Part shown: in pieces, positions 1-58,744 of the stretch | How positions within the stretch are numbered: the stretch's first letter is position 1 | Layout: every line of letters starts with the position of its first letter | Assembly (NCBI GenBank): GCA_001793095.1 | Contig: MGHG01000011.1 | Span: forward strand, 1 to 58,744 | Length of the DNA: 58,744 bases | Origin: Candidatus Woesebacteria bacterium RIFCSPLOWO2_01_FULL_39_23 | GTDB lineage: Bacteria; Patescibacteriota; Microgenomatia; UBA8517 | Reading direction: 5' to 3' | Program-made: the position numbers and the translations under genes | Notes under the pieces: generated by a model | What the model was told of the DNA's origin: nothing | The model's input: only the letters and a program-made list of their open reading frames with translations | The model's database searches: none

Positions 1-63
1 CCACACTTGGGAATAAACCTGAAAACACCATATGAAGTTATTGCAAATGTCCTGCTAGGTTAA
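1..63 (+). mobile_element. 3' end of an integrase-core (rve) transposase, IS481/IS3/IS30-like, truncated by the window edge
   Basis: Frame +1 reads PHLGINLKTPYEVIANVLLG*, matching the 'YN..RPH..L...TP.E' C-terminal motif of DDE IS transposases. Only 20 codons are visible. Confidence 0.5.
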
Positions 64-238
64 GACGTAAGTAGCCTCGTGGTAAATAGGAGATTAATTA
101 TTATCGGGTAAGATTAATATTCTGAGAAAGTACTTGAAAGCTTTCGTTTATAGCTGTAGGATGTAAAAAGTCTGCCCCATAGGAAATATATAAAGGCCTC
201 TACCCAGAAGGGTATCAGGCCAGAAGGAGGTGATTAAA

Positions 239-598
239 GTGAGTCTTCAGATTGTTAGTATTATAGGAAATGCTACAAAAGATGCCGAACTTAGAGTTTC
301 CAAAGACGGTGTGTCGTATTTGACCTTCAGAGTTGCGGTAAGCGGACAGGAGGGAACAGCAACATTTTACAACATACTCGTTTTCGGACACTACGGTGAA
401 GCGATAAAAGACCAAGTGACACGCGGTAGACAAATTTACGTCACCGGAAGGTTGCAGATTAGCGAGAAGGGTTATATTAGCGTAGTTGCTGACCACCTCG
501 AGCTATTAGCAAGACCAAAACAAAAGTTGGTAACCGAAACAGAAGTTGAAGTAGAGAAAAAACCGGAGGTAAAGGTAGAAAAGAAGAACGGGAAGTAA
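239..598 (+). CDS. ssb: Single-stranded DNA-binding (OB-fold) protein, short, without acidic tail
   Basis: Motifs IIGNATKDAELR, TFRVAV, FYNILVFG, RGRQIYVTGRL. SD AGGAGGTG at 225-232 favours GTG 239 over GTG 230. Confidence 0.8.
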   Translation: MSLQIVSIIGNATKDAELRVSKDGVSYLTFRVAVSGQEGTATFYNILVFGHYGEAIKDQVTRGRQIYVTGRLQISEKGYISVVADHLELLARPKQKLVTETEVEVEKKPEVKVEKKNGK

Positions 599-673
599 AT
601 TAGTATCTTCTTTTGTCTGAGGTCGGAGCGGTCTTACATACCCGGTCTTCTTTACTACACAGGTTAGTATTTG

Positions 674-744
674 AGACCCGTGAGGGAGTCGAACCCTCCT
701 AAATGGTTTTGCAGACCATCGCATAGCCTCTCTGCCAACGGGTC
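674..744 (-). tRNA. tRNA-Cys (GCA)
   Basis: GACCCGT/ACGGGTC acceptor stem, ATGGT-CTGCAAA-ACCAT anticodon arm, GAGGG-TTCGACT-CCCTC T arm, U discriminator. CCA not encoded. Confidence 0.93.
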
Positions 745-997
745 ATTTATCCATACTGTTTTTTAATCTTTTTAGAAGCTCGTTTCTTACTGCGTGCATT
801 TTGAGCTCTTTTTCTCTTTTCGTGGCATCCTTTTTACTTATATATGCCTCGTAATACAATAATTTCCATGGTGTGTATGGTTTTGTCGATTTTACTTTAC
901 CTATATTATGTAGCTTAAATCTTGCTTTAAGATTGCCACTATATCCAACATATATATCGCCATTTTTTACACTTCTTAGAACATATGCGTAAAACAT
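743..997 (-). CDS. Small GIY-YIG nuclease (UPF0213/YhbQ-like)
   Basis: YAYVL...IYVGYS..LKARF..HN.G...T....PWKL.YYE...A..RE..LK. Its TGA stop overlaps the first 2 nt of tRNA-Cys. Confidence 0.88.
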   Translation of the reverse strand: MFYAYVLRSVKNGDIYVGYSGNLKARFKLHNIGKVKSTKPYTPWKLLYYEAYISKKDATKREKELKMHAVRNELLKRLKNSMDK

Positions 998-1033
998 GTA
1001 ATTGACTTAAAGAGGGGTAATCTACGCATAAGT

Positions 1034-1103
1034 GTTTTGTCCTGCAGAGCAGGATCTCGCTCTGCGAGACAGACCGCCCGATAAACCTCTCTCGCACGTG
1101 GCC
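1034..1103 (-). pseudogene. 5' half of a second tRNA-Cys(GCA), interrupted in the anticodon and lacking its 3' half
   Basis: Removing 1040-1069 gives GGCCACG TG CGAG AGAGGTTTA TCG G GCGGT CTGCAAA AC. The D stem (CGA/TCG) and Cys anticodon loop are intact; the sequence diverges after AC. Confidence 0.7.
1040..1069. repeat. REP-like 30-bp double hairpin
   Basis: TCCTGC-AGA-GCAGGA immediately followed by TCTCGC-TCT-GCGAGA: two 6-bp stems with 3-nt loops. Confidence 0.75.
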
Positions 1104-1142
1104 GATGAATCCTATTTTACTCTACTCACCCTCAAAAACAAA

Positions 1143-1169
1143 ACCCCGCCAAGTTTAACTCAGCGGGGT
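1143..1169 (-). terminator. Intrinsic terminator downstream of hsp20
   Basis: Minus strand ACCCCGC...GCGGGGT followed by TTTGTTTTT. Confidence 0.6.
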
Positions 1170-1187
1170 AGAAAATTTTACCTGAAT

Positions 1188-1589
1188 TTACTTGCCTTTT
1201 GCCTTAACAGTAATTTTTCTAGGTCTCGCAGCTGCAGTTTTGGGAATTGTTATAGATACCACTCCGTCTTCAATTTCAGCATCCGCTTTATCCCACTGCC
1301 CTCCCGATAGTGCAGCTGTGTAATAATACTGATAAGAGGATGATTTATATTCTCCCTTAGACTTACTTTCTTCGGATTTTTCGGCCTTGATAGTCAATAC
1401 ACCATCTTCGATATGAATTTCGACATCCTTGGCTGGAACTCCTGCTACCACTGCTTCAGCAATAATGTTTTGCGGAGTTTCGTGTATTTTTAAGCCTCTT
1501 CGTCCGAGATTCATATCCTCAAACTCATCCAACCACCTCGGCCAAGTAAAAAGATTTCTGAAAGGATCACGCTTAACTAAATCTACCAT
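1188..1589 (-). CDS. Hsp20/alpha-crystallin small heat shock protein
   Basis: DPFRNLF N-terminus, GVPAKDVEIHIEDGVLTIKAE, A...DGVVSITIPK, RKITV. SD AGGAGGTG upstream of ATG 1589. Confidence 0.92.
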   Translation of the reverse strand: MVDLVKRDPFRNLFTWPRWLDEFEDMNLGRRGLKIHETPQNIIAEAVVAGVPAKDVEIHIEDGVLTIKAEKSEESKSKGEYKSSSYQYYYTAALSGGQWDKADAEIEDGVVSITIPKTAAARPRKITVKAKGK

Positions 1590-1662
1590 CAACTATTCAC
1601 CTCCTTCTACTCTAACTTTCTTTTGTAAAAGAAAGTTAGGCAAAGAAAAATCAATTATCACA

Positions 1663-1689
1663 TTGGCACTCTAACTCCTAGACTGCTAT
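1663..1689. promoter_or_regulatory. CIRCE (HrcA operator) upstream of hsp20
   Basis: TTGGCACTC-N9-GACTGCTAT versus consensus TTAGCACTC-N9-GAGTGCTAA. Confidence 0.75.
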
Positions 1690-1722
1690 TTATATTAATA
1701 AATGAATTATTACTTGTCAAGC

Positions 1723-1947
1723 CTATCGCTGAAATAACCTCTGCTGGTAGTACTTACTTTTGACTTTCTGAAGCGCCTTTTTTTCAATTTGGCGAATTCT
1801 ACCTTCGGTTACGCCATACTTTTTACCAATTTTCTCAAGAGTAATTCTTCGGAGTCTCTTAACTAACACTTTCTTTTCTTTAACACTAAGATGTGGAAGT
1901 TTCCGAATATGGGCAGAAAAAAAGCGAATTGTGCGATTTGCCCGCAT
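1723..1947 (-). CDS. Stand-alone sigma-70 region 4 (HTH) domain protein, 74 aa
   Basis: TLEKIGKKYGVTEGRIRQIEKKAL matches the sigma4.2 TLEEIG..FGVTRERIRQIE.KAL motif. No regions 1-3. Confidence 0.8.
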   Translation of the reverse strand: MRANRTIRFFSAHIRKLPHLSVKEKKVLVKRLRRITLEKIGKKYGVTEGRIRQIEKKALQKVKSKYYQQRLFQR

Positions 1948-1971
1948 ATTAGCCTAGTATACCTCTAGCCT

Positions 1972-2511
1972 TTAGGGAGTACAATTCGGCCAGATATATG
2001 CCTGATTTTTGGATAAAACATACGCTGCCGTTTGAACCGCTTCTTCGGCATCAAGGCGCAAGTCAGAGCTTTTATTCTCTCCAATTTCTTGACGGTATCT
2101 TTTCCAAGTTCCGGAAGAAAACTGAAAAAGTCCCGCATAAACTCCATTAACAGCTAATGGATTAAAGCCGGATTCACAGACTGCAATATGACGCAGGACG
2201 TTAATATCTACTCCATACTGACTAGTAAATCGCTCCATAAACGCTTGAATTTCCATACTAGAGTACTTTTTAACACTAGGCTTCACCGTTGGGGTAGGTT
2301 GCGGTGTTGGTGTATATGACGGTTCGGGAGTCGGAGTTAATGTGGGTATTAGCGTTGGGCTAGGAATTGGCATCGGATTAATATTTATTTCGCTATTCGT
2401 CTTGTCTGATAAAACGTCTCCTCGAATATGCTTATCATAATAAGACATACTTAAGTAACCTATTCCAACTCCTGCAATCAGAATAAAGAAAACCAGAAAA
2501 ATAAACTTCAT
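1972..2511 (-). CDS. Membrane-anchored lytic transglycosylase-like (SLT/Rpf-like) protein
   Basis: N-terminal TM helix, Pro/Thr linker, IAVCESGFNP (catalytic Glu), AGLFQF..GTW. Confidence 0.8.
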   Translation of the reverse strand: MKFIFLVFFILIAGVGIGYLSMSYYDKHIRGDVLSDKTNSEININPMPIPSPTLIPTLTPTPEPSYTPTPQPTPTVKPSVKKYSSMEIQAFMERFTSQYGVDINVLRHIAVCESGFNPLAVNGVYAGLFQFSSGTWKRYRQEIGENKSSDLRLDAEEAVQTAAYVLSKNQAYIWPNCTP

Positions 2512-2906
2512 GGTTTGCTGACTTTCTTATTGCTCTTTGCCGCATGTATTGCGCTATCATCCAATCCAAAGTGGTGGGCAATTTCGTGAATTACAGTATC
2601 TTTGACAATCCTATTTACATCCTCCGGGCTTCTTGAAATTGCCAAAATCGACCTCTTAAAAATAGATATTTTGTCAGGCAACGTCGGTCCTATCCCGTAT
2701 CTACCCCGTTTCGTCCGAGGTATACCCTGGTAGAGTCCGAGTAATAATCCAACGCGCCCTCCGCCTCTTTGCTGTAATTCTCTTATTTGGTGTGGGTTTG
2801 GCCAGTCCTCGATTACAATATCCACATTTTCCATTTTTTCTAAGAATTCTTTGGGTAACTCACTAATCGCTCGATTTATTAACTTTCTAAATTGCGAATC
2901 GTCCAT
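2508..2906 (-). CDS. Zincin-like metallopeptidase (DUF1025-type)
   Basis: LLGLYQGIP, PDKISIF, TVIHEIAHHFG (HExxH). ATG 2906 preferred over TTG 2924. Confidence 0.8.
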   Translation of the reverse strand: MDDSQFRKLINRAISELPKEFLEKMENVDIVIEDWPNPHQIRELQQRGGGRVGLLLGLYQGIPRTKRGRYGIGPTLPDKISIFKRSILAISRSPEDVNRIVKDTVIHEIAHHFGLDDSAIHAAKSNKKVSKP

Positions 2907-3005
2907 CAAAGGGATTGTATACAACTTTTCTTATAAAAGCCATTTTTCGTATAACTTTTCATTCAAAAATTTGCTTTTCCGGGTTTCATGAGCTAAAATA
3001 TCACG

Positions 3006-3028
3006 TCCCGATTAATTCGGGATTTTTT
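3006..3028 (+). terminator. Terminator-like hairpin
   Basis: TCCCGA-TTAAT-TCGGGA followed by TTTTTT. No obvious upstream plus-strand gene. Confidence 0.4.
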
Positions 3029-3116
3029 GTTGACACGGATTGAGCGAATACATTACTGATATCCGCGGATATCCTACCTCTGCCCGACGGTTGCCGTAGT
3101 CGTAAATTACGGCAAT

Positions 3117-3785
3117 ATGATACGACTATCTCTAAATCTGTCCCCACGTTACCGGCTCGACCTGTCTCTTATAAAAAGTCGGAAGAAACCTGACGTGGTT
3201 TCGATCGTCCCAAAGCCCGGTAAAATCTTCTCGATAAAAAAAGGAAGCAAAATCAGTAGAATCTTCAGGCACGTTTTTTCTCATAATAAGATCAATAAAT
3301 TTTTAGGTATAAACCTTGCCGCCTTGTTTCTATCTTCAGCCTTAACCCAAACACCCGTGAGCGTTCAAGGTAAAGAAAGCGATTCTCCTCTGACTGAAGT
3401 TCCTATTGTTCTCCAAACCAAGCATGGAGTTCAGTATCCGGTAAAACAAATCAAAATAACCCAAGGCTATAGACTTTTTCATCCTGGACTCGATTTAGAT
3501 GGTAAAACTGGGGATCCAATCTACCCGATTATGGCAGGACGAGTTGAAGCTATTGATAGATCTAAGTATGGTTATGGAAACGCAATAATACTAAATCACG
3601 GAAACGATATAACCTCTCTCTATGCTCATTTATCAAGAATCGAAGTGTCGGTTAATCAGGATGTAACAGTAGACACAGAAATTGGAAAAATGGGAGCAAC
3701 CGGGCGTGCTTCGGGTGATCATTTGCACTTGGAAATCCGCGATCACGGAAAAGCCATTAATCCTCTAACCATATTGTCCAGATAA
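3117..3785 (+). CDS. M23 family metallopeptidase
   Basis: FHPGLDL (HxxxD), YAHL, HLHLEIR. Hydrophobic segment N-terminal to the catalytic domain. Confidence 0.9.
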   Translation: MIRLSLNLSPRYRLDLSLIKSRKKPDVVSIVPKPGKIFSIKKGSKISRIFRHVFSHNKINKFLGINLAALFLSSALTQTPVSVQGKESDSPLTEVPIVLQTKHGVQYPVKQIKITQGYRLFHPGLDLDGKTGDPIYPIMAGRVEAIDRSKYGYGNAIILNHGNDITSLYAHLSRIEVSVNQDVTVDTEIGKMGATGRASGDHLHLEIRDHGKAINPLTILSR

Positions 3786-3809
3786 CTTTTTGGTATATAA
3801 TCCTCGTTA

Positions 3810-4532
3810 ATGTTGGAGAGAATATTTAACGCTCCTGAAGAACTAAAAGATTTGGCTTTTCAATCTCTTCTAGTACCGCGATATACACGCACCTATCATG
3901 AGGGAATCTTTCGAGATTCAACAGGCGGGCATACACTCCGGTGTATTGATAAAGCTGACACGCTTAATATAAAACAAGCAGATAAAGTAATTATTACAGA
4001 TAAACTCTGGTCGCATGACTTAGCTGAAGTAGTAACCTCTGATTTCTCGGCAATACATAAACAAAACGATCCAAAACTTAAAAGAATGTTATTCGAGAGA
4101 GAGCTGGAAGCCATCAGAACCTATATTCCTGAAAAATATAAGCCACACGTTTATGATTTCATAGAAGCGGAAAGATTCTGGGACGGTTCAATCTATTCCA
4201 AGTTACCTACGCCTCACGCGCTTGTGGCAAAAACTATTGATCATACTGATGGGAATGTTTTTTTTCACAAAGCACTTGCTTCTTGGGTTTCTTCAGATGA
4301 ATATAATCCTGATTATCTCCCAAGTAAAGATTCACTAAGATATACATTCGTCAACTATCATAAATACATGGAACGACTCAGCTCCCCCGTTAAACCATTC
4401 GGTCAGTTTTATGAAGTAATATTAAACTTATTAAACGATGAAATTGTTAAAATTGCTGGTTTCTGGTCTGGTGTTAAAGAACAAAAACAGCCTGAAATAA
4501 TAATCAAAGATCTCCGCACTATTATCAACTAG
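3810..4532 (+). CDS. HD-domain phosphohydrolase (5'-deoxynucleotidase YfbR-like)
   Basis: VPRY...GHT, WSHDLAEVVTSD, E...A, AKTIDHTD pattern. Confidence 0.65.
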   Translation: MLERIFNAPEELKDLAFQSLLVPRYTRTYHEGIFRDSTGGHTLRCIDKADTLNIKQADKVIITDKLWSHDLAEVVTSDFSAIHKQNDPKLKRMLFERELEAIRTYIPEKYKPHVYDFIEAERFWDGSIYSKLPTPHALVAKTIDHTDGNVFFHKALASWVSSDEYNPDYLPSKDSLRYTFVNYHKYMERLSSPVKPFGQFYEVILNLLNDEIVKIAGFWSGVKEQKQPEIIIKDLRTIIN

Positions 4533-4536
4533 TTTT

Positions 4537-5127
4537 TTAGTTTTCAAGACTTCTCCAAAGATACCACGATGCTATTGTTCTGTAGGGTTTCCAGCGCTTG
4601 GCGAATTTGACCATCCGTTCACTTGTAAGCTCTTTATTTAACAACTTCTTCATGCCCTTTTTTATCCCTAAATCATCATCGGGAAAAATATCAGCTCTTC
4701 CTAAACTAAACATAAGAAACATCTCCGCTGTCCATCGACCAATCCCTTTAACAGCAATCAGCTCTTGCATAACTTCGTCGTCGGGGAGATTGTTCAGTTT
4801 CCTTATATGTAGCTTCCTATCTCTCACTCTTTCTGCTAGATCTTTAATTGATCTTACCTTTGCCCAGGCCATTCCGCAGTCCCTCAGTGACTGATCACTT
4901 AGTGCCAATATCTTTCTGGGCGTTAGTCTTCCCCTCGCTTTACTCTTTAGTCTTTCAAAAATTACATCCGCTACTCTACCGGATAATTGCTGACCAATAA
5001 TCTCTCCTACTAATCCCTGAAAGTAATCAACGTGGACTCTTGGTTTTATTTTACAATGGCCGTACTTTTTAATTAAAGGAGCAATGTATTTATCTTTTAA
5101 GAGAAATTCTTCTGCATCTTTCCACAT
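4537..5127 (-). CDS. alkA: DNA-3-methyladenine glycosylase II (AlkA, HhH-GPD)
   Basis: IIGQQLS, VKGIGRWTAEMFLMF.LGR.DIFP.DDLG, WKPYRT.ASWYLW. Confidence 0.9.
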   Translation of the reverse strand: MWKDAEEFLLKDKYIAPLIKKYGHCKIKPRVHVDYFQGLVGEIIGQQLSGRVADVIFERLKSKARGRLTPRKILALSDQSLRDCGMAWAKVRSIKDLAERVRDRKLHIRKLNNLPDDEVMQELIAVKGIGRWTAEMFLMFSLGRADIFPDDDLGIKKGMKKLLNKELTSERMVKFAKRWKPYRTIASWYLWRSLEN

Positions 5128-5140
5128 GAGAAAATTATAT

Positions 5141-5210
5141 GGGAATTTAGAGGGGCTTATAGGATTTTAAAGGACTGTACTTTCTTCCTCTAAACTCCTC
5201 TAATTTCCTT
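5141..5210. repeat. Two oppositely oriented arrays of degenerate 10-nt tandem repeats
   Basis: gggaatttag aggggcttat aggattttaa agga (5141-5174) versus ttcctctaaa ctcctctaat ttccttt (5185-5211). Confidence 0.65.
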
Positions 5211-5941
5211 TATTCCAAATGCAGTTTACTTCGCATTCGGGCTTTTTCCACTTGATAATACTTTTGTTCCCTAGCAAGTTTTTCCTCAAGTGACTCCACC
5301 AATCTTCTTAAATGCCAGTCAGTCTTATTGATCAATTCAATGAAAATCTCGTAAGTCAAATCCTCGGCCTTCAAATTATCCACCGGCTTATAAAGGAATT
5401 GAAAGGAGTTTTTAGGAATTTGTCCTTGTGTTTTCTCTTTTCCTCTAGATTCCTCTATGTTCCTGTAAGTTCCTTTAATTACCACCGGTCTAGATATTAC
5501 TAACCGCTTAAGAGCTTCATGCCAGTCGGACAAATCAATTCCTAGGTTTTTAAGCGACGATCCTAGTATAGATCTTAAAAATCCATCTTGAAGCGATCTC
5601 TGAATATCACCCTTTCCTTCTATTAAACTTGCTTGTGCATAGCCTAAAAAAGTTAAATACTCAGACGTCGTCGGTCGTGCAAAACCTTCCTCAATATTGG
5701 CAACAACTGAGCGCGTATTATCGTCAAATTGTGCTTTTAATCTGTACTCAGATTTAGGCAATCCTGCAGTAAATTTTCTGGCAAATACCCGCAATAGACT
5801 TGCATTAGACCAAGCAACTAAGAAAATATAACCGTTTGGGGTATTTGAAACGCGAGACTTTTGGAGTGGTTTTTTCGGTTGGTTTAACTCTTGAAGAGTT
5901 TTATCTATAAGTTCCTGAACAACTGGGTTTATCTTTGACAT
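5210..5941 (-). CDS. Four helix bundle protein (TIGR02436 / 23S-IVP / bAvd-like) with C-terminal extension
   Basis: EYRLKAQFDDNTRSVVANIEEGFAR..SEYLTFLGYAQASLIE...DIQRSLQDGFL. Confidence 0.8.
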   Translation of the reverse strand: MSKINPVVQELIDKTLQELNQPKKPLQKSRVSNTPNGYIFLVAWSNASLLRVFARKFTAGLPKSEYRLKAQFDDNTRSVVANIEEGFARPTTSEYLTFLGYAQASLIEGKGDIQRSLQDGFLRSILGSSLKNLGIDLSDWHEALKRLVISRPVVIKGTYRNIEESRGKEKTQGQIPKNSFQFLYKPVDNLKAEDLTYEIFIELINKTDWHLRRLVESLEEKLAREQKYYQVEKARMRSKLHLE

Positions 5942-5943
5942 CT

Positions 5944-5975
5944 ATTAGGATTTTATAGGATATTAAAGGAATTTG
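5944..5975. repeat. 10-nt tandem repeat array upstream of the four-helix gene
   Basis: attaggattt tataggatat taaaggaatt tg. The same unit family occurs inside the gene at 5441-5480. Confidence 0.65.
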
Positions 5976-5984
5976 AAAATGATA

Positions 5985-6446
5985 TTATTCAATGGATGAA
6001 ATTATCCCTTTCCTCGACTTATTTTCTAACATCAGCTCAAATTCCTCACTGATTCTTTTTCCGATGATGGCTAATCCCAAGGGAGAACTGGATGAAACAA
6101 ACTTAAAACTGATAACTGAAGGTGATTCTTCAACATAAAAGAAACTGCTCGTTTCTCCGTCGTTAAATATTAGTTCCACATAACAAATCGGAGCAATACT
6201 TTCCGGTAAATCCCTTTCTAGGGACTGTTTTAGCATTTGTTGAAAATCTTGCATATTAATAAGACTACTTTTGGCCAAATCTGCCTGCGATTGCGAGTGA
6301 TACCTATCACCCGATTGCGAGGGGGAATTATATGAAGAACGTGCTATTTCATTCGCAGCTCCTACGACCTTTTCTGTCCTCACTTTAATTTCTTCCACCT
6401 CACGCTCGACTTTATTCAGCAACTCATTAAGTTTATTTCTTGTCAT
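5985..6446 (-). CDS. GreA/GreB-like elongation factor family protein
   Basis: N-terminal coiled coil with SQSGDRY; C-terminal VSSSSPLGLAIIGKRISEEF (Gre C-domain). ATG 6446 lies 6 nt after TATAAT. Confidence 0.7.
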   Translation of the reverse strand: MTRNKLNELLNKVEREVEEIKVRTEKVVGAANEIARSSYNSPSQSGDRYHSQSQADLAKSSLINMQDFQQMLKQSLERDLPESIAPICYVELIFNDGETSSFFYVEESPSVISFKFVSSSSPLGLAIIGKRISEEFELMLENKSRKGIISSIE

Positions 6447-6554
6447 GGGTAAATTATACAGAAAATGAAACAAATATTCGTAACCGAAGCATAAATTTAG
6501 AAATTAGTAATTAGAAATTAAACAACACTCTTTTACCTTCAATATCGAGCCATG

Positions 6555-7208
6555 TTATTTCCTATCAGCATCGAGTTTCACTGCAAGCATTCCTAGCGTT
6601 AGTCTAACAATTTCATCTACAGCCCACTGGTTCTGACTATATCTTAGGAGGGTTTTTTCCGAATTTAAGAATACTTCTAAAGGTTCCGTGATAAGGCGCT
6701 TAACTCTGCCTTCATCTGTACCCTTAGGTGGCGTCAAATATCCTCTTCCAAGTTCATCTCGATACTCTACTTTTGGTTCGGGGAAATCTGTGTAAAACTG
6801 GAGACCACCTCTTCCATCCTTGTGGCGTACCACAGATAATGGTTTCAAGTCTGGGAGAGTAATCATTCCACCAGTTTCTTCAATAAACTCTCTTTTTGCC
6901 GTATCAAATATCGTTTTATCTGTACCATACTTCATTTTTCCTGCAGGCAGTTCCACCCTCCTTCTACCTTTCTCAACTCCGAACTCAATCAGAAGTATGC
7001 TATTGCTATTTCTTGTCCGTGCGATTACGGCCGCTGAGGAAAGATCAACTTCCAAATACGGATCTGGGTCATCTAAAAACACATCAAGTTCGTTGTATGC
7101 CTTGAGATGAAAACCCTCTATTTCGTAAAATGCCTTAAGAAGAATTGTGTCTGTTACATCTCCCTCTGATACCAGAAACGGTCTTTTCCCTTCAAGAATC
7201 TCAACCAT
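6555..7208 (-). CDS. NUDIX hydrolase
   Basis: ELPAGK......TIFDTAKREFIEETGG, a Nudix box with a small insertion. Confidence 0.75.
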   Translation of the reverse strand: MVEILEGKRPFLVSEGDVTDTILLKAFYEIEGFHLKAYNELDVFLDDPDPYLEVDLSSAAVIARTRNSNSILLIEFGVEKGRRRVELPAGKMKYGTDKTIFDTAKREFIEETGGMITLPDLKPLSVVRHKDGRGGLQFYTDFPEPKVEYRDELGRGYLTPPKGTDEGRVKRLITEPLEVFLNSEKTLLRYSQNQWAVDEIVRLTLGMLAVKLDADRK

Positions 7209-7225
7209 GACGGAATTGTAGCACT

Positions 7226-7798
7226 TCAGTGATTAATACTGCCACGAGGTTTGAATAAACGCTGTAGCAAAGGTTTGAAAGGTTGAGAAATAAACTTCTT
7301 GTCTAACTTAAGGCTTTTCCGTATTAGATACTTCACCCAACCGGCAGCGTGCCAGAAAAAGTCCCATATACTCCACAAGCCGGAAAAATAGTCGGAAACA
7401 ACAAAATCAAGTTTTATGCTGCTTGGGAAAACATCATTGAAAATCATTCTAGCTCTACCCATATGATCAGCAGAAGTGACAATTAGCGCAGAGCTAAGGT
7501 TGTGTTTTCTCATTAAGGATAAGGAAAACTTTGCGTTTTCATATGTATTAACCGATCTGTTGTCCTCAACAGTTCTCCCCTTTTCAACCCCCATACTTAC
7601 TAAATACTCTTTAGTGAGTTTCCCGAGTGGTTTTGAAGTGGGGTTAAAAAGCCCGCCTACTCCGCCTGTCGTAATAATATACTTTATCTTTTTTTCTTTA
7701 TAAAGCTCAAGAACTTTATTCATTCTTTTCTTTTGGCGACTCGAAAAACCAAGAGGAAAATAAGAATGACCAAGGATTATCCCCGCATCGTAAATCAT
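7226..7798 (-). CDS. YdcF/DUF218 (SanA/ElyC-like) family protein
   Basis: DAGIILG, IITTGG, EDNRSVNTYENA, IVTSADHMGRA. Confidence 0.85.
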   Translation of the reverse strand: MIYDAGIILGHSYFPLGFSSRQKKRMNKVLELYKEKKIKYIITTGGVGGLFNPTSKPLGKLTKEYLVSMGVEKGRTVEDNRSVNTYENAKFSLSLMRKHNLSSALIVTSADHMGRARMIFNDVFPSSIKLDFVVSDYFSGLWSIWDFFWHAAGWVKYLIRKSLKLDKKFISQPFKPLLQRLFKPRGSINH

Positions 7799-7928
7799 AC
7801 CTCAATTATACCAAAACATAATTTCTACAATTCAGGGTTAGGATTGAGAGATTTAGTAGTCCATTCCGCCGCCGCTGCAATATTAAATTTGTTTGACAGC
7901 AACTCCACATTTCTGGAATACTTAAGTA

Positions 7929-9140
7929 GTGGAATACTATCTTGGAACTAACAACCCTCCCAAAGTTGTCCCGCAAACACCAAACGAGGTATTACAGGAA
8001 TCAAAATCTCCTTCTCTTGTAGGTCAAGAAACACCCACACCGGATGAGCCAAACACTCAAACCAAACCCAAACGAAACTTTCCACTTTATTTAAAAGTAT
8101 CTATTGTGTTAATGGTAGTTCTACTGATTATTTCGGGTGCGTATTTTATTACTATCAAAAGAAATAAACCAACAACCAACAATTCCAACGATACTACTAA
8201 TAAAAACCAGCCTACAACAACTCAAGCGTTTCAACTAAATATCGCTCATGACTATACTATTGAAGTAAAGCAAAACCCTGGTTGTAAAAGTAAAGACTCC
8301 TCTACTTTCTGTCTTGCTGACATTTTTCTTAAAGACGAAGAGGGAGGAAATAGCGAATTCTTCATGACCCTAGATAATGTCCAGAATGACACTAGAGAAC
8401 CTAAAGTTGTCAATGGCAAGCTATTTCTAATTAAAAGGATCGTTGACGAGTCATCTCTTAACCCAACCGGTTACTACTTGCAAAATGCTATTTGGACCGA
8501 CGAGGTGTGGGTGTACGATATGTACAGGACAGGCACGAAACTTTTTTCCGCTAAAGGAGCCACTTTTAGTGTCAGTCCCGATGGTTCACTGGTTGCAGTA
8601 GAACCATTAGGCATATTAGAAAACCCATATAAAATAAGAGTTATTACTGTTGATGACGGTCAGCAGTCTTCCGACTTTTCGATTAATTCTGAAACGTGTA
8701 TACCCAATCCAACTATTCGAAGAGACATCGGCTGGCTTAGACTTCTTAGATGGGATAAAGGTAGTAAGATCTTATGGGGAGACTTTGAGGGAGAATATGC
8801 GATCGTGGGTTGTTTCTGGAATGTAAACATTACAAATGGAGAAATATCTTACTACTCAGTTCCCGGAATTCTCGGTGCGATGGTCGCTTTAAACACTGCA
8901 AAAATGGTTGCAGTCTATGATGACTTTCCTCCGTTTGTTGATGAGGATTCTTATAATGAATGGGTTAAAATACACCCGACCTATTCACTTTATATTTATG
9001 ATATACAAACCACAAAAAGCACAAAAATCGACATCTTCCCTACATCGTATAAGGGGGCTCTTCTCGGTGCCAGATGGATCTCTGATAACACCTTGAATTA
9101 TTCCTCTCCGGAAGGTCCAAAAACATATACTATTCCTTAA
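7929..9140 (+). CDS. Membrane-anchored extracellular protein, probable beta-propeller
   Basis: Pro/Gln-rich cytoplasmic N-terminus, one TM helix, Asn/Thr linker, repeats such as SVSPDGSLVAV, WDKGSKILW, WISDNTL. Confidence 0.7.
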   Translation: MEYYLGTNNPPKVVPQTPNEVLQESKSPSLVGQETPTPDEPNTQTKPKRNFPLYLKVSIVLMVVLLIISGAYFITIKRNKPTTNNSNDTTNKNQPTTTQAFQLNIAHDYTIEVKQNPGCKSKDSSTFCLADIFLKDEEGGNSEFFMTLDNVQNDTREPKVVNGKLFLIKRIVDESSLNPTGYYLQNAIWTDEVWVYDMYRTGTKLFSAKGATFSVSPDGSLVAVEPLGILENPYKIRVITVDDGQQSSDFSINSETCIPNPTIRRDIGWLRLLRWDKGSKILWGDFEGEYAIVGCFWNVNITNGEISYYSVPGILGAMVALNTAKMVAVYDDFPPFVDEDSYNEWVKIHPTYSLYIYDIQTTKSTKIDIFPTSYKGALLGARWISDNTLNYSSPEGPKTYTIP

Positions 9141-9186
9141 ACTGGATCTTAGATAATGATGAGGGATTAGAAATTAAGAATTGAAG

Positions 9187-10824
9187 TTAGTAGTCCATTC
9201 CCCCACCCATACCACCGGGAGGCATGCCGCCCATAGGAGCCACTTTCTCTTCGGGCAGGTCTGTAATTAAGCCTTCAGTAGTTAAAACCATCATGGCAAC
9301 GGAGGCTGCATTTTGCAGTGCGCTGCGTGTTACTTTTAGGGGATCCAGTATTCCGAAATCAATCATTGAACCAAATTCGCCGGTCAATGCGTTATAACCA
9401 TAGTTATTGTCTTTCGAATCCTCAATCTTCCTTAGAACATAACCGTCATCTTCACCTGCGTTTTTAGCCAACCAGCGAAGGGGCGCTTCCAATGCATCAT
9501 TTACAATTTCAACTCCTACTTTCTCGTCATTACTATCGACCTTTAGAGAAGCCAGTGCTTTTCTTGCTTTGATCAATGCAATTCCGCCGCCGGGTAATAT
9601 TCCCTCTTCAATTGCCGCTTTTGTTGCCCCAACAGCATCTTTAACTCGTTCTTTTTTCTCATTTAGTTCAATCTCTGTTGCCGCTCCGACATTAATTTGT
9701 GCAACACCCCCCGCAAGTTTAGCCAGCCTCTCTTCTAATTTTTCTCTATCAAATTCCGAGTCGTTATCCACAATTTGTCTCTTCAGAAGAGCAATTCTTG
9801 CCTTAATTTTTGCAGCATCTCCTTTACCGCCAATTATTCTTGCATTATCTTTATCAGCCCAAACTTTATCAGCCCGCCCAAGATCCTCTATCTCAATATT
9901 TTCAAAAGTTTTTCCGGTATCTTCGCTAACGACCATACCACCAGTTAAAATTGAAATATCCTCAAGCATTTCTTTGCGCCTATCACCAAAGCCCGGAGCT
10001 TTTACAACTAAAATATTGAAAGTCCCTTTTAATTTATTTACAACCAAAGTAGCCAGCGCTTCACCTTCAACTTCATCGGCAATAATAACCAACGTCTTTG
10101 ATACTTTGACGAATTTTTCTAAAAATGGTAATAAGTCCTGAACCGAAGCTATTTTCTTATCCGTTAGAAGAATATAAGGATTTTCAATTTCAGCCTCCAT
10201 CTTTTCGGGGTTTGTTACAAAATATGCTGAAACATAACCTCTATCGAATTCCATGCCTTCTTTGTACTCAATGTCCATTGTCAATCCCTTACCCTCTTCT
10301 ACACTTACAACTCCATCACGCCCAACCTTATCGAGTGCTTCAGCAATCATACTGCCTATTTCGGCATCGCCCGCTGAAATGGTGGCAACTTGAGTTATTT
10401 CTTCTTTATTTTTAATCGGTTTAGCAATTTTCTTGAGTTCTGTTATTACCGACTCAACAGCTTTTTCGATTCCTCTTTTTATAATCATCGGATTAGCACC
10501 AGCCGTAACATTTTTCATACCTGTGGCAGTTATCATTTGAGCCAGAAGAGTTGCCGTTGTTGTCCCATCTCCCGCTACGTCATTAGTCTTACTCGCAGCC
10601 TCTTTTACGAGTTGCGCACCCATATTTTCAAACGGATCTTTAAGTTCAATCTCTTTGGCAACGGAAACGCCATCATGAACAATGTTTGGTGCACCCCATT
10701 TTTTATCCAGTGCGATATTTCTCCCTTTAGGGCCAAGTGTCGTCACAACAGCTTTTGCAACGATATCTATCCCCTTAAGAAGAGCGGCTCTAGCGTCATC
10801 TGCAAATTTTAATTGTTTTGCCAC
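9187..10824 (-). CDS. groL: Chaperonin GroEL
   Basis: [26 protein letters not shown] tail. Confidence 0.99.
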
Positions 10825-10921
10825 TTTATTAAAAAATAAATTTCAAAAATAAAAATGCTAAATTTAGCATTTAGCTTCTTAGCATTCAGCTATTTTGTTT
10901 CTATTACTGCGAGTATATCAA

Positions 10922-10951
10922 CATTCGGTAATTTTACAAGATTACCGAATG
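10922..10951. repeat. 11-bp perfect inverted repeat between groES and groL
   Basis: CATTCGGTAAT-N8-ATTACCGAATG. Confidence 0.65.
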
Positions 10952-10958
10952 CGTCATT

Positions 10959-11267
10959 TTAGCTAACTATAGCTAAAATGTCATCAAATTTTGCGAATAA
11001 ATATTCTGCTCCATCAATCTTGACTTCATTCCCGCCCCATTTTTTATAAATAACTATCTCCCCGACTTTAACAGAAGCTGCCTTTTTAGTACCGGAGTCT
11101 GTTATTTCAGGCTCGCCGATAGCTAATACTTTGCCTTTTTGCGGTTTTTCGGATGCGGATTCAGGCAAATATATACCCGAAGCTGTTTTCTCCTCTTTTT
11201 CAAGGGGTTCTATAAGAAGATATCCGGGAGCAGGTTTCAAATTCAAATTCGTCTTTTTTGTTTTCAT
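10959..11267 (-). CDS. groS: Co-chaperonin GroES
   Basis: LKP..GYLLIEP, TASGIYLP..A.EKPQ.G.V.A.G, VKVGEIV. Confidence 0.97.
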   Translation of the reverse strand: MKTKKTNLNLKPAPGYLLIEPLEKEEKTASGIYLPESASEKPQKGKVLAIGEPEITDSGTKKAASVKVGEIVIYKKWGGNEVKIDGAEYLFAKFDDILAIVS

Positions 11268-11280
11268 TTTCCTTAAATTG

Positions 11281-11335
11281 TTAGCGTTCGATCTTTGCGA
11301 GTGCTATTTTAATAAAGTCCCTTGTGGCTTGTCAA
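11281..11335 (-). promoter_or_regulatory. sigma70 promoter plus CIRCE upstream of groES
   Basis: Minus strand TTGACA (11335-11330)-N18-TAAAAT overlapping the CIRCE TTAGCGTTC-N9-GAGTGCTAT at 11281-11307. Confidence 0.8.
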
Positions 11336-11349
11336 GTAGGAAGTATCAT

Positions 11350-12906
11350 TCAGCGTGGACCTATGCCGAATTTTGCATAAACTTTCTCTGCCTCTGACGA
11401 AATTGTTTCGACAACATTTTTTGCAGCCTTTCTATTTTTAGTCGCCACGAGAGTATCTACGCCCTTTTTATACACCTCAGCCAAAAGACTATTTAGTCCG
11501 GTCGCGCCGTCATTTGTACCACCGGCCAAATACCAAGACTTGGCATTAGGAGCAAGCGCAACTATTGAGCCAAGAACGGCGTCATTTATCAATTTATCCC
11601 TCATATCAATCCTCGGATAGGGCTTTCCTATGACTCCCGCTTTTGCTGAGTTATTAAACATTTTTTCTAAAGACTCAGGTTGTGACAGAAATTTTAATAA
11701 ATCCCAAGCAAGTTCTTTATCCGCACTTTTATTCCAAACCCCCTCAACCCAATAAGATGCATAAGAAACATCCGGCTCGGTTGGGTCGTTTCTTCTTACC
11801 TGCGGAATCGGGATTGTTTTGAAGTTCAAATTCCTATTAAATTTATTGATGGTGTCTATTGCTCTCGCCGGGCCAAAATACATTGCGACCTTGCCCTCAG
11901 CAAACGCCTCCGTTGATCTTGGAAGTGTGGTATCCCAAACTTTATCAAAAGCAGAAAAATCTGAATAAAAAGATATTGCTTCCTCCGCCTGAGCAGCGTC
12001 GGTCCCGGCAGGTTTATATAAATTTGCTTTATTCTGGTACATCAGAAGGCCAACAATCTCCGGCCAATAGTCAACGTTCTGAGTAATGCCAACTGACGAA
12101 CCTGATTGAATTATTATTCCTTTGTCATTTCTAGTTGTTAACTCCCCTGCTAACTGCCTAAATTGATCCCAGGTTCTCGGTGGAATTTTACCTGCCGTCG
12201 AAAATATACTTTCGTTAATATAAAGAGTAAGTCCATCGTATTCCAAAGGAACTCCAACGATTCCCGAGCCGGTAGTAAGATCGCCGACAGCGACAGGATA
12301 ATAAGTCCTCGCAAAATCATCATAAGTCATAAACTCCCTAGGCATTATATCCAGCGCTTCTCTAAACATTGGCACCCACGAATTGTGAATAGTAAGAACG
12401 TCAGGGCCTTTGCCTTGAGATAGTGAATTGGCTAATCTCTCTCTGTAATCAGTCGGAGATTCTTCTATAAAGGTTATTTTCGAATTTGGATTTTCTTTCA
12501 CATATTCGTCAATCAGCGGTTGAACAACGTCTTTTGTGTATCCCAAACCCCACCAAACAATCTCGCCACTTACGCCAATATTTTTTCCATCCCCTGGTTT
12601 AAGTTTTGTCAGCAGATATATAAGAGGTACTAATATGGCAATAAAAGTAATTACCATTACTAAAACTCGTAAAAGTTTTTTAGATTGTGAACCCAGCTTC
12701 GGTGTATATACAAATTCTTCCTCTTCACTGTTCCCCGAGTAATCGTGGAACGGATAATTTTCATCACTAGGAGTATTATTCGTCCCGACCGGTGAATTCT
12801 CAACGTGTGATATTTCGGATTTGTTTTGGATAATATTCTCTTTACTGGCAGTCGGAATTTTACCTAATTTATCGTCTGGCCTGGGCTGATACTTTTCCTG
12901 AACCAT
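11350..12906 (-). CDS. Extracellular solute-binding protein (sugar ABC family 1), membrane-anchored
   Basis: TM helix then IVWWG, GKGPDV, GVPL..D.L.LYIN...F, PRTWDQF, F.EGK.AMYF. ATG 12906 preferred. Confidence 0.85.
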   Translation of the reverse strand: MVQEKYQPRPDDKLGKIPTASKENIIQNKSEISHVENSPVGTNNTPSDENYPFHDYSGNSEEEEFVYTPKLGSQSKKLLRVLVMVITFIAILVPLIYLLTKLKPGDGKNIGVSGEIVWWGLGYTKDVVQPLIDEYVKENPNSKITFIEESPTDYRERLANSLSQGKGPDVLTIHNSWVPMFREALDIMPREFMTYDDFARTYYPVAVGDLTTGSGIVGVPLEYDGLTLYINESIFSTAGKIPPRTWDQFRQLAGELTTRNDKGIIIQSGSSVGITQNVDYWPEIVGLLMYQNKANLYKPAGTDAAQAEEAISFYSDFSAFDKVWDTTLPRSTEAFAEGKVAMYFGPARAIDTINKFNRNLNFKTIPIPQVRRNDPTEPDVSYASYWVEGVWNKSADKELAWDLLKFLSQPESLEKMFNNSAKAGVIGKPYPRIDMRDKLINDAVLGSIVALAPNAKSWYLAGGTNDGATGLNSLLAEVYKKGVDTLVATKNRKAAKNVVETISSEAEKVYAKFGIGPR

Positions 12907-12968
12907 GTTATTACTGTAAAAAATTTGACTGAAACCGTCAAGATTAATGGTATCATACAAATTATATT

Positions 12969-14714
12969 ATGTTGAAGATTCAGGTTAACAAAATTCAAAA
13001 AATGGGAGGTGTAAGGATTTTTTCCGGTATCTTAATTTTAATTACGGTAACTGCGTATATTTCTTTTTTCCTGTTTTACAAAAATAAAATTATGCCCGGC
13101 GTTTACGTAGCAAGTTATTATGTCGGGGGATTAACTAAAAATGAAGCACAAGATCTATTAAATAATAATGTCTCGGTCCCGGAAAAAATAAAGGTTCTTA
13201 TAGCAGGTAATGAGTCAGAAATTTCACTCAGTAATCTTGAGTTTCGTTATAATTTTGAGCAATCCTTAAACAATGCCTTCGATATCCGCCGCGAAAAAGA
13301 TTTGAAATCACAAATTTCGGTGATTTTTCCTTACAGCAGAGTCTTTATTGCGCCATCGTACAGTCTTAATAAAGAAAAATTAAACCAGGAAATACTGCGT
13401 ATCGGAGATTTTCTCAGTCAAAAAGCGTCACTTCCATATCTATATATTAAAAATGGTGAGGTGATACTTGAAAACGGCAAGCCTGGTTATGAAGTTAATA
13501 TTGATGACTTAAATAAAAAACTCGATCAAAATCTGTCAACATTTAACTTTTCTCCGATTGAGATAACTACTACTAAAGTTGATCCAACTCTCGACGAAAA
13601 GGCAGCAAGTCGGTTTATCGAGAGAGGAAAAAAATTTTTAGGTAAAACACTAACCGTCGTGCAAGGCGATACTACAATCTCTTTTGATGATGAGAAAATT
13701 CTACCCCTTCTTGACTCCGTTAAAACATATAATCAAAAAGGTATTGAACAACTTACAACCGAAATAGCCTCACAAGTTGATAGGAATCCGCAAGACTCCG
13801 TTTTTATTTTTGATGAAAATAAAGTTAAAGAATTTAAACCCTCCAAAGAAGGTGTTGCTGTCAATAAAAATGAACTTACAAACAAAATAATTTCCTATCT
13901 TTCTGATTTTGAGGTGAACGGAGACGAATCCAATGTCGAAGTTCCGGTCGACACAACTCAGCCAAAAATCACTACAGACAGTATTAACAACCTTGGAATA
14001 AAAGAGCTTCTCGGCAGAGGTAGTTCAAAATTTACAGGATCAATCACGTCCAGGGTTCATAATATCGGCCTCTCATCTTCAAAATTCAACGGGATTCTCA
14101 TTCCCCCAGGAGAAGTTTTTTCTTTCAATAATACCCTCGGAGACGTATCTAAATACACAGGTTATAAACAAGCATATATCATCCAGAATGGTCAGACAAT
14201 CTTAGGTGATGGCGGGGGCGTTTGCCAAGTTTCGACAACATTTTTTAGGGCAGCTCTCGCCGCAGGACTTCCGATTACAGAAAGGAGAGCACATTCCTAC
14301 CGCGTATCTTACTATGAACAAGGCTCGCCTGTAGGCTTGGATGCCACCGTCTTTTCTCCAACTACTGACTTAAAAATTAAAAACGACACTCCCGGACATT
14401 TATTAATTCAAACTATATTTGATGCTAGCCAAAAAACATTGGTTTTTGAAATTTATGGGACTAGTGATGGCAGGGTAGCGACTATCGGAAAATCGGTTAT
14501 AACCAGTTCGACTCCCCCGCCCCCCGACCTTTATATTGACGATCCGACCCTTCCAACTGGCGCCGTAAAACAGATCGATTTTAAAGCCTGGGGAGCAAAG
14601 GTAAATTTCAGCTACAAAGTTGAAAGAAGCAGAGAGGTTTTAATTGATAAAGTCTTCTATTCCAACTATCAACCCTGGCAAGCTAAGTTCCTTAGAGGAA
14701 CGGGTAATATTTAA
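12969..14714 (+). CDS. VanW family protein with peptidoglycan-binding domain
   Basis: R.HNI, FSFN.TLG, GY..A.II, GGGVCQVSTT.FRAAL.AGLPI.ER.AHS..V.YY, G.DATV. Confidence 0.88.
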   Translation: MLKIQVNKIQKMGGVRIFSGILILITVTAYISFFLFYKNKIMPGVYVASYYVGGLTKNEAQDLLNNNVSVPEKIKVLIAGNESEISLSNLEFRYNFEQSLNNAFDIRREKDLKSQISVIFPYSRVFIAPSYSLNKEKLNQEILRIGDFLSQKASLPYLYIKNGEVILENGKPGYEVNIDDLNKKLDQNLSTFNFSPIEITTTKVDPTLDEKAASRFIERGKKFLGKTLTVVQGDTTISFDDEKILPLLDSVKTYNQKGIEQLTTEIASQVDRNPQDSVFIFDENKVKEFKPSKEGVAVNKNELTNKIISYLSDFEVNGDESNVEVPVDTTQPKITTDSINNLGIKELLGRGSSKFTGSITSRVHNIGLSSSKFNGILIPPGEVFSFNNTLGDVSKYTGYKQAYIIQNGQTILGDGGGVCQVSTTFFRAALAAGLPITERRAHSYRVSYYEQGSPVGLDATVFSPTTDLKIKNDTPGHLLIQTIFDASQKTLVFEIYGTSDGRVATIGKSVITSSTPPPPDLYIDDPTLPTGAVKQIDFKAWGAKVNFSYKVERSREVLIDKVFYSNYQPWQAKFLRGTGNI

Positions 14715-14764
14715 ATTATATGGGAAATTTCTAAATCTGCTCAGCTAAGCTTGGCTGCTAACTG

Positions 14765-15271
14765 CTATTTTTGTGACCGAGCAATTGTTTCAAGTAAAGA
14801 GTCTATTTGCTCCCATGAAATCTTCTCAACTACTGGCGATTTTCGCCAATCTTGTCGCTCCCTTTCCTCCAATACCAACTCCGGTTCCATTGTATCTTGA
14901 TTAATTCTGAACTTTGCTCTTCGATTGCCATATCCAATAGAAACGGATACATCTAATCCTTCGCGCGATCGTGCAGTAACTTCTAACTCTTGTGATTCAA
15001 AGTTATCCCCTTCCGCTAGAAAAAGGGGGACGGCAACAGGTAAGTCATTAATGCCAAAGCTTGATGCACTTAATGTCGTATAACTTTTAGCTCTATTGAA
15101 ATCATAGTCGGGGATAAAAAACACCAATTCATCGATCTTTTCCCATCTCTTCTTAGCTTCACCATGTTCGATGATAGGTAAAGCTTCCTCAGCATCACCA
15201 ATAATAACGCTGTCCACTCTGTAAATAGATTTTACTTGAACCGGCACGCCCATAAATATCTCTGTAGTCAT
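14765..15271 (-). CDS. Hypothetical protein
   Basis: 168-aa ORF filling the gap between vanW and dedA; no motif recognised. Confidence 0.55.
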   Translation of the reverse strand: MTTEIFMGVPVQVKSIYRVDSVIIGDAEEALPIIEHGEAKKRWEKIDELVFFIPDYDFNRAKSYTTLSASSFGINDLPVAVPLFLAEGDNFESQELEVTARSREGLDVSVSIGYGNRRAKFRINQDTMEPELVLEERERQDWRKSPVVEKISWEQIDSLLETIARSQK

Positions 15272-15383
15272 TAATTTATTATCCGGTTATCATCACCGTA
15301 AGTAAACTAGCATACTTAATAATTCTCCTCTTGTTCTAATACTCTCTCGCTCTTATGCTCATATAATTGTATAATTAGCCTCA

Positions 15384-15992
15384 ATGGAATTATCCCAATT
15401 AATCAATAAAATCGAACTAATTTATGGCTCTTGGGGGTACTTGCTAGTTTTTCTAAGCAGCTTTATCGAAACGACACCAATGGGCTGGGCAATACCGGGA
15501 GGTACAATAGTAGCTATTGGAGGGTTTTTTTCTTATGGAAATAACCCATCTTTTCTTGTCGGAACATTAATTTTCGGGGCGCTTGGAATGCTACTAACCT
15601 TCCTTCTTGCATACTACGCCGGATTAAAAACAGGTCTTTATTTTATAAAAAAATTCCACCAGGAAAAAAACGCAAAACGGGCGGAGCTTTTACTTAAGCA
15701 TCACGGCCCAACAATTCTTACTACTTCGCTCTTGGCAAATTTAACACGTTTTTGGGTTGCCTACTTGGCTGGTCACCACAGATATAATTTCTACAAATTT
15801 TTCTTATTCTCTACCATTGCGTCTTTTACTTGGAGCTCGCTACTTGTTTTTGTGGGCTATATTGCGGGAAGCGGCAGACATCAATTAGAAAGAGGTGTTG
15901 CCAATATCGGGATACTGACTTGGGGAATATTAATTTTAACTATTGGAATAATATACCGAAAGTTTAAAAAACTTGATGTTAATTATAAATAA
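15384..15992 (+). CDS. DedA family membrane protein
   Basis: FIET..MG..IPG, ..AYYAG, F.LFSTIASFTW....VFVGY. Confidence 0.88.
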   Translation: MELSQLINKIELIYGSWGYLLVFLSSFIETTPMGWAIPGGTIVAIGGFFSYGNNPSFLVGTLIFGALGMLLTFLLAYYAGLKTGLYFIKKFHQEKNAKRAELLLKHHGPTILTTSLLANLTRFWVAYLAGHHRYNFYKFFLFSTIASFTWSSLLVFVGYIAGSGRHQLERGVANIGILTWGILILTIGIIYRKFKKLDVNYK

Positions 15993-17022
15993 AAGAAATG
16001 CACTCGAGCACGCCGTCAAAGTTTTAAAACAAGGCGGTCTGGTAATCGCGCCTACCGAGACGCTATATGGGGCGCTGGTTGATGCAACAAATCCAATCGC
16101 TGTAAGAAAATTGACACGCTACAAGAATAGACCCCTTGGAAAACCTTATTCAATTGCGGTGACAAATCAAGACATGGCAAAAAAATACGTTAAGTCAAAC
16201 TCAACAGCTATAAGTCTATATAAAACTTTTCTCCCAGGACCGGTCACAATTATTTCACAAGGTAAACATAAAGTAGCTCCCGGAATCGAATCAGAAAACG
16301 GAACACTCGGAATAAGGATTCCCGACTATAAATTAATTATCGCTATTATAAATAAATTAGGTAAACCGGTTACTGCAACTTCAGCAAACGCAAGTTACCA
16401 GAAACGGCCTTATAAAATTTCAGACATTTTAGAAAATATATCCGAAAAACAAAAAGGGTTAATTGACCTAATTATCGACGTCGGAAAATTACCGAGAAGA
16501 GAACCCTCTACCGTTATTGACACGACGCTTGACGATCCGGTAATTCTGCGCCAAGGTGAAATTAAATTAAAAGATAAAAATGAAGTTGTATCCCGAAGCC
16601 CGGATGACACAAAAAACATTGCTAAAGAACTTTGGCAAAAATATGAAACTTTTTCCGGAAAACGCGCAATTATTTTTGCACTAGTGGGTGAAATGGGAAC
16701 TGGTAAAACCGTATTTACAAAAGGTCTGGCACGTGCAAGAGGAATAAAAGATAAAGTAATTTCTCCGACATATGACATAGAAGAAGAATACGATAACGGC
16801 TTACTTTTTCATATCGACGCGTGGCGATTTGAAAAATCATCCGAACTGAAATATTTTAACTTCGCTAAAAAAATTTCCGATAAATCTATCGTTGTCATAG
16901 AATGGGCCGACAGAGTGTCTGACGTAATTCAAAAATATAACGAGGAAGCAGTAATTATCTGGGTAAACATCTCCTACGGTAAAAATGAAACCGATCGGAT
17001 AATCAACTGGGGAGTTCTGTGA
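15976..17022 (+). CDS. Fused TsaC (Sua5/YrdC threonylcarbamoyl-AMP synthase) and TsaE (ADP-binding ATPase)
   Basis: N-half: PTETLYG, K.RP..KP, LPGPVT, GIRIP, TSAN, STV, LRQG. C-half: GEMGTGKT, SPTY, HIDAWR, IEWA. Single uninterrupted frame. Confidence 0.9.
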   Translation: MLIINKRNALEHAVKVLKQGGLVIAPTETLYGALVDATNPIAVRKLTRYKNRPLGKPYSIAVTNQDMAKKYVKSNSTAISLYKTFLPGPVTIISQGKHKVAPGIESENGTLGIRIPDYKLIIAIINKLGKPVTATSANASYQKRPYKISDILENISEKQKGLIDLIIDVGKLPRREPSTVIDTTLDDPVILRQGEIKLKDKNEVVSRSPDDTKNIAKELWQKYETFSGKRAIIFALVGEMGTGKTVFTKGLARARGIKDKVISPTYDIEEEYDNGLLFHIDAWRFEKSSELKYFNFAKKISDKSIVVIEWADRVSDVIQKYNEEAVIIWVNISYGKNETDRIINWGVL

Positions 17023-17050
17023 TAAGTCTTATTAGTCAAATTAGTCGTAT

Positions 17051-18166
17051 ATGAAAATACTCGCGATAGATACAAGTTGTGACGAAACTTCTGTCGCTGT
17101 CACCGGCGGACTAAATATCTTATCAAATGTTATTTGGTCTCAGGCCTCCCTGCATGCAAAATTCGGCGGAGTTTACCCCTCATTGGCAAAACGCGCCCAC
17201 GAAGAACGAATAGGCTGGGTGATTAATAAGGCAATGACTAATGCTAAATGTCAAATGAAAAATATCAACGCTATCGCTGTAACCATAGGACCAGGATTGG
17301 CAATCGCACTTGAGGTCGGCATCAAAAAAGCAAAAGAATTATCTGCTAAATACAATATACCCTTGATTACCGTTAATCACCTTGAAGGACATTTGTTGAG
17401 CCCGTTTGCTCAACCAAAAAACTCAAAAAAGCAAAACATCCAAAACTCTAAAAAAATTATAAACTCTACGTTATCAAAAGTAACTTTTCCATCATTTGGA
17501 TTGGTCGTATCGGGAGGAAACACGCAACTCATTCTTGTTAAAGAAATTGGAAAATATAAAATTCTTGCCGAGACGCAAGACGACGCATTAGGAGAAGCTT
17601 TGGATAAGGGAGCTAGAATGTTGGGTCTCGGCTATCCGGGCGGCGCAATACTTGAACACATGGCTGAAAAAGGAGGCGCGAAAGTTTATCAACTCCCCAT
17701 CCCCATGTCCGGCAAAGAGAAGGAGCACTATTTCAGCTACTCCGGTCTGAAAACTGCTATGTATCGTTTGATACAAGAACAAACGGCAAAGAACCCCATT
17801 AGAAAGCCGTCTGCTTCTAACGGGGCAGGCGAATTAACGAAGCAACAAATCTATGATCTCGCCGCATCTTATCAAAATGTTGCCTTCGAACACATTACAC
17901 GCGTTACGTCCTCTATAATCTCCCACTACCCATCTACTATCTCCTATCTGCTAGTGGGAGGTGGTGTTGCCGCAAACTCTGAACTTCGAAAACGTATCAG
18001 AAAAATGTGCAGAAAGTTTAATATTATTCCCCTATTCCCTTATTCAAAAAAACTCTGCACCGACAATGCAGCAATGATTGGTGTAGCTGCATATTTTAAA
18101 ACTCAGAGAAAAGAATTTAGTGAAGTTATAACAAAATTAGAACGCATACCGAGATACAAAATCTAA
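17051..18166 (+). CDS. tsaD: tRNA N6-adenosine threonylcarbamoyltransferase TsaD
   Basis: DTSCDETS, NHLEGH, VSGGNT, DDALGEALDK, FSYSGLKT, GGVAAN, TDNAAMI. Confidence 0.96.
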   Translation: MKILAIDTSCDETSVAVTGGLNILSNVIWSQASLHAKFGGVYPSLAKRAHEERIGWVINKAMTNAKCQMKNINAIAVTIGPGLAIALEVGIKKAKELSAKYNIPLITVNHLEGHLLSPFAQPKNSKKQNIQNSKKIINSTLSKVTFPSFGLVVSGGNTQLILVKEIGKYKILAETQDDALGEALDKGARMLGLGYPGGAILEHMAEKGGAKVYQLPIPMSGKEKEHYFSYSGLKTAMYRLIQEQTAKNPIRKPSASNGAGELTKQQIYDLAASYQNVAFEHITRVTSSIISHYPSTISYLLVGGGVAANSELRKRIRKMCRKFNIIPLFPYSKKLCTDNAAMIGVAAYFKTQRKEFSEVITKLERIPRYKI

Positions 18167-18381
18167 TACCCTTTACCAATTGCCCTCGATCTAGCCGCCC
18201 GGGACATCGATTCAAGAAGTTGTGTATTATTATGTGCAATTGCAGCATGTTTCCACAACTTATCCCTCAATTCTTCTGTAATTTCAGCCCCTCTCGCTAT
18301 TTGGGTATTAATTAAATTAATATACGTTTGCCCTGTAGGTGTAGGTTTTCCGCCACCCCTATTAGTACATCTTTCTATCAT
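18163..18381 (-). CDS. Small hypothetical protein
   Basis: 72-aa ORF convergent with tsaD; no motif. Confidence 0.4.
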   Translation of the reverse strand: MIERCTNRGGGKPTPTGQTYINLINTQIARGAEITEELRDKLWKHAAIAHNNTQLLESMSRAARSRAIGKGY

Positions 18382-18456
18382 ATTACGGATTTTCTACACT
18401 TGGCATCTGCAAAATTCAAGTTTGGGTGGTAAAATAGACATCAGTTAAAATATATT

Positions 18457-18675
18457 ATGGAACCGAAACCGGGAAGAACTCCAGAAGACGAGGCCTTGAA
18501 ACAACTCCAAAGAGATGAGATGCAATACAGCGTTGATAAACATCCCCATGTACCAAGGGGTCGTCATAACCACAGTCGTTATCATAAAAGAGGTAGGCAA
18601 GCAATTCTTTGGACAGACAAACCAGATATATACGGCGTACACAGAAGGGGCCCTTCATACGAAAAGTGGTATTAA
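18457..18675 (+). CDS. Small hypothetical protein
   Basis: 72-aa ATG ORF ending 5 nt before the likely valS start. Confidence 0.4.
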   Translation: MEPKPGRTPEDEALKQLQRDEMQYSVDKHPHVPRGRHNHSRYHKRGRQAILWTDKPDIYGVHRRGPSYEKWY

Positions 18676-18680
18676 TATAC

Positions 18681-20945
18681 ATGGACAAGATATATAACCA
18701 CAAACTTTACGAGGAAAAGATTTACGAGTTGTGGGAAAAATCCGGTGCCTTTATAGCAAAACGCGACCCCAAGAAAAAGCCCTACACAATTGTACTACCA
18801 CCGCCCAACGCCAGCGGGAGAATGCACACGGGCAATGTCTTAATGATTGCAATAGAAGACTTACTGATCCGTCGGAAAAGAATGCAGGGGTTTGAAACAT
18901 TGTGGATTCCCGGTACTGACCATGCTGGTTTTGAGACTCAAATAACCTACGAGCGAGAATTAAAGAAAGCTGGAAAGTCCCGTTTTGATTTCGACAGAAA
19001 TACATTATATAAAAATATTGAAAACTTCGTTTTTAAAAATAAGAATTTGATTGAAAAGCAAATCCGAAACATGGGTGCCAGTGTAGATTGGACTCGGTAT
19101 AAATTTACCTTGGATCCGGATGTTGTTAATACCGTAACAGCAACCTTTCAAAAACTTCACAAAGATAAACTCATATACCGTGATAATTATTTAGTAAATT
19201 TTTGTCCAATTTGTGGCACAACCTTTGCCGATCTGGAAGTTAAACACAAAACTCGCACCGACCCATTATATTACATCAAATATCCCTTAAAAGATTCTCA
19301 TGATTTTATTGTTGTTGCGACCGTTAGACCGGAAACTATGTTTGGCGATGTGGCGATTTCTGTAAACCCGAAAGATAAACGTTATAACAAGCTTATCGGA
19401 AAAACAGCACTACTCCCGTTAACGAAACGGGAAATTCCCATAATTGAAGATTTTATGGTTGATATAAATTTCGGAACCGGAGCGGTAAAGATAACTCCCG
19501 GTCACGATCCCAACGATTTTCAAGTTGCAAAACGCCACAACCTCACAACCATCTCAGTTATCGATATTAACGGTAAAATGACACTCCCCAGCGACGCGGA
19601 TTATAAAAATATTGATGGGTTAACTGTTAACAAGGCTAGAGAAAAAACGGTACAGGAATTAAAAGAAAAAAACTTGATTGAAAATATTGATAATACTTAC
19701 GAACACTCGGTTGCTGTGTGTTATAAGGGTGGCCATGACATAGAACCGACGATATTGCCCAACTGGTTTGTTAAAGTTAAAACCTTAAAAGAACCAGCCC
19801 ATGAGGTAGTCAAAAAGGGTGATGTGAAGATTTATCCGAAATGGCAAGAAAGTAAATATCATAGATGGATGGAAAGTATGCTTGATTGGCCAATTTCAAG
19901 ACAGGTTGTTTGGGGTATAAGAATTCCGGCATGGTATTCCGTTATCGAGAATGAAAATTTGTTTATTACATTTTTAAATAAAGGCAAAACAGAAGCGGGT
20001 GATGTAAAAAGTCTACTTAAAAAGTATGCGTTTAAAGAAATTGAAAAGGGACTACAAACCCTTATCGCGCCACAAACTGCAAAATATGTCATTTCTAACA
20101 ATAAACCCGGAGACGATTTCTTACAGGAAACTGATACATTTGACACATGGTTTTCGTCAGGTCAATGGCCGCTCGTTACGCTGGGATATCCTAACTCTGA
20201 TGATTTTAATTATTTCTACCCGACCGATGTATTAGAAACTGCTTGGGAAATACTTAGGTTGTGGGTCTCAAGGATGATCATGTTCGGTATTTACTTAACA
20301 GGTAAACCTCCCTTCAAAGATGTTTATCTGCATGGAATTGTACGTGCTCTTGATGGCAAGAAAATGAGCAAAAGTTTAGGAAATGTTATTAATCCGGAAG
20401 AATACCAAGATGAATTTGGTACTGACGCCTTAAGAATGGGGTTGATAAGCGGCACAGCCAACGGTAAAGATTTTAATTTTCCTCGAGATAAAGTTTTAGC
20501 ATACCGTAATTTCGCAAACAAAATCTGGAACATCGCAAGATTTATTCTCATGATGTTTGAAAGCAAAGAAATTGAAATCCCTTTTTTCTCGGAAGTGATG
20601 TTAGATAAAATCACAAATTCTGATAGGGACATACTTAGCAAAATGGAAAAAACTATAACGAACGTTGATCTATCGTTGAATAAATATAGATTCGCCGAAG
20701 CGGCTGACTTTATTTATCACTTTATTTGGGATGATTTAGCGTCAAATTTTCTTGAGACGTCTAAACAAAGGTCTGATAAAAATATTTCACTTAGCGTGTT
20801 AAGACACGTTTATCTTACTTCCCTTAAATTATTGCATCCGTTCATGCCGTTTATTACAGAGGCAATTTGGGGAGAATTAAAAGACTTAAGAAAATACCCA
20901 GACGAACTTCTTATTACGGCAAAATGGCCAAATAAAAGTAGCTAG
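18681..20945 (+). CDS. valS: Valine--tRNA ligase (short form, no C-terminal coiled coil)
   Basis: PPPN..G..H.G, PGTDHAG, DW.ISRQ..WG, DTFDTWFSS, KMSKS. ATG 18681 (MDKIYN) preferred. Confidence 0.97.
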   Translation: MDKIYNHKLYEEKIYELWEKSGAFIAKRDPKKKPYTIVLPPPNASGRMHTGNVLMIAIEDLLIRRKRMQGFETLWIPGTDHAGFETQITYERELKKAGKSRFDFDRNTLYKNIENFVFKNKNLIEKQIRNMGASVDWTRYKFTLDPDVVNTVTATFQKLHKDKLIYRDNYLVNFCPICGTTFADLEVKHKTRTDPLYYIKYPLKDSHDFIVVATVRPETMFGDVAISVNPKDKRYNKLIGKTALLPLTKREIPIIEDFMVDINFGTGAVKITPGHDPNDFQVAKRHNLTTISVIDINGKMTLPSDADYKNIDGLTVNKAREKTVQELKEKNLIENIDNTYEHSVAVCYKGGHDIEPTILPNWFVKVKTLKEPAHEVVKKGDVKIYPKWQESKYHRWMESMLDWPISRQVVWGIRIPAWYSVIENENLFITFLNKGKTEAGDVKSLLKKYAFKEIEKGLQTLIAPQTAKYVISNNKPGDDFLQETDTFDTWFSSGQWPLVTLGYPNSDDFNYFYPTDVLETAWEILRLWVSRMIMFGIYLTGKPPFKDVYLHGIVRALDGKKMSKSLGNVINPEEYQDEFGTDALRMGLISGTANGKDFNFPRDKVLAYRNFANKIWNIARFILMMFESKEIEIPFFSEVMLDKITNSDRDILSKMEKTITNVDLSLNKYRFAEAADFIYHFIWDDLASNFLETSKQRSDKNISLSVLRHVYLTSLKLLHPFMPFITEAIWGELKDLRKYPDELLITAKWPNKSS

Positions 20946-20973
20946 TAGTATGTAGATAGTAGATAGGGAAATA

Positions 20974-21663
20974 TTACTTGTCTTCTGTTTGAGGGGTGCC
21001 TTCTTTAGATTCTCCCTCGGCTGGGGTTTCGCTACCTTCGGTGGGAACTGCTTCGCCTTCAGTTGGAGTTTCGGGAACCTGAGCTACTTCAACCGGTTCT
21101 TCTTTTTGTACTTCTATTTTGGCAACTATTTCTTCGAGGTCAATTTTTACCTCTACTTTATCCTTATCGTATTTCAAGTCCTTTATCAAAATTGCATGGT
21201 CTACATCTACCAATGAGCTTGCGTCGACCTGAATATTCTCAGGAAGGTCTGTAGGCAATGCTTCTACTTCAACTTCATCGATATATTGAACAAGTGTTCC
21301 CAAGCCCTGTTTTTCTGCTGGTGACTCGCCGATAATTTCAAGCGGAACATCAGCGGTAACTTTTTTCTTAAGATCTATCTTTAGAAAATCAACATGGATA
21401 TGACTATCCTCTACCGGATCAACTTGGACGTTGTGAATTAATACGGGTATCGCGCTCTTTTCACTATCTAACTCCAAATCAACAACTCCCGTTGCACCTG
21501 CTTTTTCTAAAACACCTGAAAACGCTTTCCCATCAACGCTGACTGCTACAGATTTAAAACCAGTACCATATATATTTCCCGGAAGAACACCCGCTCTCCT
21601 CAGTTTCTTCACTTTCCTACCAAACTCACTTCTTTTATTTACTTTTAATGTTACTTTATCCAT
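20974..21663 (-). CDS. rplY: 50S ribosomal protein L25 / Ctc (long form)
   Basis: KKLRR.G.LPGNIYG, HNVQVDPV....HVDF, VPL...GE, LPENI.VD. Acidic tail. Confidence 0.93.
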   Translation of the reverse strand: MDKVTLKVNKRSEFGRKVKKLRRAGVLPGNIYGTGFKSVAVSVDGKAFSGVLEKAGATGVVDLELDSEKSAIPVLIHNVQVDPVEDSHIHVDFLKIDLKKKVTADVPLEIIGESPAEKQGLGTLVQYIDEVEVEALPTDLPENIQVDASSLVDVDHAILIKDLKYDKDKVEVKIDLEEIVAKIEVQKEEPVEVAQVPETPTEGEAVPTEGSETPAEGESKEGTPQTEDK

Positions 21664-21805
21664 ATTATTTTTTACTTAAACTTCAGGTTACTTTAACCGT
21701 GGTCCTCAAGACCTAGTTTTGTATTCTACAGTAAAAAGGAAAAATAGGGAAGTATATGAATTTTTAAAAACGAGTAAATTTTGTACTCTCTAGGACGTGA
21801 AACTT

Positions 21806-22228
21806 TTACCTGTTTTCATCCAACCTTATATTTACTTCACTGTCCGCAATTTTATTCATGGTTCTCGGGATATGTTTGTATTCGATATTTTTACCGATAG
21901 ACCTTTCAATACTTTTAATTTCTTCCGCAAGTTTTTTTAATTTAATATTTTTAATGCGAAAGTTTCCCCCCAACTGCTTAACCACCAACTCCGAGTCCAG
22001 GTTAAAAATTATCTTTTCGACGTCTTTGAATAAATTATTTTTATAAATATAATTTATTGCTAAAAGAACCGCATAGTATTCCGCTACGTTGTTGGTTGTT
22101 ACTCCAATAAATTTTGACCGACGCGACATTTCATTGCCATCCTTGAAAAGAATAAAAGCTGAAGCCGCTGGTCCGGGGTTGCCCCTAGCGCCACCGTCGC
22201 TATAAACGGTTATCTCACTTTTCATCAT
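21806..22228 (-). CDS. rnhA: Ribonuclease HI
   Basis: YSDGGARGNPGPAA, TNNVAEY, DSELVVKQ, HIPR..N..AD. Confidence 0.9.
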   Translation of the reverse strand: MMKSEITVYSDGGARGNPGPAASAFILFKDGNEMSRRSKFIGVTTNNVAEYYAVLLAINYIYKNNLFKDVEKIIFNLDSELVVKQLGGNFRIKNIKLKKLAEEIKSIERSIGKNIEYKHIPRTMNKIADSEVNIRLDENR

Positions 22229-22700
22229 TAGAAGTTATTACTAAATATCTTTCTTTCCCCTCCCCAACCGATTCGGTTTTAACACCCTCAACAGTACTTA
22301 AAAATAAATGTATCACTCGTCTTTGTGCGGGGGTCAGGTTATAAAGATTTTGTGGTTCTTTAGTCTCCTTAGCTCTTGTCGCAGCTAATGTTGCCAGTTC
22401 TTCCAGTCTAGCATTTTGTTTTTCCCGCCAATCAGCAACGTTAACCAATACTCTATGCCATTCCCCGCTCTCTTGTCTTAAGGCAAGCGATAAAAAAGTT
22501 TGCAACGCACCAACCGTTTCTCCGGCCTTCCCAATTAAAAGACCCGCTTCCTCCACTGCATTAATCTCAACGCTAAACGCGTCGTTTGCTTCATCAAAAG
22601 TAACCTCGGCTTTAGTCTTAATTCCAAGAAGCGTGAGTAATTTGCCGGCCAAGTCCTGACATTCTTTTTTTAAACTTTCCTCTGTTTTAGTTTTTATCAT
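22215..22700 (-). CDS. jag: Jag/KhpB RNA-binding protein (KH + R3H)
   Basis: LLIGK.GET..ALQ, RR.IH, ES.GEG..RY. Confidence 0.85.
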   Translation of the reverse strand: MIKTKTEESLKKECQDLAGKLLTLLGIKTKAEVTFDEANDAFSVEINAVEEAGLLIGKAGETVGALQTFLSLALRQESGEWHRVLVNVADWREKQNARLEELATLAATRAKETKEPQNLYNLTPAQRRVIHLFLSTVEGVKTESVGEGKERYLVITSNDEK

Positions 22701-22703
22701 TTT

Positions 22704-23522
22704 TTAACTTTCCGATTTTAACAGACCAACTCTTTTAATAAAAGGGGTTAATCCTCCCCAACCCTGGCTAGTATATTGTTGTTGGGCTTGGAGTAATGAA
22801 AATATTAACCAATATATTGCCAGTCCCGAGGGAAACCGCAAACCGATAAAAAGGGTCATTAAAGGGAACGTATAAACCATCGACTGCTGCATGGCCACTT
22901 GAAAATCGTCTGTGCTTTGTTTTGTTTTCATAGCAATCTTCTCCTCTTCCTTAATGAACGGCATCGAAATCTTGGCTGAAATAAATTGAACAACGGCTGC
23001 CAGAATCAAAATTGGTCCCGGTAAACTTAGCGGCGAAAAGGGTAATTTAAAAACATCCGGTTTTTTAATATCTAAATACAAAAATTTTGTATTGAGTGCT
23101 TGTCCTTCCTGAAATTGAAGTGGTTTATATAGAATTTTATTGAAGGCTTGAATCGAGTCTGTATTCGGATACAGAGTTCTGGAAAAAACATTAAAGAATG
23201 CTATTAATACAACAATCTGTAAAAGATAAGGGATGCAACCGGCTCCCGGATTTATTTTCTTTTGTTTGTAAAGCTCGGCCTGAGCTTGTGCCAATTTCAT
23301 TTTATCCCCTGCGTGGCGCTTTTTAAGTTTCTCGAGATGTGGCGCTACCTCTTTCATTCTTTTCATTGACTCCATATAAGGCTTCGTCAAAGGAGATAAA
23401 ATAAATCTCAAAAATACGCTAAAGCCAATTATGGCCAATCCCATGTTTTGGCCAAGTATTTTGTAGAATAAAATCAGGCCGTTAGCCAAAGGTTCTATCA
23501 GGAGCGTTGTAAAGGGATTCAT
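22704..23522 (-). CDS. yidC: Membrane protein insertase YidC
   Basis: GLAII...V..R, P.AGC.P.L.Q, P.GL.IYW. Confidence 0.92.
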   Translation of the reverse strand: MNPFTTLLIEPLANGLILFYKILGQNMGLAIIGFSVFLRFILSPLTKPYMESMKRMKEVAPHLEKLKKRHAGDKMKLAQAQAELYKQKKINPGAGCIPYLLQIVVLIAFFNVFSRTLYPNTDSIQAFNKILYKPLQFQEGQALNTKFLYLDIKKPDVFKLPFSPLSLPGPILILAAVVQFISAKISMPFIKEEEKIAMKTKQSTDDFQVAMQQSMVYTFPLMTLFIGLRFPSGLAIYWLIFSLLQAQQQYTSQGWGGLTPFIKRVGLLKSES

Positions 23523-23532
23523 AGTAAATAAA

Positions 23533-23763
23533 CTAAAGATTGGGTACCGGATCGAAATAAGAAGAATTATTATAAGAATGACATCTTAAAAAGCGTAAGA
23601 TGGCAAGTTTACCTCCGATCAAAATACCGTATCTCTCAACCGCCTCGGTGGCAAAAGAAGAACAACTGGGGTTAAATCGACACGCTGAACCGAAAAGTAC
23701 TCTCCCAATGGGAGAAAAAAACGTTTTATAGATTTTGAGTAACCAAATAATAATCTTGTTCAT
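23533..23763 (-). CDS. yidD: Membrane protein insertion efficiency factor YidD
   Basis: CRFNPSCS.FA.EA...YG...G, R.LRCH, DPVP. Confidence 0.92.
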   Translation of the reverse strand: MNKIIIWLLKIYKTFFSPIGRVLFGSACRFNPSCSSFATEAVERYGILIGGKLAILRFLRCHSYNNSSYFDPVPNL

Positions 23764-24113
23764 TTATTTTTTTTGTAGAAAACCGAATCTCTTATAAAGG
23801 CGTCCATTTCTCTCATAATGTTTTCTGCGGTTATGCGCTCCAACGTCGGTTTGGCGAGAAAAACAATGTCGTAGCCCCCCTGAATCCTGTTTAAATTATG
23901 TCTTAACGCATCTCTAAAGGCTCGCTTAATTCTGTTTCGCTGTGTAGATAATTTAGATATTTTATTAGATACTATCAGGCCAAATCTTGGATACCCGTCA
24001 TCTTCCCTTTTTAAAACTGATGCTCCAAAATTCTCGCTCTGGTAGAGTTTTCCTTCTTTCTTTACTCGGTCGTAGTCTTTTTGACCTTTAAAGCTATATA
24101 CATCGGCAATCAT
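23760..24113 (-). CDS. rnpA: Ribonuclease P protein component
   Basis: RFGLIVS.KI.K...RNRIKR (RNR motif), DIVF. Confidence 0.92.
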   Translation of the reverse strand: MIADVYSFKGQKDYDRVKKEGKLYQSENFGASVLKREDDGYPRFGLIVSNKISKLSTQRNRIKRAFRDALRHNLNRIQGGYDIVFLAKPTLERITAENIMREMDAFIRDSVFYKKNK

Positions 24114-24132
24114 ATCAAAACGGAAATAATGT

Positions 24133-24273
24133 TTACAATGAAATATTTTTTCGGCCTCGTTGTCTTCTTCTTTTCAGTACCAGTCTCCCTTTTGCAGTTT
24201 TCATTCTTCTTAAAAAACCGTGTCTTTTGATTCTTTTTATCTTACTTGGTTGATATGGTCTTTTGGTAGACAT
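24133..24273 (-). CDS. rpmH: 50S ribosomal protein L34 (46 aa, absent from the ORF track)
   Basis: [46 protein letters not shown]. Confidence 0.95.
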
Positions 24274-24352
24274 ACGAATGTAGTTTACATAAACCTCACT
24301 CAAAAAACAACACGCACCTTATGGCTTTCGGTCTTTTTAGGGGTTGACTAAT

Positions 24353-24361
24353 TGTGGATAA
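24353..24361 (-). promoter_or_regulatory. DnaA box upstream of dnaA
   Basis: TGTGGATAA, the reverse complement of TTATCCACA. Confidence 0.75.
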
Positions 24362-24379
24362 CTTTGTAAATAAATCGTA

Positions 24380-25744
24380 ATGGATATCGACACAAAAATG
24401 CTCTGGAATGAGATTTCCGAGTCCGTAAGGGTTTCGGTATCCTCAGCTATATTTTCGACTTGGTTTTCTCAAACCTATATATCTGAGCTTAAAAAAACAG
24501 GCAGCAGATATCTCGCTGAGATAGGTTGCTCTTCCTCATACGTCAAGTCTACCTTAGAGCTAAGATATTACGGACTCATACAAGACCTTCTCACAAAATC
24601 ATTAAATTATCCTTGTGATTTGTCGTTTGTCGTAAAACAAAAAATTCGGGAAAAGGAAGATGTGTCTATCATCGCGCCGCTTTTCCAGGAACATAAAGAC
24701 GATTCAGTTGTCGAAAATGCAATGGTCGGAGCAAAACTAAGGCTTAATTTTACTTTTAAGAACTTCGCCGTATCTTCTTCTAACCAAATGGCCTGGGCGG
24801 CGGCGGAAGCGGTATCTAAAACACCAGGGTCTGCTTATAATCCGCTCTTTATCTGGGGCGGGGTAGGGGTAGGCAAAACCCATCTGATGAGTGCGATCGG
24901 ACACACTGTTTTAGAAAAAAACGCCGATGTCAGTGTCTATTTTACAACAGGTGAGGGCTTTACAAACGACATCGTGGAAGGCATCAGAAATAAGACAACC
25001 CAACGCTTCAGAGACAAATATCGCAGACTACATCTTTTATTAATCGATGACATCCAATTCATTGCGGGTAAAGATGCGGTACAGGAAGAGTTTTTTCATA
25101 CTTTCAATGCCTTGGTTGCGACAGGGGGACAGGTCGTCTTAACGTCCGATCAACCCCCCTCGGAAATATCGAAACTTGAAGAGCGGTTACGAAGCAGGTT
25201 TGAGGCTGGGTTAATTGTTGATATTTCACCACCCGATTTTGAACTTCGGTGTGCAATTTTACAGATCAAAACCAAAGAACGGGGAATGGTCCTTGACGAA
25301 AACATCGTCCACCTTATTGCGGGCAATCTTGACACTCCTCGGAAAATCGAGGGTTTTATAGTTAAACTAATGTCTGAGATGAATATAAAAAAATCAGAAA
25401 TAACCGAGGATTTGATTGGGACACTTCTCGGAAAAGGGGAGGGTGACAACGGCCAAAAACTAAAAGCTACACCGAGTGAGGTTATTAATGCCGTTTCTAA
25501 ATATTACTCGCTAGGGAAACGATCACTCCTTGGTTCTTCTCGGGCTAGGCCGGTAGCACGACCACGTCAACTCCTAATGTACTTACTTCGAACGGTACTA
25601 TCTTTACCCCTTGAAGAGGTCGGAAGAGTTGTGGGAAATCGTGATCACACAACGGTTATGCATGCTGTGGAAAAGATTACCCAACTAGCCTCAAACAGTG
25701 TGCAAATCCGTGAGGATTTACGGGGGATAAAAAATCTTATTTGA
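24380..25744 (+). CDS. dnaA: Chromosomal replication initiator DnaA
   Basis: YNPLFIWGGVGVGKTHL, LLIDDIQF, RL.SRF, RDHTTVMHA. Confidence 0.98.
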   Translation: MDIDTKMLWNEISESVRVSVSSAIFSTWFSQTYISELKKTGSRYLAEIGCSSSYVKSTLELRYYGLIQDLLTKSLNYPCDLSFVVKQKIREKEDVSIIAPLFQEHKDDSVVENAMVGAKLRLNFTFKNFAVSSSNQMAWAAAEAVSKTPGSAYNPLFIWGGVGVGKTHLMSAIGHTVLEKNADVSVYFTTGEGFTNDIVEGIRNKTTQRFRDKYRRLHLLLIDDIQFIAGKDAVQEEFFHTFNALVATGGQVVLTSDQPPSEISKLEERLRSRFEAGLIVDISPPDFELRCAILQIKTKERGMVLDENIVHLIAGNLDTPRKIEGFIVKLMSEMNIKKSEITEDLIGTLLGKGEGDNGQKLKATPSEVINAVSKYYSLGKRSLLGSSRARPVARPRQLLMYLLRTVLSLPLEEVGRVVGNRDHTTVMHAVEKITQLASNSVQIREDLRGIKNLI

Positions 25745-25977
25745 GTATAACTATATTAATCCCTCCACTTATCCACCAAATACCAAGGTTTATCCACAAA
25801 TATATCCACAGTTCATCAAGCTCACTGTAAACATTACACTATGAAGCTACATACGCTGGGATATCCACTTATCAACACCGCCTACTACTAGTACTACTTA
25901 TTAATATAAGAACATACAAAGTCCTCCCAAAAAGAGGAAAATTGATAAATGAAAATATATTGAGTATACTCTGGTGA
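25745..25977. other. oriC region between dnaA and dnaN
   Basis: DnaA boxes TTATCCACC 25769, TTATCCACA 25790, ATATCCACA 25802, ATATCCACT 25861, TTATCAACA 25869, then a CTACTACTAGTACTAC trinucleotide run and an AT-rich tract. Confidence 0.85.
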
Positions 25978-27093
25978 ATGAAACTGAAGATACTTCAGGA
26001 AAACTTATCAGATGCTTTACACATTGCTTCCCGTTTTACAAGTAGTCGTGCACAGTTACCGGTATTAGGCAATATATTATTTCTTGCCAAAAATAATAAA
26101 CTAAGCATTTCAGCAACGAATTTGGAAATGTCGATATTGCTGAACTTAGGATCTCAAGTAGAAAAAGAGGGTGAAATTACAATTCCTGCCAGGACTATTA
26201 CTGATTTGGTAACAAACTTAACGCCCGGAACTCTCGTTTTAGAAGCCGAAAAAGAACAATTGTCAATTCTGGGGGAGGGAACTAAAGCAGTTCTTTCGGG
26301 CATGAACACCTCAGATTTCCCGTCGATTCCTCAGAATGTCGGCCGGGCTTTTGCAACTTTACCTAAATCTGATATTTTGGATGCTCTTTCAAAAGTGCTT
26401 TATGCAGTGTCTGTCGATGAAACAAGACCTGTTTTAACGGGTGTACTGATAATTTTCAGAAATAAAGAAATTATTTTCGTTTCAACTGATGGCTTTAGAC
26501 TATCTCAGAAAAGAGTAAAAGTTGAGGAGGCTTGGGGGAAAGAAGAAAAAGTAATTTTGCCTAAGAATGTATTAATTGAGCTGACCCGGCTTGTGAAGGA
26601 CGAAAAAATAAAACTAGAATTTAAAAAAGAAGACAAACAGGTTCTATTTGGGTTTGACAATCTCCTTCTAATGTCGAGGATTATAGACGGAGAGTTTCCT
26701 GATTTTGAGAGAATTATACCTAAAAGCTCAAGTTATAAAATAAATGTTGACCGGGATGATCTGTTAAGGGCAGTAAAATTGTCCTCAGTGTTTGCAAGGG
26801 ACGCCGGTAACGTTGTCAGACTAAAAGTGACGCAAGAAGGAATAGAACTAAACGCCGAAAGCCAGTTGGGGGGTAGCGGGGAAAATAAGATCGAGGCAAA
26901 AATTGAAGGAGAAGGTAAGAGCGAACACATGGTAATTGCTTTTAATTATCGCTTTTTGGAAGACTTTTTAAATTCACTTGATTCAGAGGATGTTTTAATA
27001 AGTTTGACCGATCCGAACTCACCTGGTGTATTTACTGATCCGAAAGATCCTAATTTTCTTCATCTCATCATGCCGGTAAGAATCCAGAGTTAA
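25978..27093 (+). CDS. dnaN: DNA polymerase III beta clamp
   Basis: LPVLGNI, ATNLEM, RPVLTGV, TDGFRL, G.FPDF.RIIP, IAFN..FL.D, IMPVR. Confidence 0.97.
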   Translation: MKLKILQENLSDALHIASRFTSSRAQLPVLGNILFLAKNNKLSISATNLEMSILLNLGSQVEKEGEITIPARTITDLVTNLTPGTLVLEAEKEQLSILGEGTKAVLSGMNTSDFPSIPQNVGRAFATLPKSDILDALSKVLYAVSVDETRPVLTGVLIIFRNKEIIFVSTDGFRLSQKRVKVEEAWGKEEKVILPKNVLIELTRLVKDEKIKLEFKKEDKQVLFGFDNLLLMSRIIDGEFPDFERIIPKSSSYKINVDRDDLLRAVKLSSVFARDAGNVVRLKVTQEGIELNAESQLGGSGENKIEAKIEGEGKSEHMVIAFNYRFLEDFLNSLDSEDVLISLTDPNSPGVFTDPKDPNFLHLIMPVRIQS

Positions 27094-28118
27094 GGGTTTT
27101 TAATAGCATTTGAGTATAACGTTGCTCGATATTCCTTATTATCAGCAGTGGTCAGTTTTCCTTCAAGGATAAAAACCGGATATAAATTTTCAATGCGCCC
27201 GGACTCTAGAAGATAGGCAATTTTTATTTTATTTATTATAATATTTTTTATTGACGATAAAGGTAGTTGTTCCAACGTATAAAATCCTTCGACGCTTACT
27301 AAGCTGATATCCTGCAGATTCTTTTCTATGTCATTAATTTCTTTTACTGGGTATTTTATAGATTGGTTATAATTTGAAAATTTATCGATATTCAAGGATC
27401 GGATGTCCCCATTTACAAGAAGCGTCACATTATATGGGGAAGTGCTTTGAAAGAAAGCAACAACTTCCAACTCTGCTATTGATGGAACGAAATTGACCTG
27501 GTAATAATCAGCGTCTTCTTTTGTAGTAGAAATTAATGCAGCCTCGTTAGTCTTTGTTTTTTTGAGAAATGTAATTGAAGATACCTTATATGCATCGTCA
27601 TTATAAAAAATAATATTATCCTTCATAAAACTCCTCGCCTTATTAATAATTACATCATCTTCTAGTTTTACTTTATTCACAAAGACTACATCAGGTCGTC
27701 CATAATTTACATTCCCAACCTTTAGGCTGATATATAAATAAACATCATCGCTTTTCCAGTAATATCTTTGACCATATATGGAACTATTAATATTTTTAGG
27801 TAGTTCTTTAAACCCTAAATTACTCGCAATTTTTACGGCCTCATCTGGTGAAATCTGAGATTTTGTTAGGGATATAATTGACGCCTCTTTTGGAAGACTA
27901 AGGTTTTTTTTGTCGATATCAAATTTTAACGGTAAAGCCATAGAATAATTCTGTGGTATTTTGGGTCCGGGTGCTTTCTTTTCTGTTGATATAGTTGGTT
28001 GATTAATAGGATTTTTCGCCGCAATTATTATTAATATAATAACTAATACCAGCAACAGAGGTAATAATATTTTAAGTTGTTTTTTTATTTTTTCGATTCT
28101 GTTTATTTTATTTACCAT
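27090..28118 (-). CDS. Membrane-anchored extracellular hypothetical protein (last gene of the T4SS-like cluster)
   Basis: N-terminal TM helix and Asn/Lys/Ile-rich ectodomain; no motif firmly recognised. Confidence 0.7.
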   Translation of the reverse strand: MVNKINRIEKIKKQLKILLPLLLVLVIILIIIAAKNPINQPTISTEKKAPGPKIPQNYSMALPLKFDIDKKNLSLPKEASIISLTKSQISPDEAVKIASNLGFKELPKNINSSIYGQRYYWKSDDVYLYISLKVGNVNYGRPDVVFVNKVKLEDDVIINKARSFMKDNIIFYNDDAYKVSSITFLKKTKTNEAALISTTKEDADYYQVNFVPSIAELEVVAFFQSTSPYNVTLLVNGDIRSLNIDKFSNYNQSIKYPVKEINDIEKNLQDISLVSVEGFYTLEQLPLSSIKNIIINKIKIAYLLESGRIENLYPVFILEGKLTTADNKEYRATLYSNAIKNP

Positions 28119-28123
28119 TTATA

Positions 28124-30097
28124 TTAAGGTATATAGGCACAATTATCATAGCAGTTTCTGGGTACTTGCTTAGGTATAAAATTATAAACAACCCCATCCC
28201 ATAAATAATTAAATACCATAAAAGGAGGGTCATCTGTCGGATATATTTTAGCACCACCCGGACCAGAAAAGTTTCTAAATTCGTAATGAAGGTGGGCTCC
28301 CGTTGTATAACCCGTACCACAAACAGGAGGAGGGTTAAGAGGATCACCCCCACTTAAACCAACTTGGTCTCCGGGAATTAGTGCCTCCCCTTCATTTACA
28401 AATATATCGTTAAGATGCGCATATCTGCTATAAAAAGTCTTCCCGTTGCAAGTTGATTCAATATCTACATGGCAACCATATACACTGCCTGCAGCAGTAA
28501 ATACATGCGCAATTCCAGCATGTCTAGCAGTTACTGTGTGACCAATTGAAGCGCCAATATCAATAGACTCGGATATATAAGCAGAGTGCAAGCCTGGCCC
28601 TTGGGTTATTTCTAACGAAACCTCTCCGTTTTCTGGTAAAACAGGCCAACCTTCGGGACAACTATCAGGTGGATTACCTATACGAATGCTAGCAGAAGCC
28701 CAGACGGTTTCAATCGTACCATTCACGGTGGCAGTAATTGAGAAATTATCGGTAATTCTAGAATCATTATAATTATTTGCAGAAACAGTCGTTTTATATG
28801 TGATAATATACGCGTAGTGTGCCGGAATTGGGGCGGCGGGCGGAGGCGGTGGCATGGTATTTCCTGGTATTGGTTCACCATTCATAACAATATCGTGCGG
28901 CAGGGGACAACTTTTCGGAGTAAATGAGATGACGCTACAATTATAACCGAAACTAACATTTGTTAAATCTTCTTGCAGTGGCGTAATTGCTATTGTGTAT
29001 GTAATGTCTTGGTCCTGGTTGTTCCAACTATTGTCTAAAGGGCCGGCAGGACTTGCTGTTTTTGAAAATTGTATAAATTGCGAAGTTCCGCCAGATTGTA
29101 TTGGCGGGCCAAAACCACCCGGAGGAACGAGGTATGCGCCGGAATTTATAATAAAAAGGATTATTACAACTACAAATGCAAAAATTGCTAAATAAACAAG
29201 TATTGAAATGAACCAGGCTATCAGCATTCCTATGAATGCACCAACTCCTGCAATAATTCCCCCTGCAATTAAAGCACCCTGGGCCAATGCTGGTGCGACA
29301 GAGCCTATAACACTCTGTGCTGCACGCGCACCGAACCTTTTTGCATTACTAGATAAGGCTTTTACTCCTTGTTGCAACATTTTTTGTCCAGTGTTGCCGA
29401 TAGACCTCATTCCACCCGTCAAACCTTCTCGAGGGACATAGGACTCTGGGCTAACTTCTTCTTCATCCGGCGGCGGTCTGTTTACTGTTCTACTTAGATT
29501 TGAGGCATATCTCACTGGAGTCTCATAAGTTGATGATTCTTCGGTTTCTTCGTGTGCTTCTAGGTATTTTTGTTCTGATTGTTCATACAAATCTTTTAGA
29601 TATTTTGCATATTCATTCTGCTCTTCTAGGCTAATGTTTGTTGCTTCGTATGTTTCAGGTGCGATTCTAAGATCGTTATCGTCTCCTCTTGTTAAGCTAA
29701 GATCTTTATCCGACCTAACTGGAGCTTTTCCTGCTTCTTCAATAACCAGTATTTCATTTGGATTTTGGTTTAGTCTCCTTAGGGCGTTGGTTAGCCTGGG
29801 GTTTGCTTCCTCAAAAGCACGCATAATTTCTCCGACCTTTAATAAACGTTCTTTATCTCTTTTGCTCAATAATCCGCTTGACTTTTCGACTGCATAAATC
29901 CAGTTTTCTCGTTTTATGCCATTTCTAATTAATCTATTTGCCATAGCCCACTCAGGATCAAGAGCTTGGGTGGCTGTATTTGAAGCCTCTACATACCTGC
30001 GCGTTTCTGTGTCCGGAATTATAGTAGGATCAACTCTTACTGCGGTTGAGGAACCCCTTACGATAAGGTCTTTAGATTCTTTTTTTGGGGTTGCCAT
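28124..30097 (-). CDS. M23 peptidase with long cytoplasmic N-terminus and TM segment (T4SS cluster hydrolase)
   Basis: Coiled-coil N-terminus, long hydrophobic stretch, beta-rich domain, then H...IDI, RYAHL, TGAHLHYEF. Confidence 0.85.
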   Translation of the reverse strand: MATPKKESKDLIVRGSSTAVRVDPTIIPDTETRRYVEASNTATQALDPEWAMANRLIRNGIKRENWIYAVEKSSGLLSKRDKERLLKVGEIMRAFEEANPRLTNALRRLNQNPNEILVIEEAGKAPVRSDKDLSLTRGDDNDLRIAPETYEATNISLEEQNEYAKYLKDLYEQSEQKYLEAHEETEESSTYETPVRYASNLSRTVNRPPPDEEEVSPESYVPREGLTGGMRSIGNTGQKMLQQGVKALSSNAKRFGARAAQSVIGSVAPALAQGALIAGGIIAGVGAFIGMLIAWFISILVYLAIFAFVVVIILFIINSGAYLVPPGGFGPPIQSGGTSQFIQFSKTASPAGPLDNSWNNQDQDITYTIAITPLQEDLTNVSFGYNCSVISFTPKSCPLPHDIVMNGEPIPGNTMPPPPPAAPIPAHYAYIITYKTTVSANNYNDSRITDNFSITATVNGTIETVWASASIRIGNPPDSCPEGWPVLPENGEVSLEITQGPGLHSAYISESIDIGASIGHTVTARHAGIAHVFTAAGSVYGCHVDIESTCNGKTFYSRYAHLNDIFVNEGEALIPGDQVGLSGGDPLNPPPVCGTGYTTGAHLHYEFRNFSGPGGAKIYPTDDPPFMVFNYLWDGVVYNFIPKQVPRNCYDNCAYIP

Positions 30098-30099
30098 AG

Positions 30100-33000
30100 T
30101 TATTTGTCGTCTTTCTTGAAAACGTCCACTTCAGGAGTTTTGTCCGTTTGCGGGCCTAAGACCGGTGGAGTATCGTCTTTAACACCCTCTTCCGCTGGGA
30201 TTTCGTTTTCTTGTGCGATCCTCCACGCTGGTATACTTTCTTTGCCGAGTGAGTCTTTCGACTTTGTTTCTTCAACCACGGTTTCTGCCGGCGGTATGTC
30301 TTTCTGTCTTGCCAAAAGTTCCTGGGGGCGCGTTGTTATAAGTTTATGTTCTTCAGGGGAGGCTACGATATAAATTGGTACATGGTGATTGCCGGCGAAA
30401 AATATACCCTCTCCGATGTTTGCCCCGAGAAGCAATTGTTTTTCTCCTTGTGATAGATAAAAGACGTCTCCAACCTTGTCGATTGCGGCGGGGGATTGTT
30501 TTAAAAGTACTCTTAATGCGGAGTTTGTAACGATAGCTTTACCGATATCTATTGACAGGAAGTCTTCAACGTCCTGGGTTATCGTAGTGAGTCCTAGATA
30601 GTACTTTCGGGCGCGTTTGACAATAGACCACATAAACTGAGCCGAATCAGCATACCGCATCATATGCCACGCCTCATCCACCACCAAAAGCCTGCGTTTT
30701 AAATCCCTTTTTACCTTTGTCCAGATAAAGTCAAGGATAATAAACATGGCAATGGGCCGGAGAGCGTCCTGGACCTCTTTAACGGAGAAAACAGTGAAGG
30801 GATTATTAATCTCGACATTTGTTTGCTGGTCAAATATGCCGACGAATGAACCTTTGACGAACTTTTCAATTCTGGCTGCTAAATCCATTGCTTCATCTGT
30901 TTCCATGCCCACCAAAGTTTTATAGAGGTCTTCCATTAGGGGTGGTTCTTTTGTTTGGCTGGCAGAGTCTTGGGTAATGCCTTTTCCACGATAAGTCTCA
31001 ATCAAAGCGTGGTCCAATAAGGCTTCTTGGGTTGCCGAAAGCGTTCCCATAATAACTTTAAAAAGCGAATGCAGGGAAAGGATTTTTAATCCGAGCTGAT
31101 TTTCTCCTTCCTCATATACTTGCGACAGGTCAAAGGGGTTAATTTTTGAAGGTGAGCTGTACGCGAAAGTAATGTATTGACCGCCGACGGCTTCGCTTAG
31201 GTCTTTGTATTCTGCCTCCGGGTCAATAATTATGATTTCGGTACCCAGCATCAAAGAACGTAAAGATTCGAGCTTGACGAAGTAAGAGTTGTGAACGAAT
31301 AGTCCTCCGTGACCGGCAAGAAAGACCTCGTTTTCAACCTGGAGATCATAAACGTATTTGTCTTTTGATTCAAACTTTTTTATTTTGACTACCGGATCCC
31401 AGAATAAATCAGATGTTGCAAGGGTTTTAAGAAAATTTATTTTTTCTTTAATTCTTTGCAACCCCGCCTTTTTCTCTTGGTACTTTTGGCTGATATAATC
31501 TCTTGCGTTTATGACGCTTTCGTAAAGCGGATTTTGATTGGCATTAATTAACGCGGTCCAGAGCGAATAGTTAAAGCAGGAAAGAGACTCTCCTGTTTTT
31601 TGAAATGTTCTATGGATTGCTCCAGTAACATCAGAGGCGGAATAATCATAACCGTGGGTAACAGCCGCCGCTCTCAGCGCGGTGTTAAGTTTTGGAGGAC
31701 AACCGTTTTTAATGGTCCACCAGGATTTACCTAAATTTTTCCACAGGAGAGTATTTAGGGTTTTATCCTCTCCCTCCTTGAGTATTTCTTGAACTGGTGG
31801 TAGGTTGCGCAGGGTGAGTAAACCATCCCTTTCTAAATCCTCGATTTCTTTAATTCTCTCTTCAACATGTTCAATTATGCTTAGTAGATTTTTAGATGAG
31901 GGCTTGAATATTCCCAGTTTTATTTCAGAGAATTTCTTGGGCGCCGGAATCTCGCTACTGGAGTAAAGAACGTCATATATTTCTTTAAAAATCGGCTGTA
32001 GCTCTGGTATAACATCAACGTTTGTGTTGCCTTTTTTAAGTAGTCTTTTAGTTTTTAGGTTTTTCTCTTTTGAAATAAAGCTTATGTTGTTAATGAATTC
32101 CCTGATGTTATCTTGACCTGAAATTCTAAGTCTATAGTATGTATGTTTTGTTTTATTTTTAGTGTTGGTGGCTGCTTTTTTGGCTGTTCTAGTTCGTGTA
32201 ATTATCCCAAACCTTAAAAGCAAATAAGAGAGGTCAGAGGCCAATCCTTTGGATTTTGTCGTCGCAGAAATCTCGTGTTTTTCAACTCCACCGTCTCCCT
32301 CAAAATATGCCTTAAGAAACTCTGCAGCATGTTTCTTAGACGCTGAAAACACTATTTCCGGAATTCTTTTTTCGTTGGCCTTTCCTGACGCTCCGATTAC
32401 TTTGAGGAACTTGGAAAATAAGTGGTTGCTTGTATAAATTCCTATCAATTTTCCACTCTTTTTAACCAATGAATAATTAATTTTCATTGTACTGTAAAAT
32501 TCATGCGCATCTTCCAAAACCTCGTGCGTACAGGAACTAATAAGAGCTCTCTTGGGGATTACCATTCCTTCGGATGCAAAGTAACCGAGCAGCCTGAAAA
32601 ATCCAGAGTTAAGATTTATCTTCCTTGGAATACTTTTAGTAGTTCCATGGTGTGGGTGTTTGATCCTATTATTACTTACATATAGAAAGTCGGCGCCTAC
32701 TTTTTGTAGCGTGTCTTCAACACTAATATATTTTTGCGATCTGGAATCATATAACACACGCTTGGCCAGTGGCAGGTAAGACCCGGTTTTAATAGCATCT
32801 CCTCTGACTACTTTAATTAATCCTCTCTCTAAAGCTACAAAATTGTGATCTTTTGTTGTCGTGATTGCTCTCCCGCTTTTGGTTGTAATTTTGTACAAAG
32901 TTTTTGGTGATTTTTTTCTGGCTGCGACGGTAACCACTGACCATTTTGCTTTGAGAGAATCGTTAAAGCTAAGTACTTTTATGTTTGGCTTAACTACTCC

Positions 33001-34149
33001 TTCAGATTCTTCATCAAATTTAATTACCTCTTTCTCTTTAAATACGTTTTCGACAATATTACCAATCGAATCCAGCTTAGTTTCCCCCAAGGAATTTTGA
33101 TATAAAACAGGCTCGTTCTTTTCGACCGTCTTACCGGCGCCAGAGGTCGCAAAAATCGCCATGTTACTGTTTTCCATTGAGTAGCGGTCAAAGATGATGA
33201 ACGAGTCGTTTAAGGGATTAATCCCGTATAAAACCCCCGAGTCTGAGGAAAGCTCCGCCGAAGTTAATGGAAACGTAGTTGAAAGAGACGTCGTATCCAT
33301 GTTTCTTGTAATATTTAATCTGTCGGTTGCAAATGGCAGGGTTGAGGAAAAGCCGTTTTCCATGTCGAGCACTGCGGTTTGTGCTGCCACGAGAACCGAC
33401 CCTAAAGTTGACTGTACTTGCTTTGTAACATCATTAAGATCATCCAGTGATCTCGCCGGAATGGTTATATAAAAAGCAAATTCATAAAAATGCTCGGCAC
33501 CCTTTACGAGCTCTTCCTGTAGAATTCTTGCATCGTCTAGTTTTGCCTGTGTTGAAGCATTAACAATTCTTCCGCGTTCCAGGTCGGTAGCAATTTCCGC
33601 TTCCATCTCCGCGATCTTATGTCTTAGGTCTTCGAGTACGCCTTTCGCCTCAATAGGATAAACATAGAAGGAAATATCAAGGGAGCTGTCAAAGTTAATG
33701 ATTTGTTCCAACCATCCCGGCGAAACAAATCTGGGGTAACCGGAAATAAACAGCGTTCTGAAAAAGATGTCGTTTATTTTTATAAAATCAAAATCGATCT
33801 CAATTGTTCTCGGAGCAAGCACATCCAGTAAAGTCATGCCCTGCTCGGCGATTGCTTTATTGGGGTCCATTATTTCCGGCTTAGTTTCGTTGGCAATCTC
33901 GGGAGAAATGGGAACGTCCGGTTTTACTGGTAATGGTTGGCTCTGATCCTTTTTACTGAGGCTGAACTTTGAAAATATACCGCTCTTTTTTTCAGTTATT
34001 GTTGTGGGATCCACGAAGTTGGGTATTGGAGGGACGGCCGTTTGTTGAATTTTGGCTTCCGTCTCCACGGGTTCAGTGTTGTCGAGCACTTCTTTCTGCG
34101 CTTTATCGACGCTTCCCTTTTTCTTTTTTAGAAAATCTAAAACTGCCAT
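30100..34149 (-). CDS. VirB4/TraE-like T4SS ATPase containing an intein
   Basis: Exteins join to give Walker A ATSGAGK|SYFVK; IIDPE.EY; Walker B LLVVDEAW; RKY...L..ITQ; GEG. Predicted spliced product about 735 aa. Confidence 0.92.
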   Translation of the reverse strand: MAVLDFLKKKKGSVDKAQKEVLDNTEPVETEAKIQQTAVPPIPNFVDPTTITEKKSGIFSKFSLSKKDQSQPLPVKPDVPISPEIANETKPEIMDPNKAIAEQGMTLLDVLAPRTIEIDFDFIKINDIFFRTLFISGYPRFVSPGWLEQIINFDSSLDISFYVYPIEAKGVLEDLRHKIAEMEAEIATDLERGRIVNASTQAKLDDARILQEELVKGAEHFYEFAFYITIPARSLDDLNDVTKQVQSTLGSVLVAAQTAVLDMENGFSSTLPFATDRLNITRNMDTTSLSTTFPLTSAELSSDSGVLYGINPLNDSFIIFDRYSMENSNMAIFATSGAGKTVEKNEPVLYQNSLGETKLDSIGNIVENVFKEKEVIKFDEESEGVVKPNIKVLSFNDSLKAKWSVVTVAARKKSPKTLYKITTKSGRAITTTKDHNFVALERGLIKVVRGDAIKTGSYLPLAKRVLYDSRSQKYISVEDTLQKVGADFLYVSNNRIKHPHHGTTKSIPRKINLNSGFFRLLGYFASEGMVIPKRALISSCTHEVLEDAHEFYSTMKINYSLVKKSGKLIGIYTSNHLFSKFLKVIGASGKANEKRIPEIVFSASKKHAAEFLKAYFEGDGGVEKHEISATTKSKGLASDLSYLLLRFGIITRTRTAKKAATNTKNKTKHTYYRLRISGQDNIREFINNISFISKEKNLKTKRLLKKGNTNVDVIPELQPIFKEIYDVLYSSSEIPAPKKFSEIKLGIFKPSSKNLLSIIEHVEERIKEIEDLERDGLLTLRNLPPVQEILKEGEDKTLNTLLWKNLGKSWWTIKNGCPPKLNTALRAAAVTHGYDYSASDVTGAIHRTFQKTGESLSCFNYSLWTALINANQNPLYESVINARDYISQKYQEKKAGLQRIKEKINFLKTLATSDLFWDPVVKIKKFESKDKYVYDLQVENEVFLAGHGGLFVHNSYFVKLESLRSLMLGTEIIIIDPEAEYKDLSEAVGGQYITFAYSSPSKINPFDLSQVYEEGENQLGLKILSLHSLFKVIMGTLSATQEALLDHALIETYRGKGITQDSASQTKEPPLMEDLYKTLVGMETDEAMDLAARIEKFVKGSFVGIFDQQTNVEINNPFTVFSVKEVQDALRPIAMFIILDFIWTKVKRDLKRRLLVVDEAWHMMRYADSAQFMWSIVKRARKYYLGLTTITQDVEDFLSIDIGKAIVTNSALRVLLKQSPAAIDKVGDVFYLSQGEKQLLLGANIGEGIFFAGNHHVPIYIVASPEEHKLITTRPQELLARQKDIPPAETVVEETKSKDSLGKESIPAWRIAQENEIPAEEGVKDDTPPVLGPQTDKTPEVDVFKKDDK
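31288..33129 (-). mobile_element. 614-aa intein with LAGLIDADG (DOD) homing endonuclease
   Basis: Starts TVEKNEPV after Walker A Lys. Block B TTKDHNF; endonuclease motifs LLGYFASEG, FLKAYFEGDG, LLLRFGI; blocks F/G VYDLQV...LFVHN; +1 residue Ser. Confidence 0.9.
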
Positions 34150-34151
34150 AT

Positions 34152-34811
34152 TTAAAACCTCGTCTCTCGCTTTCTGCCGGGTACTTGCGGATTATATATA
34201 TGATAAAAAAGCTCGATTAGTTCTGGGGTGGTTAATTGCCGGAGGTCAACTCCCAACCTTCTTGCCTGCCGTATTAAATGGTCACGCTTGGGGTATAGCG
34301 CAACCCGGGCTTTTTTCAAAACATAACTTTTTGGGAAAGGTATAAAACTTGCTTTTTTAGAAAAAGATATGGCGCTTTTCGCGATCCCGAGTTCGTACTT
34401 TGAAAAAGGGACAACAAGATAGAAATTTTTCGACAGGACGTTTTTCTTTTTAACTGACTCGGTAATAAATTTTTGATAATCATTTAAAAGTACCATGAGC
34501 TTGGGGTTCTTTATTTTCTTCTTCGCCTCTTCCAGGAATCTTAAATAATTAGTGATGTCTTTTCTTTGTGACCTGACAACGATTTGGACGGGAAAATTGA
34601 AGGAATTTAAAAGTCCTGCGTAGGAAGCAATGACAGCGTCCTGTTCCAGCTCATTTAGGAGTCCGAAATTAAGAGACGTTGATTCGATGATCAATGCCGC
34701 ACCGCCGTCCTTGAAAAGAACAATATCGTGAATAATTTCGGCAATAGGTATCTTGTCTTGAGTGCTTGAGTAAAGCGGTTTGTCTGGTGTTGATAAAAAT
34801 GGTATTTTCAT
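34152..34811 (-). CDS. T4SS-associated protein resembling the VirB4/TraE N-terminal region
   Basis: DKIPIAEI..DIVLF.DG, NFGLL...EQDAVI..YA.LLNS..FP.QI..RS. Lies between prgI and virB4. Confidence 0.7.
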   Translation of the reverse strand: MKIPFLSTPDKPLYSSTQDKIPIAEIIHDIVLFKDGGAALIIESTSLNFGLLNELEQDAVIASYAGLLNSFNFPVQIVVRSQRKDITNYLRFLEEAKKKIKNPKLMVLLNDYQKFITESVKKKNVLSKNFYLVVPFSKYELGIAKSAISFSKKASFIPFPKSYVLKKARVALYPKRDHLIRQARRLGVDLRQLTTPELIELFYHIYNPQVPGRKRETRF

Positions 34812-34852
34812 GAATTTAACTTAGAACTAATAACTAATGACTAATGACAAAC

Positions 34853-35899
34853 TTATGTTTTGAATTGGTTAATTTCTGTACTTCCTGATTTTGCCCATAT
34901 CGCAACGGGAGGAATTATTTTGTCTTGTGCATCAAAATAAACCTGGTCAAATTCAAAACCGTCCTTTTCGGTAATTATTTCATACCGACCATCGAGAAGG
35001 GGTGTGGCAATCGAAAAATGACCCAACCTGTTTGTTTTAAGAGCCCTGACAGGCCTGCCTTCTGAATCTCTTATTTCCAGGATTGCACCCTCTATTATTT
35101 TCCCGTCAGGTGCTAAAACTTGGCCGACGATAATATTGGCGCGGGTTGGCGGGATGGGAGGCATTTCGTCTTGCGAGAACTGAGCCATTTTGGTTGCAGT
35201 AAAAGAAGTTGTCGCCATCGGCGTAAAGGAGGGGGGCGTTGTTTCCATCTTTGGCTCTTCCTGTGTTTTTTGCCACCGGCTCTGGAGAGCCTCAGGCTCG
35301 GAGAGCCCTTTGTGTATCACTGTGGTTGATTTTGTTTGTGGTACGTTAATTGCAGCTCCACCCCGTACCGGCTGGCCGGGTCGATATGTATGCAGTGGTG
35401 TTGCTGTTATGACGACAGTTGTTCCCGGGGCAATAAAATTCTGCGTCATTTTTGACAAAAAGCTTTTTTCTTTTTCTTCGAGTTTCTCGACGCTTGGCGT
35501 TGTCTTAATGACAGGCTCTAGTAGTTCGGCTCTTTCTTCCTTTTTTTCAGCTATGACAACCGCCGGCGCTCCTGCAGCCCCTTCTTCCAGAGCAAAAAAA
35601 TCTTTGATTCCGCCCTTTCTCCAAACAAAGTACGTAGGCGAGTAGATGGACCGGAAAAATATAACAATCCAGGTTGAAAGCGCCCTGTCCTCGATCGGCA
35701 GAAATGCGAGCGCAACACCGAACATAAAAGAAAGAATTATTAATGGCCATTTAATTAAAGAGTGCAAGGGTGACGCATAAAAAAGAAGTGAAATTAGAGC
35801 TCCGCCGGCAAGTTGCGAGAACTGCTTAAGAGTCATATCTCCCACCAGCTTAAAGCTGTATGAACTTATTTGCTGCGGAATTGGGTGTTGTTCAGGCAT
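34853..35899 (-). CDS. PrgI family protein with long linker and C-terminal carboxypeptidase-regulatory-like beta domain
   Basis: HPIPQQI..Y.FKLVG.MTLKQF, two TM helices, PIEDR.L..W; C-terminal G.V...G.....A...I.D..G......TN..G.F. ATG 35899 preferred. Confidence 0.82.
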   Translation of the reverse strand: MPEQHPIPQQISSYSFKLVGDMTLKQFSQLAGGALISLLFYASPLHSLIKWPLIILSFMFGVALAFLPIEDRALSTWIVIFFRSIYSPTYFVWRKGGIKDFFALEEGAAGAPAVVIAEKKEERAELLEPVIKTTPSVEKLEEKEKSFLSKMTQNFIAPGTTVVITATPLHTYRPGQPVRGGAAINVPQTKSTTVIHKGLSEPEALQSRWQKTQEEPKMETTPPSFTPMATTSFTATKMAQFSQDEMPPIPPTRANIIVGQVLAPDGKIIEGAILEIRDSEGRPVRALKTNRLGHFSIATPLLDGRYEIITEKDGFEFDQVYFDAQDKIIPPVAIWAKSGSTEINQFKT

Positions 35900-35907
35900 T
35901 GTATTTA

Positions 35908-35941
35908 GAGCATAAGAGTAAAAGAGTGGAAAAGTATAAGG
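35908..35941. repeat. 8-nt tandem repeat array at the 3' flank of the four-helix gene
   Basis: gcataaga gtaaaaga gtggaaaa gtataagg; inverted relative to 36345-36382. Confidence 0.6.
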
Positions 35942-35967
35942 AAATCCACTCCTACACAAATTACCTT

Positions 35968-36342
35968 TTACTTTTTATTCCTTAAACTTTTTTGGTAACT
36001 GAAAAGTAATTTTCTTACTTCTATCAAGAGGTTTGAAATTTCATTATAGTCGCCATTCTCCAGATATTTAAGATCGAACGCAATGTCTATTTGAACAGTT
36101 AATTCCAAGGCTGAGGCGATGCTTATATTAATGAACCGGACAAATTCTTTACGAGTCCGAAAATAACCTTCAACAATATTTGAGACAATTGAAATTGCGG
36201 CTCGGCGAGATTGTGGAATTAATACGAACTTTTCCTCAATTGGAAATAGCTTCGTTAGTTTATATGTTAATAAAACCAAATCTTTGGATTTTTGATAAAC
36301 ATATAATTTTTTATAAGATTGAATGTTGATTTTTTGCTCCAT
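35968..36342 (-). CDS. Four helix bundle protein (TIGR02436 / 23S-IVP / bAvd-like)
   Basis: SYKKL.VYQKS..L....YKLT..FP.EE.F.L..Q.RRAAISI.SNI.EG, F..FINISIASA.EL..Q..IA.DL.YL. Confidence 0.9.
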   Translation of the reverse strand: MEQKINIQSYKKLYVYQKSKDLVLLTYKLTKLFPIEEKFVLIPQSRRAAISIVSNIVEGYFRTRKEFVRFINISIASALELTVQIDIAFDLKYLENGDYNEISNLLIEVRKLLFSYQKSLRNKK

Positions 36343-36344
36343 AA

Positions 36345-36382
36345 TCTTATACTCTTACGCACTTAGGCTCTTACACTCTAAG
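36345..36382. repeat. 8-nt tandem repeat array at the 5' flank of the four-helix gene
   Basis: tcttatac tcttacgc acttaggc tcttacac tctaag. Confidence 0.65.
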
Positions 36383-36461
36383 TCTACCGTATGAAGCTTG
36401 AGATTCAACCCCTAGCCTTTTTCACAGGTCGGTTTAATGGTATAATTGCACTACAATTACC

Positions 36462-39335
36462 ATGCCCGATGGAAGCGACAGTCCGGAGAAAGGAATAAAT
36501 ATGACACCAGAACTACCAGAACGTGCTAGTGGGGGAGAAACTACTCCTCCTGGTCCTAAAAAACTTGAAACCTCGGCCGAAAAAGCACTAAGGCGTGGGG
36601 AGCCTGTTTCAAAAAGATCCAATACAACAACAAATGCTGCAGAAGAAGCCCACGAACGCTTGAGAGAGCTCCGCGAGGAGACTGAAAGAGAGAAGGCTGG
36701 GGTACAAGCGGCAAGAAAACGCAAAAGAGGTCCTGCAGAAGAAGCTAAGAATGCTCGAGATGGCGAAAAAGGAGGTCGTTTCGGTGAGGAACGACAGAGA
36801 ACAGAAAGAAGAGGAATTTGGGGACGAGCAGAAGACTTAATTACTCGAGCTGGGAGATGGGCAGAAACACACGGAAAAGAGCTTATAATTGGATTTCAAC
36901 TTGTGGATGAAGTATTGGAAAACTTTAGGGAATTTAGAAATGGAGTTAGAGAAAGGATGGATAGAGGAAGGGCAGAAAGGGAAGCGCGTAGGGATAGAAG
37001 AGAGAGGGAAGGCTTGCCTCCAGATCGGCAACCATCGCCCCCTTCTCACCCTTACGTTGAACCGGAGCCAGAAAGACCTGCGCCTGTCCAACCCCCTCCT
37101 CCATCACCAGAACCAAAACCCGCAGAGCCTGTTCGACCTTCCGAAGCTGAAATCTGGAGCGAACGGGCTAAAAGTATGAAGGTTGAAGAATTACAGAGGT
37201 CGATAATGCGAGCAGAATTGGGCTCTGAAAAGCTAAACGCTTTAAGGGCTGAAAAGGAAAGGCGACTGGATGAATTATCCGAAGAGCACCAAGCACGTAT
37301 TGGGGAGACGCTTGAAGCTAGAACCAGAGATGAATTGATACAAATCCTAAATGTCTCATTCCCCACAAATTTTAGAGCTCCCTTGGAAGAATATCGTAGA
37401 TTTCCGGTGGAAGAATTATTGGACGATGATAGACACAGAGGATTGAGAAAAATAATGAGAGAAGATGAAGTTAGAAACGTTTTATTAGGAATTTACAAAA
37501 ACGTCAAAGACCCGGTTATAAGGGAAACACACGTCCCTCAAGAAGATACTTTGAAACAGATGGAGGAGAATGATAAAAAAAGCAGAATTAATATGGGTGC
37601 TTCAATTAATAATCCTGTAGGAATTCTTAACAGAATACCCGCAACGCTCGACGAGTGGAACGAACAAGCGGCGGCATGGCCATTTTCGCCTGAAGTCAGA
37701 CAGTCGATGGTAGCTTATTATAGCGAAAAAGAGGATAGTGAAAGACGAGCCAGAGAGGAAGCTGAGAGAGCAGTGGAATTGGCTTCAAGACGCAGAACGG
37801 AAGGTGTACAAAAAGTAGAAATTCAGGTGTCTGAGGAAGATGCAAGAAAGGCACAAGAAGATTTTATTGCCCTCGAAAGGTGGTCTGACACAACTAAGTT
37901 TGAGAGCATAGAAAAAGACGATTATTATAGAAGTTTGGATTCGGACGATGAGAGAACAAGATACAGAAGAAGACTAATGCTTCACCACGCCGTCTTTTAT
38001 AAAAAAAGGAATGCGTGGACATTTGAAGCAATGGCTAAGAATGCTGAAATGCAGGAGCTGGCGATAGAAGACATACAGGCGCTTTATGAAACCCCCGGCG
38101 TTAGCAAGGTTTTACAAGAATATGTAAGATTAATGGATACCAACGAAAGGATTGGAATGGGGTATACAGATCCCATTACAAGAACAGAGGACGAACGGGC
38201 ATTGAGGGAGTGTACTACGAGGGATATGATAGATGTTTTTAGAAAAAGAGTTCAAAACAAAATTGAGGAAGAGATGTATCGAACTCTACCTACTGAAAAC
38301 GAAAGCGAAGCGGATTATAGAAAAAGAGTGCAAGAAACGGCAAGAACTGCCGAGCAAATCGGCTTTAATTTGGCGGTGACAACAAATCTTTTTGAGTCTT
38401 TAGACGCACAATGGGAAGGGATAAACAAAAAAACAGGCAGATTAGAACCAATCACCGGTGACTATAGACGGGTAAACTACAGCGACTTAAGAAGAGTTAG
38501 GGGTTTTAAAATTTTCCAGGGTGCGACGGATATTTTAAACAAACCTATACGTACTGCCTTTAATCCCATAGATGCGCTTATAGAAATGGCCACCAAAGAG
38601 GAAAGGAAAGAGACAGAAACTGGAGTTTTTACCAGCTGGGCGTCAAATCAAATTAGAAATTCCTTAAGGGGTGCGGGGTTTAGCGGTGACTTCAAAGATT
38701 TCGAAGGATTTGAAGAAGTTGAGTTAATCGACGATGAAGACAGTAATAATTATTGGAAGGTCGAAAATGACGAAGGTCATTATAAACTGTTTATACCGGA
38801 GCTTTATCCATTAAGGCAAATAGGTTCTTATTGGGAAGATGCAAAAGCATATGATTTGTCGGATATGGACAGAATTAGCGGACAGCCAAGAGAGAAATCT
38901 TTTCTTGAATTTATGAGGGAGGGTAAAGAAATACCTTTTGATATGGCTTACAGAGCCCCTGGTTTTTCAGGTTATCTAGTTGACGCTAATTACTGGGTGG
39001 GTGTGTGGAATTTATTTGATAACGAAGTGGCTAAAAAGGGTGGAGTAGATGAAGAAGTAATGCTAAAAGCACTTGGTAATGTTGGAGAAAGGGATAATGA
39101 AGGTATGATACGATGGCTAGGTTATGCTTATAGAGGGATTGATGAGAATAAGAGACTTCCTACAATGCAAGTTACAATTGGAGACAGGGAAACTTACGAA
39201 ATAATATCACGTGAGGCGGAGAGGGTGGGTGAAGTTGATAATCTATATAATAAAGAAAACATGTTTTTTGGATGGGATAGAGAACCGACAGCTAAAGATA
39301 GATTTAAAAGATGGTGGAGAAGAATTTTTTGGTAA
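36462..39335 (+). CDS. Large Arg/Glu-rich hypothetical protein on the strand opposite the T4SS cluster
   Basis: 957-aa ORF with coiled-coil and Pro-rich segments, no TM helix. TGGTATAAT promoter-like motif upstream. Confidence 0.8.
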   Translation: MPDGSDSPEKGINMTPELPERASGGETTPPGPKKLETSAEKALRRGEPVSKRSNTTTNAAEEAHERLRELREETEREKAGVQAARKRKRGPAEEAKNARDGEKGGRFGEERQRTERRGIWGRAEDLITRAGRWAETHGKELIIGFQLVDEVLENFREFRNGVRERMDRGRAEREARRDRREREGLPPDRQPSPPSHPYVEPEPERPAPVQPPPPSPEPKPAEPVRPSEAEIWSERAKSMKVEELQRSIMRAELGSEKLNALRAEKERRLDELSEEHQARIGETLEARTRDELIQILNVSFPTNFRAPLEEYRRFPVEELLDDDRHRGLRKIMREDEVRNVLLGIYKNVKDPVIRETHVPQEDTLKQMEENDKKSRINMGASINNPVGILNRIPATLDEWNEQAAAWPFSPEVRQSMVAYYSEKEDSERRAREEAERAVELASRRRTEGVQKVEIQVSEEDARKAQEDFIALERWSDTTKFESIEKDDYYRSLDSDDERTRYRRRLMLHHAVFYKKRNAWTFEAMAKNAEMQELAIEDIQALYETPGVSKVLQEYVRLMDTNERIGMGYTDPITRTEDERALRECTTRDMIDVFRKRVQNKIEEEMYRTLPTENESEADYRKRVQETARTAEQIGFNLAVTTNLFESLDAQWEGINKKTGRLEPITGDYRRVNYSDLRRVRGFKIFQGATDILNKPIRTAFNPIDALIEMATKEERKETETGVFTSWASNQIRNSLRGAGFSGDFKDFEGFEEVELIDDEDSNNYWKVENDEGHYKLFIPELYPLRQIGSYWEDAKAYDLSDMDRISGQPREKSFLEFMREGKEIPFDMAYRAPGFSGYLVDANYWVGVWNLFDNEVAKKGGVDEEVMLKALGNVGERDNEGMIRWLGYAYRGIDENKRLPTMQVTIGDRETYEIISREAERVGEVDNLYNKENMFFGWDREPTAKDRFKRWWRRIFW

Positions 39336-39348
39336 AATTTAGATGGAA

Positions 39349-41040
39349 TTATTTGCCACCTAACTTTCTCTTCCACCTTTGGAGTCCATATAAGCGTTCT
39401 TCTCTTTCTTCTTGTAATCTACCTAGCATACGATAGTGGGTAGGTGTAATACCAGGAGTTTTCGACATTCTCTCGAGTCTTGTGAGTTGTTCTTGTGTTG
39501 CTCTTTCTCTTCCACCAAAATAAGCCCCAACACCCTTACCATATGCATATTTACCAGTCCCCAGAGCATACCCCAATCCGCCCGCAAACATAGCATTAAC
39601 ATCTTTACCTAAATCTCCCGCGCCTTCAACTCCTTTACCGCTCATAAGCGATTTAACTAAATCTCCCGCTTTGGGTATCATAGCAAAAATTCCGATGGCA
39701 GCAAAGGTCCAAAGTATGGGAAGCGGATCCCAATTTCTGTCTGCTGCCTGCGTCCCGAATGTAATGGGCGGGTACCAGAAATATTGAGTTGTTTCGAAGG
39801 GTGAGCTTACGCTTATAGTTGAAGTTCCTCCTGCTGAAATCATGGTGGACAGCGAGTCTCTTACTCCGGTATATGTCGCAGCTAAAAAGAAAATAGAAAG
39901 TATAAATAGTATTCCGACAACGGGGTAGACCAATAGGTTGGCAATGATACCTCTCAACCACGGCCAGAAACCCCCACCCGGAGTTAGCGCACCGAACCCG
40001 ATAATTAGCGGGGCAAAAGTGACGGAAATAAGTATACTTAGATAAGTTCTGATTAACATGATAAAAATTCTAAAGCAGGCTAAGAAAAGCCAAACTAAAA
40101 TACCTGCAACAATAAACCAGCCCAATATCCAGGCAATTGTTCCTCCCACCCAATTTAGACTCCAGATGCTTCCTGCAGCATTCATGATTGCGTAGTAGAC
40201 AGGGCCGATAAATCCCCAGAACCATCCGAGTAAGCCTATTGGTACATCACCCGGCCCAGTAGTCATTAACCTGAAAACATCCGCCCACTGGGCACCTCCA
40301 AGGAAACCAAACTGCAGAATAATAAAAGAAAATATCCCTATAACGACATAAATTAGGTCTACCATAAATCCCGCAATAGCATAAGAGAAAGTTATTAGTA
40401 TAAGGGTAATTAATATCCTAGGCAGAGCTGACTGAACCGTGACGACTACTTGGGGGGAAATCTTCATTCTAAACATAATCATAAACGCAAACGCTATTAT
40501 GACGACTATAAAGAGACCATACATAACATCTCTGCTACCCTTCCAAACTTTTTGTACCGGAGACAGGGCGCCAAAACCGAAACCTTGAGCCCGAGCTTCG
40601 GGTACGGGTAAAAGTTTTAAGTCAGTTATTTTACCTCGGACATAGGATACTCCCGAGAAGCCCCGTTCGGGATTAAAGATTGTTGCAAATACTCCGCGAT
40701 TTTCTTGTTGTCTAGCCGCACTTGCGGTAAAGAGAGGATTCTCGTTTAAGCAGGTTGTAACATCGCTTCGCATGGAACAAATAATACCGTTTGTATAATC
40801 GTTAGAGGTCAGAAGAAAGGATATTAAACCGAAGATGACCCATTGAACCTGGGCCGCTGTATAACGTTCGCCGAAAATTTCTTCAGGTGGGGATGCGTTA
40901 GTATCGTAAACTTTAGTCACCCATTGCCTGTATGTTTGTATATACCATGGGTTAGTGTCTTGGGCATAAACATAAGACGACCCGATAGACGAGAAAAGAA
41001 ATATTACTAAGGAGGCGGTTGCAATTAATTTTTTAATCAT
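39349..41040 (-). CDS. TrbL/VirB6-like polytopic membrane protein
   Basis: Signal peptide (VYA|QD), W...RD..Y.LF....IAF..MIM, ALPR..I..ILI.FSYAIAGF.VD, several TM helices. ATG 41040 preferred. Confidence 0.75.
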   Translation of the reverse strand: MIKKLIATASLVIFLFSSIGSSYVYAQDTNPWYIQTYRQWVTKVYDTNASPPEEIFGERYTAAQVQWVIFGLISFLLTSNDYTNGIICSMRSDVTTCLNENPLFTASAARQQENRGVFATIFNPERGFSGVSYVRGKITDLKLLPVPEARAQGFGFGALSPVQKVWKGSRDVMYGLFIVVIIAFAFMIMFRMKISPQVVVTVQSALPRILITLILITFSYAIAGFMVDLIYVVIGIFSFIILQFGFLGGAQWADVFRLMTTGPGDVPIGLLGWFWGFIGPVYYAIMNAAGSIWSLNWVGGTIAWILGWFIVAGILVWLFLACFRIFIMLIRTYLSILISVTFAPLIIGFGALTPGGGFWPWLRGIIANLLVYPVVGILFILSIFFLAATYTGVRDSLSTMISAGGTSTISVSSPFETTQYFWYPPITFGTQAADRNWDPLPILWTFAAIGIFAMIPKAGDLVKSLMSGKGVEGAGDLGKDVNAMFAGGLGYALGTGKYAYGKGVGAYFGGRERATQEQLTRLERMSKTPGITPTHYRMLGRLQEEREERLYGLQRWKRKLGGK

Positions 41041-41096
41041 AAATTGACTTATTTTTAATTCTACCACACTACATTATTAGATACGCAAGGATGTAT

Positions 41097-44000
41097 TTAT
41101 AGACATCTAGCTAAGTCGCGTACGCTTGTTTCATAGCATGCATATTGATTCGCCTCGCACCACGGCGTTGCGCCAAACCTGGGATCCTGTTCGCACACTT
41201 GTTGGCTATCGCAATAGCCTAAATATTGCCTAGCGGCTGTAATAATATCGGAGTCCGACCAACTACAACCTGAACCAGTTCTAGTTCCGGTATTTAAACG
41301 TACCCCCTCGCACGTTGGATAACCTGGTGGATTGCAGATTGCAGTATAACCGTCCCAGCCGGGACTTCCGTTAAGTAACTTTCTGGCTGCCGCAAACGTT
41401 GAATCGAGTAAGTTGCACCTATCCGGAATTCTGCCGTCGTTTATGCCTGTTCCGCCATTGTCGAAAACTGCAGCATCCGGTCCCGTTTTCCAACCGGTGG
41501 GTAAAAACTGCCATGGCCCAGCAGCGCCTGACTGGCTTACATTATAAGAATAACAATTGGGAACTTGGCAGTTTGGCCCGCTGGACTCTAAAACCAATTG
41601 GTCAGTCCAATCGAATCTGTCAAACCCGCCTTCGTTATAGAATACTCCCACTAGCAGATTTGCGGGTACATCGTAATATGATGCAGCTGATTCAAATATT
41701 TGCTTCATGAGCGGCGGCATCCAGGAGTCGTATTTTGAGCACATTTGGCAGTCTTGGACGGGAGGTAAATTAGGTAATACAGCAGTGCATGTACCCACAC
41801 CTGCCGATGATGTATCGGATAATATTTGATAACCATAACCCTTTGGCCGTAATATGCCCTGAATTCCAGTTAAGAAATATTCTTTTATGCCGCCAATATG
41901 CGGGAAGTACAGTTGCGCGCCGGATCCCGACCTTAGGTTTCCGGGGTTACCTGCATAAACAGTTCCGTCACTACTTGTGTAGTTAACGCTTGTAGAACCA
42001 GGTATATCCCAAATTTCTGAAACTGCACTTCCGGATGCGACCTTGGGAAAAATTCTTCTGAACACGCTCGAAGAGCCCGCCACAAGCCTTGACCAGATAT
42101 TGTCTGCAAGGGGCGTTTGGGTTTCAAGACCCATGTTAATATAGGAAAAAGTAGAGCACGACTGTGTTGAGGGGGAGGCTTCAACTGGCCTTTGACAAGA
42201 AGTTGAATTTACACACTTAAAATAAGCACTAGGATTACAACTTGTATTTGGAATTGGAGTACAATCTGGCGCCGAGTTAAAATTGGTTGGAACACATATT
42301 CCATATCCATCGCATCTGGCATGACTAATAAGTGTAACTTGTTCTCCGGCTACACATATATAACCCAAATCGCAATCATACCTGCCGTAATTTACTTCTG
42401 TGTAGAGATCAGGAAACGGATCTGGTATACAAGTTCCTCCTGCCAACTTCTGACATAAGTTGCCATAGGGAGCAGGGTTAGGCTGTTGATCCCCGTTTCC
42501 CCACACATAAAAATTACACGCCACCTGAGCCGTGTAACTTACACTTCCCGACAGACCTCCTGCGAAAATATCGTCACCTGGATTGGTTCTTGCTTGAACA
42601 ATATCGCAGTAGGGAGACTCAGGTATAAAGGTTGCGTCAGTCATGTTGTCTTTATCGGCTCCTTCCGGAATATAGGTATTTTGCAGTGCGTCAGCCAAAT
42701 CTCTTCCTTCTTCCATATGGGGGATAAACATATCTGCCGGTGGCACATTGCTTACGTCTACGCTAATCAGGCGAAATTCGGGGGAAGCAAAAGAATAGGA
42801 AGAACTTTTAACATTTATTTCTCCAAGTCGGTCTTCGGTTGAAGAAAAGAGAACATTGGAGAAAAAATTAGACCAAAAATTAGGATTAAGAGGATCATCA
42901 AAGCACCAAAATACTGTACGGTTGCCAAAGATTGCGAACGGTATTGTAAGCTTAAAACAGAAAAGTCCCCGCCAAGCGTAATAATCCGATAGGAAGTTAG
43001 AGTAGTCTTGGCCGATATAGTCTTCTTCCAGGGGTGGCTTATGATCGTTCCAGCCAGAAAGTCGAAGTTGCCTTTCGCCAATTTCAACCGGGCCAATAAA
43101 GGGGAGGTTGATAGTGAAGAGGGGGGTTCTACCGACAATTTCATCATGTCTTTCTTCGGAATTTTGGGTTCTCGACCTATTTGCGCTGTCGACTTCTCGA
43201 ATCCTTTCGCCTGATTGTATTGTAAAAGGCAGTAATTTTCTTATCGGGCCGGAGTAGTTAATAACTTTGTCTCTATCAAGAATATCAACAGGGTCTCCTG
43301 ATACGCAGCATGCAGCAGGCGTCAAACACATGGGACTTTGATCAACAGTAAGATCGTCGTTGGGGTGTGTGGGGGGAATGAAAAAAGGATTTCTTTCCAT
43401 ACAAACTCCATTCTCATTGAGCTCAAGGCATTTACCGGCCGACCCTGTATTTTGACCAATACAGTCGTTATCTGCGTCCATTGGGGGATATTCGGCCTTG
43501 TTAATTACACCATTTAAATACCAGCTTACATATTCGTTAATCTTGTCATTGTCGGTTAAGGTTTCATCACCGTTGTACTGGTTGATTACACTAGGATTAC
43601 CTGAACCAGTATTTCCGATTGAGGGTTCTGTATAACCCATGACGGGGAATTTTGCTCCAGAAATATCTATAGAGAAACTTTTATCACCACTTATAGTAAA
43701 TGAACAACTTTCTATACCCTCACCAATATTTAAGCAACCTCCGCACTCTGCATTTGTAGCGCATTGGTCAGCATCTGGTATACATGGTTCTGTATTTGTG
43801 ACACATTGGCCGCTTGTGTCGCAGTAGTGACAAGCGTTTGAAATGGGATCGAATGGTGGGTTGGGTTCTATATCAGACCCTCCAAAAGTATAAGAAGGTG
43901 TGGGGTTCGGGGCTACTCCGAAATTTTTGACAATCGAAACACTATCGCTTAAAACCAAATCATTTCCACAAAATAGCGCTAAATCTTCTTTGTTTGGATT

Positions 44001-44990
44001 ACACGGACTGGCTTGGTATGGCCGAAGAGAGTGAAATTCTTCATCTGTAAAAGAAGAATCTTCGGGAGCAACTGCGTTACAGGGAAAGGGATATTCTGCA
44101 GATCCGGTTCGGAATCTAGGTCTGGCTTCTCCCGATACCTGTGCGGGAGTGGGTTGGGGAGGTTGAATGCCTGCGCCAACACAATCACCCGCACACACCC
44201 CTAAATGATTGGCGACTTTCCGTTCTGCTCCATCCGAGGGATTATTTTTTATGGTATGTCCATTCTCAGAAGTAACCAAAGTGCTGGAGCCGCCTCCGTC
44301 CATATTGATTGCAGACTCCGCTTGGCAATTTAGCATCATATCAGCCAATTCCTTGAGAGTCACTCCCGGACTATCAACGACCATCAATAAAAGAGTATTA
44401 TTAGAAGCTTTTGCTATCGCGGTTCTGGGATGCAGGTTTGTGCAATAGACTAATGGGTCTTCGCAGTTATTTATTTTTGCGCTCATCACTCCGTCTTTTA
44501 CGAGCGTGTGTCCTCCCGATATGGCGCTCCATTGATTGCCGGGGTTAGTAAAACCTACCGGTTCGTTAAAAAAAGTAACGCCGTTATCTTGCGAGATATA
44601 AATTGAGGGCTCTCCTGATGCATCCGAATAGACATCTCCGTTATAAGTAGCTAGGCCAAGTGGGTCATATATTCCCGGAATAGAGTAATCGCCATTAACG
44701 GCTACACTAGCTCCGTTGTCTAATAAAAAGGTACTTGTATATACTCCAAGACCATCTCTCGGAGTTACGGTTAAATCAATATTCGGGTCATTAAGATCAG
44801 CTTTTACTATAAACCACTTTAGTGTTCTGGGAGAGATTGTGGATTCTTCTTTGTAAGTGATACCAGGGAAAAGTTGACTGAAACCATTAAAGCAGTTAAA
44901 AGTAGGTCCTTGGGCAAAGATAACGTTTATCGAAGCTAAAAATAGCAGTACGAAGATAATTAAACTGGAAAATAACCGCATCTTGGGCAT
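41097..44990 (-). CDS. Secreted multidomain protein: phosphodiester glycosidase (NAGPA/DUF2233-like) + Cys-rich regions + C-terminal lytic transglycosylase-like domain
   Basis: Signal peptide (IFA|QG); AVNGDY, HPRTAI, L.ELA..M, AINMDGGGSS; C-terminal VPANLLVGVFYNEGG and SQSGAAGPWQF. Confidence 0.8.
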   Translation of the reverse strand: MPKMRLFSSLIIFVLLFLASINVIFAQGPTFNCFNGFSQLFPGITYKEESTISPRTLKWFIVKADLNDPNIDLTVTPRDGLGVYTSTFLLDNGASVAVNGDYSIPGIYDPLGLATYNGDVYSDASGEPSIYISQDNGVTFFNEPVGFTNPGNQWSAISGGHTLVKDGVMSAKINNCEDPLVYCTNLHPRTAIAKASNNTLLLMVVDSPGVTLKELADMMLNCQAESAINMDGGGSSTLVTSENGHTIKNNPSDGAERKVANHLGVCAGDCVGAGIQPPQPTPAQVSGEARPRFRTGSAEYPFPCNAVAPEDSSFTDEEFHSLRPYQASPCNPNKEDLALFCGNDLVLSDSVSIVKNFGVAPNPTPSYTFGGSDIEPNPPFDPISNACHYCDTSGQCVTNTEPCIPDADQCATNAECGGCLNIGEGIESCSFTISGDKSFSIDISGAKFPVMGYTEPSIGNTGSGNPSVINQYNGDETLTDNDKINEYVSWYLNGVINKAEYPPMDADNDCIGQNTGSAGKCLELNENGVCMERNPFFIPPTHPNDDLTVDQSPMCLTPAACCVSGDPVDILDRDKVINYSGPIRKLLPFTIQSGERIREVDSANRSRTQNSEERHDEIVGRTPLFTINLPFIGPVEIGERQLRLSGWNDHKPPLEEDYIGQDYSNFLSDYYAWRGLFCFKLTIPFAIFGNRTVFWCFDDPLNPNFWSNFFSNVLFSSTEDRLGEINVKSSSYSFASPEFRLISVDVSNVPPADMFIPHMEEGRDLADALQNTYIPEGADKDNMTDATFIPESPYCDIVQARTNPGDDIFAGGLSGSVSYTAQVACNFYVWGNGDQQPNPAPYGNLCQKLAGGTCIPDPFPDLYTEVNYGRYDCDLGYICVAGEQVTLISHARCDGYGICVPTNFNSAPDCTPIPNTSCNPSAYFKCVNSTSCQRPVEASPSTQSCSTFSYINMGLETQTPLADNIWSRLVAGSSSVFRRIFPKVASGSAVSEIWDIPGSTSVNYTSSDGTVYAGNPGNLRSGSGAQLYFPHIGGIKEYFLTGIQGILRPKGYGYQILSDTSSAGVGTCTAVLPNLPPVQDCQMCSKYDSWMPPLMKQIFESAASYYDVPANLLVGVFYNEGGFDRFDWTDQLVLESSGPNCQVPNCYSYNVSQSGAAGPWQFLPTGWKTGPDAAVFDNGGTGINDGRIPDRCNLLDSTFAAARKLLNGSPGWDGYTAICNPPGYPTCEGVRLNTGTRTGSGCSWSDSDIITAARQYLGYCDSQQVCEQDPRFGATPWCEANQYACYETSVRDLARCL

Positions 44991-45047
44991 CCTGCATAGT
45001 ATAACATGTGCCAGACACACCTTGAATTTATTTGTATAAAGAAGTCA

Positions 45048-45368
45048 TTACTGGTTTACTGTGAAGGTTGTTACGTTGGCGCCCGTGAATGTTTGAATTA
45101 GAACTAGTATTAGGAAGGCTAGAGCTATTACTAATAATCCACCTACTGCGTAGGTAACTATCTTTCTTGCTGCTTGAGCTGCCTCTGGATTGCCTCCAGA
45201 TGTCATTAACTTAAATCCTCCAACAATAAGCATTGCAAAAAGGGCAATTCCGGCAAAACCCAGAATTGTGGTAACAATGTTATTAAATATCCACTCAAAA
45301 CCCTTAATGGTGGCTACACCGTTAATTACTTCAGAGCCTTCTATCGGATCTCTTTGTGCAAGATACAT
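45048..45368 (-). CDS. VirB2/TrbC-like pilin 1
   Basis: Two TM helices around GGFKLMTSGGNPEA...ARK..TYAVGG. Confidence 0.82.
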   Translation of the reverse strand: MYLAQRDPIEGSEVINGVATIKGFEWIFNNIVTTILGFAGIALFAMLIVGGFKLMTSGGNPEAAQAARKIVTYAVGGLLVIALAFLILVLIQTFTGANVTTFTVNQ

Positions 45369-45395
45369 ATCTATAGTTTAGTATATCTGCTAAAC

Positions 45396-45426
45396 AAAAA
45401 AAAGCGGCTCGGAAGAGCCGCTTTTT
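45396..45426 (-). terminator. Bidirectional intrinsic terminator after pilin 2
   Basis: AAAAAAAAGCGGCTC-GGAA-GAGCCGCTTTTT. Confidence 0.8.
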
Positions 45427-45446
45427 CCTTAAAAGGACAGATCCCC

Positions 45447-45764
45447 TTATGATCCAGGAATATTAAATCCTCTTAAGTTGACTCCAAAGAAGCTCTCGAT
45501 GAGAGTTAGTATTGCCCAAGCGGCAAATACTATCACGAGACCTACCAAACCGGCTGTAATTTGATTTCTTGCAGCTTCTGTTTTCCCTTTATCCCCACCC
45601 GAGGTGATCCATTTGATACCTCCCAAGACGAGTATAAAGAAGAAGGCGATTGCCGCGACGATTAAAACAAATGAAATTGCCAATGTAACCAAATCGCCAA
45701 AGTTAATATTCGTTAAATTTGTAAACTCGGCTGGTGGTTGTAGGTTAATATTTTGTGCCAGCAT
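45447..45764 (-). CDS. VirB2/TrbC-like pilin 2
   Basis: GGIKWITSGGDKGKTE.AR.QITAGL.GL.IVFAAWAI. SD-like GGGGGTG places the start at ATG 45764 (MLAQ). Confidence 0.85.
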   Translation of the reverse strand: MLAQNINLQPPAEFTNLTNINFGDLVTLAISFVLIVAAIAFFFILVLGGIKWITSGGDKGKTEAARNQITAGLVGLVIVFAAWAILTLIESFFGVNLRGFNIPGS

Positions 45765-45828
45765 CTTTTTTTCCACCCCCTTCCGTCTAATATAAATAAA
45801 TATATTATCCGTTTTTCAATAAAATAAT

Positions 45829-46185
45829 TTATAGTGCAGGACCAGGGCCTCCACCCCCGGGTAATCCAACGTTAAAGCTTCTAAGATTTACACCGAAGAA
45901 GTTTTCGAGTATGGATATGATCGCCCAAGCGGCAAAAACGATGACCAAACCGATTAGACCGGCTGTAATCTGGCTTCTTGCAGACTCCGTTTTCCCTTTA
46001 TCCCCACCCGAGGTGATCCATTTGATACCTCCCAAGACGAGCATGAAAAAGAATGCAATCGCTGCAATAATGAGAACAAAGTTTATCGCAAGGGTAACAA
46101 GAGTAGTAAAATCTATATTCGCAAGGTTGCCAAATTCGTCCGGAGGAATTAAATTAATTTGATTTTGTGCTAAAAGTTGATTCAT
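45829..46185 (-). CDS. VirB2/TrbC-like pilin 3 (close paralog of pilin 2)
   Basis: Same motif as pilin 2; GAGGTG SD upstream. Confidence 0.85.
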   Translation of the reverse strand: MNQLLAQNQINLIPPDEFGNLANIDFTTLVTLAINFVLIIAAIAFFFMLVLGGIKWITSGGDKGKTESARSQITAGLIGLVIVFAAWAIISILENFFGVNLRSFNVGLPGGGGPGPAL

Positions 46186-46270
46186 GTTTATTAAATATTC
46201 ACCTCACTTACATCGTATTATTCTACAAAATCTGCTTTTATGTCAAGTGGCTTGGTTTTTTACAAGTCAC

Positions 46271-46651
46271 CTAAGGCGGCGGGGCAATTGTATTTATATA
46301 GTTAGATGGATTTAGAATGTCTTCAAATCCGACCAGTATGCCGAGTATCTCGGCGAGGAAAAGGGCTGCGACAACTATCGTAAGTCCGACAACTCCGGAG
46401 ACCATTCTCGATCTTGCTTCGGCGAGTTTGCCTTTATCTCCACCCGAACCCATCCAGGCAATACCTCCGGAAATCAGTAAGAACATAAACCAGATGCCGG
46501 CGACTAATGTCAGAATACCTACAATTGCAGTAAGAATAGAGCTAAAAAGTGCGGGTGAGTTACTTGAGGCTTGTCCCTCTAGCCCATACGTGCCAACTCC
46601 ATTTAACCGCGGACCAATAGTTACTTGTACTTGTGCGATTATTTTTTCCAT
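46271..46651 (-). CDS. VirB2/TrbC-like pilin 4
   Basis: GGIAWMGSGGDKGKL.EAR.RM..GVVGL.IV. Confidence 0.82.
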   Translation of the reverse strand: MEKIIAQVQVTIGPRLNGVGTYGLEGQASSNSPALFSSILTAIVGILTLVAGIWFMFLLISGGIAWMGSGGDKGKLAEARSRMVSGVVGLTIVVAALFLAEILGILVGFEDILNPSNYINTIAPPP

Positions 46652-46652
46652 A

Positions 46653-46997
46653 TTAAGGACCGAAAACCTTTAATTGTAGGAGAGCATTGAAATCATTGAA
46701 AAGAAGTTTACCGAATATTCCGGCTAGGACGAAAGAGCCGACAGCAACAAGAAGTCCGATCATAGTCTGCCAGATTTTTGCCCAAGCAGCGGCTATTTTT
46801 TCCGGATTGCCGCCGGCAGACATGAAAGCGTAACCTGCGAAAATAATATTAAAAAGAGCATAAACACCGGCAATCACAATAATTGTTTTTATAATATTGC
46901 TCATAAAATTTGACAGGGCACTTACGTCTCCCCCATAAGTTGAAACTCCCGGTGGAGGATTGACATTACCGAATACTTGCGCTATATAATTTTGCAT
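46653..46997 (-). CDS. VirB2/TrbC-like pilin 5
   Basis: AGYAFMSAGGNPEKI..AW.KI...MIGL. Confidence 0.82.
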   Translation of the reverse strand: MQNYIAQVFGNVNPPPGVSTYGGDVSALSNFMSNIIKTIIVIAGVYALFNIIFAGYAFMSAGGNPEKIAAAWAKIWQTMIGLLVAVGSFVLAGIFGKLLFNDFNALLQLKVFGP

Positions 46998-47003
46998 ATT
47001 AAG

Positions 47004-47324
47004 TTAAAAACCCGGATTTATTATATTAGTATAACCCGTAATTAATCCTACTATTTTTATCAGCCAATAGGAAGTGAAGATTATAAAAAAACCCAATATG
47101 GCTGCAGTTGCAGCTTTTCTACCCTTGGCAATGTCGTCTTTGTTGCCGCTCCCGGCGCCTACCATCATTGATATGCCCCCGAAGATAAGAAGAATTAGAA
47201 GCATCACACCCGCAATGGCCACTGCGTTTGATAGGATTACCGATACAAGATCTGCAAAGCCTTTGCCTTGTCCCCAGACAGAATTAAAAGTTGGTCCTAT
47301 ATCTACTTGTGCAATTATTTTCAT
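47004..47324 (-). CDS. VirB2/TrbC-like pilin 6
   Basis: GGISMM.GAGSGN......GRK..T.AILGF.IIF.SYW. Confidence 0.82.
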   Translation of the reverse strand: MKIIAQVDIGPTFNSVWGQGKGFADLVSVILSNAVAIAGVMLLILLIFGGISMMVGAGSGNKDDIAKGRKAATAAILGFFIIFTSYWLIKIVGLITGYTNIINPGF

Positions 47325-47330
47325 ATTTAG

Positions 47331-47906
47331 TTAAAAAATTGAACTTATCTGTCCGATTCCTAAAATAATTGCAGCTATTTTAACCACCCAGTATGATACA
47401 AATATTATAATAAATCCTACTAAAGCCATGGTAATTACCTGTTGTGCGCTTTTGGCGTTGTCTGGGTTGCCGGCTGATAATAAAAATTTAAATCCTCCGT
47501 AAATTAAGTAAACAAGAAGGACTAAACCAATTATAGGGAAAATGTATGTTAAAAGGAGACTAATGATATCACCAATTGTTGTTGATTGGGTGAAGAATAA
47601 TTGTCTTGGTTGAGGAATGGGTTGGATTATGCGATATAAACTACTCCAGTTAATGCCGCTACAAACGCAGGGTATGTTTTGATTTTCAGGAGCTGTACAA
47701 GCTGTAGGATTATTATCAAACATATCACAGCTTCCAACTTCACAAGGATCTACACAGTTGCCCGTAGCAATACAGTCTTCATCACCCGCAAGAAGGCATC
47801 TATAGTATCCTTCGGCTTGGGCTAGGGTGGGCTTTGAAGAAGATAAGAATAATGCTAATAAAAGTAGTCCCAGAAGCATAACCTTTATTTTAACAAGTTT
47901 AAGCAT
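47331..47906 (-). CDS. Pilin-domain protein 7 with signal peptide and 8-Cys N-terminal module
   Basis: PTLA|QA; 8 Cys; C-terminal GGFKFLLSAGNPD.AK.A...IT.A.VGF. Confidence 0.82.
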   Translation of the reverse strand: MLKLVKIKVMLLGLLLLALFLSSSKPTLAQAEGYYRCLLAGDEDCIATGNCVDPCEVGSCDMFDNNPTACTAPENQNIPCVCSGINWSSLYRIIQPIPQPRQLFFTQSTTIGDIISLLLTYIFPIIGLVLLVYLIYGGFKFLLSAGNPDNAKSAQQVITMALVGFIIIFVSYWVVKIAAIILGIGQISSIF

Positions 47907-47933
47907 AGATATAATTAATATTAATGATTCTTA

Positions 47934-49094
47934 TTATAAACCTGGAATCCTTAAAATTCTTATTCCAAATAAATCTAAAATAAATACTGAAAAAATAATC
48001 AGTAAAAGTCCGGAAACGGCAGCCGTTAACAGTTCTTTACCGGCCTGAAGTTTTTGTTTATCTCCTCCGGACGTCATAATCAGAAAACCGGCAAAGATTA
48101 TTAATATCATGGCAATACCACCACCAATCCCCAGAGCCCACTTCAGGACGAATGCAAGGAAATCGTTCTGGCTGCTTACGGGAATGCATCCTATTGCTGT
48201 ATATATTCTTCCCAGCTGTCCTGGGGCAGGAGTAGCTGTAGTGGGGTTACCATATGAATCACAATAATAAGCAAGCATGGGTCGGGGAGTAATTGGTAAT
48301 GTTGGGGTGGTAGCGCTACAATCACAATCATATGTTCCGATTATGCAAGTAGGTTCTCCTATACCGCCAGAGCAATTAATTGGATTGCAACCCGGCACAC
48401 AATTATTATCGCTTACATAACAACTACTCCCGCCGCCAATTGAGCAGGTAAATGTGTTTGAAGGCATGGGGGTGGGGGTGACACAATAACCTCGTGGATT
48501 AAAAGCATCGGCGTCACAAACTAAACCAGCAGTACAGTTAAGCGGTGCGTCTGCCCTACTCGGGGGACAAGTGTCTGGTGGAATACCGTGTTGTATACAC
48601 GAATTACTAACATCACAATAAATGTAATTGTTATTACAACAATAAAAGGGTGTCGGTGTAGGTATGGGTGGAATTGGTGTAAGGGTTGGTGTTATTAATG
48701 CGGTTTGGGTCAAACAACAGGGAGTTGCTTCATCGAACGTGTTTCTACATCCCGCATCGGGTGCCCCTTCGTAGCTATAGGGAGGTATAGGACACGCTCG
48801 AGTATTCAAGGGGTCGTCATGATTGTAGTATATACAATAGCCGCTTTCATTTACTGTACCTTCGTAGCAAAGTTCGCTATTGGGATCAAAAGTGCCAGAG
48901 GGTACACAGCAGTATTGTAATGGACATTCTGTGTCTGGGTCGTTTATGTCCTCGTAGCAGTTACTTGCACAATATCCCGGCCGACCGTCTACGTCGTAGG
49001 AACATGCATTTTGAGCTTTAGCGTACTTTGAAGTCATAAGTGTTAGGAATACAGCTAGAGGTAATATAATTAGATAAAACTTTTTCAACATCAA
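47934..49094 (-). CDS. Pilin-domain protein 8 with large Cys-rich passenger
   Basis: AKA|QN; 30 Cys by hand count in modules separated by Pro/Thr linkers; C-terminal TAIGCIP...GF.IMTSGGD...GKELLTAA. Confidence 0.82.
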   Translation of the reverse strand: MMLKKFYLIILPLAVFLTLMTSKYAKAQNACSYDVDGRPGYCASNCYEDINDPDTECPLQYCCVPSGTFDPNSELCYEGTVNESGYCIYYNHDDPLNTRACPIPPYSYEGAPDAGCRNTFDEATPCCLTQTALITPTLTPIPPIPTPTPFYCCNNNYIYCDVSNSCIQHGIPPDTCPPSRADAPLNCTAGLVCDADAFNPRGYCVTPTPMPSNTFTCSIGGGSSCYVSDNNCVPGCNPINCSGGIGEPTCIIGTYDCDCSATTPTLPITPRPMLAYYCDSYGNPTTATPAPGQLGRIYTAIGCIPVSSQNDFLAFVLKWALGIGGGIAMILIIFAGFLIMTSGGDKQKLQAGKELLTAAVSGLLLIIFSVFILDLFGIRILRIPGL

Positions 49095-49130
49095 CTTGAG
49101 TTTAGCACCGTTATATTGTGTGTTACAAGC

Positions 49131-50273
49131 TCAAAGGCCCGGAATTCTTAAGATTCTCAGGCCTATCACATCGAGAAGGTATACTGAAAATATAATCATC
49201 AAAAGTCCCATGATCGCTGCAGTTAATAATTCTTTCCCAGTTTTTGCTCTTGCAGGGTTCCCGGCCGATGTCATTATCATGAACCCCGAGAGAATTATTA
49301 CAATAAATGCGATTCCCCCACCCAATCCTATTGCCCAAGGAAGAATGAAAGAAAGAAACTCTGTTTGATTTGCAACAGGTATACATCCTACCGCTGTGTA
49401 TATTCCTTCCTGGCCATATCTGGTACAGTTAACACTTAACATTGGTCTGGGTGTTAATGGAAATGCTTGTCGGTCTATACAACAAGACATACCCAATGGA
49501 CAGCCGATTGTGTCATGGGGGGGATTTATACCATCCCAATCTCTGTCTGGAGGACAATTGAGGTAATAGCAATTCCCAGGTAAGTCCGTAAAATAACCAA
49601 TACAATTATTGGACGGTTGACATGTCCATACGGTACTATCAAAACAACCTCCACCTCCCGGTCCGCCGAAACCACTGCAGCTATCGGCGCATAAGGGAGA
49701 AAGCTTATCAACTGCCGTGCATTTTTTTTGAGCTAAAGCCGAGCAATAATTACCGGATGGGGATGGATCAGGGTCGACGTAGCAACAGGATGGTGCAACC
49801 GGAGGAATATTAAGGTCGATAACAAATTGGCTATAGCCATATAAAGTCTGTTCGTCATGAGATCTAAGCTCTATTGTGTAAAAACCTGCACCAGGAAACC
49901 AGGGGGTATCTGCAGTCCATCCATTATCAATATAGTTTGGAGGAACTATAACTTGAAGGTTATTAACGGGTATATCGACTGTTTCCGGCCAAAGAGTAAT
50001 ATATTTATGTATTATATAGGGTGTACCACTCGGATTGTATGTAATTTTCAGGATTGGGTCTGGAGGACAGCTCTGATTTGTACAAAGTAAGCTATCGTCG
50101 CAATTTTCGATATATATTGTACGCGCTTCGGATAAATTAGCAGTACTCGGTGAGGTTGTAAGAACACAGGCAAACTGAGCATAAATACTTGAAGGAAAGA
50201 GTGTTTTTATTATTATTAAACTAAAGGTGAAGGTAAAAAATGTGCAGAATATATTTCTAAGTAAGCTCTTCAT
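49131..50273 (-). CDS. Pilin-domain protein 9 with beta-rich and Cys-rich passenger
   Basis: IYA|QF; 20 Cys in the mature part by hand count; C-terminal pilin domain paralogous to pilin 8 (both end RILRIPGL). Confidence 0.82.
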   Translation of the reverse strand: MKSLLRNIFCTFFTFTFSLIIIKTLFPSSIYAQFACVLTTSPSTANLSEARTIYIENCDDSLLCTNQSCPPDPILKITYNPSGTPYIIHKYITLWPETVDIPVNNLQVIVPPNYIDNGWTADTPWFPGAGFYTIELRSHDEQTLYGYSQFVIDLNIPPVAPSCCYVDPDPSPSGNYCSALAQKKCTAVDKLSPLCADSCSGFGGPGGGGCFDSTVWTCQPSNNCIGYFTDLPGNCYYLNCPPDRDWDGINPPHDTIGCPLGMSCCIDRQAFPLTPRPMLSVNCTRYGQEGIYTAVGCIPVANQTEFLSFILPWAIGLGGGIAFIVIILSGFMIMTSAGNPARAKTGKELLTAAIMGLLMIIFSVYLLDVIGLRILRIPGL

Positions 50274-50324
50274 TATTTTAAGTTTATCACGATGCGGATG
50301 TTTTCTGCTGGTATAATGGTTAAA

Positions 50325-50471
50325 TAACTCATAACTTAAATGTCAAAACTTATAACTACAGAGGGCAAAGAACAAAGAGCAAAGAACAGAGGGAAATCAG
50401 TATTATTCTATATTGTATGTTGTATGTTCTTTGTCCTAACTTCAACTCTTCTACTCTTCCACTCTTTCACT
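50325..50471. repeat. Concatenated 7-nt and 8-nt micro-repeat arrays running across the start codon of the SpoIID-like gene
   Basis: taactca taactta aatgtca aaactta taactac / aaagaac aaagagc aaagaac / tatattg tatgttg tatgttc / actcttct actcttcc actctttc. Confidence 0.7.
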
Positions 50472-52106
50472 CTGGTTTCCTCCGAACCTAACTGTGACTC
50501 TCCGGCAATTGGTGATATTGATTATTGTCTTGAGAAGATTCAAAGAGAAATAGACGCCCTAAAACCGGCACACGAATACAATAAAAAAGAACTTTCGGAC
50601 TTGGAGGCGCAAATTGCCTCTCTCACAAAAAGAATTAATGCCCTCTCCGCCCAACTTAAGGAAACAGAGAAAAATTTAACACAAAGAGAGGAGGATCTGG
50701 CTTATGCAAAGAGGATTTTTGAGGAAAAGACTAAAAACCATTATAAATTCATAAGGTTTTATGATGCTTTCTCTGCTTTTATTGCGTCTTCCGATGCCTC
50801 CGAAGCGTTCAGGGAAATAAATTTCAGGCAAAAAGCAGCCGATGAGGACAGAAAGACGATGGGAAAATATGCAACGGATATTGACAAGCTCGAAGCCGAT
50901 AAAGCAAGTCTTGAAAAAAATCAAAAGAGTTTAACCTCCGTTAAAGCGGGTGTTGCAAAAAGGGCAGACTTCCTGGAAGGCGAAGTCGCAAAAACTGAGA
51001 CTTACTTAACAACCCTCTCGTCAAAACAACAAGCACTTATTGCTCAAAAAGAGGCAGGTTTCCAAACATCAGTTGGCGAGACGCCTCCGACTCTCGAGCC
51101 CTGCTCGGGACCTCCCGGGTCGTCAAATTTTTGTGATCCGGGTTTCAGGCCGGCATACGCTGCTTTTTCTTTCGGAGCCCCACACAGAACGGGTTTAAGC
51201 CAGTACGGGGCTTACGGCCGAGCTAAGCTCGGTCAAAATGCAGAAACAATTCTTGCTGATTATTTTCAGGGGTCGTCCTTAAATAAAGGTTATTCCGTAC
51301 CCGCGACAATAGGGGTGAGTGGATATGGAAGATTGGCATTTGAGGATAATTACCTACTGGGTATTTATGAAGTGCCGGAATCCTGGGGAGATAATGGCGG
51401 CTTTGAAGCCCTAAAAGCCCAAGCAGTCGCTGCGCGCTCCTATGCCTTAGCAGTCACAAACGGAGGGTCGGGGACGATTTGTACGACCGAGGCTTGCCAG
51501 GTTTATAAGCCCCAACTAAAATCCGGCAAATGGGCACAGGCTGTTCGGGATACAAGGGGTTGGGTTTTGATAAAAGACGGAGCACCGGCAAAAGCTTACT
51601 ATGCCTCGACGTCGGGTGGATTTACGATATCTCAATGGGGCTGGACGGGCATAAAAGACGCAAAGGGGGGAGATTGGCCAAATCAAGCGTATGAAAAAAT
51701 TTCTGCATCACCCTGGTTTTACAAAGGTTGGTACAAAAGCCGGGGTGGTGCGACTTGCGGGAAAAGCAATCCTTGGCTAACCGGTCAGCAAACGGCGGAT
51801 ATCATTAATGCCTGGCAAGTCTTATATAAAGGCGGAGGAGATACGGGGAGAATATCTCCCGTCGACACAGCCTGCTGGGGAGGGAATCCTTATTCAATAT
51901 CTGAACTTGCCGGGATAGGGGGATATACTTCGGTCGACAGCGTATCTGTAGTTTATGCTAATTCGGGTTCGACTCAGACAATACTACTTGGGACCAATAA
52001 AGGAAGTATAAATATTTCTGGAGATGAGTTTAAGAAAGCTTTTAATCTTCGTGCACCGGGATACATTGGCCTCAAGAGTTCGCTCTTCAATATAGAGAAA
52101 CTATAA
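50340..52106 (+). CDS. SpoIID/LytB-domain protein with N-terminal TM and coiled coil
   Basis: PcsB-like coiled coil; G.PH..GLSQYGA..RA; YL.GI.EVP.SW, EALKAQAVAARSYA, T..CQVY, YY.STSGG, LRAPG..GLKS..F.I. Confidence 0.88.
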   Translation: MSKLITTEGKEQRAKNRGKSVLFYIVCCMFFVLTSTLLLFHSFTLVSSEPNCDSPAIGDIDYCLEKIQREIDALKPAHEYNKKELSDLEAQIASLTKRINALSAQLKETEKNLTQREEDLAYAKRIFEEKTKNHYKFIRFYDAFSAFIASSDASEAFREINFRQKAADEDRKTMGKYATDIDKLEADKASLEKNQKSLTSVKAGVAKRADFLEGEVAKTETYLTTLSSKQQALIAQKEAGFQTSVGETPPTLEPCSGPPGSSNFCDPGFRPAYAAFSFGAPHRTGLSQYGAYGRAKLGQNAETILADYFQGSSLNKGYSVPATIGVSGYGRLAFEDNYLLGIYEVPESWGDNGGFEALKAQAVAARSYALAVTNGGSGTICTTEACQVYKPQLKSGKWAQAVRDTRGWVLIKDGAPAKAYYASTSGGFTISQWGWTGIKDAKGGDWPNQAYEKISASPWFYKGWYKSRGGATCGKSNPWLTGQQTADIINAWQVLYKGGGDTGRISPVDTACWGGNPYSISELAGIGGYTSVDSVSVVYANSGSTQTILLGTNKGSINISGDEFKKAFNLRAPGYIGLKSSLFNIEKL

Positions 52107-52108
52107 TT

Positions 52109-52250
52109 TAACTCGATACTCATAACTCATAACTTATTACTCATTACAAATAATTGGTGCGTAGGGGTAAATCAGTCTCAAATGGTGATATAATGCAATT
52201 AACCTAAAGATTTAAGTTAATAAGTTTTTAGTTATAAGTTATTAGTTATT
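52109..52250. repeat. Oppositely oriented heptamer arrays bracketing a TATAAT promoter-like site
   Basis: taactcg atactca taactca taactta ttactca (52109-52150) versus taagtt/tagtt units (52212-52250). Confidence 0.6.
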
Positions 52251-52253
52251 ACA

Positions 52254-53006
52254 ATGCCTGATCTTTTTGTTTCTGGAGAAAAGAACGTTAATGCTCAAGT
52301 TATTGATGAGCAAATTAAACCGGAAGTGAGCGTTCATCCTCCGGTAAAGCATCCACATGTAAAGTTAGGTAATAGGCCTTCGAGTCTGAAAGAGGTTGAA
52401 ACCATGAAGAGTATTGATCATCAGGTCAAAATTCCTGAAGAATCCCAAGGTGGTCCGATTTCTGCTTTTAATTATTATCCGAAAAATGTCAATTTCATTA
52501 ATAAAGATCCCGAAGAAAAAGTTATTCTTTTTTTGAGAAGGCATCCTGTGACAAATCTTTCTTGGGTAGTATTAACTTTTGTTTTAATAATTGCGCCGTC
52601 TTTTTTGACAGTCATGCCTTTTTTTGACGCTCTTCCGCTGAAAGCGGGTACTTTACTGATACTGATCTGGTATCTTATGACCCTGACTTATGCCTTCCAA
52701 AAGTTTTTAGACTGGTTTTTTTCTGTAAATATAGTAACTGATGAACGTATTTTTGACGTTGATTTTTATAATCTGGTATATAGAAAAATGACAGATGCCA
52801 ATATTGACCAGATTCAAGACGTTACAGTTCAAATAGGTGGAGGAATTAGAACAATATTCAATTACGGTGATGTATTGATACAAACTGCCGCCGAGATACC
52901 GGAAATCGAATTTGAATCTGTTCCACAGCCAGACAAGGTTTCAAAAATATTAAGAGAGTTGCGAGTACAAGAAGAACAGGAAAAGCTAGAAGGAAGAGTG
53001 AGATGA
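52254..53006 (+). CDS. Bacterial PH-domain membrane protein (bPH_2-like)
   Basis: EEKV.LFLRRH, two TM helices, W......VTDERI.D, .IQDV......R..FNYG.V.IQTA. Confidence 0.82.
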   Translation: MPDLFVSGEKNVNAQVIDEQIKPEVSVHPPVKHPHVKLGNRPSSLKEVETMKSIDHQVKIPEESQGGPISAFNYYPKNVNFINKDPEEKVILFLRRHPVTNLSWVVLTFVLIIAPSFLTVMPFFDALPLKAGTLLILIWYLMTLTYAFQKFLDWFFSVNIVTDERIFDVDFYNLVYRKMTDANIDQIQDVTVQIGGGIRTIFNYGDVLIQTAAEIPEIEFESVPQPDKVSKILRELRVQEEQEKLEGRVR

Positions 53007-53032
53007 TAACTAATAACTAATAATATAATGCC

Positions 53033-53254
53033 ATGAACTTATTAGCTGATTTTAATTTTTCAGTTTGGTTAGTAATAAAAATTGCCGTTATTTTCGGACT
53101 TATTATTTATAATATTTTTGCCTTCATAGTCATGAAACAGGTCAATCTTATGACTGAAACTTTGGAATTGGATTTTGAAGGACCTATAAAATTTGTTGCA
53201 GTTTTTCATTTTATCTTTGCACTTTTTGTACTGGGTTACAGTTTTTTAATGTGA
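53033..53254 (+). CDS. Small two-TM membrane protein (possibly DUF5657-like)
   Basis: Y..FA....KQV.LM..T pattern between two hydrophobic helices. Confidence 0.65.
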   Translation: MNLLADFNFSVWLVIKIAVIFGLIIYNIFAFIVMKQVNLMTETLELDFEGPIKFVAVFHFIFALFVLGYSFLM

Positions 53255-53281
53255 TCAAGACACCTGCTTTGACTAAATTAG

Positions 53282-58744: not shown

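What the first reader, a model, noticed from the sequence alone, without database searches (positions are those of the whole stretch)
31288..33129. VirB4 P-loop intein begins with Thr rather than Cys or Ser
Seen: GGT AAG | ACG GTC GAA (GK|TVE) ... CAC AAC | TCT (HN|S). Block B His and block F Asp are present, and there is no class-3 Trp/Cys signature. Known: class 1 inteins normally use Cys1 or Ser1, and ACG is one change from TCG (Ser). Insertion between the Walker A Lys and Ser makes ATPase activity strictly splicing-dependent. Inferred: either a rare Thr1 splicing intein, or a slow or conditional switch gating the secretion ATPase.
Basis: partly seen in the sequence, partly recalled or inferred. 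Interest (0 to 1): 0.62.

Follow-up and report, generated by a model that had tools for sequence, protein, structure and literature searches.

The report
Threonine-first intein in VirB4 Walker A
The only secretion-system motor gene (VirB4) of this ultra-small groundwater bacterium is split in its ATP-binding loop by a self-splicing intein that starts with threonine instead of the textbook serine or cysteine, and relatives show that threonine has replaced serine at this site several times without harming the host gene, so it very probably works.

Summary
Window 30100-34149 (- strand) encodes a 1349-aa VirB4-like ATPase. A 614-aa LAGLIDADG intein (31288-33129) sits between the Walker A Lys and Ser: GAGK|TVEKNEP...FVHN|SYFVKLE. 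Residue 1 is Thr (ACG). Blocks B, F and G are intact and there is no class 3 WCT triplet.

The codon is not an assembly slip. The exact protein is on record in 49 collection blocks, and two fetched contigs are DNA-identical.

Thr1 is not unique to this genome. Of about 157 inteins with a GxGK|X junction, mostly patescibacterial VirB4, 130 start with Ser, 19 with Cys and 8 clusters with Thr. An intein tree needs at least 5 Ser/Thr switches. Thr1 carriers use ACG, ACC or ACA. Two of them have saturated synonymous sites yet 93-97% identical exteins. The intein and extein here show no decay.

Best reading: an active class 1 oxyester intein with Thr1 as nucleophile (about 0.75). Nothing supports or excludes a conditional switch.

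The held literature lists only Cys1 or Ser1 in nature; Tori et al. 2010 state that Thr1 had not been observed. I rate this a new variant of a known kind, of moderate interest.

Two side leads: Lys replaces the "NX" His, and Phe or Met sits at block B position 12 in all Thr1 members.

The parts
30100..34149 (-). virB4-like gene (1349 codons plus stop). It encodes the precursor N-extein + intein + C-extein and is the only VirB4 in the genome.
   Evidence: ORF list and translation. NCBIfam NF045971 conju_CD1110 scores 350.4 bits against a cut-off of 325; Pfam P-loop_TraG. There is a single match in the window's own genome.
33130..34149 (-). N-extein (aa 1-340), ending in the Walker A stretch ATSGAGK (33130-33150).
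   Evidence: It is colinear with intein-less homologs up to the Lys.
33127..33129 (-). Intein residue 1: Thr, codon ACG. It is the proposed N-O acyl-shift nucleophile.
   Evidence: The DNA is identical in independent assemblies.
32740..33129 (-). N-terminal splicing (HINT) half, intein residues 1-130, containing blocks A and B.
   Evidence: NCBIfam TIGR01445. HMMER alignments to PI-PkoII and the TFIIB mini-intein. The AF2 model has pLDDT above 90 here. Every column conserved at 80% or more is kept, except position 1 and K123.
32911..32925 (-). AARKK (intein 69-73). R71-K72 occupies the place of the [R/K]-His 'NX' motif of Ser1 oxyester inteins, so Lys stands where His normally does.
   Evidence: Alignments to 2cw7 and 5o9j. 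Column counts. Motif definition from PMC10189870.
32833..32874 (-). Block B, GRAITTTKDHNFVA. It holds T92 (B:7), H95 (B:10), N96 and F97 (B:12).
   Evidence: T92 and H95 are invariant in 64 aligned sequences.
32005..32622 (-). LAGLIDADG homing endonuclease core. Motif 1 is GFFRLLGYFASEG (32560-32604) and motif 2 is FLKAYFEGDGG (32284-32328), each with its acidic residue.
   Evidence: Pfam LAGLIDADG_3, E 8.5e-20. E187, G188, E277, G278, D279 and G280 are conserved. Foldseek hits to PI-PkoII, TliVMA, PI-PfuI and I-DmoI.
31417..31998 (-). Conserved all-helical region of about 190 aa (intein 378-571) between the endonuclease core and the C-terminal splicing strands. Its role was not determined.
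   Evidence: Secondary structure and pLDDT of the AF2 model. Conserved columns P410, S411, W463, W470 and others. No Pfam hit.
31288..31407 (-). C-terminal splicing half, holding block F (DKYVYD595LQVENEVFLAG) and block G (HGGLFVH613N614).
   Evidence: NCBIfam TIGR01443.
31285..31287 (-). Ser+1 (TCT). It is the first C-extein residue and also the Walker A Ser of the spliced protein.
   Evidence: The +1 residue is Ser in 111 of 112 related inteins.
30103..31287 (-). C-extein (aa 955-1349): the remainder of the P-loop ATPase domain, including Walker B LLVVDEAW.
   Evidence: It is 75-83% identical to intein-less relatives.

Best explanation
This is a functional, mobile class 1 intein (HINT splicing domain plus nested LAGLIDADG homing endonuclease) in the Walker A loop of the single VirB4 ATPase of a Woesebacteria-type patescibacterium.

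Proposed mechanism:
1. The side-chain hydroxyl of Thr1 attacks the Lys(-1) carbonyl in an N-O acyl shift. Block B T92 and H95, block F D595 and probably K72 at the NX position assist.
2. Ser+1 takes over the N-extein by trans-esterification.
3. N614 cyclises and releases the intein.
4. An O-N shift yields GAGK-SYFVKLE, the intact Walker A.

Thr1 is a naturally tolerated alternative to Ser1 in this intein scaffold. It arose from Ser by a single base change and has done so repeatedly.

What is shown: the anatomy, the fold, the recurrence of Thr1, and purifying selection on hosts that carry Thr1.
What is inferred: that splicing occurs, that Thr1 is the nucleophile, and the roles of K72 and F97.
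For: 1. All class 1 catalytic blocks are present and there is no class 2 or class 3 signature.
2. AF2 gives mean pLDDT 93.1 and pTM 0.87. The best PDB matches are PI-PkoII (E 3e-23), the TliVMA intein and PI-PfuI. The splicing domain superposes on the TFIIB mini-intein at 1.4-1.5 A.
3. The predicted spliced junction equals the sequence of 20 of 20 intein-less homologs.
4. Thr1 occurs in 8 distinct clusters of about 157 inteins at a GxGK|X junction. All 14 and all 4 variants of two of these clusters keep it, including KKQ85596.1 and KKQ40923.1.
5. The tree of 114 inteins needs 7 Thr1 changes, of which at least 5 are forced by well-supported branches.
6. The Thr codons differ: ACG, ACC and ACA.
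7. P0007 and P0008 both carry Thr1. Their synonymous sites are saturated, yet the exteins are 93-97% identical with dN 0.04-0.06.
8. The intein here deviates at 2 of 103 conserved columns, against a median of 3. Its extein deviates at 6 of 315, within a range of 0-13.
9. This is the only VirB4 in the genome. T4SS genes are essential for epibiotic growth in a cultivated patescibacterium (PMC12102498).
10. The S1T mutant of the Tli Pol-2 intein splices, as stated in PMC2807308.
Against: - No splicing has been measured for any of these inteins.
- For this lineage alone, the time since the Ser-to-Thr change is unknown, so a very recent inactivating change cannot be excluded from its sequence.
- One Thr1 relative (P0046, contig L024) has a frameshift inside the intein.
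- The selection argument for P0007 and P0008 assumes that Thr1 was present in their common ancestor.
Confidence: 0.75

Rival explanations
1. The intein splices, but Thr1 (a poorer, beta-branched nucleophile) makes it slow or dependent on conditions. It would then act as a post-translational gate on the T4SS ATPase.
For: - Conditional splicing is documented for other inteins, including P-loop inteins (reviewed in PMC10663303; clustering of inteins in P-loops in PMC4760082).
- A secondary alcohol should be a weaker nucleophile than a primary one (general chemistry).
- Thr1 always occurs with a particular block B context, T-T-x-D-H-N-F/M, which could reflect tuning.
Against: - Nothing here measures rate or conditionality.
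- Thr1 is scattered as singletons or small clades among Ser1 sisters. That pattern looks like near-neutral exchange, not a selected regulatory state.
- No ecological or lineage correlate was found.
Confidence: 0.12
2. In this lineage the Ser1-to-Thr change is a recent inactivating mutation. The precursor does not splice, VirB4 is dead, and the element has begun to decay.
For: - C1 or S1 substitutions often abolish splicing in characterised inteins (PMC10189870 notes that position 1 is refractory to change).
- One Thr1 relative carries a frameshift.
Against: - The intein and extein here show no excess of changes at conserved columns.
- The endonuclease motifs are intact.
- The identical allele is on record in 49 collection blocks from several sources.
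- This is the sole VirB4 of a genome rated 99% complete, within an otherwise intact T4SS cluster.
- Other Thr1 lineages persist with highly constrained exteins.
Confidence: 0.08
3. Splicing bypasses residue 1. Either Ser+1 attacks the N-junction directly (class 2-like) or an internal nucleophile does (class 3-like), and Thr1 is only a spectator.
For: [quoted passage not shown]
Against: - There is no WCT triplet: the positions are F97, D595 and V612.
- The known class 2 mechanism uses a Cys at +1 for the direct attack (PMC10663303), whereas this intein has Ser+1.
- About 95% of the inteins at this junction keep Ser or Cys at position 1, and none has a non-nucleophile there. The position is therefore constrained to a nucleophile.
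Confidence: 0.04
4. The ACG codon is a sequencing or assembly error for TCG.
For: It is one base away from TCG, and the window comes from a metagenome-derived genome.
Against: - The exact protein is on record in 49 collection blocks, and 23 contigs carrying it were read. Two assemblies from different sources are identical over 6 kb.
- Seven other clusters have Thr1 independently.
Confidence: 0.01

Closest known systems
Ser1/Ser+1 (or Thr+1) 'cysteine-less' class 1 inteins with a nested LAGLIDADG endonuclease, for example PI-PkoII / Tko Pol-2 (PDB 2cw7); also the Mja and Mvu TFIIB mini-inteins (5o9j, 5o9i)
   Same: These are the best sequence and fold matches. They share oxyester chemistry at both junctions, block B TxxH, block F Asp, a terminal HN, and a two-motif LAGLIDADG endonuclease.
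   Different: Position 1 is Thr here, not Ser. The NX-motif His of those inteins (R-H) is Lys here (R71-K72). This intein also has an additional helical region of about 190 aa.
Tli Pol-2 intein S1T mutant (Hodges et al. 1992, as cited in PMC2807308)
   Same: It is a Ser1 archaeal-type intein in which Thr at position 1 still supports splicing, which gives chemical precedent for Thr1.
   Different: That variant is a laboratory mutant, whereas Thr1 here is natural, recurrent and retained. I could not read the original paper because it is not held.
P-loop (Walker A) inteins of DnaB, MCM, RFC and RadA, and the VirB4 inteins listed by Novikova et al. 2016 (PMC4760082)
   Same: The insertion lies inside the ATP-binding loop, so host activity depends on splicing. 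VirB4 is a known intein host, with 5 cases in Firmicutes and Proteobacteria.
   Different: This is the patescibacterial VirB4 clade. The 2025 survey of the patescibacterial T4SS never uses the word intein.
Ser1 and Cys1 inteins at the same VirB4 site in Microgenomatia, Parcubacteria and other Patescibacteria (for example P0031 and P0201, and genomes G003, G019, G004)
   Same: They share the insertion point (GxGK|X...HN|S), the architecture and about 50-59% identity.
   Different: They start with Ser (about 83%) or Cys (about 12%). Leu is the commonest residue at block B position 12 in them and is never found in the Thr1 members.

Membership tests
Class 1 intein (HINT splicing domain) | Nucleophilic residue (Cys, Ser or, by Perler's definition, Thr) at intein position 1 | tested here: met
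   Thr341 (ACG) directly follows the Walker A Lys. The definition including Thr1 is in PMC5222942. Other reviews list only Cys or Ser.
Class 1 intein (HINT splicing domain) | Block B Thr (B:7) and His (B:10) | tested here: met
   T92-K-D-H95; both are invariant in 64 aligned sequences.
Class 1 intein (HINT splicing domain) | Block F Asp (F:4); block G penultimate His and terminal Asn; Cys, Ser or Thr at +1 | tested here: met
   D595, H613, N614 and Ser+1.
Class 1 intein (HINT splicing domain) | HINT fold | tested here: met
   AF2 pLDDT 93.1. Foldseek matches PI-PkoII at E 3e-23, and the splicing domain matches the Mvu TFIIB mini-intein at rmsd 1.4-1.5 A.
Class 1 intein (HINT splicing domain) | In-frame insertion in a conserved host motif, with intein-less homologs colinear across the junction | tested here: met
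   20 of 20 intein-less homologs read GAGKSYFVKLE. 56 of 61 genomes searched (the window's own plus 60 relatives) lack the insert.
Class 1 intein (HINT splicing domain) | Demonstrated protein splicing through a linear (oxy)ester at residue 1 | not testable with these tools
   There is only indirect evolutionary evidence.
Class 3 intein | WCT triplet (Trp B:12, Cys F:4, Thr G:5) with a non-nucleophilic residue 1 | tested here: not met
   The positions are F97, D595 and V612.
Class 2 (KlbA-like) intein | No position 1 nucleophile (Ala1); Cys+1 attacks directly | tested here: not met
   The residues are Thr1 and Ser+1.
Ser1 'oxyester' intein subgroup (Pasch et al. 2023) | NX motif [R/K]-His upstream of block B | tested here: not met
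   The aligned position is R71-K72. Lys is found in 113 of 130 Ser1 and 8 of 8 Thr1 inteins at this junction. His is found in 54 of 64 related Ser1 inteins at other sites.
LAGLIDADG homing endonuclease | Two LAGLIDADG motifs, each with a catalytic acidic residue, in an alpha-beta-beta-alpha-beta-beta-alpha core | tested here: met
   The motifs are LLGYFASE187G and YFE277GD279G. Pfam PF14528, E 8.5e-20. Foldseek hits to I-DmoI and PI-PfuI. Cleavage activity was not testable.
VirB4-like conjugal transfer ATPase, CD1110 family (MPF-FATA type, patescibacterial clade) | NCBIfam NF045971 above its cut-off; Walker A and B motifs; T4SS gene neighbourhood | tested here: met
   350.4 bits against a cut-off of 325. 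The neighbours are PrgI/VirB3-like, TraC/TrsD-like and M23 peptidase genes.

The most novel reading that the evidence does not exclude
The VirB4 P-loop intein family of Patescibacteria may be a natural scaffold in which Ser1 and Thr1 are functionally interchangeable. The reason would be a differently built oxyester active site: Lys in place of the NX His, with Thr1 accepted only alongside Asn at B:11 and Phe or Met (never Leu) at B:12, which would make room for the Thr methyl group. If so, these would be natural threonine-nucleophile inteins with an identifiable set of permissive residues, usable to design cysteine-free and serine-free splicing tools.
Probability: 0.3. Interest if true: 0.6.

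Novelty: new variant of a known kind. Interest (0 to 1): 0.45.

Why it matters
Intein reviews up to 2023 state that class 1 inteins begin with Cys or Ser. Tori et al. 2010 say explicitly that Thr1 had not been seen in nature, although an S1T mutant splices.

A natural set of Thr1 inteins, embedded among close Ser1 and Cys1 relatives at the same site, gives matched comparisons. These can show how the active site tunes a secondary-alcohol nucleophile.

The work also adds cysteine-free scaffolds for protein engineering.

Finally, it shows that the near-universal T4SS motor of Patescibacteria, which is essential in a cultivated species, is a recurrent intein host. The 2025 T4SS survey did not mention this.

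The practical surprise is limited. Thr1 was already anticipated chemically, and other notes of this scan report Thr1 inteins in other genes.

Tried and rejected
- **Read-level check.** I substituted independent assemblies.
- **dN/dS between the two Thr1 carriers P0007 and P0008.** Synonymous sites are saturated and NG86 dS is undefined, so only 'dN very small against saturated dS' can be stated.
- **Phylogenetically corrected covariation of Thr1 with block B position 12 (Phe/Met).** Only 5 independent pairs exist. The direction is consistent (3.4 the same way, 0 opposite), but the sign test has median p 0.25. The raw Fisher value of 7e-5 is inflated by relatedness. I keep this as a hint only.
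- **Enrichment of Thr1 at this site against related inteins elsewhere.** The counts are 8 of 157 against 0 of 88, Fisher p 0.053, which is not significant.
- **Origin of Thr from the extein by shifted recombination.** Rejected, because intein-less alleles always have Ser (20 of 20) and +1 is Ser in 111 of 112.
- **Alternative genetic code.** Rejected, because the genome has tRNA-Thr(CGU). ACG also encodes intein position 90, where Thr is common in homologs.
- **Hodges et al. 1992 (S1T mutant).** The paper is not held, so it is cited only through PMC2807308.
- **Literature search for a described natural Thr1 intein.** None was found in the held library. This is absence in that library, not proof of absence.


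Full report
**Observation.** The - strand ORF 30100-34149 encodes 1349 aa. It matches the VirB4-like CD1110 family (NF045971, 350.4 bits against a cut-off of 325) and Pfam P-loop_TraG. It is interrupted by a segment matching Pfam Intein_splicing and LAGLIDADG_3 and NCBIfam intein_Nterm and intein_Cterm. The junctions read ATSGAGK|TVEKNEPVLYQ and GGLFVHN|SYFVKLE. The intein is 614 aa (aa 341-954, window 31288-33129).

Twenty intein-less homologs all read ATSGAGKSYFVKLE. This fixes both boundaries and shows that the spliced product restores a canonical Walker A. Block B (T92-K-D-H95), block F (D595) and block G (H613-N614, Ser+1) are present. The class 3 positions are F97, D595 and V612, so there is no WCT triplet.

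The exact 1349-aa protein is on record in 49 blocks of the public collection (NCBI, JGI, ENA, Logan), and 23 contigs carrying it were read. Two fetched copies from different sources are identical to the window over 6050 nt. The genome encodes tRNA-Thr(CGU) and tRNA-Ser(CGA), so decoding is standard. An assembly slip is very unlikely.

**Context.** The genome is 1.13 Mb in 18 contigs and is rated 99% complete. Earlier notes of this scan call it a Woesebacteria-type groundwater patescibacterium with a T4SS cluster in this window. The named homologs I retrieved agree: Woesebacteria, Microgenomates, Shapirobacteria, Collierbacteria, Gottesmanbacteria and Parcubacteria. The neighbouring genes are PrgI/VirB3-like, TraC/TrsD-like and M23 peptidase genes. 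This is the only VirB4 in the genome. VirB4 is present in 2,417 of 3,035 patescibacterial genomes. T4SS genes are essential for epibiotic growth in Ca. Southlakia epibionticum. That survey never uses the word intein (PMC12102498).

**How common is the intein, and how common is Thr1?**
- Five of 61 genomes searched (the window's own plus 60 relatives) carry an intein at this site. The other four start with Ser (three) or Cys (one).
- Three database searches gave about 157 distinct proteins with an intein after GxGK. Of these, 130 start with Ser, 19 with Cys and 8 with Thr. Most are VirB4; a few Cys1 cases look like other P-loop proteins.
- The Thr1 set is: this genome; P0046; P0007; P0008; P0182; P0195 (KKQ85596.1, Woesebacteria); P0223; and P0251 (KKU82501.1, Parcubacteria).
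- All 14 variants of the P0223 cluster and all 4 of the P0195 cluster keep Thr1.
- The Thr codons are ACG (here and P0007), ACC (P0008) and ACA (P0046).
- Among about 88 related inteins at other sites in the same protein set, none begins with Thr. The contrast is not significant (p 0.053).

**Independent origins.** I built a maximum-likelihood tree of 114 of these inteins with position 1 and three block B columns masked. It needs 7 Thr1 changes, of which at least 5 are forced by branches with SH-aLRT of 95 or more. A smaller full-length tree already forced 2. Thr1 is therefore a recurrent minority state reached from Ser by one base change. It is not a single clade and not a one-off.

**Is Thr1 compatible with function?**
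- P0007 and P0008 both carry Thr1 and are sisters with 100% support. They have diverged until synonymous sites are saturated (NG86 dS undefined). Their exteins remain 93% and 97% identical (dN 0.064 and 0.037), and their splicing domains also stay constrained. A VirB4 that could not be spliced would not be held under such constraint. The argument assumes that Thr1 was ancestral to the pair.
- The intein here differs from the family consensus at 2 of 103 columns conserved at 85% or more (K123 for R, V580 for I). The median is 3 and the range 0-43. The other Thr1 inteins score 0-6.
- Both LAGLIDADG motifs keep their acidic residues.
- The extein here deviates at 6 of 315 columns conserved at 90% or more, mid-range among 24 VirB4 homologs (0-13).
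- AlphaFold2 with a 64-sequence alignment gives mean pLDDT 93.1 and pTM 0.87. Foldseek returns PI-PkoII (E 3e-23), the TliVMA intein and PI-PfuI. The splicing domain matches TFIIB mini-inteins at 1.4-1.5 A.
- One caveat: the P0046 contig has a frameshift between the N-splicing and endonuclease parts. This may be an assembly error on a 2.4-kb contig or real decay.

**Mechanism.** The most likely mechanism is the ordinary class 1 pathway with oxyesters at both steps. Thr1 Oγ attacks the Lys(-1) carbonyl, Ser+1 trans-esterifies, N614 cyclises, and an O-N shift follows. Chemical precedent comes from Tori et al. [quoted passage not shown] I could not read the original 1992 paper.

**Two active-site leads.**
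- *NX position.* Pasch et al. 2023 described an 'NX' motif, [R/K]-His, conserved only in Ser1 oxyester inteins. Its His lies within hydrogen-bond distance of Ser1 (PMC10189870). In HMMER alignments to PI-PkoII and the Mja TFIIB intein, that R-H aligns with R71-K72 here. Across my set, the column is His in 54 of 64 Ser1 inteins at other sites. At this junction it is Lys in 113 of 130 Ser1, 8 of 8 Thr1 and 12 of 19 Cys1 inteins. K72 is invariant in the 64-sequence alignment.
- *Block B context.* All 8 Thr1 inteins have T-T-x-D-H-N-[F/M]. B:12 is Phe in 6 and Met in 2, and never Leu. Leu is the residue in 78 of the 149 others. B:12 is the position where class 3 inteins need Trp to activate the N-junction (PMC2807308), so it plausibly lies near residue 1. 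With only 5 independent contrasts the trend is not significant (3.4 the same way, 0 opposite). I report it as a hypothesis.

**Rivals.**
- *Slow or conditional 'gate'.* This is compatible with everything here but supported by nothing specific. The scattered phylogenetic pattern looks more like near-neutral exchange.
- *Recent inactivation in this lineage.* It is disfavoured by the lack of decay, by the wide recovery of the identical allele, and by this being the sole VirB4.
- *Bypass mechanisms (class 2 or 3).* They lack their signatures. Position 1 is a nucleophile in every intein found at this junction.
- *Sequencing error.* Effectively excluded.

**Comparison with what is known.** VirB4 inteins and P-loop inteins are known (PMC4760082). 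Perler's definition of class 1 nominally includes Thr1 (PMC5222942). Reviews of 2020, 2021 and 2023 list only Cys or Ser at position 1. I found no paper in the held library describing a natural Thr1 intein. Earlier notes of this scan are unchecked AI notes. They report Thr1 inteins in gmd, NrdD, QueE and TerL of other genomes. I did not test them. If they are right, Thr1 is more widespread than the literature says, and this case is another instance. Its distinguishing feature is repeated Ser/Thr switching inside one family of inteins at a single site, as opposed to a Thr1-fixed family.

**Verdict.** I rate it a new variant of a known kind, of moderate interest (0.45). The decisive experiment is a simple splicing assay with T1S, T1C and T1A variants plus K72 and F97 variants.

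Noticed in passing
window 32911-32925 (-), intein R71-K72: At the position of the published 'NX' motif His of Ser1 oxyester inteins ([R/K]-H), this intein family has Lys. The counts are 113 of 130 Ser1 and 8 of 8 Thr1 members, whereas related Ser1 inteins at other sites have His in 54 of 64. I found no description of such an NX variant in the motif paper (PMC10189870).
   Followed up: partly
window 32833-32874 (-), block B: All 8 Thr1 inteins share T-T-x-D-H-N-[F/M]. Block B position 12 is never Leu, although Leu is the commonest residue in the Ser1 members (78 of 149 non-Thr1). This may be a permissive or compensating residue for the Thr methyl group. It is not significant after correcting for phylogeny.
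   Followed up: partly
G000 contig C12, about 35877-36092 (+), locus L028: The genome holds a second intein, in a UvrD/PcrA-like helicase. Its junctions are VVGDDSQ|CLPPS...GIVVHN|SVYKF, so it starts with Cys. I saw no LAGLIDADG motif by eye.
   Followed up: no
window 31417-31998 (-), intein residues 378-571: A conserved, confidently modelled all-helical region of about 190 aa lies between the endonuclease core and the C-terminal splicing strands. It has no Pfam match and might be a DNA-recognition domain.
   Followed up: no
L024 (JGI 3300041077 contig, 2453 nt), about 900-940: The Thr1 relative P0046 has a frameshift between the N-splicing domain and the endonuclease. The link between them also looks shorter there. 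The downstream intein and extein are otherwise open and conserved. This is either an assembly error or very recent decay.
   Followed up: partly
protein P0002 (JGI contig of 59,673 nt) compared with window 30100-30200: A near-identical allele of the same gene ends differently: its last ~35 aa differ from the window protein's last ~56, and it is 1328 aa long against 1349. This suggests a frameshift in the low-complexity C-terminal tail in one assembly or strain.
   Followed up: no
window 35968-36342 (-): A gene for a 23S rRNA-intervening-sequence-type four-helix protein (PF05635, E 2.9e-30) sits inside the T4SS cluster, next to the PrgI-like gene. Another first-reader note of this scan already flags it.
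   Followed up: no
relatives G003, G004, G019, G051 (loci L003-L006): Only 5 of 61 genomes searched (the window's own plus 60 relatives) carry the VirB4 P-loop intein. The closest extein relative (G032, 83-85% identity) lacks it, while the closest inteins come from other lineages. The pattern fits homing or horizontal spread followed by loss.
   Followed up: partly

What the first reader, a model, noticed from the sequence alone, without database searches (positions are those of the whole stretch)
45048..50273. Nine tandem VirB2/TrbC-like pilin-domain genes in graded sizes
Seen: six minimal pilins (105-126 aa), one with a single Cys module (191 aa) and two with large passengers (386 and 380 aa), all sharing TM-G(G/F)xx(W/F/M)xx(S/A)GG(D/N)-K-A-TM. 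Known: conjugative systems usually have one major pilin. Inferred: a combinatorial pilus with major, minor and adhesin-bearing subunits, analogous to type IV minor pilins but built on the T4SS pilin fold.
Basis: partly seen in the sequence, partly recalled or inferred. Interest (0 to 1): 0.7.

Follow-up and report, generated by a model that had tools for sequence, protein, structure and literature searches.

The report
Conserved T4SS pilin-like gene cassette, Woesebacteria
Nine neighbouring genes for small two-helix "pilin-like" membrane proteins belong to the type IV secretion region of an ultrasmall groundwater bacterium (Woesebacteria); such arrays were already published in 2025, but comparison with about 70 related genomes shows a fixed set of eight subunit types in a fixed order, which fits one multi-part surface structure better than a set of interchangeable variants.

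Summary
Nine co-directional minus-strand ORFs (45048-50273; 106, 109, 118, 126, 114, 106, 191, 386, 380 aa) all match Pfam PF18895 T4SS_pilin. A small one is confidently predicted as a two-helix hairpin.

It is not new as a kind. Arrays of 2-11 VirB2-like pilin genes in Patescibacteria, common in Microgenomatia and near dnaA/virB4, were described in 2025 (PMC12102498). One such array is essential in Southlakia.

What I add:
- The nine genes are one instance of a cassette, A+-B-C-D-E-F1-F2-G, kept in the same order in 59 of 63 species-level genomes. Orthologs are 41-88% identical; paralogs only 24-31%.
- Class F2 (W_8 and its F2-like copy W_7) is the most conserved. It has its own perfect TTGACA promoter in 66 of 73 loci, the strongest ribosome-binding sites, and a canonical terminator in the window. 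It is the predicted major subunit.
- Class A (W_1, W_2) carries Sec signal peptides and hypervariable Cys-rich passengers, which are candidate host-binding modules.
- The cassette is co-directional with a giant secreted glycosidase, a VirB6-like polytopic protein, a PrgI/VirB3-like protein and VirB4.

Homology to diderm VirB2/TrbC is not demonstrable by sequence. No expression or filament data exist.

The parts
49131..50273 (-). W_1, class A pilin-domain protein (380 aa). It has a signal peptide (...SSIYA|Q), a ~280-aa passenger with 21 Cys in total, a conserved Cys-bonded neck and a two-helix hairpin ending ILRIPGL.
   Evidence: PF18895, 24.7 bits; class A; shares only its last ~175 aa with W_2
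47934..49094 (-). W_2, class A pilin-domain protein (386 aa, 30 Cys). It has a signal peptide (...YAKA|Q), a Cys-rich passenger that is not modelled (pLDDT below 50), and a confidently modelled beta-hairpin neck plus hairpin (residues 260-386).
   Evidence: (30.6 bits)
47331..47906 (-). W_3, class B pilin-domain protein (191 aa). It has a signal peptide (...PTLA|Q), one 8-Cys module and a hairpin ending GQISSIF.
   Evidence: 34.6 bits; class B is usually ~111 aa with no passenger
47004..47324 (-). W_4, class C small leaderless pilin-like hairpin (106 aa).
   Evidence: (26.2 bits)
46653..46997 (-). W_5, class D small leaderless pilin-like hairpin (114 aa; C-terminus ...LLQLKVFGP).
   Evidence: (23.8 bits)
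46271..46651 (-). W_6, class E small leaderless pilin-like hairpin (126 aa).
   Evidence: (31.9 bits)
46217..46246 (-). Sigma-70-type promoter-like site (TTGACA-N18-AATAAT, 11 of 12 matches) in the 85-nt gap upstream of W_7. A GTGAGGTGA ribosome-binding site follows it.
   Evidence: An equivalent perfect TTGACA promoter lies upstream of class F2 in 66 of 73 related loci, against about 1.3 expected.
45829..46185 (-). W_7 (118 aa), an F2-like copy at the F1 position. It is 72% identical to W_8 and forms part of the promoter-to-terminator unit.
   Evidence: 37.0 bits; 287-nt direct repeat with W_8
45447..45776 (-). W_8, class F2, the predicted major subunit (109 aa as an ORF; the probable true start is the ATG at 45764, giving 105 aa). 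It is the most conserved class, 80-85% identical in the closest relatives.
   Evidence: 39.1 bits; AF2 hairpin, mean pLDDT 80.7
45396..45421 (-). Intrinsic terminator right after W_8: GCGGCTC-TTCC-GAGCCGC followed by T8, with an A-tract upstream.
   Evidence: A terminator occurs at the same place in the five loci first examined. With strict criteria it is found in about 23% of the wider set, against 6% for control gaps.
45048..45368 (-). W_9, class G small leaderless pilin-like hairpin (106 aa; INGVATIKGFEW...TGANVTTF).
   Evidence: (33.1 bits)
41097..45020 (-). X, a 1307-aa secreted protein 27 nt downstream of the array. It has a signal peptide, an NAGPA/DUF2233 phosphodiester-glycosidase domain and 54 Cys. 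An ortholog follows the cassette in 65 related loci.
   Evidence: (PF09992, 1.9e-32). The ortholog in L005 has a weak SLT_3 hit. No SLT hit was found in the window copy.
39349..41067 (-). Y, a 572-aa protein with a signal peptide and about 6 TM segments. It is a candidate VirB6-like platform or channel and is conserved next to X in 61 related loci.
   Evidence: no family hit; hydropathy. The VirB6-like assignment is inference only.
34853..35959 (-). PrgI/VirB3-like membrane protein fused to a CarboxypepD_reg-like domain (368 aa).
   Evidence: PF12666 E=0.0025, below its cutoff; conserved co-directionally in 40 related loci
30100..34149 (-). VirB4-type ATPase (TraG P-loop / AAA_10) interrupted by an intein carrying a LAGLIDADG endonuclease (1349 aa).
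   Evidence: VirB4 reached at the edge of the flank in 18 related loci
50340..52106 (+). Divergently transcribed protein with a SpoIID domain and a coiled coil (588 aa). It is a conserved upstream neighbour of the cassette. Whether it belongs to the system is unknown.
   Evidence: 64 loci

Best explanation
The nine genes are the Woesebacterial version of a conserved cassette of PF18895 'T4SS pilin-like' proteins. The cassette belongs to the chromosomal, oriC-proximal, monoderm-type (MPF-FATA-like) type IV secretion region of Patescibacteria.

Shown:
- Each protein ends in a two-helix membrane hairpin with a short basic loop.
- The paralogs fall into eight ancient orthologous classes (A, B, C, D, E, F1, F2, G), kept one by one and in the same order across Microgenomatia.
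- Class F2 (here W_8 plus an F2-like duplicate, W_7) is the most conserved class. It has its own strong promoter, the best ribosome-binding sites and, in this genome, its own terminator.
- Class A (W_1, W_2), and here also class B (W_3), have Sec signal peptides and N-terminal Cys-rich passengers. These passengers diverge far faster than the hairpin.

Inferred:
- The hairpins insert N-out/C-out with the basic loop in the cytoplasm. The small ones do so without a cleaved leader, as archaeal CedA1 pilins do. The large ones use Sec, with signal peptidase I cutting at A|Q.
- The VirB4 ATPase, with the VirB6-like protein Y, extracts the hairpins from the membrane and polymerises them.
- F2 forms the bulk of a filament or conduit.
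- The low-abundance classes B-E, F1 and G act as fixed initiator, tip or adaptor subunits, much as minor pilins do in type II secretion and type IV pili.
- Class A displays a variable, disulfide-rich host-recognition domain on the outside.
- The co-transcribed giant glycosidase X would act on the host or self cell wall at the contact site.
For: - Family and fold.
- Known kind, with essentiality in Southlakia.
- Orthologous classes in fixed order: six loci by eye and by clustering; 59 of 63 species with exact order A+BCDEF+G, modal 8 genes; F1/F2 best hits stay within subtype in 133 of 134 cases.
- Within-class identity across genomes is 41-88%, against 24-31% between classes within the window.
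- F2-specific promoter in 66 of 73 loci against about 1.3 expected. Promoter and terminator in the window. Strongest SD pairing for F2.
- Passenger hypervariability: only the C-terminal 23-35% of W_2 is conserved in 221 homologs of 212-652 aa. In the closest relatives, passengers are 21-26% identical, class A hairpins 53-70% and F2 80-85%.
- Class A has an SP-like leader in 65 of 74 cases and a median of 9.5 Cys.
- Conserved co-directional linkage to X, Y, PrgI-like, U219 and VirB4.
- Weak but repeated similarity to the Mycoplasma ICE pilin-like conjugal transfer family NF045849.
- Precedent for leaderless and SPase-processed conjugative pilins without mutual sequence similarity (PMC9905601).
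- No population variation or rearrangement in four metagenomes, and no shufflon-like repeats.
Against: - No transcript, protein or filament data exist for this organism.
- Sequence-profile homology to VirB2/TrbC is insignificant. Foldseek finds only generic hairpins, with ATP synthase subunit c the best hit at E=2.3.
- Monoderm T4SSs are generally pilus-less.
- The terminator after F2 is detectable in only about a quarter of the wider set.
- Promoter and SD strength are only proxies for abundance.
- Single polypeptides with 2-17 fused hairpins exist in the family. These are hard to reconcile with extraction of single subunits into a filament.
- Passenger structure and function are unknown (no PDB or Pfam match).
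Confidence: 0.55

Rival explanations
1. Variation repertoire. The paralogs are interchangeable alternative pilins, kept to vary the surface or to match different host strains. This is analogous to the virB2 paralog arrays of Bartonella and Anaplasma, and is the reading offered in PMC12102498.
For: - Low identity between paralogs (24-31%), as that paper reports.
- Class A copy number varies from 1 to 3 and its passengers are hypervariable. For class A alone, this reading probably holds.
Against: - Each class is retained one-to-one and in the same order in 59 of 63 species. Orthologs are much more similar than paralogs. That is the signature of non-redundant specialised subunits.
- The only recent duplications are in classes A and F.
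- There are no recombination repeats.
- There are no variants or rearrangements across four samples.
- Only one class has its own promoter.
Confidence: 0.12
2. Membrane-embedded assembly, not a pilus. The hairpins form a hetero-oligomeric ring, platform or channel in the cytoplasmic membrane around the VirB6-like/VirB4 core. Class A passengers project from the cell surface. No extended filament is built.
For: - Monoderm T4SSs lack pili.
- The family contains polypeptides with 2-17 fused hairpins, including a Curtissbacteria A-B-x fusion. This is reminiscent of fused c-subunits of rotary ATPases.
- The best, though insignificant, structural match is ATP synthase subunit c.
- A fixed set of one gene per class suits a defined complex.
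- In archaea, the N-terminus of the VirB6-like CedA is homologous to the pilin.
Against: - One class has a dedicated strong promoter and SD, which suggests large excess of one subunit, as in filaments.
- Archaeal CedA1, once thought to be an integral membrane protein, proved to form a pilus.
- Most fused forms are singletons.
Confidence: 0.25
3. Not a T4SS part. The hairpins are small membrane proteins of a cell-wall remodelling or division module (SpoIID, NAGPA glycosidase, M23 peptidase) that merely lies near virB4 at the origin region.
For: - The immediate neighbours are cell-wall enzymes.
- The whole SmpB-to-VirB4 region is syntenic near oriC, so the linkage could be a conserved neighbourhood and not a functional one.
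- VirB2 homology is unproven.
Against: - PF18895 and the NF045849 Mycoplasma ICE pilin-like family both tie the domain to conjugative T4SS.
- In Southlakia the pilin genes lie inside the essential T4SS cluster.
- In 1135 assemblies the pilin gene is near virB4.
- The cassette is co-directional with PrgI-like and VirB4 genes within about 10 kb.
Confidence: 0.08

Closest known systems
VirB2-like pilin arrays of Patescibacteria (Quinonero-Coronel et al. 2025, PMC12102498; essential 6-pilin array of Ca. Southlakia epibionticum ML1, Wang et al. 2023, PMC10633639; 'Sec secreted array' of TM7x)
   Same: Tandem PF18895 genes (2-11 per array), about 25% identity between paralogs, abundant in Microgenomatia, on the chromosome near dnaA and virB4, and with no relaxase context. 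The window meets every criterion of that description.
   Different: The main texts searched here had no match for 'signal peptide' and, in the passages returned, no description of orthologous classes, fixed gene order, a separately promoted class or passenger fusions. They state that no adhesins were detected and propose antigenic-variation-like versatility. The supplements were not read.
Diderm conjugative pilins VirB2/TrbC/TraA (PF04956 and relatives) with the VirB5 tip adhesin
   Same: Small two-helix hydrophobic hairpin with a short basic loop. Some members are processed by signal peptidase I at A|Q (invariant A-x-A-Q in five real VirB2/TrbC proteins). Genetic linkage to VirB3, VirB4 and VirB6-like genes.
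   Different: No detectable sequence homology. Six of the nine proteins have no signal peptide. There are eight subunit classes instead of one pilin plus VirB5. The adhesin-like domain is fused to the pilin hairpin itself. The cell is a monoderm.
Archaeal conjugative/DNA-import pilins CedA1 and TedC (Beltran et al. 2023, PMC9905601)
   Same: Two-TM pilins encoded beside VirB4-like and VirB6-like genes on a chromosome, in a domesticated T4SS without a relaxase. CedA1 is exported without processing, like classes C-G. TedC is cleaved by SPase I, like classes A and B.
   Different: The archaeal systems have a single pilin (plus CedA2), not an eight-class cassette, and no passenger fusions. No sequence similarity was tested or expected.
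Minor pilin / pseudopilin sets of type IV pili and type II secretion (FimU-PilVWXE, GspH-K with major GspG)
   Same: In functional layout only: one abundant major subunit plus a fixed set of conserved low-abundance subunits encoded in a fixed operon order, some with large tip domains.
   Different: An unrelated fold and biogenesis. There is no class III (G|FxxxE) prepilin leader in any of the nine N-termini, no prepilin peptidase involvement, and a different ATPase family. This is an analogy, not membership.
Mbov_0395 / ICE_MMCAP2_0565 pilin-like conjugal transfer protein of Mycoplasma ICEs (NCBIfam NF045849)
   Same: An ~80-residue two-helix hairpin from a monoderm MPF-FATA-type conjugation system. 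Seven of the eight window pilins tested match it at E from 8e-8 to 0.02 over nearly the full model.
   Different: All scores (14-32 bits) are below the curated 40-bit cutoff. In mycoplasma ICEs it is a single gene.
virB2 paralog arrays of Bartonella and Anaplasma
   Same: Several tandem pilin paralogs next to a T4SS.
   Different: Those are recent, lineage-specific amplifications thought to serve variation. Here the paralogs are ancient, and orthologs are conserved one-to-one across a class-level clade.

Membership tests
Pfam PF18895 T4SS_pilin | HMM match at or above the gathering score (26.6 bits) | tested here: met
   Six of nine are above the cutoff (30.6-39.1 bits). W_1 (24.7), W_4 (26.2) and W_5 (23.8) are just below, at E from 8e-6 to 5e-5. 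All three sit in orthologous classes whose other members pass.
Patescibacterial VirB2-like pilin array (sensu PMC12102498) | Two or more PF18895/PF04956 genes in tandem, or separated by at most one non-pilin gene | tested here: met
   nine contiguous genes with none intervening.
Patescibacterial VirB2-like pilin array (sensu PMC12102498) | Host genome is Patescibacteria and the array lies in the virB4/dnaA region | tested here: met
   The closest relatives are Ca. Woesebacteria GW2011_GWA1_38_8 and GWA1_39_21. dnaA is at 24380-25744, dnaN at 25978-27093 and VirB4 at 30100-34149.
TrbC/VirB2 family (PF04956) | Sequence-profile match to the family | tested here: not met
   There is no PF04956 hit at E<=1 for any of the nine. 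hhalign of the class F profile against five genuine VirB2/TrbC proteins gives probability 1.6% and E 0.033, although the register is topologically correct.
TrbC/VirB2 family (PF04956) | Two-helix hydrophobic hairpin with a short loop (the VirB2/TraA fold) | tested here: inconclusive
   AF2 gives helices 26-58 and 63-97 with core pLDDT above 90, which is compatible. However, Foldseek against the PDB returns no pilin and nothing at E<=0.001. The fold is too simple to discriminate.
TrbC/VirB2 family (PF04956) | N-terminal signal peptide removed by signal peptidase I | tested here: inconclusive
   This is predicted for W_1, W_2 and W_3 only (an h-region followed by A|Q). The six small proteins have only 4-8 residues before 'AQ' and no h-region. 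Cleavage itself cannot be tested here.
TrbC/VirB2 family (PF04956) | Polymerises into an extracellular pilus dependent on VirB4 and VirB6 | not testable with these tools
   No RNA runs were found. There are no proteomic or imaging data.
NCBIfam NF045849 Mbov_0395 pilin-like conjugal transfer protein | Score at or above the curated cutoff (40 bits) | tested here: not met
   the best score is 31.8 bits (W_3). Seven of the eight tested hit at E<=0.024, so this is a distant relative and not a member.
Type IV pilin / pseudopilin (T4P, T2SS) | Class III signal peptide (short basic leader, G|F/M, Glu5) followed by a single N-terminal hydrophobic helix | tested here: not met
   no such motif is present. 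The hydrophobic hairpin is C-terminal and there are two helices.

The most novel reading that the evidence does not exclude
Microgenomatia, and perhaps Patescibacteria generally, build a heteromeric T4SS-type filament or conduit in a monoderm envelope from eight dedicated hairpin subunits. There would be one separately promoted major subunit (F2) and six fixed minor subunits. A tip or surface subunit (class A) would carry a hypervariable, disulfide-rich N-terminal passenger fused directly to the pilin hairpin, and that passenger would determine which host cell is recognised. This would be a convergent counterpart of the major/minor pilin logic of type IV pili, built on the conjugative-pilin scaffold, and would replace VirB5 with pilin-fused adhesins.
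Probability: 0.35. Interest if true: 0.75.

Novelty: new member of a known kind. Interest (0 to 1): 0.45.

Why it matters
The T4SS and its pilin array are essential for the epibiotic life of the only genetically tractable patescibacterium, and their role is called 'completely unknown' (PMC11665869).

Showing that the array is a fixed eight-class cassette, with one predicted major subunit and a hypervariable passenger-bearing class, turns a vague 'multiple pilins' observation into specific, testable predictions. It says which protein should dominate a purified filament, which genes should each be indispensable, and which domain should set host range. It also argues against the published antigenic-variation analogy for all classes except A.

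Tried and rejected
- Foldseek of the small-pilin model against the PDB gave only generic helical hairpins (best E 2.3). It is uninformative for or against VirB2.
- PDB sequence searches with the class F profile, W_1 and W_2 found nothing meaningful.
- hhalign of class F against five real VirB2/TrbC proteins fetched from plasmids was not significant.
- The AF2 model of W_2 left the passenger unmodelled, so no fold search was made on it.
- An exact look-up of W_2 in the assembly index found nothing on record.
- The RNA run search found none, so co-expression with virB4 could not be tested.
- The generic promoter/terminator scan was not above shuffles and missed the obvious terminator after W_8. 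It was replaced by targeted, comparative scans.
- I first thought the invariant N-terminal 'AQ' might be a pilin-specific processing or cyclisation site, as at Ala47|Gln48 of VirB2. But X and Y, which are unrelated secreted proteins, also end their signal peptides in FAQ and YAQ. The motif is present in only 24% of small pilins across species, although about 7 of 418 would be expected by chance. It is therefore most likely the generic SPase I c-region, retained in vestigial form. Its role in leaderless pilins stays unexplained.
- A two-cluster cut of class F by BLAST scores failed. It was replaced by positional-subtype statistics.
- A visual impression of an SLT-like motif at the C-terminus of X was not confirmed by Pfam.
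- The R388 accession look-up failed.

Full report
**1. Observation**

I number them W_1 to W_9 in the order they are transcribed:
- W_1: 49131-50273, 380 aa
- W_2: 47934-49094, 386 aa
- W_3: 47331-47906, 191 aa
- W_4: 47004-47324, 106 aa
- W_5: 46653-46997, 114 aa
- W_6: 46271-46651, 126 aa
- W_7: 45829-46185, 118 aa
- W_8: 45447-45776, 109 aa
- W_9: 45048-45368, 106 aa

All nine match Pfam PF18895 (T4SS_pilin). Six are above the gathering score and three just below.

Hydropathy shows two C-terminal hydrophobic segments in each protein, joined by a G-rich, K/R-containing loop. The three long proteins also have an N-terminal signal-peptide-like segment plus 8-30 cysteines.

**2. Genomic setting**

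The window is ordinary chromosome, about 40% GC. It carries dnaA, dnaN, yidC, leuS, groEL, smpB and similar housekeeping genes.

On the same strand as the array, going downstream, lie:
- a 1307-aa secreted NAGPA-type glycosidase with 54 Cys (X, 41097-45020);
- a 572-aa protein with a signal peptide and about 6 TM segments (Y, 39349-41067);
- a PrgI/VirB3-like protein (34853-35959);
- a VirB4-type ATPase split by a LAGLIDADG intein (30100-34149);
- an M23 peptidase.

The closest named genomes are Candidatus Woesebacteria, class Microgenomatia. The DNA occurs unchanged in about 20 groundwater, soil and sediment metagenome runs.

**3. What is already known**

PMC12102498 (2025) reports 441 arrays of 2-11 VirB2-like pilin genes in 383 Patescibacteria assemblies. 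They were detected with PF18895 and PF04956, were most abundant in Microgenomatia and Saccharimonadia, and averaged 25% identity between paralogs. The same paper places the T4SS near dnaA.

The six-gene array of Southlakia epibionticum lies inside its T4SS cluster and is essential (PMC10633639 and PMC12857230).

Those papers interpret the multiplicity by analogy with Bartonella/Anaplasma antigenic variation and state that no adhesins were detected. A search of the main text of PMC12102498 found no match for 'signal peptide', and the passages returned describe no passenger fusions or orthologous classes. I did not read the supplements.

**4. New comparative result: a fixed cassette**

Homologs of W_2 are numerous: 221 proteins of 212-652 aa. 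Only the C-terminal 23-35% of the query is conserved in them.

Five contigs carrying such homologs show the same neighbourhood. A SpoIID gene lies on the opposite strand, followed by large pilins, one mid-size pilin, several small pilins, and then a giant NAGPA or SLT_3 protein.

Clustering the C-terminal 100 aa of all 54 pilins analysed from the window and these five loci gives seven classes, in the same order in every locus. Identity within a class across genomes is 41-88%. Identity between classes within the window is 24-31%.

I then fetched 79 loci from species-representative genomes and scored their ORFs with class HMMs:
- 63 loci contain the full span from A to G.
- 59 of those 63 have exactly the order A+ B C D E F+ G. 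In the other four, the class C gene merely scores as class B.
- The modal array has eight genes, with one A gene (55 of 63) and two F genes (59 of 63).

The two F genes are themselves positional subtypes. F1 averages 41% identity across species and F2 averages 62%, the highest of any class. Best hits stay within subtype in 133 of 134 cases.

In the window's own sub-lineage, the gene at the F1 position (W_7) is F2-like. It is 72% identical to W_8, and 51% identical to the F2 group against 35% to the F1 group.

The 'graded sizes' are therefore class structure:
- class A is duplicated here and carries large passengers;
- class B here carries a small passenger, although it is usually about 111 aa;
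- the remaining six genes are small and leaderless.

**5. One class is set apart for expression**

In the window, a TTGACA-N18-AATAAT site (46246-46217) and a strong ribosome-binding site precede W_7. A textbook intrinsic terminator follows W_8: GCGGCTC-TTCC-GAGCCGC then T8, at 45421-45396.

Across species, 66 of 73 loci have a perfect TTGACA box, a 16-18 nt spacer (18 nt in 60 loci) and an NATAAT box within 200 nt upstream of F2, or upstream of the preceding F gene in the window lineage. The background rate of 0.07 per kb per strand predicts about 1.3 such loci.

The terminator evidence is weaker:
- A terminator after the last F gene is present in all six loci first examined, with different stem sequences.
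- With strict criteria it is found in only about 23% of the wider set, against 6% after A-E genes.

Shine-Dalgarno pairing is strongest for F2, with a median of -5.4 kcal/mol and values down to -16. The other classes range from about +1 to -3.

Genes A to E are packed, with gaps of 1-45 nt.

I infer that F2 is made in excess and is the major structural subunit. This is inference from proxies, because no RNA data exist.

**6. Passengers**

Class A has an SP-like leader in 65 of 74 cases. Its length ranges from 103 to 558 aa, and it has a median of 9.5 Cys (maximum 48) before the hairpin.

W_1 and W_2 share only their last ~175 aa, at 48% identity. Their N-terminal ~200 aa are unrelated.

Against the closest relatives, F2 is 80-85% identical and class A hairpins are 53-70% identical, but class A passengers are only 21-26% identical.

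AF2 models the W_2 neck and hairpin (residues 260-386) confidently, including a beta-hairpin with conserved Cys. It does not model the passenger. Nothing in the PDB or Pfam matches the passengers.

A fast-evolving, disulfide-rich extracellular domain on a conserved anchor is what one expects of a host-recognition module. That is inference.

**7. Relation to VirB2**

A class F member folds as a two-helix hairpin with core pLDDT above 90.

Specific homology to diderm VirB2/TrbC is not shown, however:
- There is no PF04956 hit.
- hhalign gives a probability of 1.6%.
- Foldseek returns only generic hairpins.

Conjugative pilins of archaea and bacteria that are structurally homologous also lack mutual sequence similarity (PMC9905601). 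The negative result is therefore weak evidence.

There is an independent link to conjugation. Seven of the eight pilins tested weakly match NF045849, the pilin-like conjugal transfer protein of Mycoplasma ICEs. That system is a monoderm MPF-FATA type, the class to which patescibacterial VirB4 is related.

The cassette is co-directional with PrgI-like, U219 and VirB4 genes within about 10 kb in related genomes.

**8. The 'AQ' motif**

All nine proteins have A-Q near the N-terminus. In the three long ones it lies at the predicted SPase I site.

Real VirB2/TrbC proteins also have an invariant A-x-A-Q at that position, and mature T-pilin begins QSAG.

However, X and Y also end their signal peptides in FAQ and YAQ. 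So A|Q is this organism's generic cleavage context.

The six small pilins have M-x(2-6)-h-h-A-Q with no h-region. Across species this motif occurs in 100 of 418 small pilins, against about 7 expected. It is enriched but not universal.

CedA1-type pilins are exported unprocessed, which gives a precedent for leaderless insertion. Whether the short leader is cleaved remains unexplained.

**9. Rivals**

- The variation reading is contradicted by one-to-one orthology, fixed order, absence of recombination repeats and absence of population variants. It may still hold for class A.
- A membrane-embedded ring or platform is a serious alternative. Monoderm T4SSs lack pili, and the family contains polypeptides with 2-17 fused hairpins.
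- A T4SS-unrelated role is unlikely, given.

**10. Verdict**

The feature is real, and as a kind it is already described. The window is a typical, slightly expanded (A and F2 duplicated) member of a Microgenomatia-wide cassette.

Noticed in passing
Proteins P0241, P0243, P0245, P0250, P0390 (family-wide search, not in the window): The pilin-hairpin family is very large: 88,523 representatives at 50% identity with E<=0.001. Its top-scoring members are single polypeptides with 2-17 hairpin domains in tandem, for example 1775 aa with 17 domains. P0250 (Ca. Curtissbacteria) looks like a fused A-B-x protein, with 'AYAQ' and 'VYAQ' and no Met at the domain junctions. That would fit internal signal-peptidase sites placed after each outward-going helix.
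   Followed up: partly
window 30100-34149 (-): The VirB4-type ATPase is interrupted by an intein with a LAGLIDADG homing endonuclease (Intein_splicing at residues 361-954, LAGLIDADG_3 at 608-689). The P-loop domain resumes at about residue 954.
   Followed up: no
window 39349-41067 (-): This 572-aa protein has a signal peptide (...SSYVYA|Q) and about 6 TM segments, and has no Pfam or NCBIfam hit. It is conserved next to the cassette in 61 of 79 related loci. It is a candidate for the VirB6-like component that the 2025 survey found 'scarce' in Microgenomatia.
   Followed up: partly
window 41097-45020 (-): This giant 1307-aa secreted protein has an NAGPA/DUF2233 phosphodiester-glycosidase domain (residues 102-275) and 54 Cys. 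It begins 27 nt after the last pilin gene, and orthologs of 800-1400 aa always follow the cassette. One ortholog (in L005) has a weak SLT_3 hit. The window copy gave no SLT hit.
   Followed up: partly
window 45764 vs 45776 (-): The longest-ORF start of W_8 (GTG at 45776) is probably wrong. The ATG at 45764 gives MLAQN..., which matches the start of the homolog listed second, and sits about 10 nt downstream of a GGAAGGGGG Shine-Dalgarno sequence.
   Followed up: yes
window 35968-36342 (-) and 5210-5941 (-): There are two genes for 23S rRNA intervening-sequence (four-helix-bundle) proteins. One is inserted between the PrgI-like gene and the 957-aa gene. A similar insertion interrupts the pilin cassette in L004 (11217-11594).
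   Followed up: no
window 34853-35959 (-): The PrgI/VirB3-like membrane protein is fused to a C-terminal CarboxypepD_reg-like (Ig-like) domain. It is conserved co-directionally in 40 related loci.
   Followed up: no
window 50340-55177 (+) and related loci: A block of four genes is conserved on the opposite strand upstream of the cassette in 57-64 of 79 loci. The genes are SpoIID with a coiled coil (588 aa), a bPH_2 membrane protein (250 aa), a DUF5657-like two-TM ORF (53033-53254, 73 aa) and a 631-aa single-TM protein. Whether they belong to the system is unknown.
   Followed up: partly
Loci L014, L016-L019, L026-L027 and others (genome contigs): Many species-representative MAGs that carry this Microgenomatia cassette are titled 'uncultured Gammaproteobacteria bacterium' in their records. 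This appears to be a bulk mislabelling.
   Followed up: no
window 45603-46041: Logan contigs from all four runs examined break at the W_7/W_8 repeat (287 nt at 72% identity, with an exact shared stretch of about 50 nt). Short-read assemblies of such arrays will therefore often be fragmented exactly at the duplicated major-subunit genes.
   Followed up: yes
window 21806-22228 (-): A stand-alone RNase H / RVT_3-like gene lies between housekeeping genes near yidC.
   Followed up: no

Follow-up and report, generated by a model that had tools for sequence, protein, structure and literature searches.

The three minus-strand genes p7, p8 and p9 encode VirB2-like pilins of a type IV secretion system (T4SS). 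All belong to the Pfam family PF18895 and share one layout, in which a signal peptide is followed by an acidic Cys-rich head with Pro/Thr linkers and then by a C-terminal two-helix hairpin. They lie in a window of 58,744 nucleotides, the whole stretch of DNA analysed here. We think it reasonably probable that they are pilins of a Patescibacterial (Microgenomatia, Woesebacteria-like) T4SS of monoderm type in which a Sec signal peptide and a large acidic head have replaced the short outward N-terminus, and that the heads are shown on a pilus or other surface structure, where they bind the host. The headed pilins are a variant of the pilin arrays known from Patescibacteria, set apart by their large modular heads.

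Headed pilins in a T4SS gene row

In hmmscan, p7 (191 residues, 47331..47906) and p8 (386 residues, 47934..49094) scored 34.6 and 30.6 bits against PF18895, whose gathering score is 26.6 bits. The first gene of the row, p9 (380 residues, 49131..50273), scored 24.7 bits and reached 28.2 bits in a six-frame search of the genome; its assignment also draws on paralogy, since p8 and p9 share 48% identity over their last 179 residues (E 2e-44). The earlier note had read these genes as pilin anchors carrying cysteine modules, with p8 and p9 as close paralogues in their C-terminal domains, and both points are borne out, the anchors being those of VirB2-like T4SS pilins. A type IV pilin identity was rejected because all three proteins carry Sec-type signal peptides ending in AQ and a C-terminal helical hairpin, rather than the prepilin motif G|(F/M)xxxE and a single hydrophobic helix. 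Proteins with a T4P-type GFTLIE motif sit elsewhere in the genome, on contig C9. For p8 the more likely start is the ATG at 49091, giving 385 residues, a form recorded for 23 contigs. NCBI gene calls cut p8 to 154 or 114 residues, so the head is not visible in that annotation.

TM-like segments were predicted at residues 114-132 and 157-175 of p7, 321-339 and 355-373 of p8, and 315-333 and 349-367 of p9, and the loop between the helices is basic and Lys-rich (SGGDKQKLQAGKE). In an AF2 model of whole p8 built on a 123-sequence alignment, the anchor reached pLDDT 82-97, with a beta-hairpin at residues 296-305 and helices at 309-340 and 346-380 (pLDDT 90-97 in the helices), and the heads fell below 50. 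Foldseek matched this model to helical hairpins of a generic kind, such as 14-3-3 and ferritin, none of them significantly. Across the 123 sequences the TAIGCxP motif and the Gly positions are nearly invariant. Anchors of relatives are 55-79% identical, on heads of 80 to 398 residues with 0 to 56 Cys, and 221 homologues of p8 align solely to its last ~25-35%. As in VirB2, the hairpin would lie in the membrane with both termini outside and the basic loop inside. VirB2-type pilins share with p7-p9 the two-helix hairpin, the basic loop, which faces the lumen in solved pili, and the T4SS core neighbours; they differ in being only ~65-75 residues long when mature, in having no extra domain, and in that adhesion is credited to the tip protein VirB5.

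Together, p9, p8 and p7 open a nine-gene array in which every pilin matches PF18895. The six plain members (106-126 residues, 45048..47324, minus strand, gaps of about 1-85 nt) begin with a short leader, M-x-(L/I)AQ. The array belongs to an operon-like row on the same strand that also holds wall hydrolases and VirB6-, VirB3- and VirB4-like genes. Directly downstream is a 1307-residue secreted wall hydrolase with a NAGPA domain and 54 Cys (41097..45020; PF09992, E 1.9e-32), followed by a 572-residue polytopic membrane protein with a signal peptide and six TM-like segments (39349..41067), for which a Pfam search gave no match and which is probably VirB6-like by position and topology. The row continues with a PrgI/VirB3-like protein (34853..35959; PF12666, E 0.0025), a VirB4-like ATPase split by an intein with LAGLIDADG (30100..34149; TraG P-loop E 2.6e-26, Intein_splicing, LAGLIDADG_3) and an M23 peptidase-domain protein in the role of a VirB1-type wall hydrolase (28124..30097; PF01551, E 6.9e-11). 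A promoter and terminator scan found sites no commoner than in shuffles.

This arrangement resembles the Patescibacterial arrays of Quinonero-Coronel et al. 2025 (PMC12102498) in its PF18895 pilins, tandem order, virB4/virB3/virB6-like neighbours, low identity between paralogues and occurrence in Microgenomatia; according to the available text of that paper, Microgenomatia and Saccharimonadia carry arrays of 2-11 variable VirB2-like pilins near virB4. The pilins described there are small and divergent, and in the available portions of PMC12102498 and of a review (PMC12857230) large Cys-rich heads, signal-peptide pilins and defensin-like modules go unmentioned.

Headed pilins make up three of the nine in the array, with three more at a second locus, and their heads span 60-600 residues. 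In the C12 paralogues the order is reversed, with the pilin N-terminal and the Cys-rich head C-terminal, which places the head on the outer side there too. This order also bears on a different reading of p7-p9, that the Cys-rich region is a pro-region or leader removed in maturation to leave a plain pilin. The leaders cleaved from VirB2 and TraA are unusually long, a precedent to which the short leader of the small array pilins may be added. However, p7-p9 lack an AQ-type site in the stretch from head to hairpin, a leader that is thrown away would be a costly place for conserved Cys frameworks and folded modules, and the C12 paralogues bear the head at the opposite end. We give this reading only a slender chance.

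Cysteine pairing and module families

The cysteine counts that the earlier note had made by hand proved exact on the ORF translations, with eight in p7, blocks of 12, 8, 8 and 2 in p8, and 20 in mature p9, which has 21 in total, one of them (C10) in the signal peptide. The claim that such numbers are even extends to the family, since the mature count is even in 111 of the 117 relatives in which a signal peptide could be recognised (p = 4e-26); among ordinary ORFs of this genome the share is 44-64%, depending solely on the cut-off. Head counts of the relatives divide 57:46 between 0 and 2 mod 4, indicating cysteines in pairs and not Cys4 sites. The genome also encodes a DsbA-like protein (CPAC motif, membrane anchor) adjoining DsbB (CRLC), so that the oxidative folding genes proposed as a check are present as this pair, with VKOR absent from the genome. 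With signal peptides, even cysteine numbers and the Dsb pair, the heads have the features of extracytoplasmic disulfide proteins, and they are extracytoplasmic and almost certainly disulfide-bonded; the membrane-anchored pair would oxidise the modules after export. Metal binding (Zn or Fe-S), which had been named beforehand as the finding that would speak against disulfides, could explain the dense cysteines with their CC and CxC motifs. It fits poorly with Sec signal peptides that export the heads, with the Dsb genes, with head counts that are 2 mod 4 as often as 0 mod 4, with cysteines that lack accompanying His and with spacings that suit disulfide-rich mini-domains. The evidence strongly favours paired disulfides, and we regard metal sites as extremely improbable.

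Each head is a chain of small modules with Pro/Thr linkers between them, and an even set of cysteines would lock each module. The simplest, p7, has a signal peptide (residues 1-30), an 8-Cys module (31-85, 47652-47816) and the pilin (86-191); its nearest relatives are plain pilins of 105-129 residues without the module, at 48-59% identity. The 30 cysteines of p8 form blocks of 12 (residues 31-127), 8 (152-204), 8 (217-259) and 2 (278 and 303) with Pro/Thr-rich linkers between them. Module 1a (residues 28-66, 48897..49013; C-10-C-3-C-10-C-4-CC, aligned as C, GxC, C, C, CC) is a 6-Cys module of the same family as the p9 'neck' and is matched by the module profile at 48900-49010 (E 3.7e-10). Module 1b (residues 67-130, 48705..48896; C-10-C-13-C-14-C-9-CC) was missed by the 6-Cys HMM and is possibly a divergent member, to judge by its cysteine order and SGYC motif only; like module 2, it has no known relative. 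Module 2 (residues 152-207, 48474..48641), delimited by spacing, has eight cysteines starting with CC and flanking Pro/Thr linkers, and phmmer found no significant relative of it among 128 related proteins. Module 3 (residues 213-262, 48309..48458) is an 8-Cys module ending in C-x-C. It is followed by a linker, a 2-Cys loop (C278-C303) and the pilin hairpin (residues 263-386, 47937..48308), as delimited by the AF2 model and the 123-sequence conservation.

In p9, a signal peptide recognised by its hydrophobic N-terminal stretch and ending in IYAQ (residues 1-32, 50178..50273) precedes a distal domain with four cysteines (33-160, 49794..50177). From its sequence this domain is probably beta-rich, and a word-index search returned no homologue besides p9 itself. 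By eye it is similar to the repeats that the L010 pilin carries in its head. Next come an 8-Cys module that opens with CC (residues 161-220, 49614..49793; CC-12-C-7-C-9-C-3-C-10-C-7-C) and the 6-Cys neck (221-268, 49470..49613), a WDGINPP subtype with a beta-defensin-like framework, delimited by regex, alignment, AF2 and Foldseek and matched by the module profile at 49470-49610 (E 2.2e-14). A linker, a 2-Cys loop (C283-C297) and the hairpin complete the protein (residues 269-380, 49134..49469; PF18895 at 305-367). A full-length relative, P0140, is 41% identical overall. Identity rises from 29% in the distal domain through 38% in the CC-starting module, where 8/8 cysteines are kept, and 46% to 66% in the pilin, with the Cys framework retained and the neck conserved about as well as the region adjoining the anchor.

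The spacing likeness between the p7 module (7-5-3-4-9-9-1) and p8 module 3 (7-6-3-4-8-6-1), pointed out in the earlier note, withstood a count. The two spacings lie at an L1 distance of 5. Among 2,108 further 8-Cys windows, drawn from 127 related proteins, none is as close, and a random-spacing model gives 4e-5 per window or ~1e-3 over the 23 windows of p8; the likeness exceeds chance. The two modules form one 8-Cys family, which has no relative in the PDB or Pfam. To the 6-Cys module it is likewise unrelated, with an hhalign probability of 0.4%. Both families surfaced solely through Cys-pattern regexes followed by alignments and HMMs, single-module phmmer against the 128 related proteins having found nothing significant (p7 module against p8 module 3, E 1.5). 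The HMM search that had been proposed thus yielded two real families, and the heads are modular as claimed, with recurring families that vary in number and position among relatives.

A 6-Cys module with a predicted beta-defensin-like fold

The 6-Cys family follows the pattern C…GxC…C…C…CC and has members in p8 and p9. The CPxxxCC-type motifs seen earlier in both proteins are real and belong to this common module, CPLQYCC of p8 and CPLGMSCC of p9 forming its C4-C5C6 end. Across 22 aligned modules, positions C4, G13, C15, C20, C38, C44 and C45 are invariant. The beta-defensin consensus has six cysteines in the order C-C-C-C-CC with a Gly before the second, and the modules of p8 and p9 conform to it. 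Beta-defensins have a first inter-Cys loop shorter than 8-12 residues, and their fold is characterised by the connectivity C1-C5, C2-C4, C3-C6. Animal beta-defensins and the tick carboxypeptidase inhibitor are like the module in this cysteine order and in having the Gly two residues ahead of the second Cys; the module differs from beta-defensins in its longer first loop (8-12 residues), in being anionic and in being a domain of a membrane protein, with matches at E 0.18-6.

The AF2 model of the module is confident (pLDDT 84.5, pTM 0.66) and has four strands. Of the structure predictions proposed earlier, that of this module succeeded and those of the p8 heads did not. The top seven Foldseek matches, and 8 of 12 overall, are beta-defensins (TM 0.41-0.64, rmsd 1.3-3.3 Å, hBD-3 probability 0.84), none of them significant (E 0.46-6). 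Sequence profiles pointed the same way below significance: a human beta-defensin and the tick carboxypeptidase inhibitor were the top PDB matches of the family, the best match to a solved beta-defensin was 6mjv (E 0.18), and the best E values for Defensin_beta (PF00711; 0.026, in 1 of 22 modules) and PF13841 (0.0076, in 1 of 123 proteins) were under the curated thresholds. The fold predicted for this one module is beta-defensin-like, and the earlier description as defensin-like stands in so far as the model is confident and its best fold matches are beta-defensins, but none of these matches is significant and the modules are anionic. The description as knottin-like applies to a relative, P0006, in which two C-6-C-6-CC-4-C-9-C repeats (Toxin_35, E 6.5e-10), of ICK type, stand before the same pilin anchor; the modules of p7-p9 match no knottin or ICK family model in Pfam.

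The module occurs in 23 of 1.84 billion representatives, 21 of which show the pilin anchor in their sequence, and is thus almost private to these pilins. A sample of 400 other genomes of the class contained no copy, and the distribution of the module is therefore patchy and not class-wide. The module HMMs match neither the 1307-residue Cys-rich neighbour nor the C12 heads. One paper (PMC11561630) describes trans-defensins from vertebrates and some invertebrates, and for bacteria it reports cis-defensins only. We consider unlikely a bolder reading in which the module is a true relative of the animal beta-defensin/big-defensin domain and forms a prokaryotic trans-defensin branch, where the fold, anionic and tethered to a pilin, would serve recognition, determine which hosts episymbiotic CPR bacteria can use and stand in for the missing VirB5 tip adhesin. 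If the likeness did reflect common descent, the accepted view of the fold's origin would change.

The resemblance to beta-defensins and the tick inhibitor, the ICK/Toxin_35 repeats of one relative and the large secreted wall hydrolase encoded next door would also be consistent with heads that are not adhesins but defensin- or knottin-type effectors, displayed to the host cell by the T4SS as toxins against membrane or wall or as inhibitors of enzymes. The charges argue otherwise: 22/22 6-Cys modules have a net charge of -1 to -6, all scored modules (22 6-Cys and nine 8-Cys) are anionic at -1 to -8, and the heads have a pI of about 4.1, unlike cationic antimicrobial defensins. The modules moreover stay covalently joined to a membrane anchor, an obvious cleavage site ahead of the pilin being absent, and in this too they differ from secreted cationic antimicrobial peptides. 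We hold this effector role to be very unlikely and prefer to read the heads as binding modules.

Variation, display and role of the heads

Heads differ radically between genera on an anchor that stays 55-70% identical; the modules are not invariant across relatives, and invariance was the outcome that would have counted against the earlier note. Within the population the picture is different: at least 16 metagenome runs carry the region without a single letter changed, giving no sign of ongoing diversifying selection. An Avd-like gene lies at 35968-36342. It suggested a DGR, which was rejected, as RVT_1 found no match in the 99%-complete genome and no template/variable repeats were present, the only direct repeats being the pilin paralogues. 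The proposed hypervariability therefore holds between genera but not among the metagenomes, and the p9 neck is itself well conserved, as suits a structural function no less than a binding one. The heads may evolve by gain, loss and duplication of modules and by rapid divergence of loops on a fixed Cys scaffold, fastest distally.

In our proposal the T4SS takes up the headed pilins alongside the six plain ones and builds them into a pilus or other surface structure with the heads outward. A head of 250 residues on each subunit would crowd a VirB2-type helical filament, so the headed pilins might contribute minor subunits or stay in the membrane throughout. The hairpin could then be a membrane anchor only, and the headed proteins unpolymerised surface stalks, spanning the wall or S-layer and acting at the cell body or the mouth of the T4SS channel. 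Besides the difficulty of fitting large heads on every subunit, the C12 headed pilins adjoin recA/recX and are distant from T4SS genes, no PF18895 filament has been observed, and the conserved neck module and linkers look stalk-like. Yet p7-p9 stand first in a tight row with six plain pilins and the T4SS core, and the nearly invariant Gly and loop positions are all kept, which is beyond the needs of a mere anchor. We judge such stalks distinctly less probable than display on a pilus or surface structure.

The heads would most likely be protease-resistant binding modules for the surface of a host or target cell, and they are the likeliest candidates for host contact in this cell. They would fill the role of missing VirB5/PrgB-type adhesins: in the available text of PMC12102498, a PrgB-type adhesin is undetected in Patescibacteria and VirB5 is confined to one rare Gram-negative-type system. 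Southlakia epibionticum is the one genetically tractable Patescibacterium; its T4SS is essential, as is its six-pilin array (Wang et al. 2023, summarised in PMC12857230), and the same review, in its available parts, credits these systems with no more than a 'potential to elaborate conjugative pili'. Tandem pilin paralogues of Bartonella (Trw) and Anaplasma are held to let more kinds of host surface be recognised (cited in PMC12102498, as available); variation there lies within the small pilin, whereas here it lies within appended disulfide-rich modules.

The headed pilins are thus a concrete candidate for the recognition element of the Patescibacterial T4SS. Their heads, small, stable and disulfide-locked, could be expressed alone as probes for the hosts of uncultivated Microgenomatia. 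Evidently a VirB2-type pilin can carry a large fusion at either of its outward-facing ends, a point that matters for how, and whether, such pilins polymerise in a monoderm.

Pilins with cysteine-rich heads

The minus strand of 47331-50273 holds three open reading frames, for which the cysteine counts made by hand in the earlier note were reproduced exactly on translation. The first, p7 (47331-47906), encodes 191 residues with 8 Cys spaced 7-5-3-4-9-9-1, and p9 (49131-50273) encodes 380 residues with 21 Cys, one of them within the signal peptide. The p8 protein (47934-49094) has 386 residues with a TTG start, or 385 if begun at the next ATG, the latter being the form on record in 23 contigs. 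Its 30 Cys fall into blocks of 12, 8, 8 and 2 separated by Pro/Thr-rich linkers, with a spacing of 7-6-3-4-8-6-1 in block 3. JGI, ENA and Logan hold p8 in the 385-aa form; the NCBI gene calls are only 154 and 114 aa (database proteins P0134 and P0135) and lack the entire Cys-rich head. The sole p7 variant on record (P0132, on one 704-nt ENA contig) carries G49C within its 8-Cys module, giving an odd Cys count; seen once, it is probably a sequencing or assembly error.

All three proteins match Pfam PF18895 (T4SS_pilin, VirB2-like), as do six small ORFs at 45048-47324 on the same strand, downstream of p7. A type IV pilin identity was ruled out for p7-p9: each starts with an ordinary Sec-type signal peptide whose last residues are AQ and closes, at the C-terminus, with two hydrophobic helices on either side of a Lys-rich loop. 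Over 179 residues towards their C-termini, p8 and p9 share 48% identity (E 2e-44), which bears out the proposal that these domains are close paralogs, and in BLASTP p7 is colinear with p8 from module 3 through to the end. For p8 residues 270-380, AF2 predicts a disulfide-closable beta-hairpin followed by two long helices (pLDDT 82-97). The leader of the six plain, head-less pilins is a stretch of just 5-8 residues that closes with (L/I)AQ, in contrast to the complete signal peptides of the headed pilins; this difference fits a need for Sec targeting by large N-terminal heads only. The best sigma-70-like site of the region (46217-46246, minus strand; TTGACA-18-AATAAT, 11/12) lies where 85 nt separate the third plain pilin gene from the fourth, and may be an internal promoter; a scan of the region as a whole gave no excess of such sites over shuffles.

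After the array, the row includes genes for five proteins: a secreted one of 1307 aa that has a NAGPA domain and 54 Cys; one of 572 aa, inferred to be VirB6-like, that has six TM segments in addition to its signal peptide; one resembling PrgI/VirB3; a VirB4 ATPase (30100-34149) split by an intein carrying a LAGLIDADG homing-endonuclease domain; and an M23 peptidase-domain protein. Gaps between genes along the row are about 1-85 nt. The row is a monoderm-type T4SS with a VirB2-like pilin array, as already described for Patescibacteria. In this group, above all in Microgenomatia and Saccharimonadia, between 2 and 11 variable pilin genes are arrayed close to virB4 (PMC12102498), and the six-pilin array of Southlakia epibionticum is essential (PMC12857230). 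Relatives of the anchor, the C-terminal two-helix hairpin, occur in Woesebacteria, Daviesbacteria, Dojkabacteria and unclassified Patescibacteria. The source genome is 1.13 Mb and 99% complete.

Probable cysteine pairing in the heads

We counted cysteines in p7, p8, p9 and the best 120 p8 homologues after removing the signal-peptide h-region. The count was even in 111 of the 117 proteins with a recognisable signal peptide (binomial p = 4e-26), compared with 44-64% of ordinary long ORFs of the same genome, a range that reflects the cut-off only. With the conserved two-Cys loop left out, head counts split 57:46 between 0 and 2 mod 4, which indicates that the unit is a Cys pair rather than a Cys4 metal site; that the head cysteines bind metal is accordingly scarcely credible. 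A search of the genome for DsbA/DsbB-VKOR, proposed as a check in the earlier note, found no VKOR but, on another contig (C2:10711-12006; 1246-2541 of locus L001), the gene of a DsbA-like protein with a thioredoxin fold, a membrane anchor and a CPAC motif and, immediately after it, that of a DsbB homologue with CRLC. By far the best reading of the head cysteines, given export, even parity and an oxidative folding pair in combination, is that they are predicted disulfides. Two more Thioredoxin_4 proteins lie at C7:5509-5964 and C2:18678-19067. Elsewhere in the genome, C9:49293-60772 encodes three proteins of 8-10 Cys each whose N-termini resemble those of type IV pilins (GFTLIE motif), together with an 846-aa secreted protein with 38 Cys; disulfide-rich surface proteins are therefore not restricted to T4SS pilins.

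Recurring modules and their likeness to known folds

The agreement in spacing that was noted for the p7 module and module 3 of p8 is beyond chance: their L1 distance is 5, a closeness not reached by any of the 2,108 other 8-Cys windows taken from 127 related proteins, and sampling at random from the spacings of the family itself gives 4e-5 per window, or about 1e-3 across all p8 windows. Single modules used as phmmer queries returned nothing significant; searches by Cys pattern, followed by alignment, revealed two real module families, so that "shuffled modules on pilin anchors" describes these proteins fairly.

The 6-Cys family (C-x8-12-C-x2-5-C-x8-20-C-x3-7-CC, with an invariant Gly two residues ahead of the second Cys) has two members here, module 1a in p8 (residues 31-63) and the final module in p9 (224-265), and accounts for the CPxxxCC-type motif seen in both proteins. 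At least 23 more copies occur in 19 relatives, with a maximum of three per protein. A subtype marked by WDG(I/F)NPP and GCPLLxxCC, shared by p9 and eight relatives, invariably stops about 110 residues short of the C-terminus, immediately ahead of the anchor. When 22 copies were combined into a profile and compared with 1.84 billion representative proteins, only 23 matches reached E <= 1e-3, all with a visible pilin anchor except P0145, whose sequence stops ahead of any anchor, and P0148, a borderline match. Since the module was also missing from 400 further genomes sampled within the class, it is narrow, patchy and essentially private to these pilins. Members of the 8-Cys family, (Y/F)xCxW…C…C-x3-5-C-x3-4-C-(D/S)xF…C…C-x-C, are the p7 module and p8 module 3, along with two copies each in P0001 and P0014 and one each in P0003, P0019 and P0036; an HMM of these nine copies found weaker, less complete matches in P0048, P0076, P0017, P0091 and P0011 (E 4e-7 to 1e-4, 128-sequence database). 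The 8-Cys module has no relative in Pfam or PDB and is unrelated to the 6-Cys module on direct comparison. Modules 1b and 2 of p8 and the CC-initiated 8-Cys module of p9 were assigned to neither family, and neither HMM matched any other ORF of the genome.

Among PDB sequences the 6-Cys profile matched only a beta-defensin of human origin (6mjv, E 0.18) and, at E 2.2, the carboxypeptidase inhibitor of a tick (2k2z), which consists of two beta-defensin-fold repeats (PMC6339383). Single family members gave Pfam matches to Defensin_beta (E 0.026) and Defensin_beta_2 (E 0.0076). AF2 modelled the p9 module confidently from the 22-sequence alignment, with four strands (pLDDT 84.5, pTM 0.66), and a Foldseek search of PDB with this model returned twelve matches. 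Eight of these, including the top seven, are beta-defensins (among them hBD-3, with a probability of 0.84, hBD-2, hBD-1 and avian AvBD2, AvBD7 and AvBD3; TM-scores 0.41-0.64, rmsd 1.3-3.3 Å). The three lines agree on a beta-defensin resemblance, although none of the matches is individually significant and the model may merely reflect recognition of the Cys pattern. One paper describes trans-defensins from vertebrates and some invertebrates, and from bacteria it reports cis-defensins only (PMC11561630). All 22 modules are anionic (net charge -1 to -6; the heads have a pI of about 4.1), which argues against membership among beta-defensins in any functional sense. Knottin-type modules are present in the family, since two repeats ahead of the same anchor in P0006 match the ICK model Toxin_35 (E 6.5e-10), and absent from the window. 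That the heads act as defensin- or knottin-type effectors, as these resemblances might suggest, is improbable in view of the anionic charge and the tethering of the modules.

Head variation, topology and proposed display

Matches of p8 homologues are confined to the last 23-35% of p8 (55-79% identity), and the heads of these homologues vary both in length (80-398 residues) and in Cys number (0-56). At least 6% Cys is found in 88 of 107 heads, a few others having beta-helix, Ig-like or other domains instead. Of 30 other genomes that belong to the same family or order, 28 have a p8/p9-type anchor, carried by open frames of 104-499 aa; a head with a single 6-Cys module and heads of Cys-poor repeats are among the examples. 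Plain pilins of 105-129 aa are closest to p7, whose module is thus a lineage-specific graft. The single full-length relative of p9, P0140 (41% identity), keeps the Cys framework; identity is lowest in the distal domain (29%), higher in the two Cys modules (38% and 46%) and highest in the pilin (66%). The region is present complete in at least 12 metagenome runs, and contigs of four further runs are letter-identical, with no variation within the population. The heads can thus be called hypervariable, as the earlier note had it, between genera, where they differ on a conserved anchor, but not within the population. Neither a reverse transcriptase in the genome nor a template/variable repeat was found. 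A gene for a 23S-rRNA-IVP/bAvd-like four-helix protein lies inside the T4SS cluster (35968-36342); a DGR role for it was ruled out, the genome having no reverse transcriptase.

A second locus (C12:137530-142355; 11531-16356 of locus L015), just upstream of recA-recX and far from T4SS genes, encodes three further PF18895 proteins of 705, 483 and 403 aa with 44, 28 and 18 Cys. Their order is reversed, with the hairpin N-terminal and a Cys-rich, PT-linked head C-terminal; one has two hairpins, and the heads have common modules of their own (…DWTxCxC ends, CSDTDGG starts). In VirB2-type pilins the basic loop faces the cytoplasm and pilus lumen and, as in the F-pilus structure, the termini lie outside, so that heads at either end would be extracytoplasmic. 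A signal peptide is needed and present for N-terminal heads only, a consistency in the sequences that supports an N-out/C-out topology. That the heads are a discarded pro-region, and so no part of the mature pilin, we consider highly improbable. The hairpin could serve as a membrane anchor only, leaving the heads on the cell body; this is possible, if rather unlikely.

The pilin array and its T4SS context are already known. In the part of the literature located by term search, there was no mention of large modular disulfide-rich heads on VirB2-like pilins, nor of a 6-Cys module that is private to pilins and whose predicted fold resembles that of beta-defensins. We favour, with some reserve, a reading in which the headed pilins would be exported, then oxidised by DsbA/DsbB and held in place by the hairpin; with the plain pilins beside them, they would be presented either at the cell surface or on a filament built by the T4SS. 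Their modules, acidic, resistant to proteases and PT-stalked, would be putative binding elements for a host or target surface, and the heads would evolve through module turnover, fastest distally.

Follow-up and report, generated by a model that had tools for sequence, protein, structure and literature searches.

Signal peptides tolerate much change in sequence, and the natural birth of new ones is rarely seen. In a laboratory study of 1987 attributed to Kaiser et al., the signal sequence of yeast invertase reportedly tolerated near-random replacement, which accounts for the ability of nearly every basic-then-hydrophobic peptide to act as a signal. In contrast to that laboratory result, at the locus described here tandem repeats appear to be nature's recurring source of such sequence. 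The locus lies in a stretch of 58,744 nucleotides (the window) from Candidatus Woesebacteria bacterium RIFCSPLOWO2_01_FULL_39_23, an ultra-small, non-sporulating groundwater bacterium of the candidate phyla radiation.

Three repeat systems come closest to it. Heptamers are the commonest class of long simple sequence repeats, and slippage has been proposed as their cause (Mrazek et al. 2007, as cited in PMC4679880); an excess of heptamers in prokaryotes is also described in PMC4692102. Within open reading frames (ORFs), heptamer arrays are tolerated just at the N- or C-terminal periphery (PMC4679880). As far as the cited account of these repeats of 5-11 nt goes, the arrays of the window resemble them in being biased towards period 7, beyond chance, mostly intergenic and ascribed to slippage. 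In contrast to them, the window arrays make up the sequence of a coding segment that looks essential and cluster in a single orthologous segment throughout a lineage, and copy-number polymorphism was not detected here in the consensus contigs of eight metagenome runs.

In Beggiatoaceae, Cyanobacteria and Bacteroidetes, start codons can be preceded by TAACTGA direct repeats (MacGregor 2015, PMC4679880). As in that system, TAACTNA heptamers of the window lie directly before a start codon and past stop codons, their forward orientation stops all frames, canonical ribosome-binding sites are missing, and arrays within ORFs are peripheral. However, the units are TAACTCA, TAACTTA and TAACTAA, the host belongs to the Patescibacteria, many unit families coexist, and the coding arrays consist of stop-free units that form a predicted signal. 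In Neisseria opa genes, CTCTT repeats are part of the coding sequence, in the leader-peptide region; the tracts, which are long and perfect, turn the gene on and off at a rate of about 1e-3 per generation (PMC3960869). At both loci, pyrimidine-rich non-triplet repeats encode the hydrophobic core of the signal, and the octamer of the window, ACTCTTCC, contains CTCTT. The window tracts, in contrast, are short and degenerate; they always keep the frame and show no variation in the populations sampled.

The SpoIID/LytB-domain gene and its signal

The gene (50340-52106; like the other parts of the window described below, on the forward strand) encodes a peptidoglycan hydrolase of 588 residues, comprising a signal (1-48), a coiled coil (about 60-235) and a SpoIID/LytB domain. 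The ORF matches PF08486 (1.4e-13; 51.7 bits against a threshold of 23) and TIGR02669 (101.6 bits against a cut-off of 83.3). Its catalytic domain, which scores above curated cut-offs, is similar to SpoIID of Bacillus and Clostridioides, whose structures 4rwr, 5i1t and 5txu were all matched by the window protein; the E-A-L-K-A-Q-A-x-A-A-R motif of the catalytic region is present, with FEALKAQAVAARSYAL of the window aligned to IEALKAQALAARTF of 4rwr. The sporulation equivalog TIGR02870 is missed (54 against 235) and therefore the protein is not SpoIID proper. In further contrast to the Bacillus and Clostridioides proteins, its host does not sporulate, a long coiled coil separates the signal from the domain, and its neighbours are type IV secretion pilins, the cluster of which adjoins the gene. 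Proteins of this kind carry the JGI name "CwlO-like". SpoIID/LytB enzymes act outside the membrane, and Bacillus SpoIID has an N-terminal membrane or export segment, as does the window protein. SpoIID/LytB orthologs are present in 41 of 41 relatives.

Residues 1-19 (MSKLITTEGKEQRAKNRGK) include four Lys, two Arg and two Glu, a net charge of about +4. They are followed by an uninterrupted hydrophobic core of 27 residues (20-46, SVLFYIVCCMFFVLTSTLLLFHSFTLV), a length sufficient for a membrane anchor; within the first 70 residues, the maximal 15-residue Kyte-Doolittle mean is 2.56. The last base of the Leu45 codon and the c-region codons V-S-S (50474-50483) abut the conserved mature start EPNCDSP (50484 onward). 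The junction V-S-S/EPNC fits the -3/-1 rule and is aligned to VSA/EP, IFA/EP, LIA/EP and VKA/QE in orthologs. Codons 1-48 (50340-50483) can be read as a putative Sec-type export signal, for which a cleaved signal and an uncleaved anchor are equally possible.

Promoter, start codon and flanking heptamers

A predicted extended -10 promoter box, TGgTATAAT, lies at 50309-50317, 22 nt upstream of the ATG. Orthologs have the same box, (T)GGTATAAT or GCTATAAT, 6-24 nt upstream of their starts, and exact TATAAT peaks genome-wide 6-9 nt upstream of start codons. The element at 50309-50317 may therefore be an active promoter; a search for RNA runs holding the gene, which could give transcription-start evidence, found none.

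Downstream of the box, the heptamers TAACTCA and TAACTTA and one additional A (50325-50339) supply stop triplets, one of which, the in-frame TAA at 50337-50339, ends the frame just before the ATG; the pair itself (50325-50338) ends 1 nt upstream of it. The ATG at 50340-50342 is the first start after this in-frame stop and the first AUG past the -10 box, and is the likely start of translation. A 15-nt exact copy of 50325-50339 is found at 52122-52136, within a TAACTCA array of 5.1 copies (52109-52144) that lies directly past the stop codon and belongs to the same family as the upstream pair; the close relative L021 similarly has AACTCAA x4.3 directly past its stop. Tandem TAACTYA units carry stops on both strands, and the units within the ORF are stop-free.

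Does the heptamer array extend across the start codon, as the initial annotation had proposed? A degenerate AAACTYA/TAACTYA continuation (TCAAAAC TTATAAC TACA, 50343-50360) forms codons 2-7 (SKLITT). By eye, the units of 50325-50360 read TAACTCA TAACTTA AATGTCA AAACTTA TAACTAC, with about 29 of 35 matches to TAACTYA, and the segments 50326-50336 and 50347-50357 (AACTCATAACT and AACTTATAACT) are 91% identical, 21 nt apart and in register. The proposal holds to this extent, as a degenerate repeat in register, but TRF called no array over 50325-50360. In L021, L020 and L007, TRF-called TCAAAAC/TCAAAGC arrays start at the ATG.

Arrays that spell the signal

Codons 9-45 of the ORF are covered by three adjacent TRF arrays: CAAAGAA (50366-50388; period 7, 3.3 copies, 87% matches), TATGTTG (50409-50428; period 7, 2.9 copies) and CTTCCACT, a rotation of ACTCTTCC (50440-50473; period 8, 4.2 copies). 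The frame of the ORF translates them as EGKEQRAKNRGK, LFYIVCCMFFVL and STLLLFHSFTL, exactly as the initial annotation had it when it described first-codon arrays spelling a basic and then a hydrophobic stretch. With periods of 7 and 8 nt the reading runs through all three frames, which bears out the further view that the n- and h-regions are encoded by micro-repeats at the DNA level and not by selection at the amino-acid level. The same applies to the claimed relationship of the basic array to intergenic DNA, since its unit CAAAGAA is the reverse complement of TTCTTTG at 57937-57968.

The purine-rich array (50358-50399) consists of three 14-mers, equal to six heptamers of the CAAAGAR/CAGAGGG type; its 42 nt are in frame and encode TEGKEQRAKNRGKS, the basic n-region. 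Similar arrays occur elsewhere in the genome (e.g., C12:41153-41174, 95%), and the 42-mer is missing from the closest relatives, L021-L024. The T-rich element that follows (50402-50438), which includes TATGTTG x2.9, encodes the first half of the hydrophobic region and forms an inverted pair with the purine-rich array: the arms 50362-50391 and 50408-50437, each of 30 nt, are 73% complementary. The inverted-repeat score (z 3.9) was reached by none of 100 codon shuffles, and inverted n/h pairs above codon shuffles were found at 9 of 54 loci, the window included. An RNA hairpin formed by the inverted arrays was considered and dropped, the fold of 50324-50490 being no more stable than that of shuffles (z -0.33).

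The T-rich element has an intergenic paralogue, a TTCTTTG/TTGTTTG array (57933-57969) located 7.5 kb away in a 69-nt divergent spacer. In direct orientation, 50402-50434 and 57933-57965 agree at 30 of 33 bases (91%, E 4e-5). The contig search of the metagenome runs also brought up the element at 57933-57969, as an additional match within the same contig.

The second half of the hydrophobic region is encoded by the octamer array ACTCTTYY x4.2 (50440-50473). The same array occupies the equivalent place in L021, L023, L024, L034, L046 and L101, the identity to relatives being 47-82%, and the family recurs at at least ten further loci in the genome, such as C12:106790-106817 (93%) and 35915-35936 of the window (91%). 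The octamer part of the signal is old, and both heptamer arrays are lineage-specific.

Array excess and a gene-specific hotspot

TRF reports 34 rows in the window against 11.2±3.0 in dinucleotide shuffles, and 17 rows of period 7 against 1.5±1.5. Genome-wide, arrays peak within 30 nt past stops and within 30 nt upstream of starts, and their density is 0.42/kb in the first 60 codons compared with 0.29/kb in internal coding sequence. No other gene of the 1.13-Mb genome has three arrays within its first 70 codons.

The concentration extends to the lineage. In 50 Woesebacteria loci, the 150 nt upstream of the mature start contain 41 arrays, or 5.5/kb, against about 0.3/kb elsewhere. The signal regions of the 50 orthologs hold 48 arrays, compared with 4.6±1.9 after codon shuffling (about 0.09 per locus), and 35 heptamer arrays compared with 0.8. 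A low-complexity artefact of TRF was rejected, as codon shuffling cuts the arrays to one tenth and the heptamers to about 1/44. A tolerance of arrays shared by all signal peptides is also contradicted: the hotspot gene has 0.78 arrays per gene, compared with 0.07 in 186 genes nearby whose N-termini are hydrophobic. Two further candidates were discarded. Leaderless mRNAs might place arrays of the 5'UTR type within the ORF, but the 84 genes with TATAAT 4-12 nt upstream of the start are nearly free of arrays in the first 60 nt (0.16%). As for supercoiling between divergent promoters, divergent genes are barely enriched, with an array coverage of 1.27% against 0.87%.

Heptamer units are diverse, with 86 classes among 141 arrays. 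The TAACTCA/TAACTTA/TAACTAA family (at most one mismatch) accounts for 25 of 134 heptamer arrays among the 86 unit classes, and a single dominant selfish family is ruled out by the number of classes. This diversity fits local slippage, with just some families recurring as dispersed copies. The recurrence of ACTCTTYY, CAAAGNN and TAACTYA spans genera and dispersed sites. Together with the 33-nt copy 7.5 kb away, it could point to a sequence-specific function or to an origin beyond simple slippage; neither mobility machinery nor target-site features came to light. Copy numbers of 4.1-4.9 were found in 13 of 30 heptamer arrays of the signal zone and in 10 of 49 intergenic ones, which is suggestive only as a signature of steps of three units.

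Orthologs and strains

When arrays spell a signal, have they created it or have they replaced an older one? A hydrophobic signal occupies the N-terminus in each of the 41 relatives and leads into a conserved start, (A)EP(D/N)C or A-Q/S-H-C. The signals of 24 more distant Microgenomates orthologs are short, classical and non-periodic, with 0.7 arrays/kb in the signal zone against 0.42/kb across their loci. Since every relative has a signal and those of the distant Microgenomates are ordinary, export is ancestral; the repeats have overwritten or extended a pre-existing signal. Unit families vary by lineage: the octamer family is common to the clade of the window and scattered elsewhere, and related units of the CAAAGNN type recur in the n-regions of several lineages. 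Some orthologs carry nearly perfect arrays (L050, AAATTTC x4.9; L060, AAGTACA x4.4; L034, TACTCTTT x3.9).

Replacement is also found between strains. In the pairs L108/L109, L106/L107 and L113/L114, the sampled flanks are mostly 93-100% identical, yet leader and signal cannot be aligned. In L113/L114 the divergent island starts right past an identical -10 box and stops at the mature start. Protein pairs whose mature parts are at least 99.5% identical show a bimodal signal identity, below 0.5 in 17% of the pairs and at least 0.9 in 82%. A relationship of the strain alleles through inversion or frameshift was rejected because there is zero similarity on either strand. A search for the donor allele of the replaced segments found none among 110 loci, with matches at the level of arrays only.

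Variation in copy number presents a different picture. The consensus contigs of eight metagenome runs are identical over 50150-50650, with no indel and no copy-number variant, and the exact window protein occurs on 21 contigs, with one point variant. Length differences of seven residues in protein clusters were at first sight attributable to copy number; the DNA is identical, however, and it is the starts chosen by gene callers that differ. Cluster variants are point changes or whole-segment replacements, never changes in unit number. The missing intermediate alleles are a poor fit to ongoing slippage and a better one to rare replacement or recombination.

Origin of the array-encoded signal

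The most probable explanation, to which we assign a probability of about 0.6, is that a leader under loose constraint is continually replaced by arrays that slippage makes and that selection screens for a basic-then-hydrophobic pattern. Replication slippage would produce arrays of 7, 8 and 14 nt, and at the window locus a strand-switch copy probably gave rise to the inverted pair. Because units of 7 or 8 nt pass through all three frames, only stop-free units can persist inside the ORF, and the changes that can be fixed are those totalling a multiple of three bases (3 x 14, 3 x 7 or 3 x 8 nt). A-rich units yield Lys, Glu, Gln, Asn and Arg, and thus an n-region; their T-rich complements yield Phe, Leu, Ile, Val, Cys and Tyr, and thus an h-region. 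Selection would need to retain just the pattern. In Woesebacteria, the hotspot is the stretch from promoter to mature start of this one gene, with very fast turnover up to complete replacement between near-identical strains, whether by in-place array turnover, recombinational exchange or both. Slippage as the mechanism and the export competence of the resulting peptides are what we infer from sequence.

Is the hypervariability itself under selection? It is possible, as a tentative extension, that the segment is a dedicated hypervariable cassette, in which signals are repeatedly made from arbitrary 7-8-nt repeats, swapped wholesale and maintained by diversifying or tuning selection on autolysin expression or export. 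The arrays might instead be selected as nucleic acid, setting the amount of a dangerous hydrolase that is made or exported through unstructured A-rich mRNA, protein-binding sites or the translation-initiation context, so that hypervariability is adaptive and the peptide need only pass as a signal. The hotspot is indeed gene-specific and lineage-wide, the L113/L114 island is bounded by the -10 box and the mature start, arrays of the genome cluster near start and stop codons, the predicted fold leaves the first ~38 nt of the predicted mRNA unpaired, and CAAAGNN-type units recur in n-regions. On the other hand, units differ widely between close relatives, which makes one sequence-specific binder unlikely, and the RNA folds no more stably than shuffled sequences do; on the whole, this explanation is doubtful. 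Phase variation similar to that of Neisseria opa, in which adding or losing a single unit of 7 or 8 nt shifts the frame and turns the hydrolase off or on, would agree with the non-triplet units in a leader-peptide coding region (PMC3960869) and with the nearly perfect arrays of L050, L060 and L034. However, the window tracts are short and imperfect (at most 4.2 copies, 87-92% matches), the best match lacks internal stops in 41 of 41 relatives, so that no frameshifted ortholog or OFF state was found, and the anchored ORFs of 50 loci read through. The metagenome contigs, which can hide rare variants, show no indel, and variants in protein clusters do not differ in unit number. The lack of copy-number variation and of frameshifted orthologs makes such a switch highly improbable.

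Two other proposals concern where the signal begins and whether the repeats founded it. The only other in-frame start upstream of the mature part is the ATG at 50424 (M29); were it the true start, translation would cover the T-rich arrays only, with the purine-rich array as a leader in the 5' untranslated part. Arrays in this genome normally lie just upstream of start codons, no Shine-Dalgarno motif is found at either ATG (50340 or 50424), and gene callers give conflicting starts for orthologs. Yet a signal starting at M29 would hold zero basic residues, and in every close relative the hydrophobic core is preceded by Lys or Arg; the reading frame opens with the codon next to the stop; and the ATGTCAAAACT start at 50340 is common to L021, with similar starts in L020 and L007. 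A start at M29 is therefore very unlikely, and the likely start, the ATG at 50340, does not lie downstream of the repeats, a position that would have refuted the initial annotation. Its comparison of ortholog N-termini comes out similarly: these differ, many are periodic with other units, and none shares this N-terminus without periodicity. Its conclusion that selfish repeats had assembled the signal de novo fares differently. In its strict form, export arose when mobile repeats landed before a previously signal-less gene, and it is true that the present signal is array-derived in every part and that one element has a near-copy in intergenic DNA. But every ortholog has a signal, those of the outgroups are classical and non-periodic, the octamer part is old, and export must predate the arrays because SpoIID/LytB enzymes act outside the membrane. 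The term "selfish" is not borne out by 86 heptamer classes in 141 arrays, very diverse units that fit local slippage, nor by any sighting of mobility machinery or target-site features. A de novo origin in this strict sense is barely credible, and replacement of an older leader by slippage-made arrays is the preferred account.

Implications

In one gene family, the raw material (frame-cycling repeats of 7 or 8 nt), the filter (absence of stops in the units and a pattern that is first basic, then hydrophobic), the outcome (differing, working-looking leaders on enzymes that are nearly identical) and the starting state in the outgroup can all be seen. This is a concrete and testable case of microsatellites giving rise to coding sequence. 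The sense/antisense hydropathy relation of the genetic code is also put to use, in that both halves of a signal come from a single repeat family. For the annotation of genomes of the candidate phyla radiation, the N-termini and start codons of such genes are not transferable by homology, and sharp strain islands at the 5' end may pass for assembly errors. The gene-specific hotspot could indicate control of autolysin dosage beside a type IV secretion cluster. If the segment were indeed a dedicated cassette, it would represent a natural and ongoing birth of functional peptides from microsatellites.

The SpoIID/LytB Gene and Its Start Codon

The gene at 50340-52106 (plus strand) encodes a SpoIID/LytB-domain protein of 588 amino acids, which matches PF08486 (1.4e-13) and TIGR02669 (101.6 bits; cut-off 83.3) and whose EALKAQAxAAR motif aligns with the SpoIID structure 4rwr; weak matches to coiled-coil families place a coiled coil between the N-terminus and the SpoIID/LytB domain. 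The gene is transcribed divergently from a series of type IV secretion pilin genes in a genome (G000) of 1.13 Mb in 18 contigs, and the nearest named protein relatives of the window belong to Candidatus Woesebacteria (Microgenomates, Patescibacteria/CPR). One related protein, P0006 (source 'src'), resembles another Woesebacteria cluster over its first ~370 residues and is almost identical to the window's protein over its last ~220, so that it must have arisen by chimeric assembly or by recombination in nature.

Where does translation begin? An extended -10 box, TGgTATAAT (50309-50317), forms a putative promoter 22 nt upstream of the ATG at 50340, which is directly preceded by an in-frame TAA (50337-50339). 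Orthologs carry this same box 6-24 nt before the start. Genome-wide, exact TATAAT peaks 6-9 nt upstream of predicted starts (62 genes), suggesting that leaderless or short-leader mRNAs are common in G000. The sole alternative start, M29 (the internal in-frame ATG at 50424), is improbable, as the signal would then lack basic residues altogether, which is seen in none of the relatives. It is very probable from the sequence that translation starts at 50340. The initial annotation had placed this ATG inside a TAACTCA-type array. The units TAACTCA TAACTTA are clear at 50325-50338, with an exact copy after the gene's stop, but near the ATG and beyond it the units are degenerate; an 11-nt repeat is found there, its copies 21 nt apart and in register. 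In orthologs L021, L020, and L007, TCAAAAC/TCAAAGC arrays called by TRF begin at the ATG, and one variant unit of the L020 array supplies a second ATG.

Micro-Repeats That Spell the Signal

The leader comprises the first 48 codons (50340-50483), ahead of the mature start EPNC. Side by side within codons 9-45, TRF calls three plus-strand arrays: CAAAGAA x3.3 (50366-50388), TATGTTG x2.9 (50409-50428), and an octamer of the ACTCTTCC type x4.2 (50440-50473). A repeat search also resolves the first as three 14-mers (50358-50399), 42 nt in frame. Their in-frame translations are EGKEQRAKNRGK, LFYIVCCMFFVL, and STLLLFHSFTL, exactly the peptides originally claimed. Neither 7 nor 8 is divisible by three, so the periodicity belongs to the DNA itself and does not reflect a codon or amino-acid preference. 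The sense strand of the units is stop-free in every frame; the flanking TAACTYA units contain stops and thus bound the ORF. TRF rows in the window are 3x those of dinucleotide shuffles (heptamer rows, 11x), and period 7 is the commonest genome-wide (141 of 646 rows). Among 1,182 gene calls based on ORFs, no other carries three arrays within the first 70 codons.

The purine-rich 42-nt array and the TATGTTG element form an inverted pair with 30-nt arms that are 73% complementary, and none of 100 codon shuffles reaches its inverted-repeat score. At 9 of the 54 loci compared, similar pairs of the basic n-region and hydrophobic h-region score above their shuffles. A copy of the T-rich arm (33 nt, 91% identical) lies at 57933-57965 in a divergent intergenic spacer. 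Under the genetic code an A-rich repeat encodes Lys/Glu/Gln/Asn/Arg, and the complementary strand encodes Phe/Leu/Ile/Val/Cys/Tyr; thus, a single repeat family in both orientations can make both halves of a signal.

Arrays in G000 usually border genes and seldom intrude on them. Their share of bases is 3.4% in the last 30 nt ahead of starts, 3.3% in the first 30 nt past stops, and 0.7% within coding sequence. TAACTCA/TAAGTTA/ATAACTA arrays lie directly after the SpoIID stop (52109-52144), before the next start (52207-52249), and after the next stop (53006-53023), and the same TAACTCA-type family follows the SpoIID stop of L021 (about 1835-1865). Across the genome, array frequency peaks in the 30 nt that adjoin gene ends on the outside. 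Stop triplets are present in 75-81% of these boundary arrays (expected, about 60%), so that in tandem all three frames are closed. Octamers of the ACTCTTYY/TCTTACAC family, the same as in the signal peptide (22 nt, 91% identical to 50452-50473), flank a small four-helix-bundle gene (35968-36342, minus strand) at 35915-35936 and 36345-36379.

A Hotspot in One Gene and One Lineage

Fifty Woesebacteria loci (49 orthologs and the window) were anchored at the mature start. Array density in the preceding 150 nt is 5.5/kb (41 arrays), against about 0.3/kb over the other 7 kb. In isolation, the 50 segments of 150 nt hold 48 arrays against 4.6±1.9 after codon shuffling (heptamer arrays, 35 against 0.8), and 26-29 of the 50 loci have arrays in the signal zone. 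The unit families vary by lineage, both in the n-region (TCAAAAC, AAGTACA, AGATTTA/AAATTTC) and in the h-region (TTGTTAC/CTTGTCA, CTAACTA, CTATGTA, TTGGTTA).

What makes this gene a hotspot? A general tolerance of signals fails as a cause, because 186 neighbouring genes with hydrophobic N-termini hold just 0.07 arrays per gene in their first 180 nt, against 0.78 in the SpoIID/LytB gene; 155 neighbours without hydrophobic N-termini hold 0.065. Tests of leaderless and of divergent transcription likewise gave no explanation. Strong heptamer arrays also occur within the first ~30 codons of four other G000 genes: C17:36897-38018(-), C2:15736-16278(-), C9:272836-274563(-), and C9:309864-311405(-), with TTATCAT x7, TTTGTTA x6.3, TTAAAAC x4.6, and ACTTACT x3.6, respectively. 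The N-terminal stretches that they spell are hydrophobic or basic, e.g., MLSFIISFLSFIIYHL.

Ancestry of the Signal and Age of the Arrays

Was the signal assembled de novo from repeats, as first proposed? Orthologs were found in 41 of 41 relatives, and every readable one has a basic-then-hydrophobic N-terminal segment followed by a conserved mature start, (A)EP(D/N)C, AQ(D/E)C, or ASHC. Short classical signals, e.g., MKWRYLLIVAIVFGFYAGVVSA|ETNC, are found in 24 orthologs from more distant Microgenomates (Collier-, Curtiss-, and Daviesbacteria among them; 42-47% identity), with 0.7 arrays/kb in the signal zone, barely above 0.42/kb over their whole loci. Export is thus ancestral and not of de novo origin; the repeats rewrote a pre-existing signal. 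V-S-S|E before the mature start fits the -3/-1 rule, and the segment may be cleaved there or may equally stay as an anchor. Bacillus SpoIID remains anchored through its N-terminal segment.

The arrays differ in distribution. The octamer array, old or recurrent, occurs at the matching place in the window's clade (L021, L023, L024; decayed in L022) and in the scattered branches L034, L046, L101, and P0071, with peptides such as ISTLLLFYSFTL. The 42-nt purine-rich array and TATGTTG element were found in the window's lineage only. Leaders of the close orthologs L023 (about 585-645) and L024 (about 30-85) hold GC-rich palindromic inserts (…CTTCCCGAACCGGAGGCA…, …GGGTCGGTGACCCACCGGGTCGGAG…); that of L023 sits out of frame between the old ATGTCAAAA start and the present one.

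Replacement Between Near-Identical Strains

Within 90%-identity protein clusters, mature parts are near-identical and signals sometimes unrelated. Where the first 300 mature residues of two proteins agree at 99.5% or more, signal identity is below 0.5 in 17% of pairs and at least 0.9 in 82%, and this bimodality marks discrete alleles in three clusters that are independent of one another. In each cluster, either allele was recovered in more than one independent assembly, so the two are not assembly artefacts; comparison shows neither to be an inversion or frameshift of the other.

L108 and L109 are 93-100% identical over about 4 kb, save a ~300-nt island that spans the signals of both the pilin and SpoIID together with the promoter spacer. 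Their SpoIID signals are spelled by unlike arrays (GTGTAAA-type and TTTTACTC x4 versus AAAAGTY and CTTACWT x5). The signal peptide of the divergent pilin is also replaced (L108 about 1010-1110; MRKAYLLPLLFLLLSLLFISPRKINA versus MKRLLLLTILILGVILLNPQKINA in L109), and the mature pilin is near-identical from AAGEQC onward. L106 and L107 are 100% identical from the EPNC codon on and not alignable upstream of it. L113 and L114 share about 540 nt upstream at 95-100% identity, through the -10 box, and about 3 kb downstream, mostly at 97-100%; they differ from just past the -10 box to the mature start, where the L114 leader is ~100 nt longer and filled with other arrays. The identical promoter shows that the variable unit can be leader and signal alone. 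The bimodal alleles, with the diverged promoter and pilin signal of L108/L109, favour exchange over in-place replacement; no donor was found among 110 loci. The body of the pilin-like gene beside the SpoIID gene (L113 289..1326, minus strand) is 44-70% identical between L113 (600-1335) and L114, with flanks of about 100%, and is another segment of the type IV secretion region that is hypervariable between strains.

Slippage, Switching, or Tuning?

In Neisseria, CTCTT repeats in the opa leader act as an on/off switch (PMC3960869). Repeats lie in the leader of this hydrolase gene too, but a similar switch is improbable, as the window gene and its orthologs show no sign of phase switching in the contigs examined. 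The region 50150-50650 is identical in contigs from eight metagenome runs, consensus contigs that may hide rare variants, and the exact protein is found on 21 contigs with H41N as the sole variant. Length variants of 7 residues in other clusters have identical DNA and differ in start calls. None of the 41 relatives has a frameshifted ortholog, the best match in each being without internal stop. That the arrays are selected to tune autolysin expression or export is a live rival.

Each ingredient has a precedent, from heptamer simple repeats and start-codon arrays of TAACTNA to leader peptides with coding repeats and the lax requirements of signals. A literature search turned up no account of Woesebacteria tandem repeats or of signal peptides built from repeats in Patescibacteria. 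Nor did it turn up their combination as in this gene, where a hotspot confined to one gene but lineage-wide goes with diverse 7/8-nt arrays supplying a signal, wholesale replacement between near-identical strains, and no sign of phase switching.

PMC4679880, citing Mrazek et al. 2007, describes slippage-type duplication in prokaryotes as favouring heptamers and as tolerated solely at ORF peripheries. In the best-supported reading, slippage-type tandem duplication would supply signal sequence, frame and stop constraints would narrow what can be fixed, and selection would retain just the basic-then-hydrophobic pattern. In the same reading, the segment from promoter to mature start is replaced quickly, either in place or via recombination anchored in the conserved flanks.
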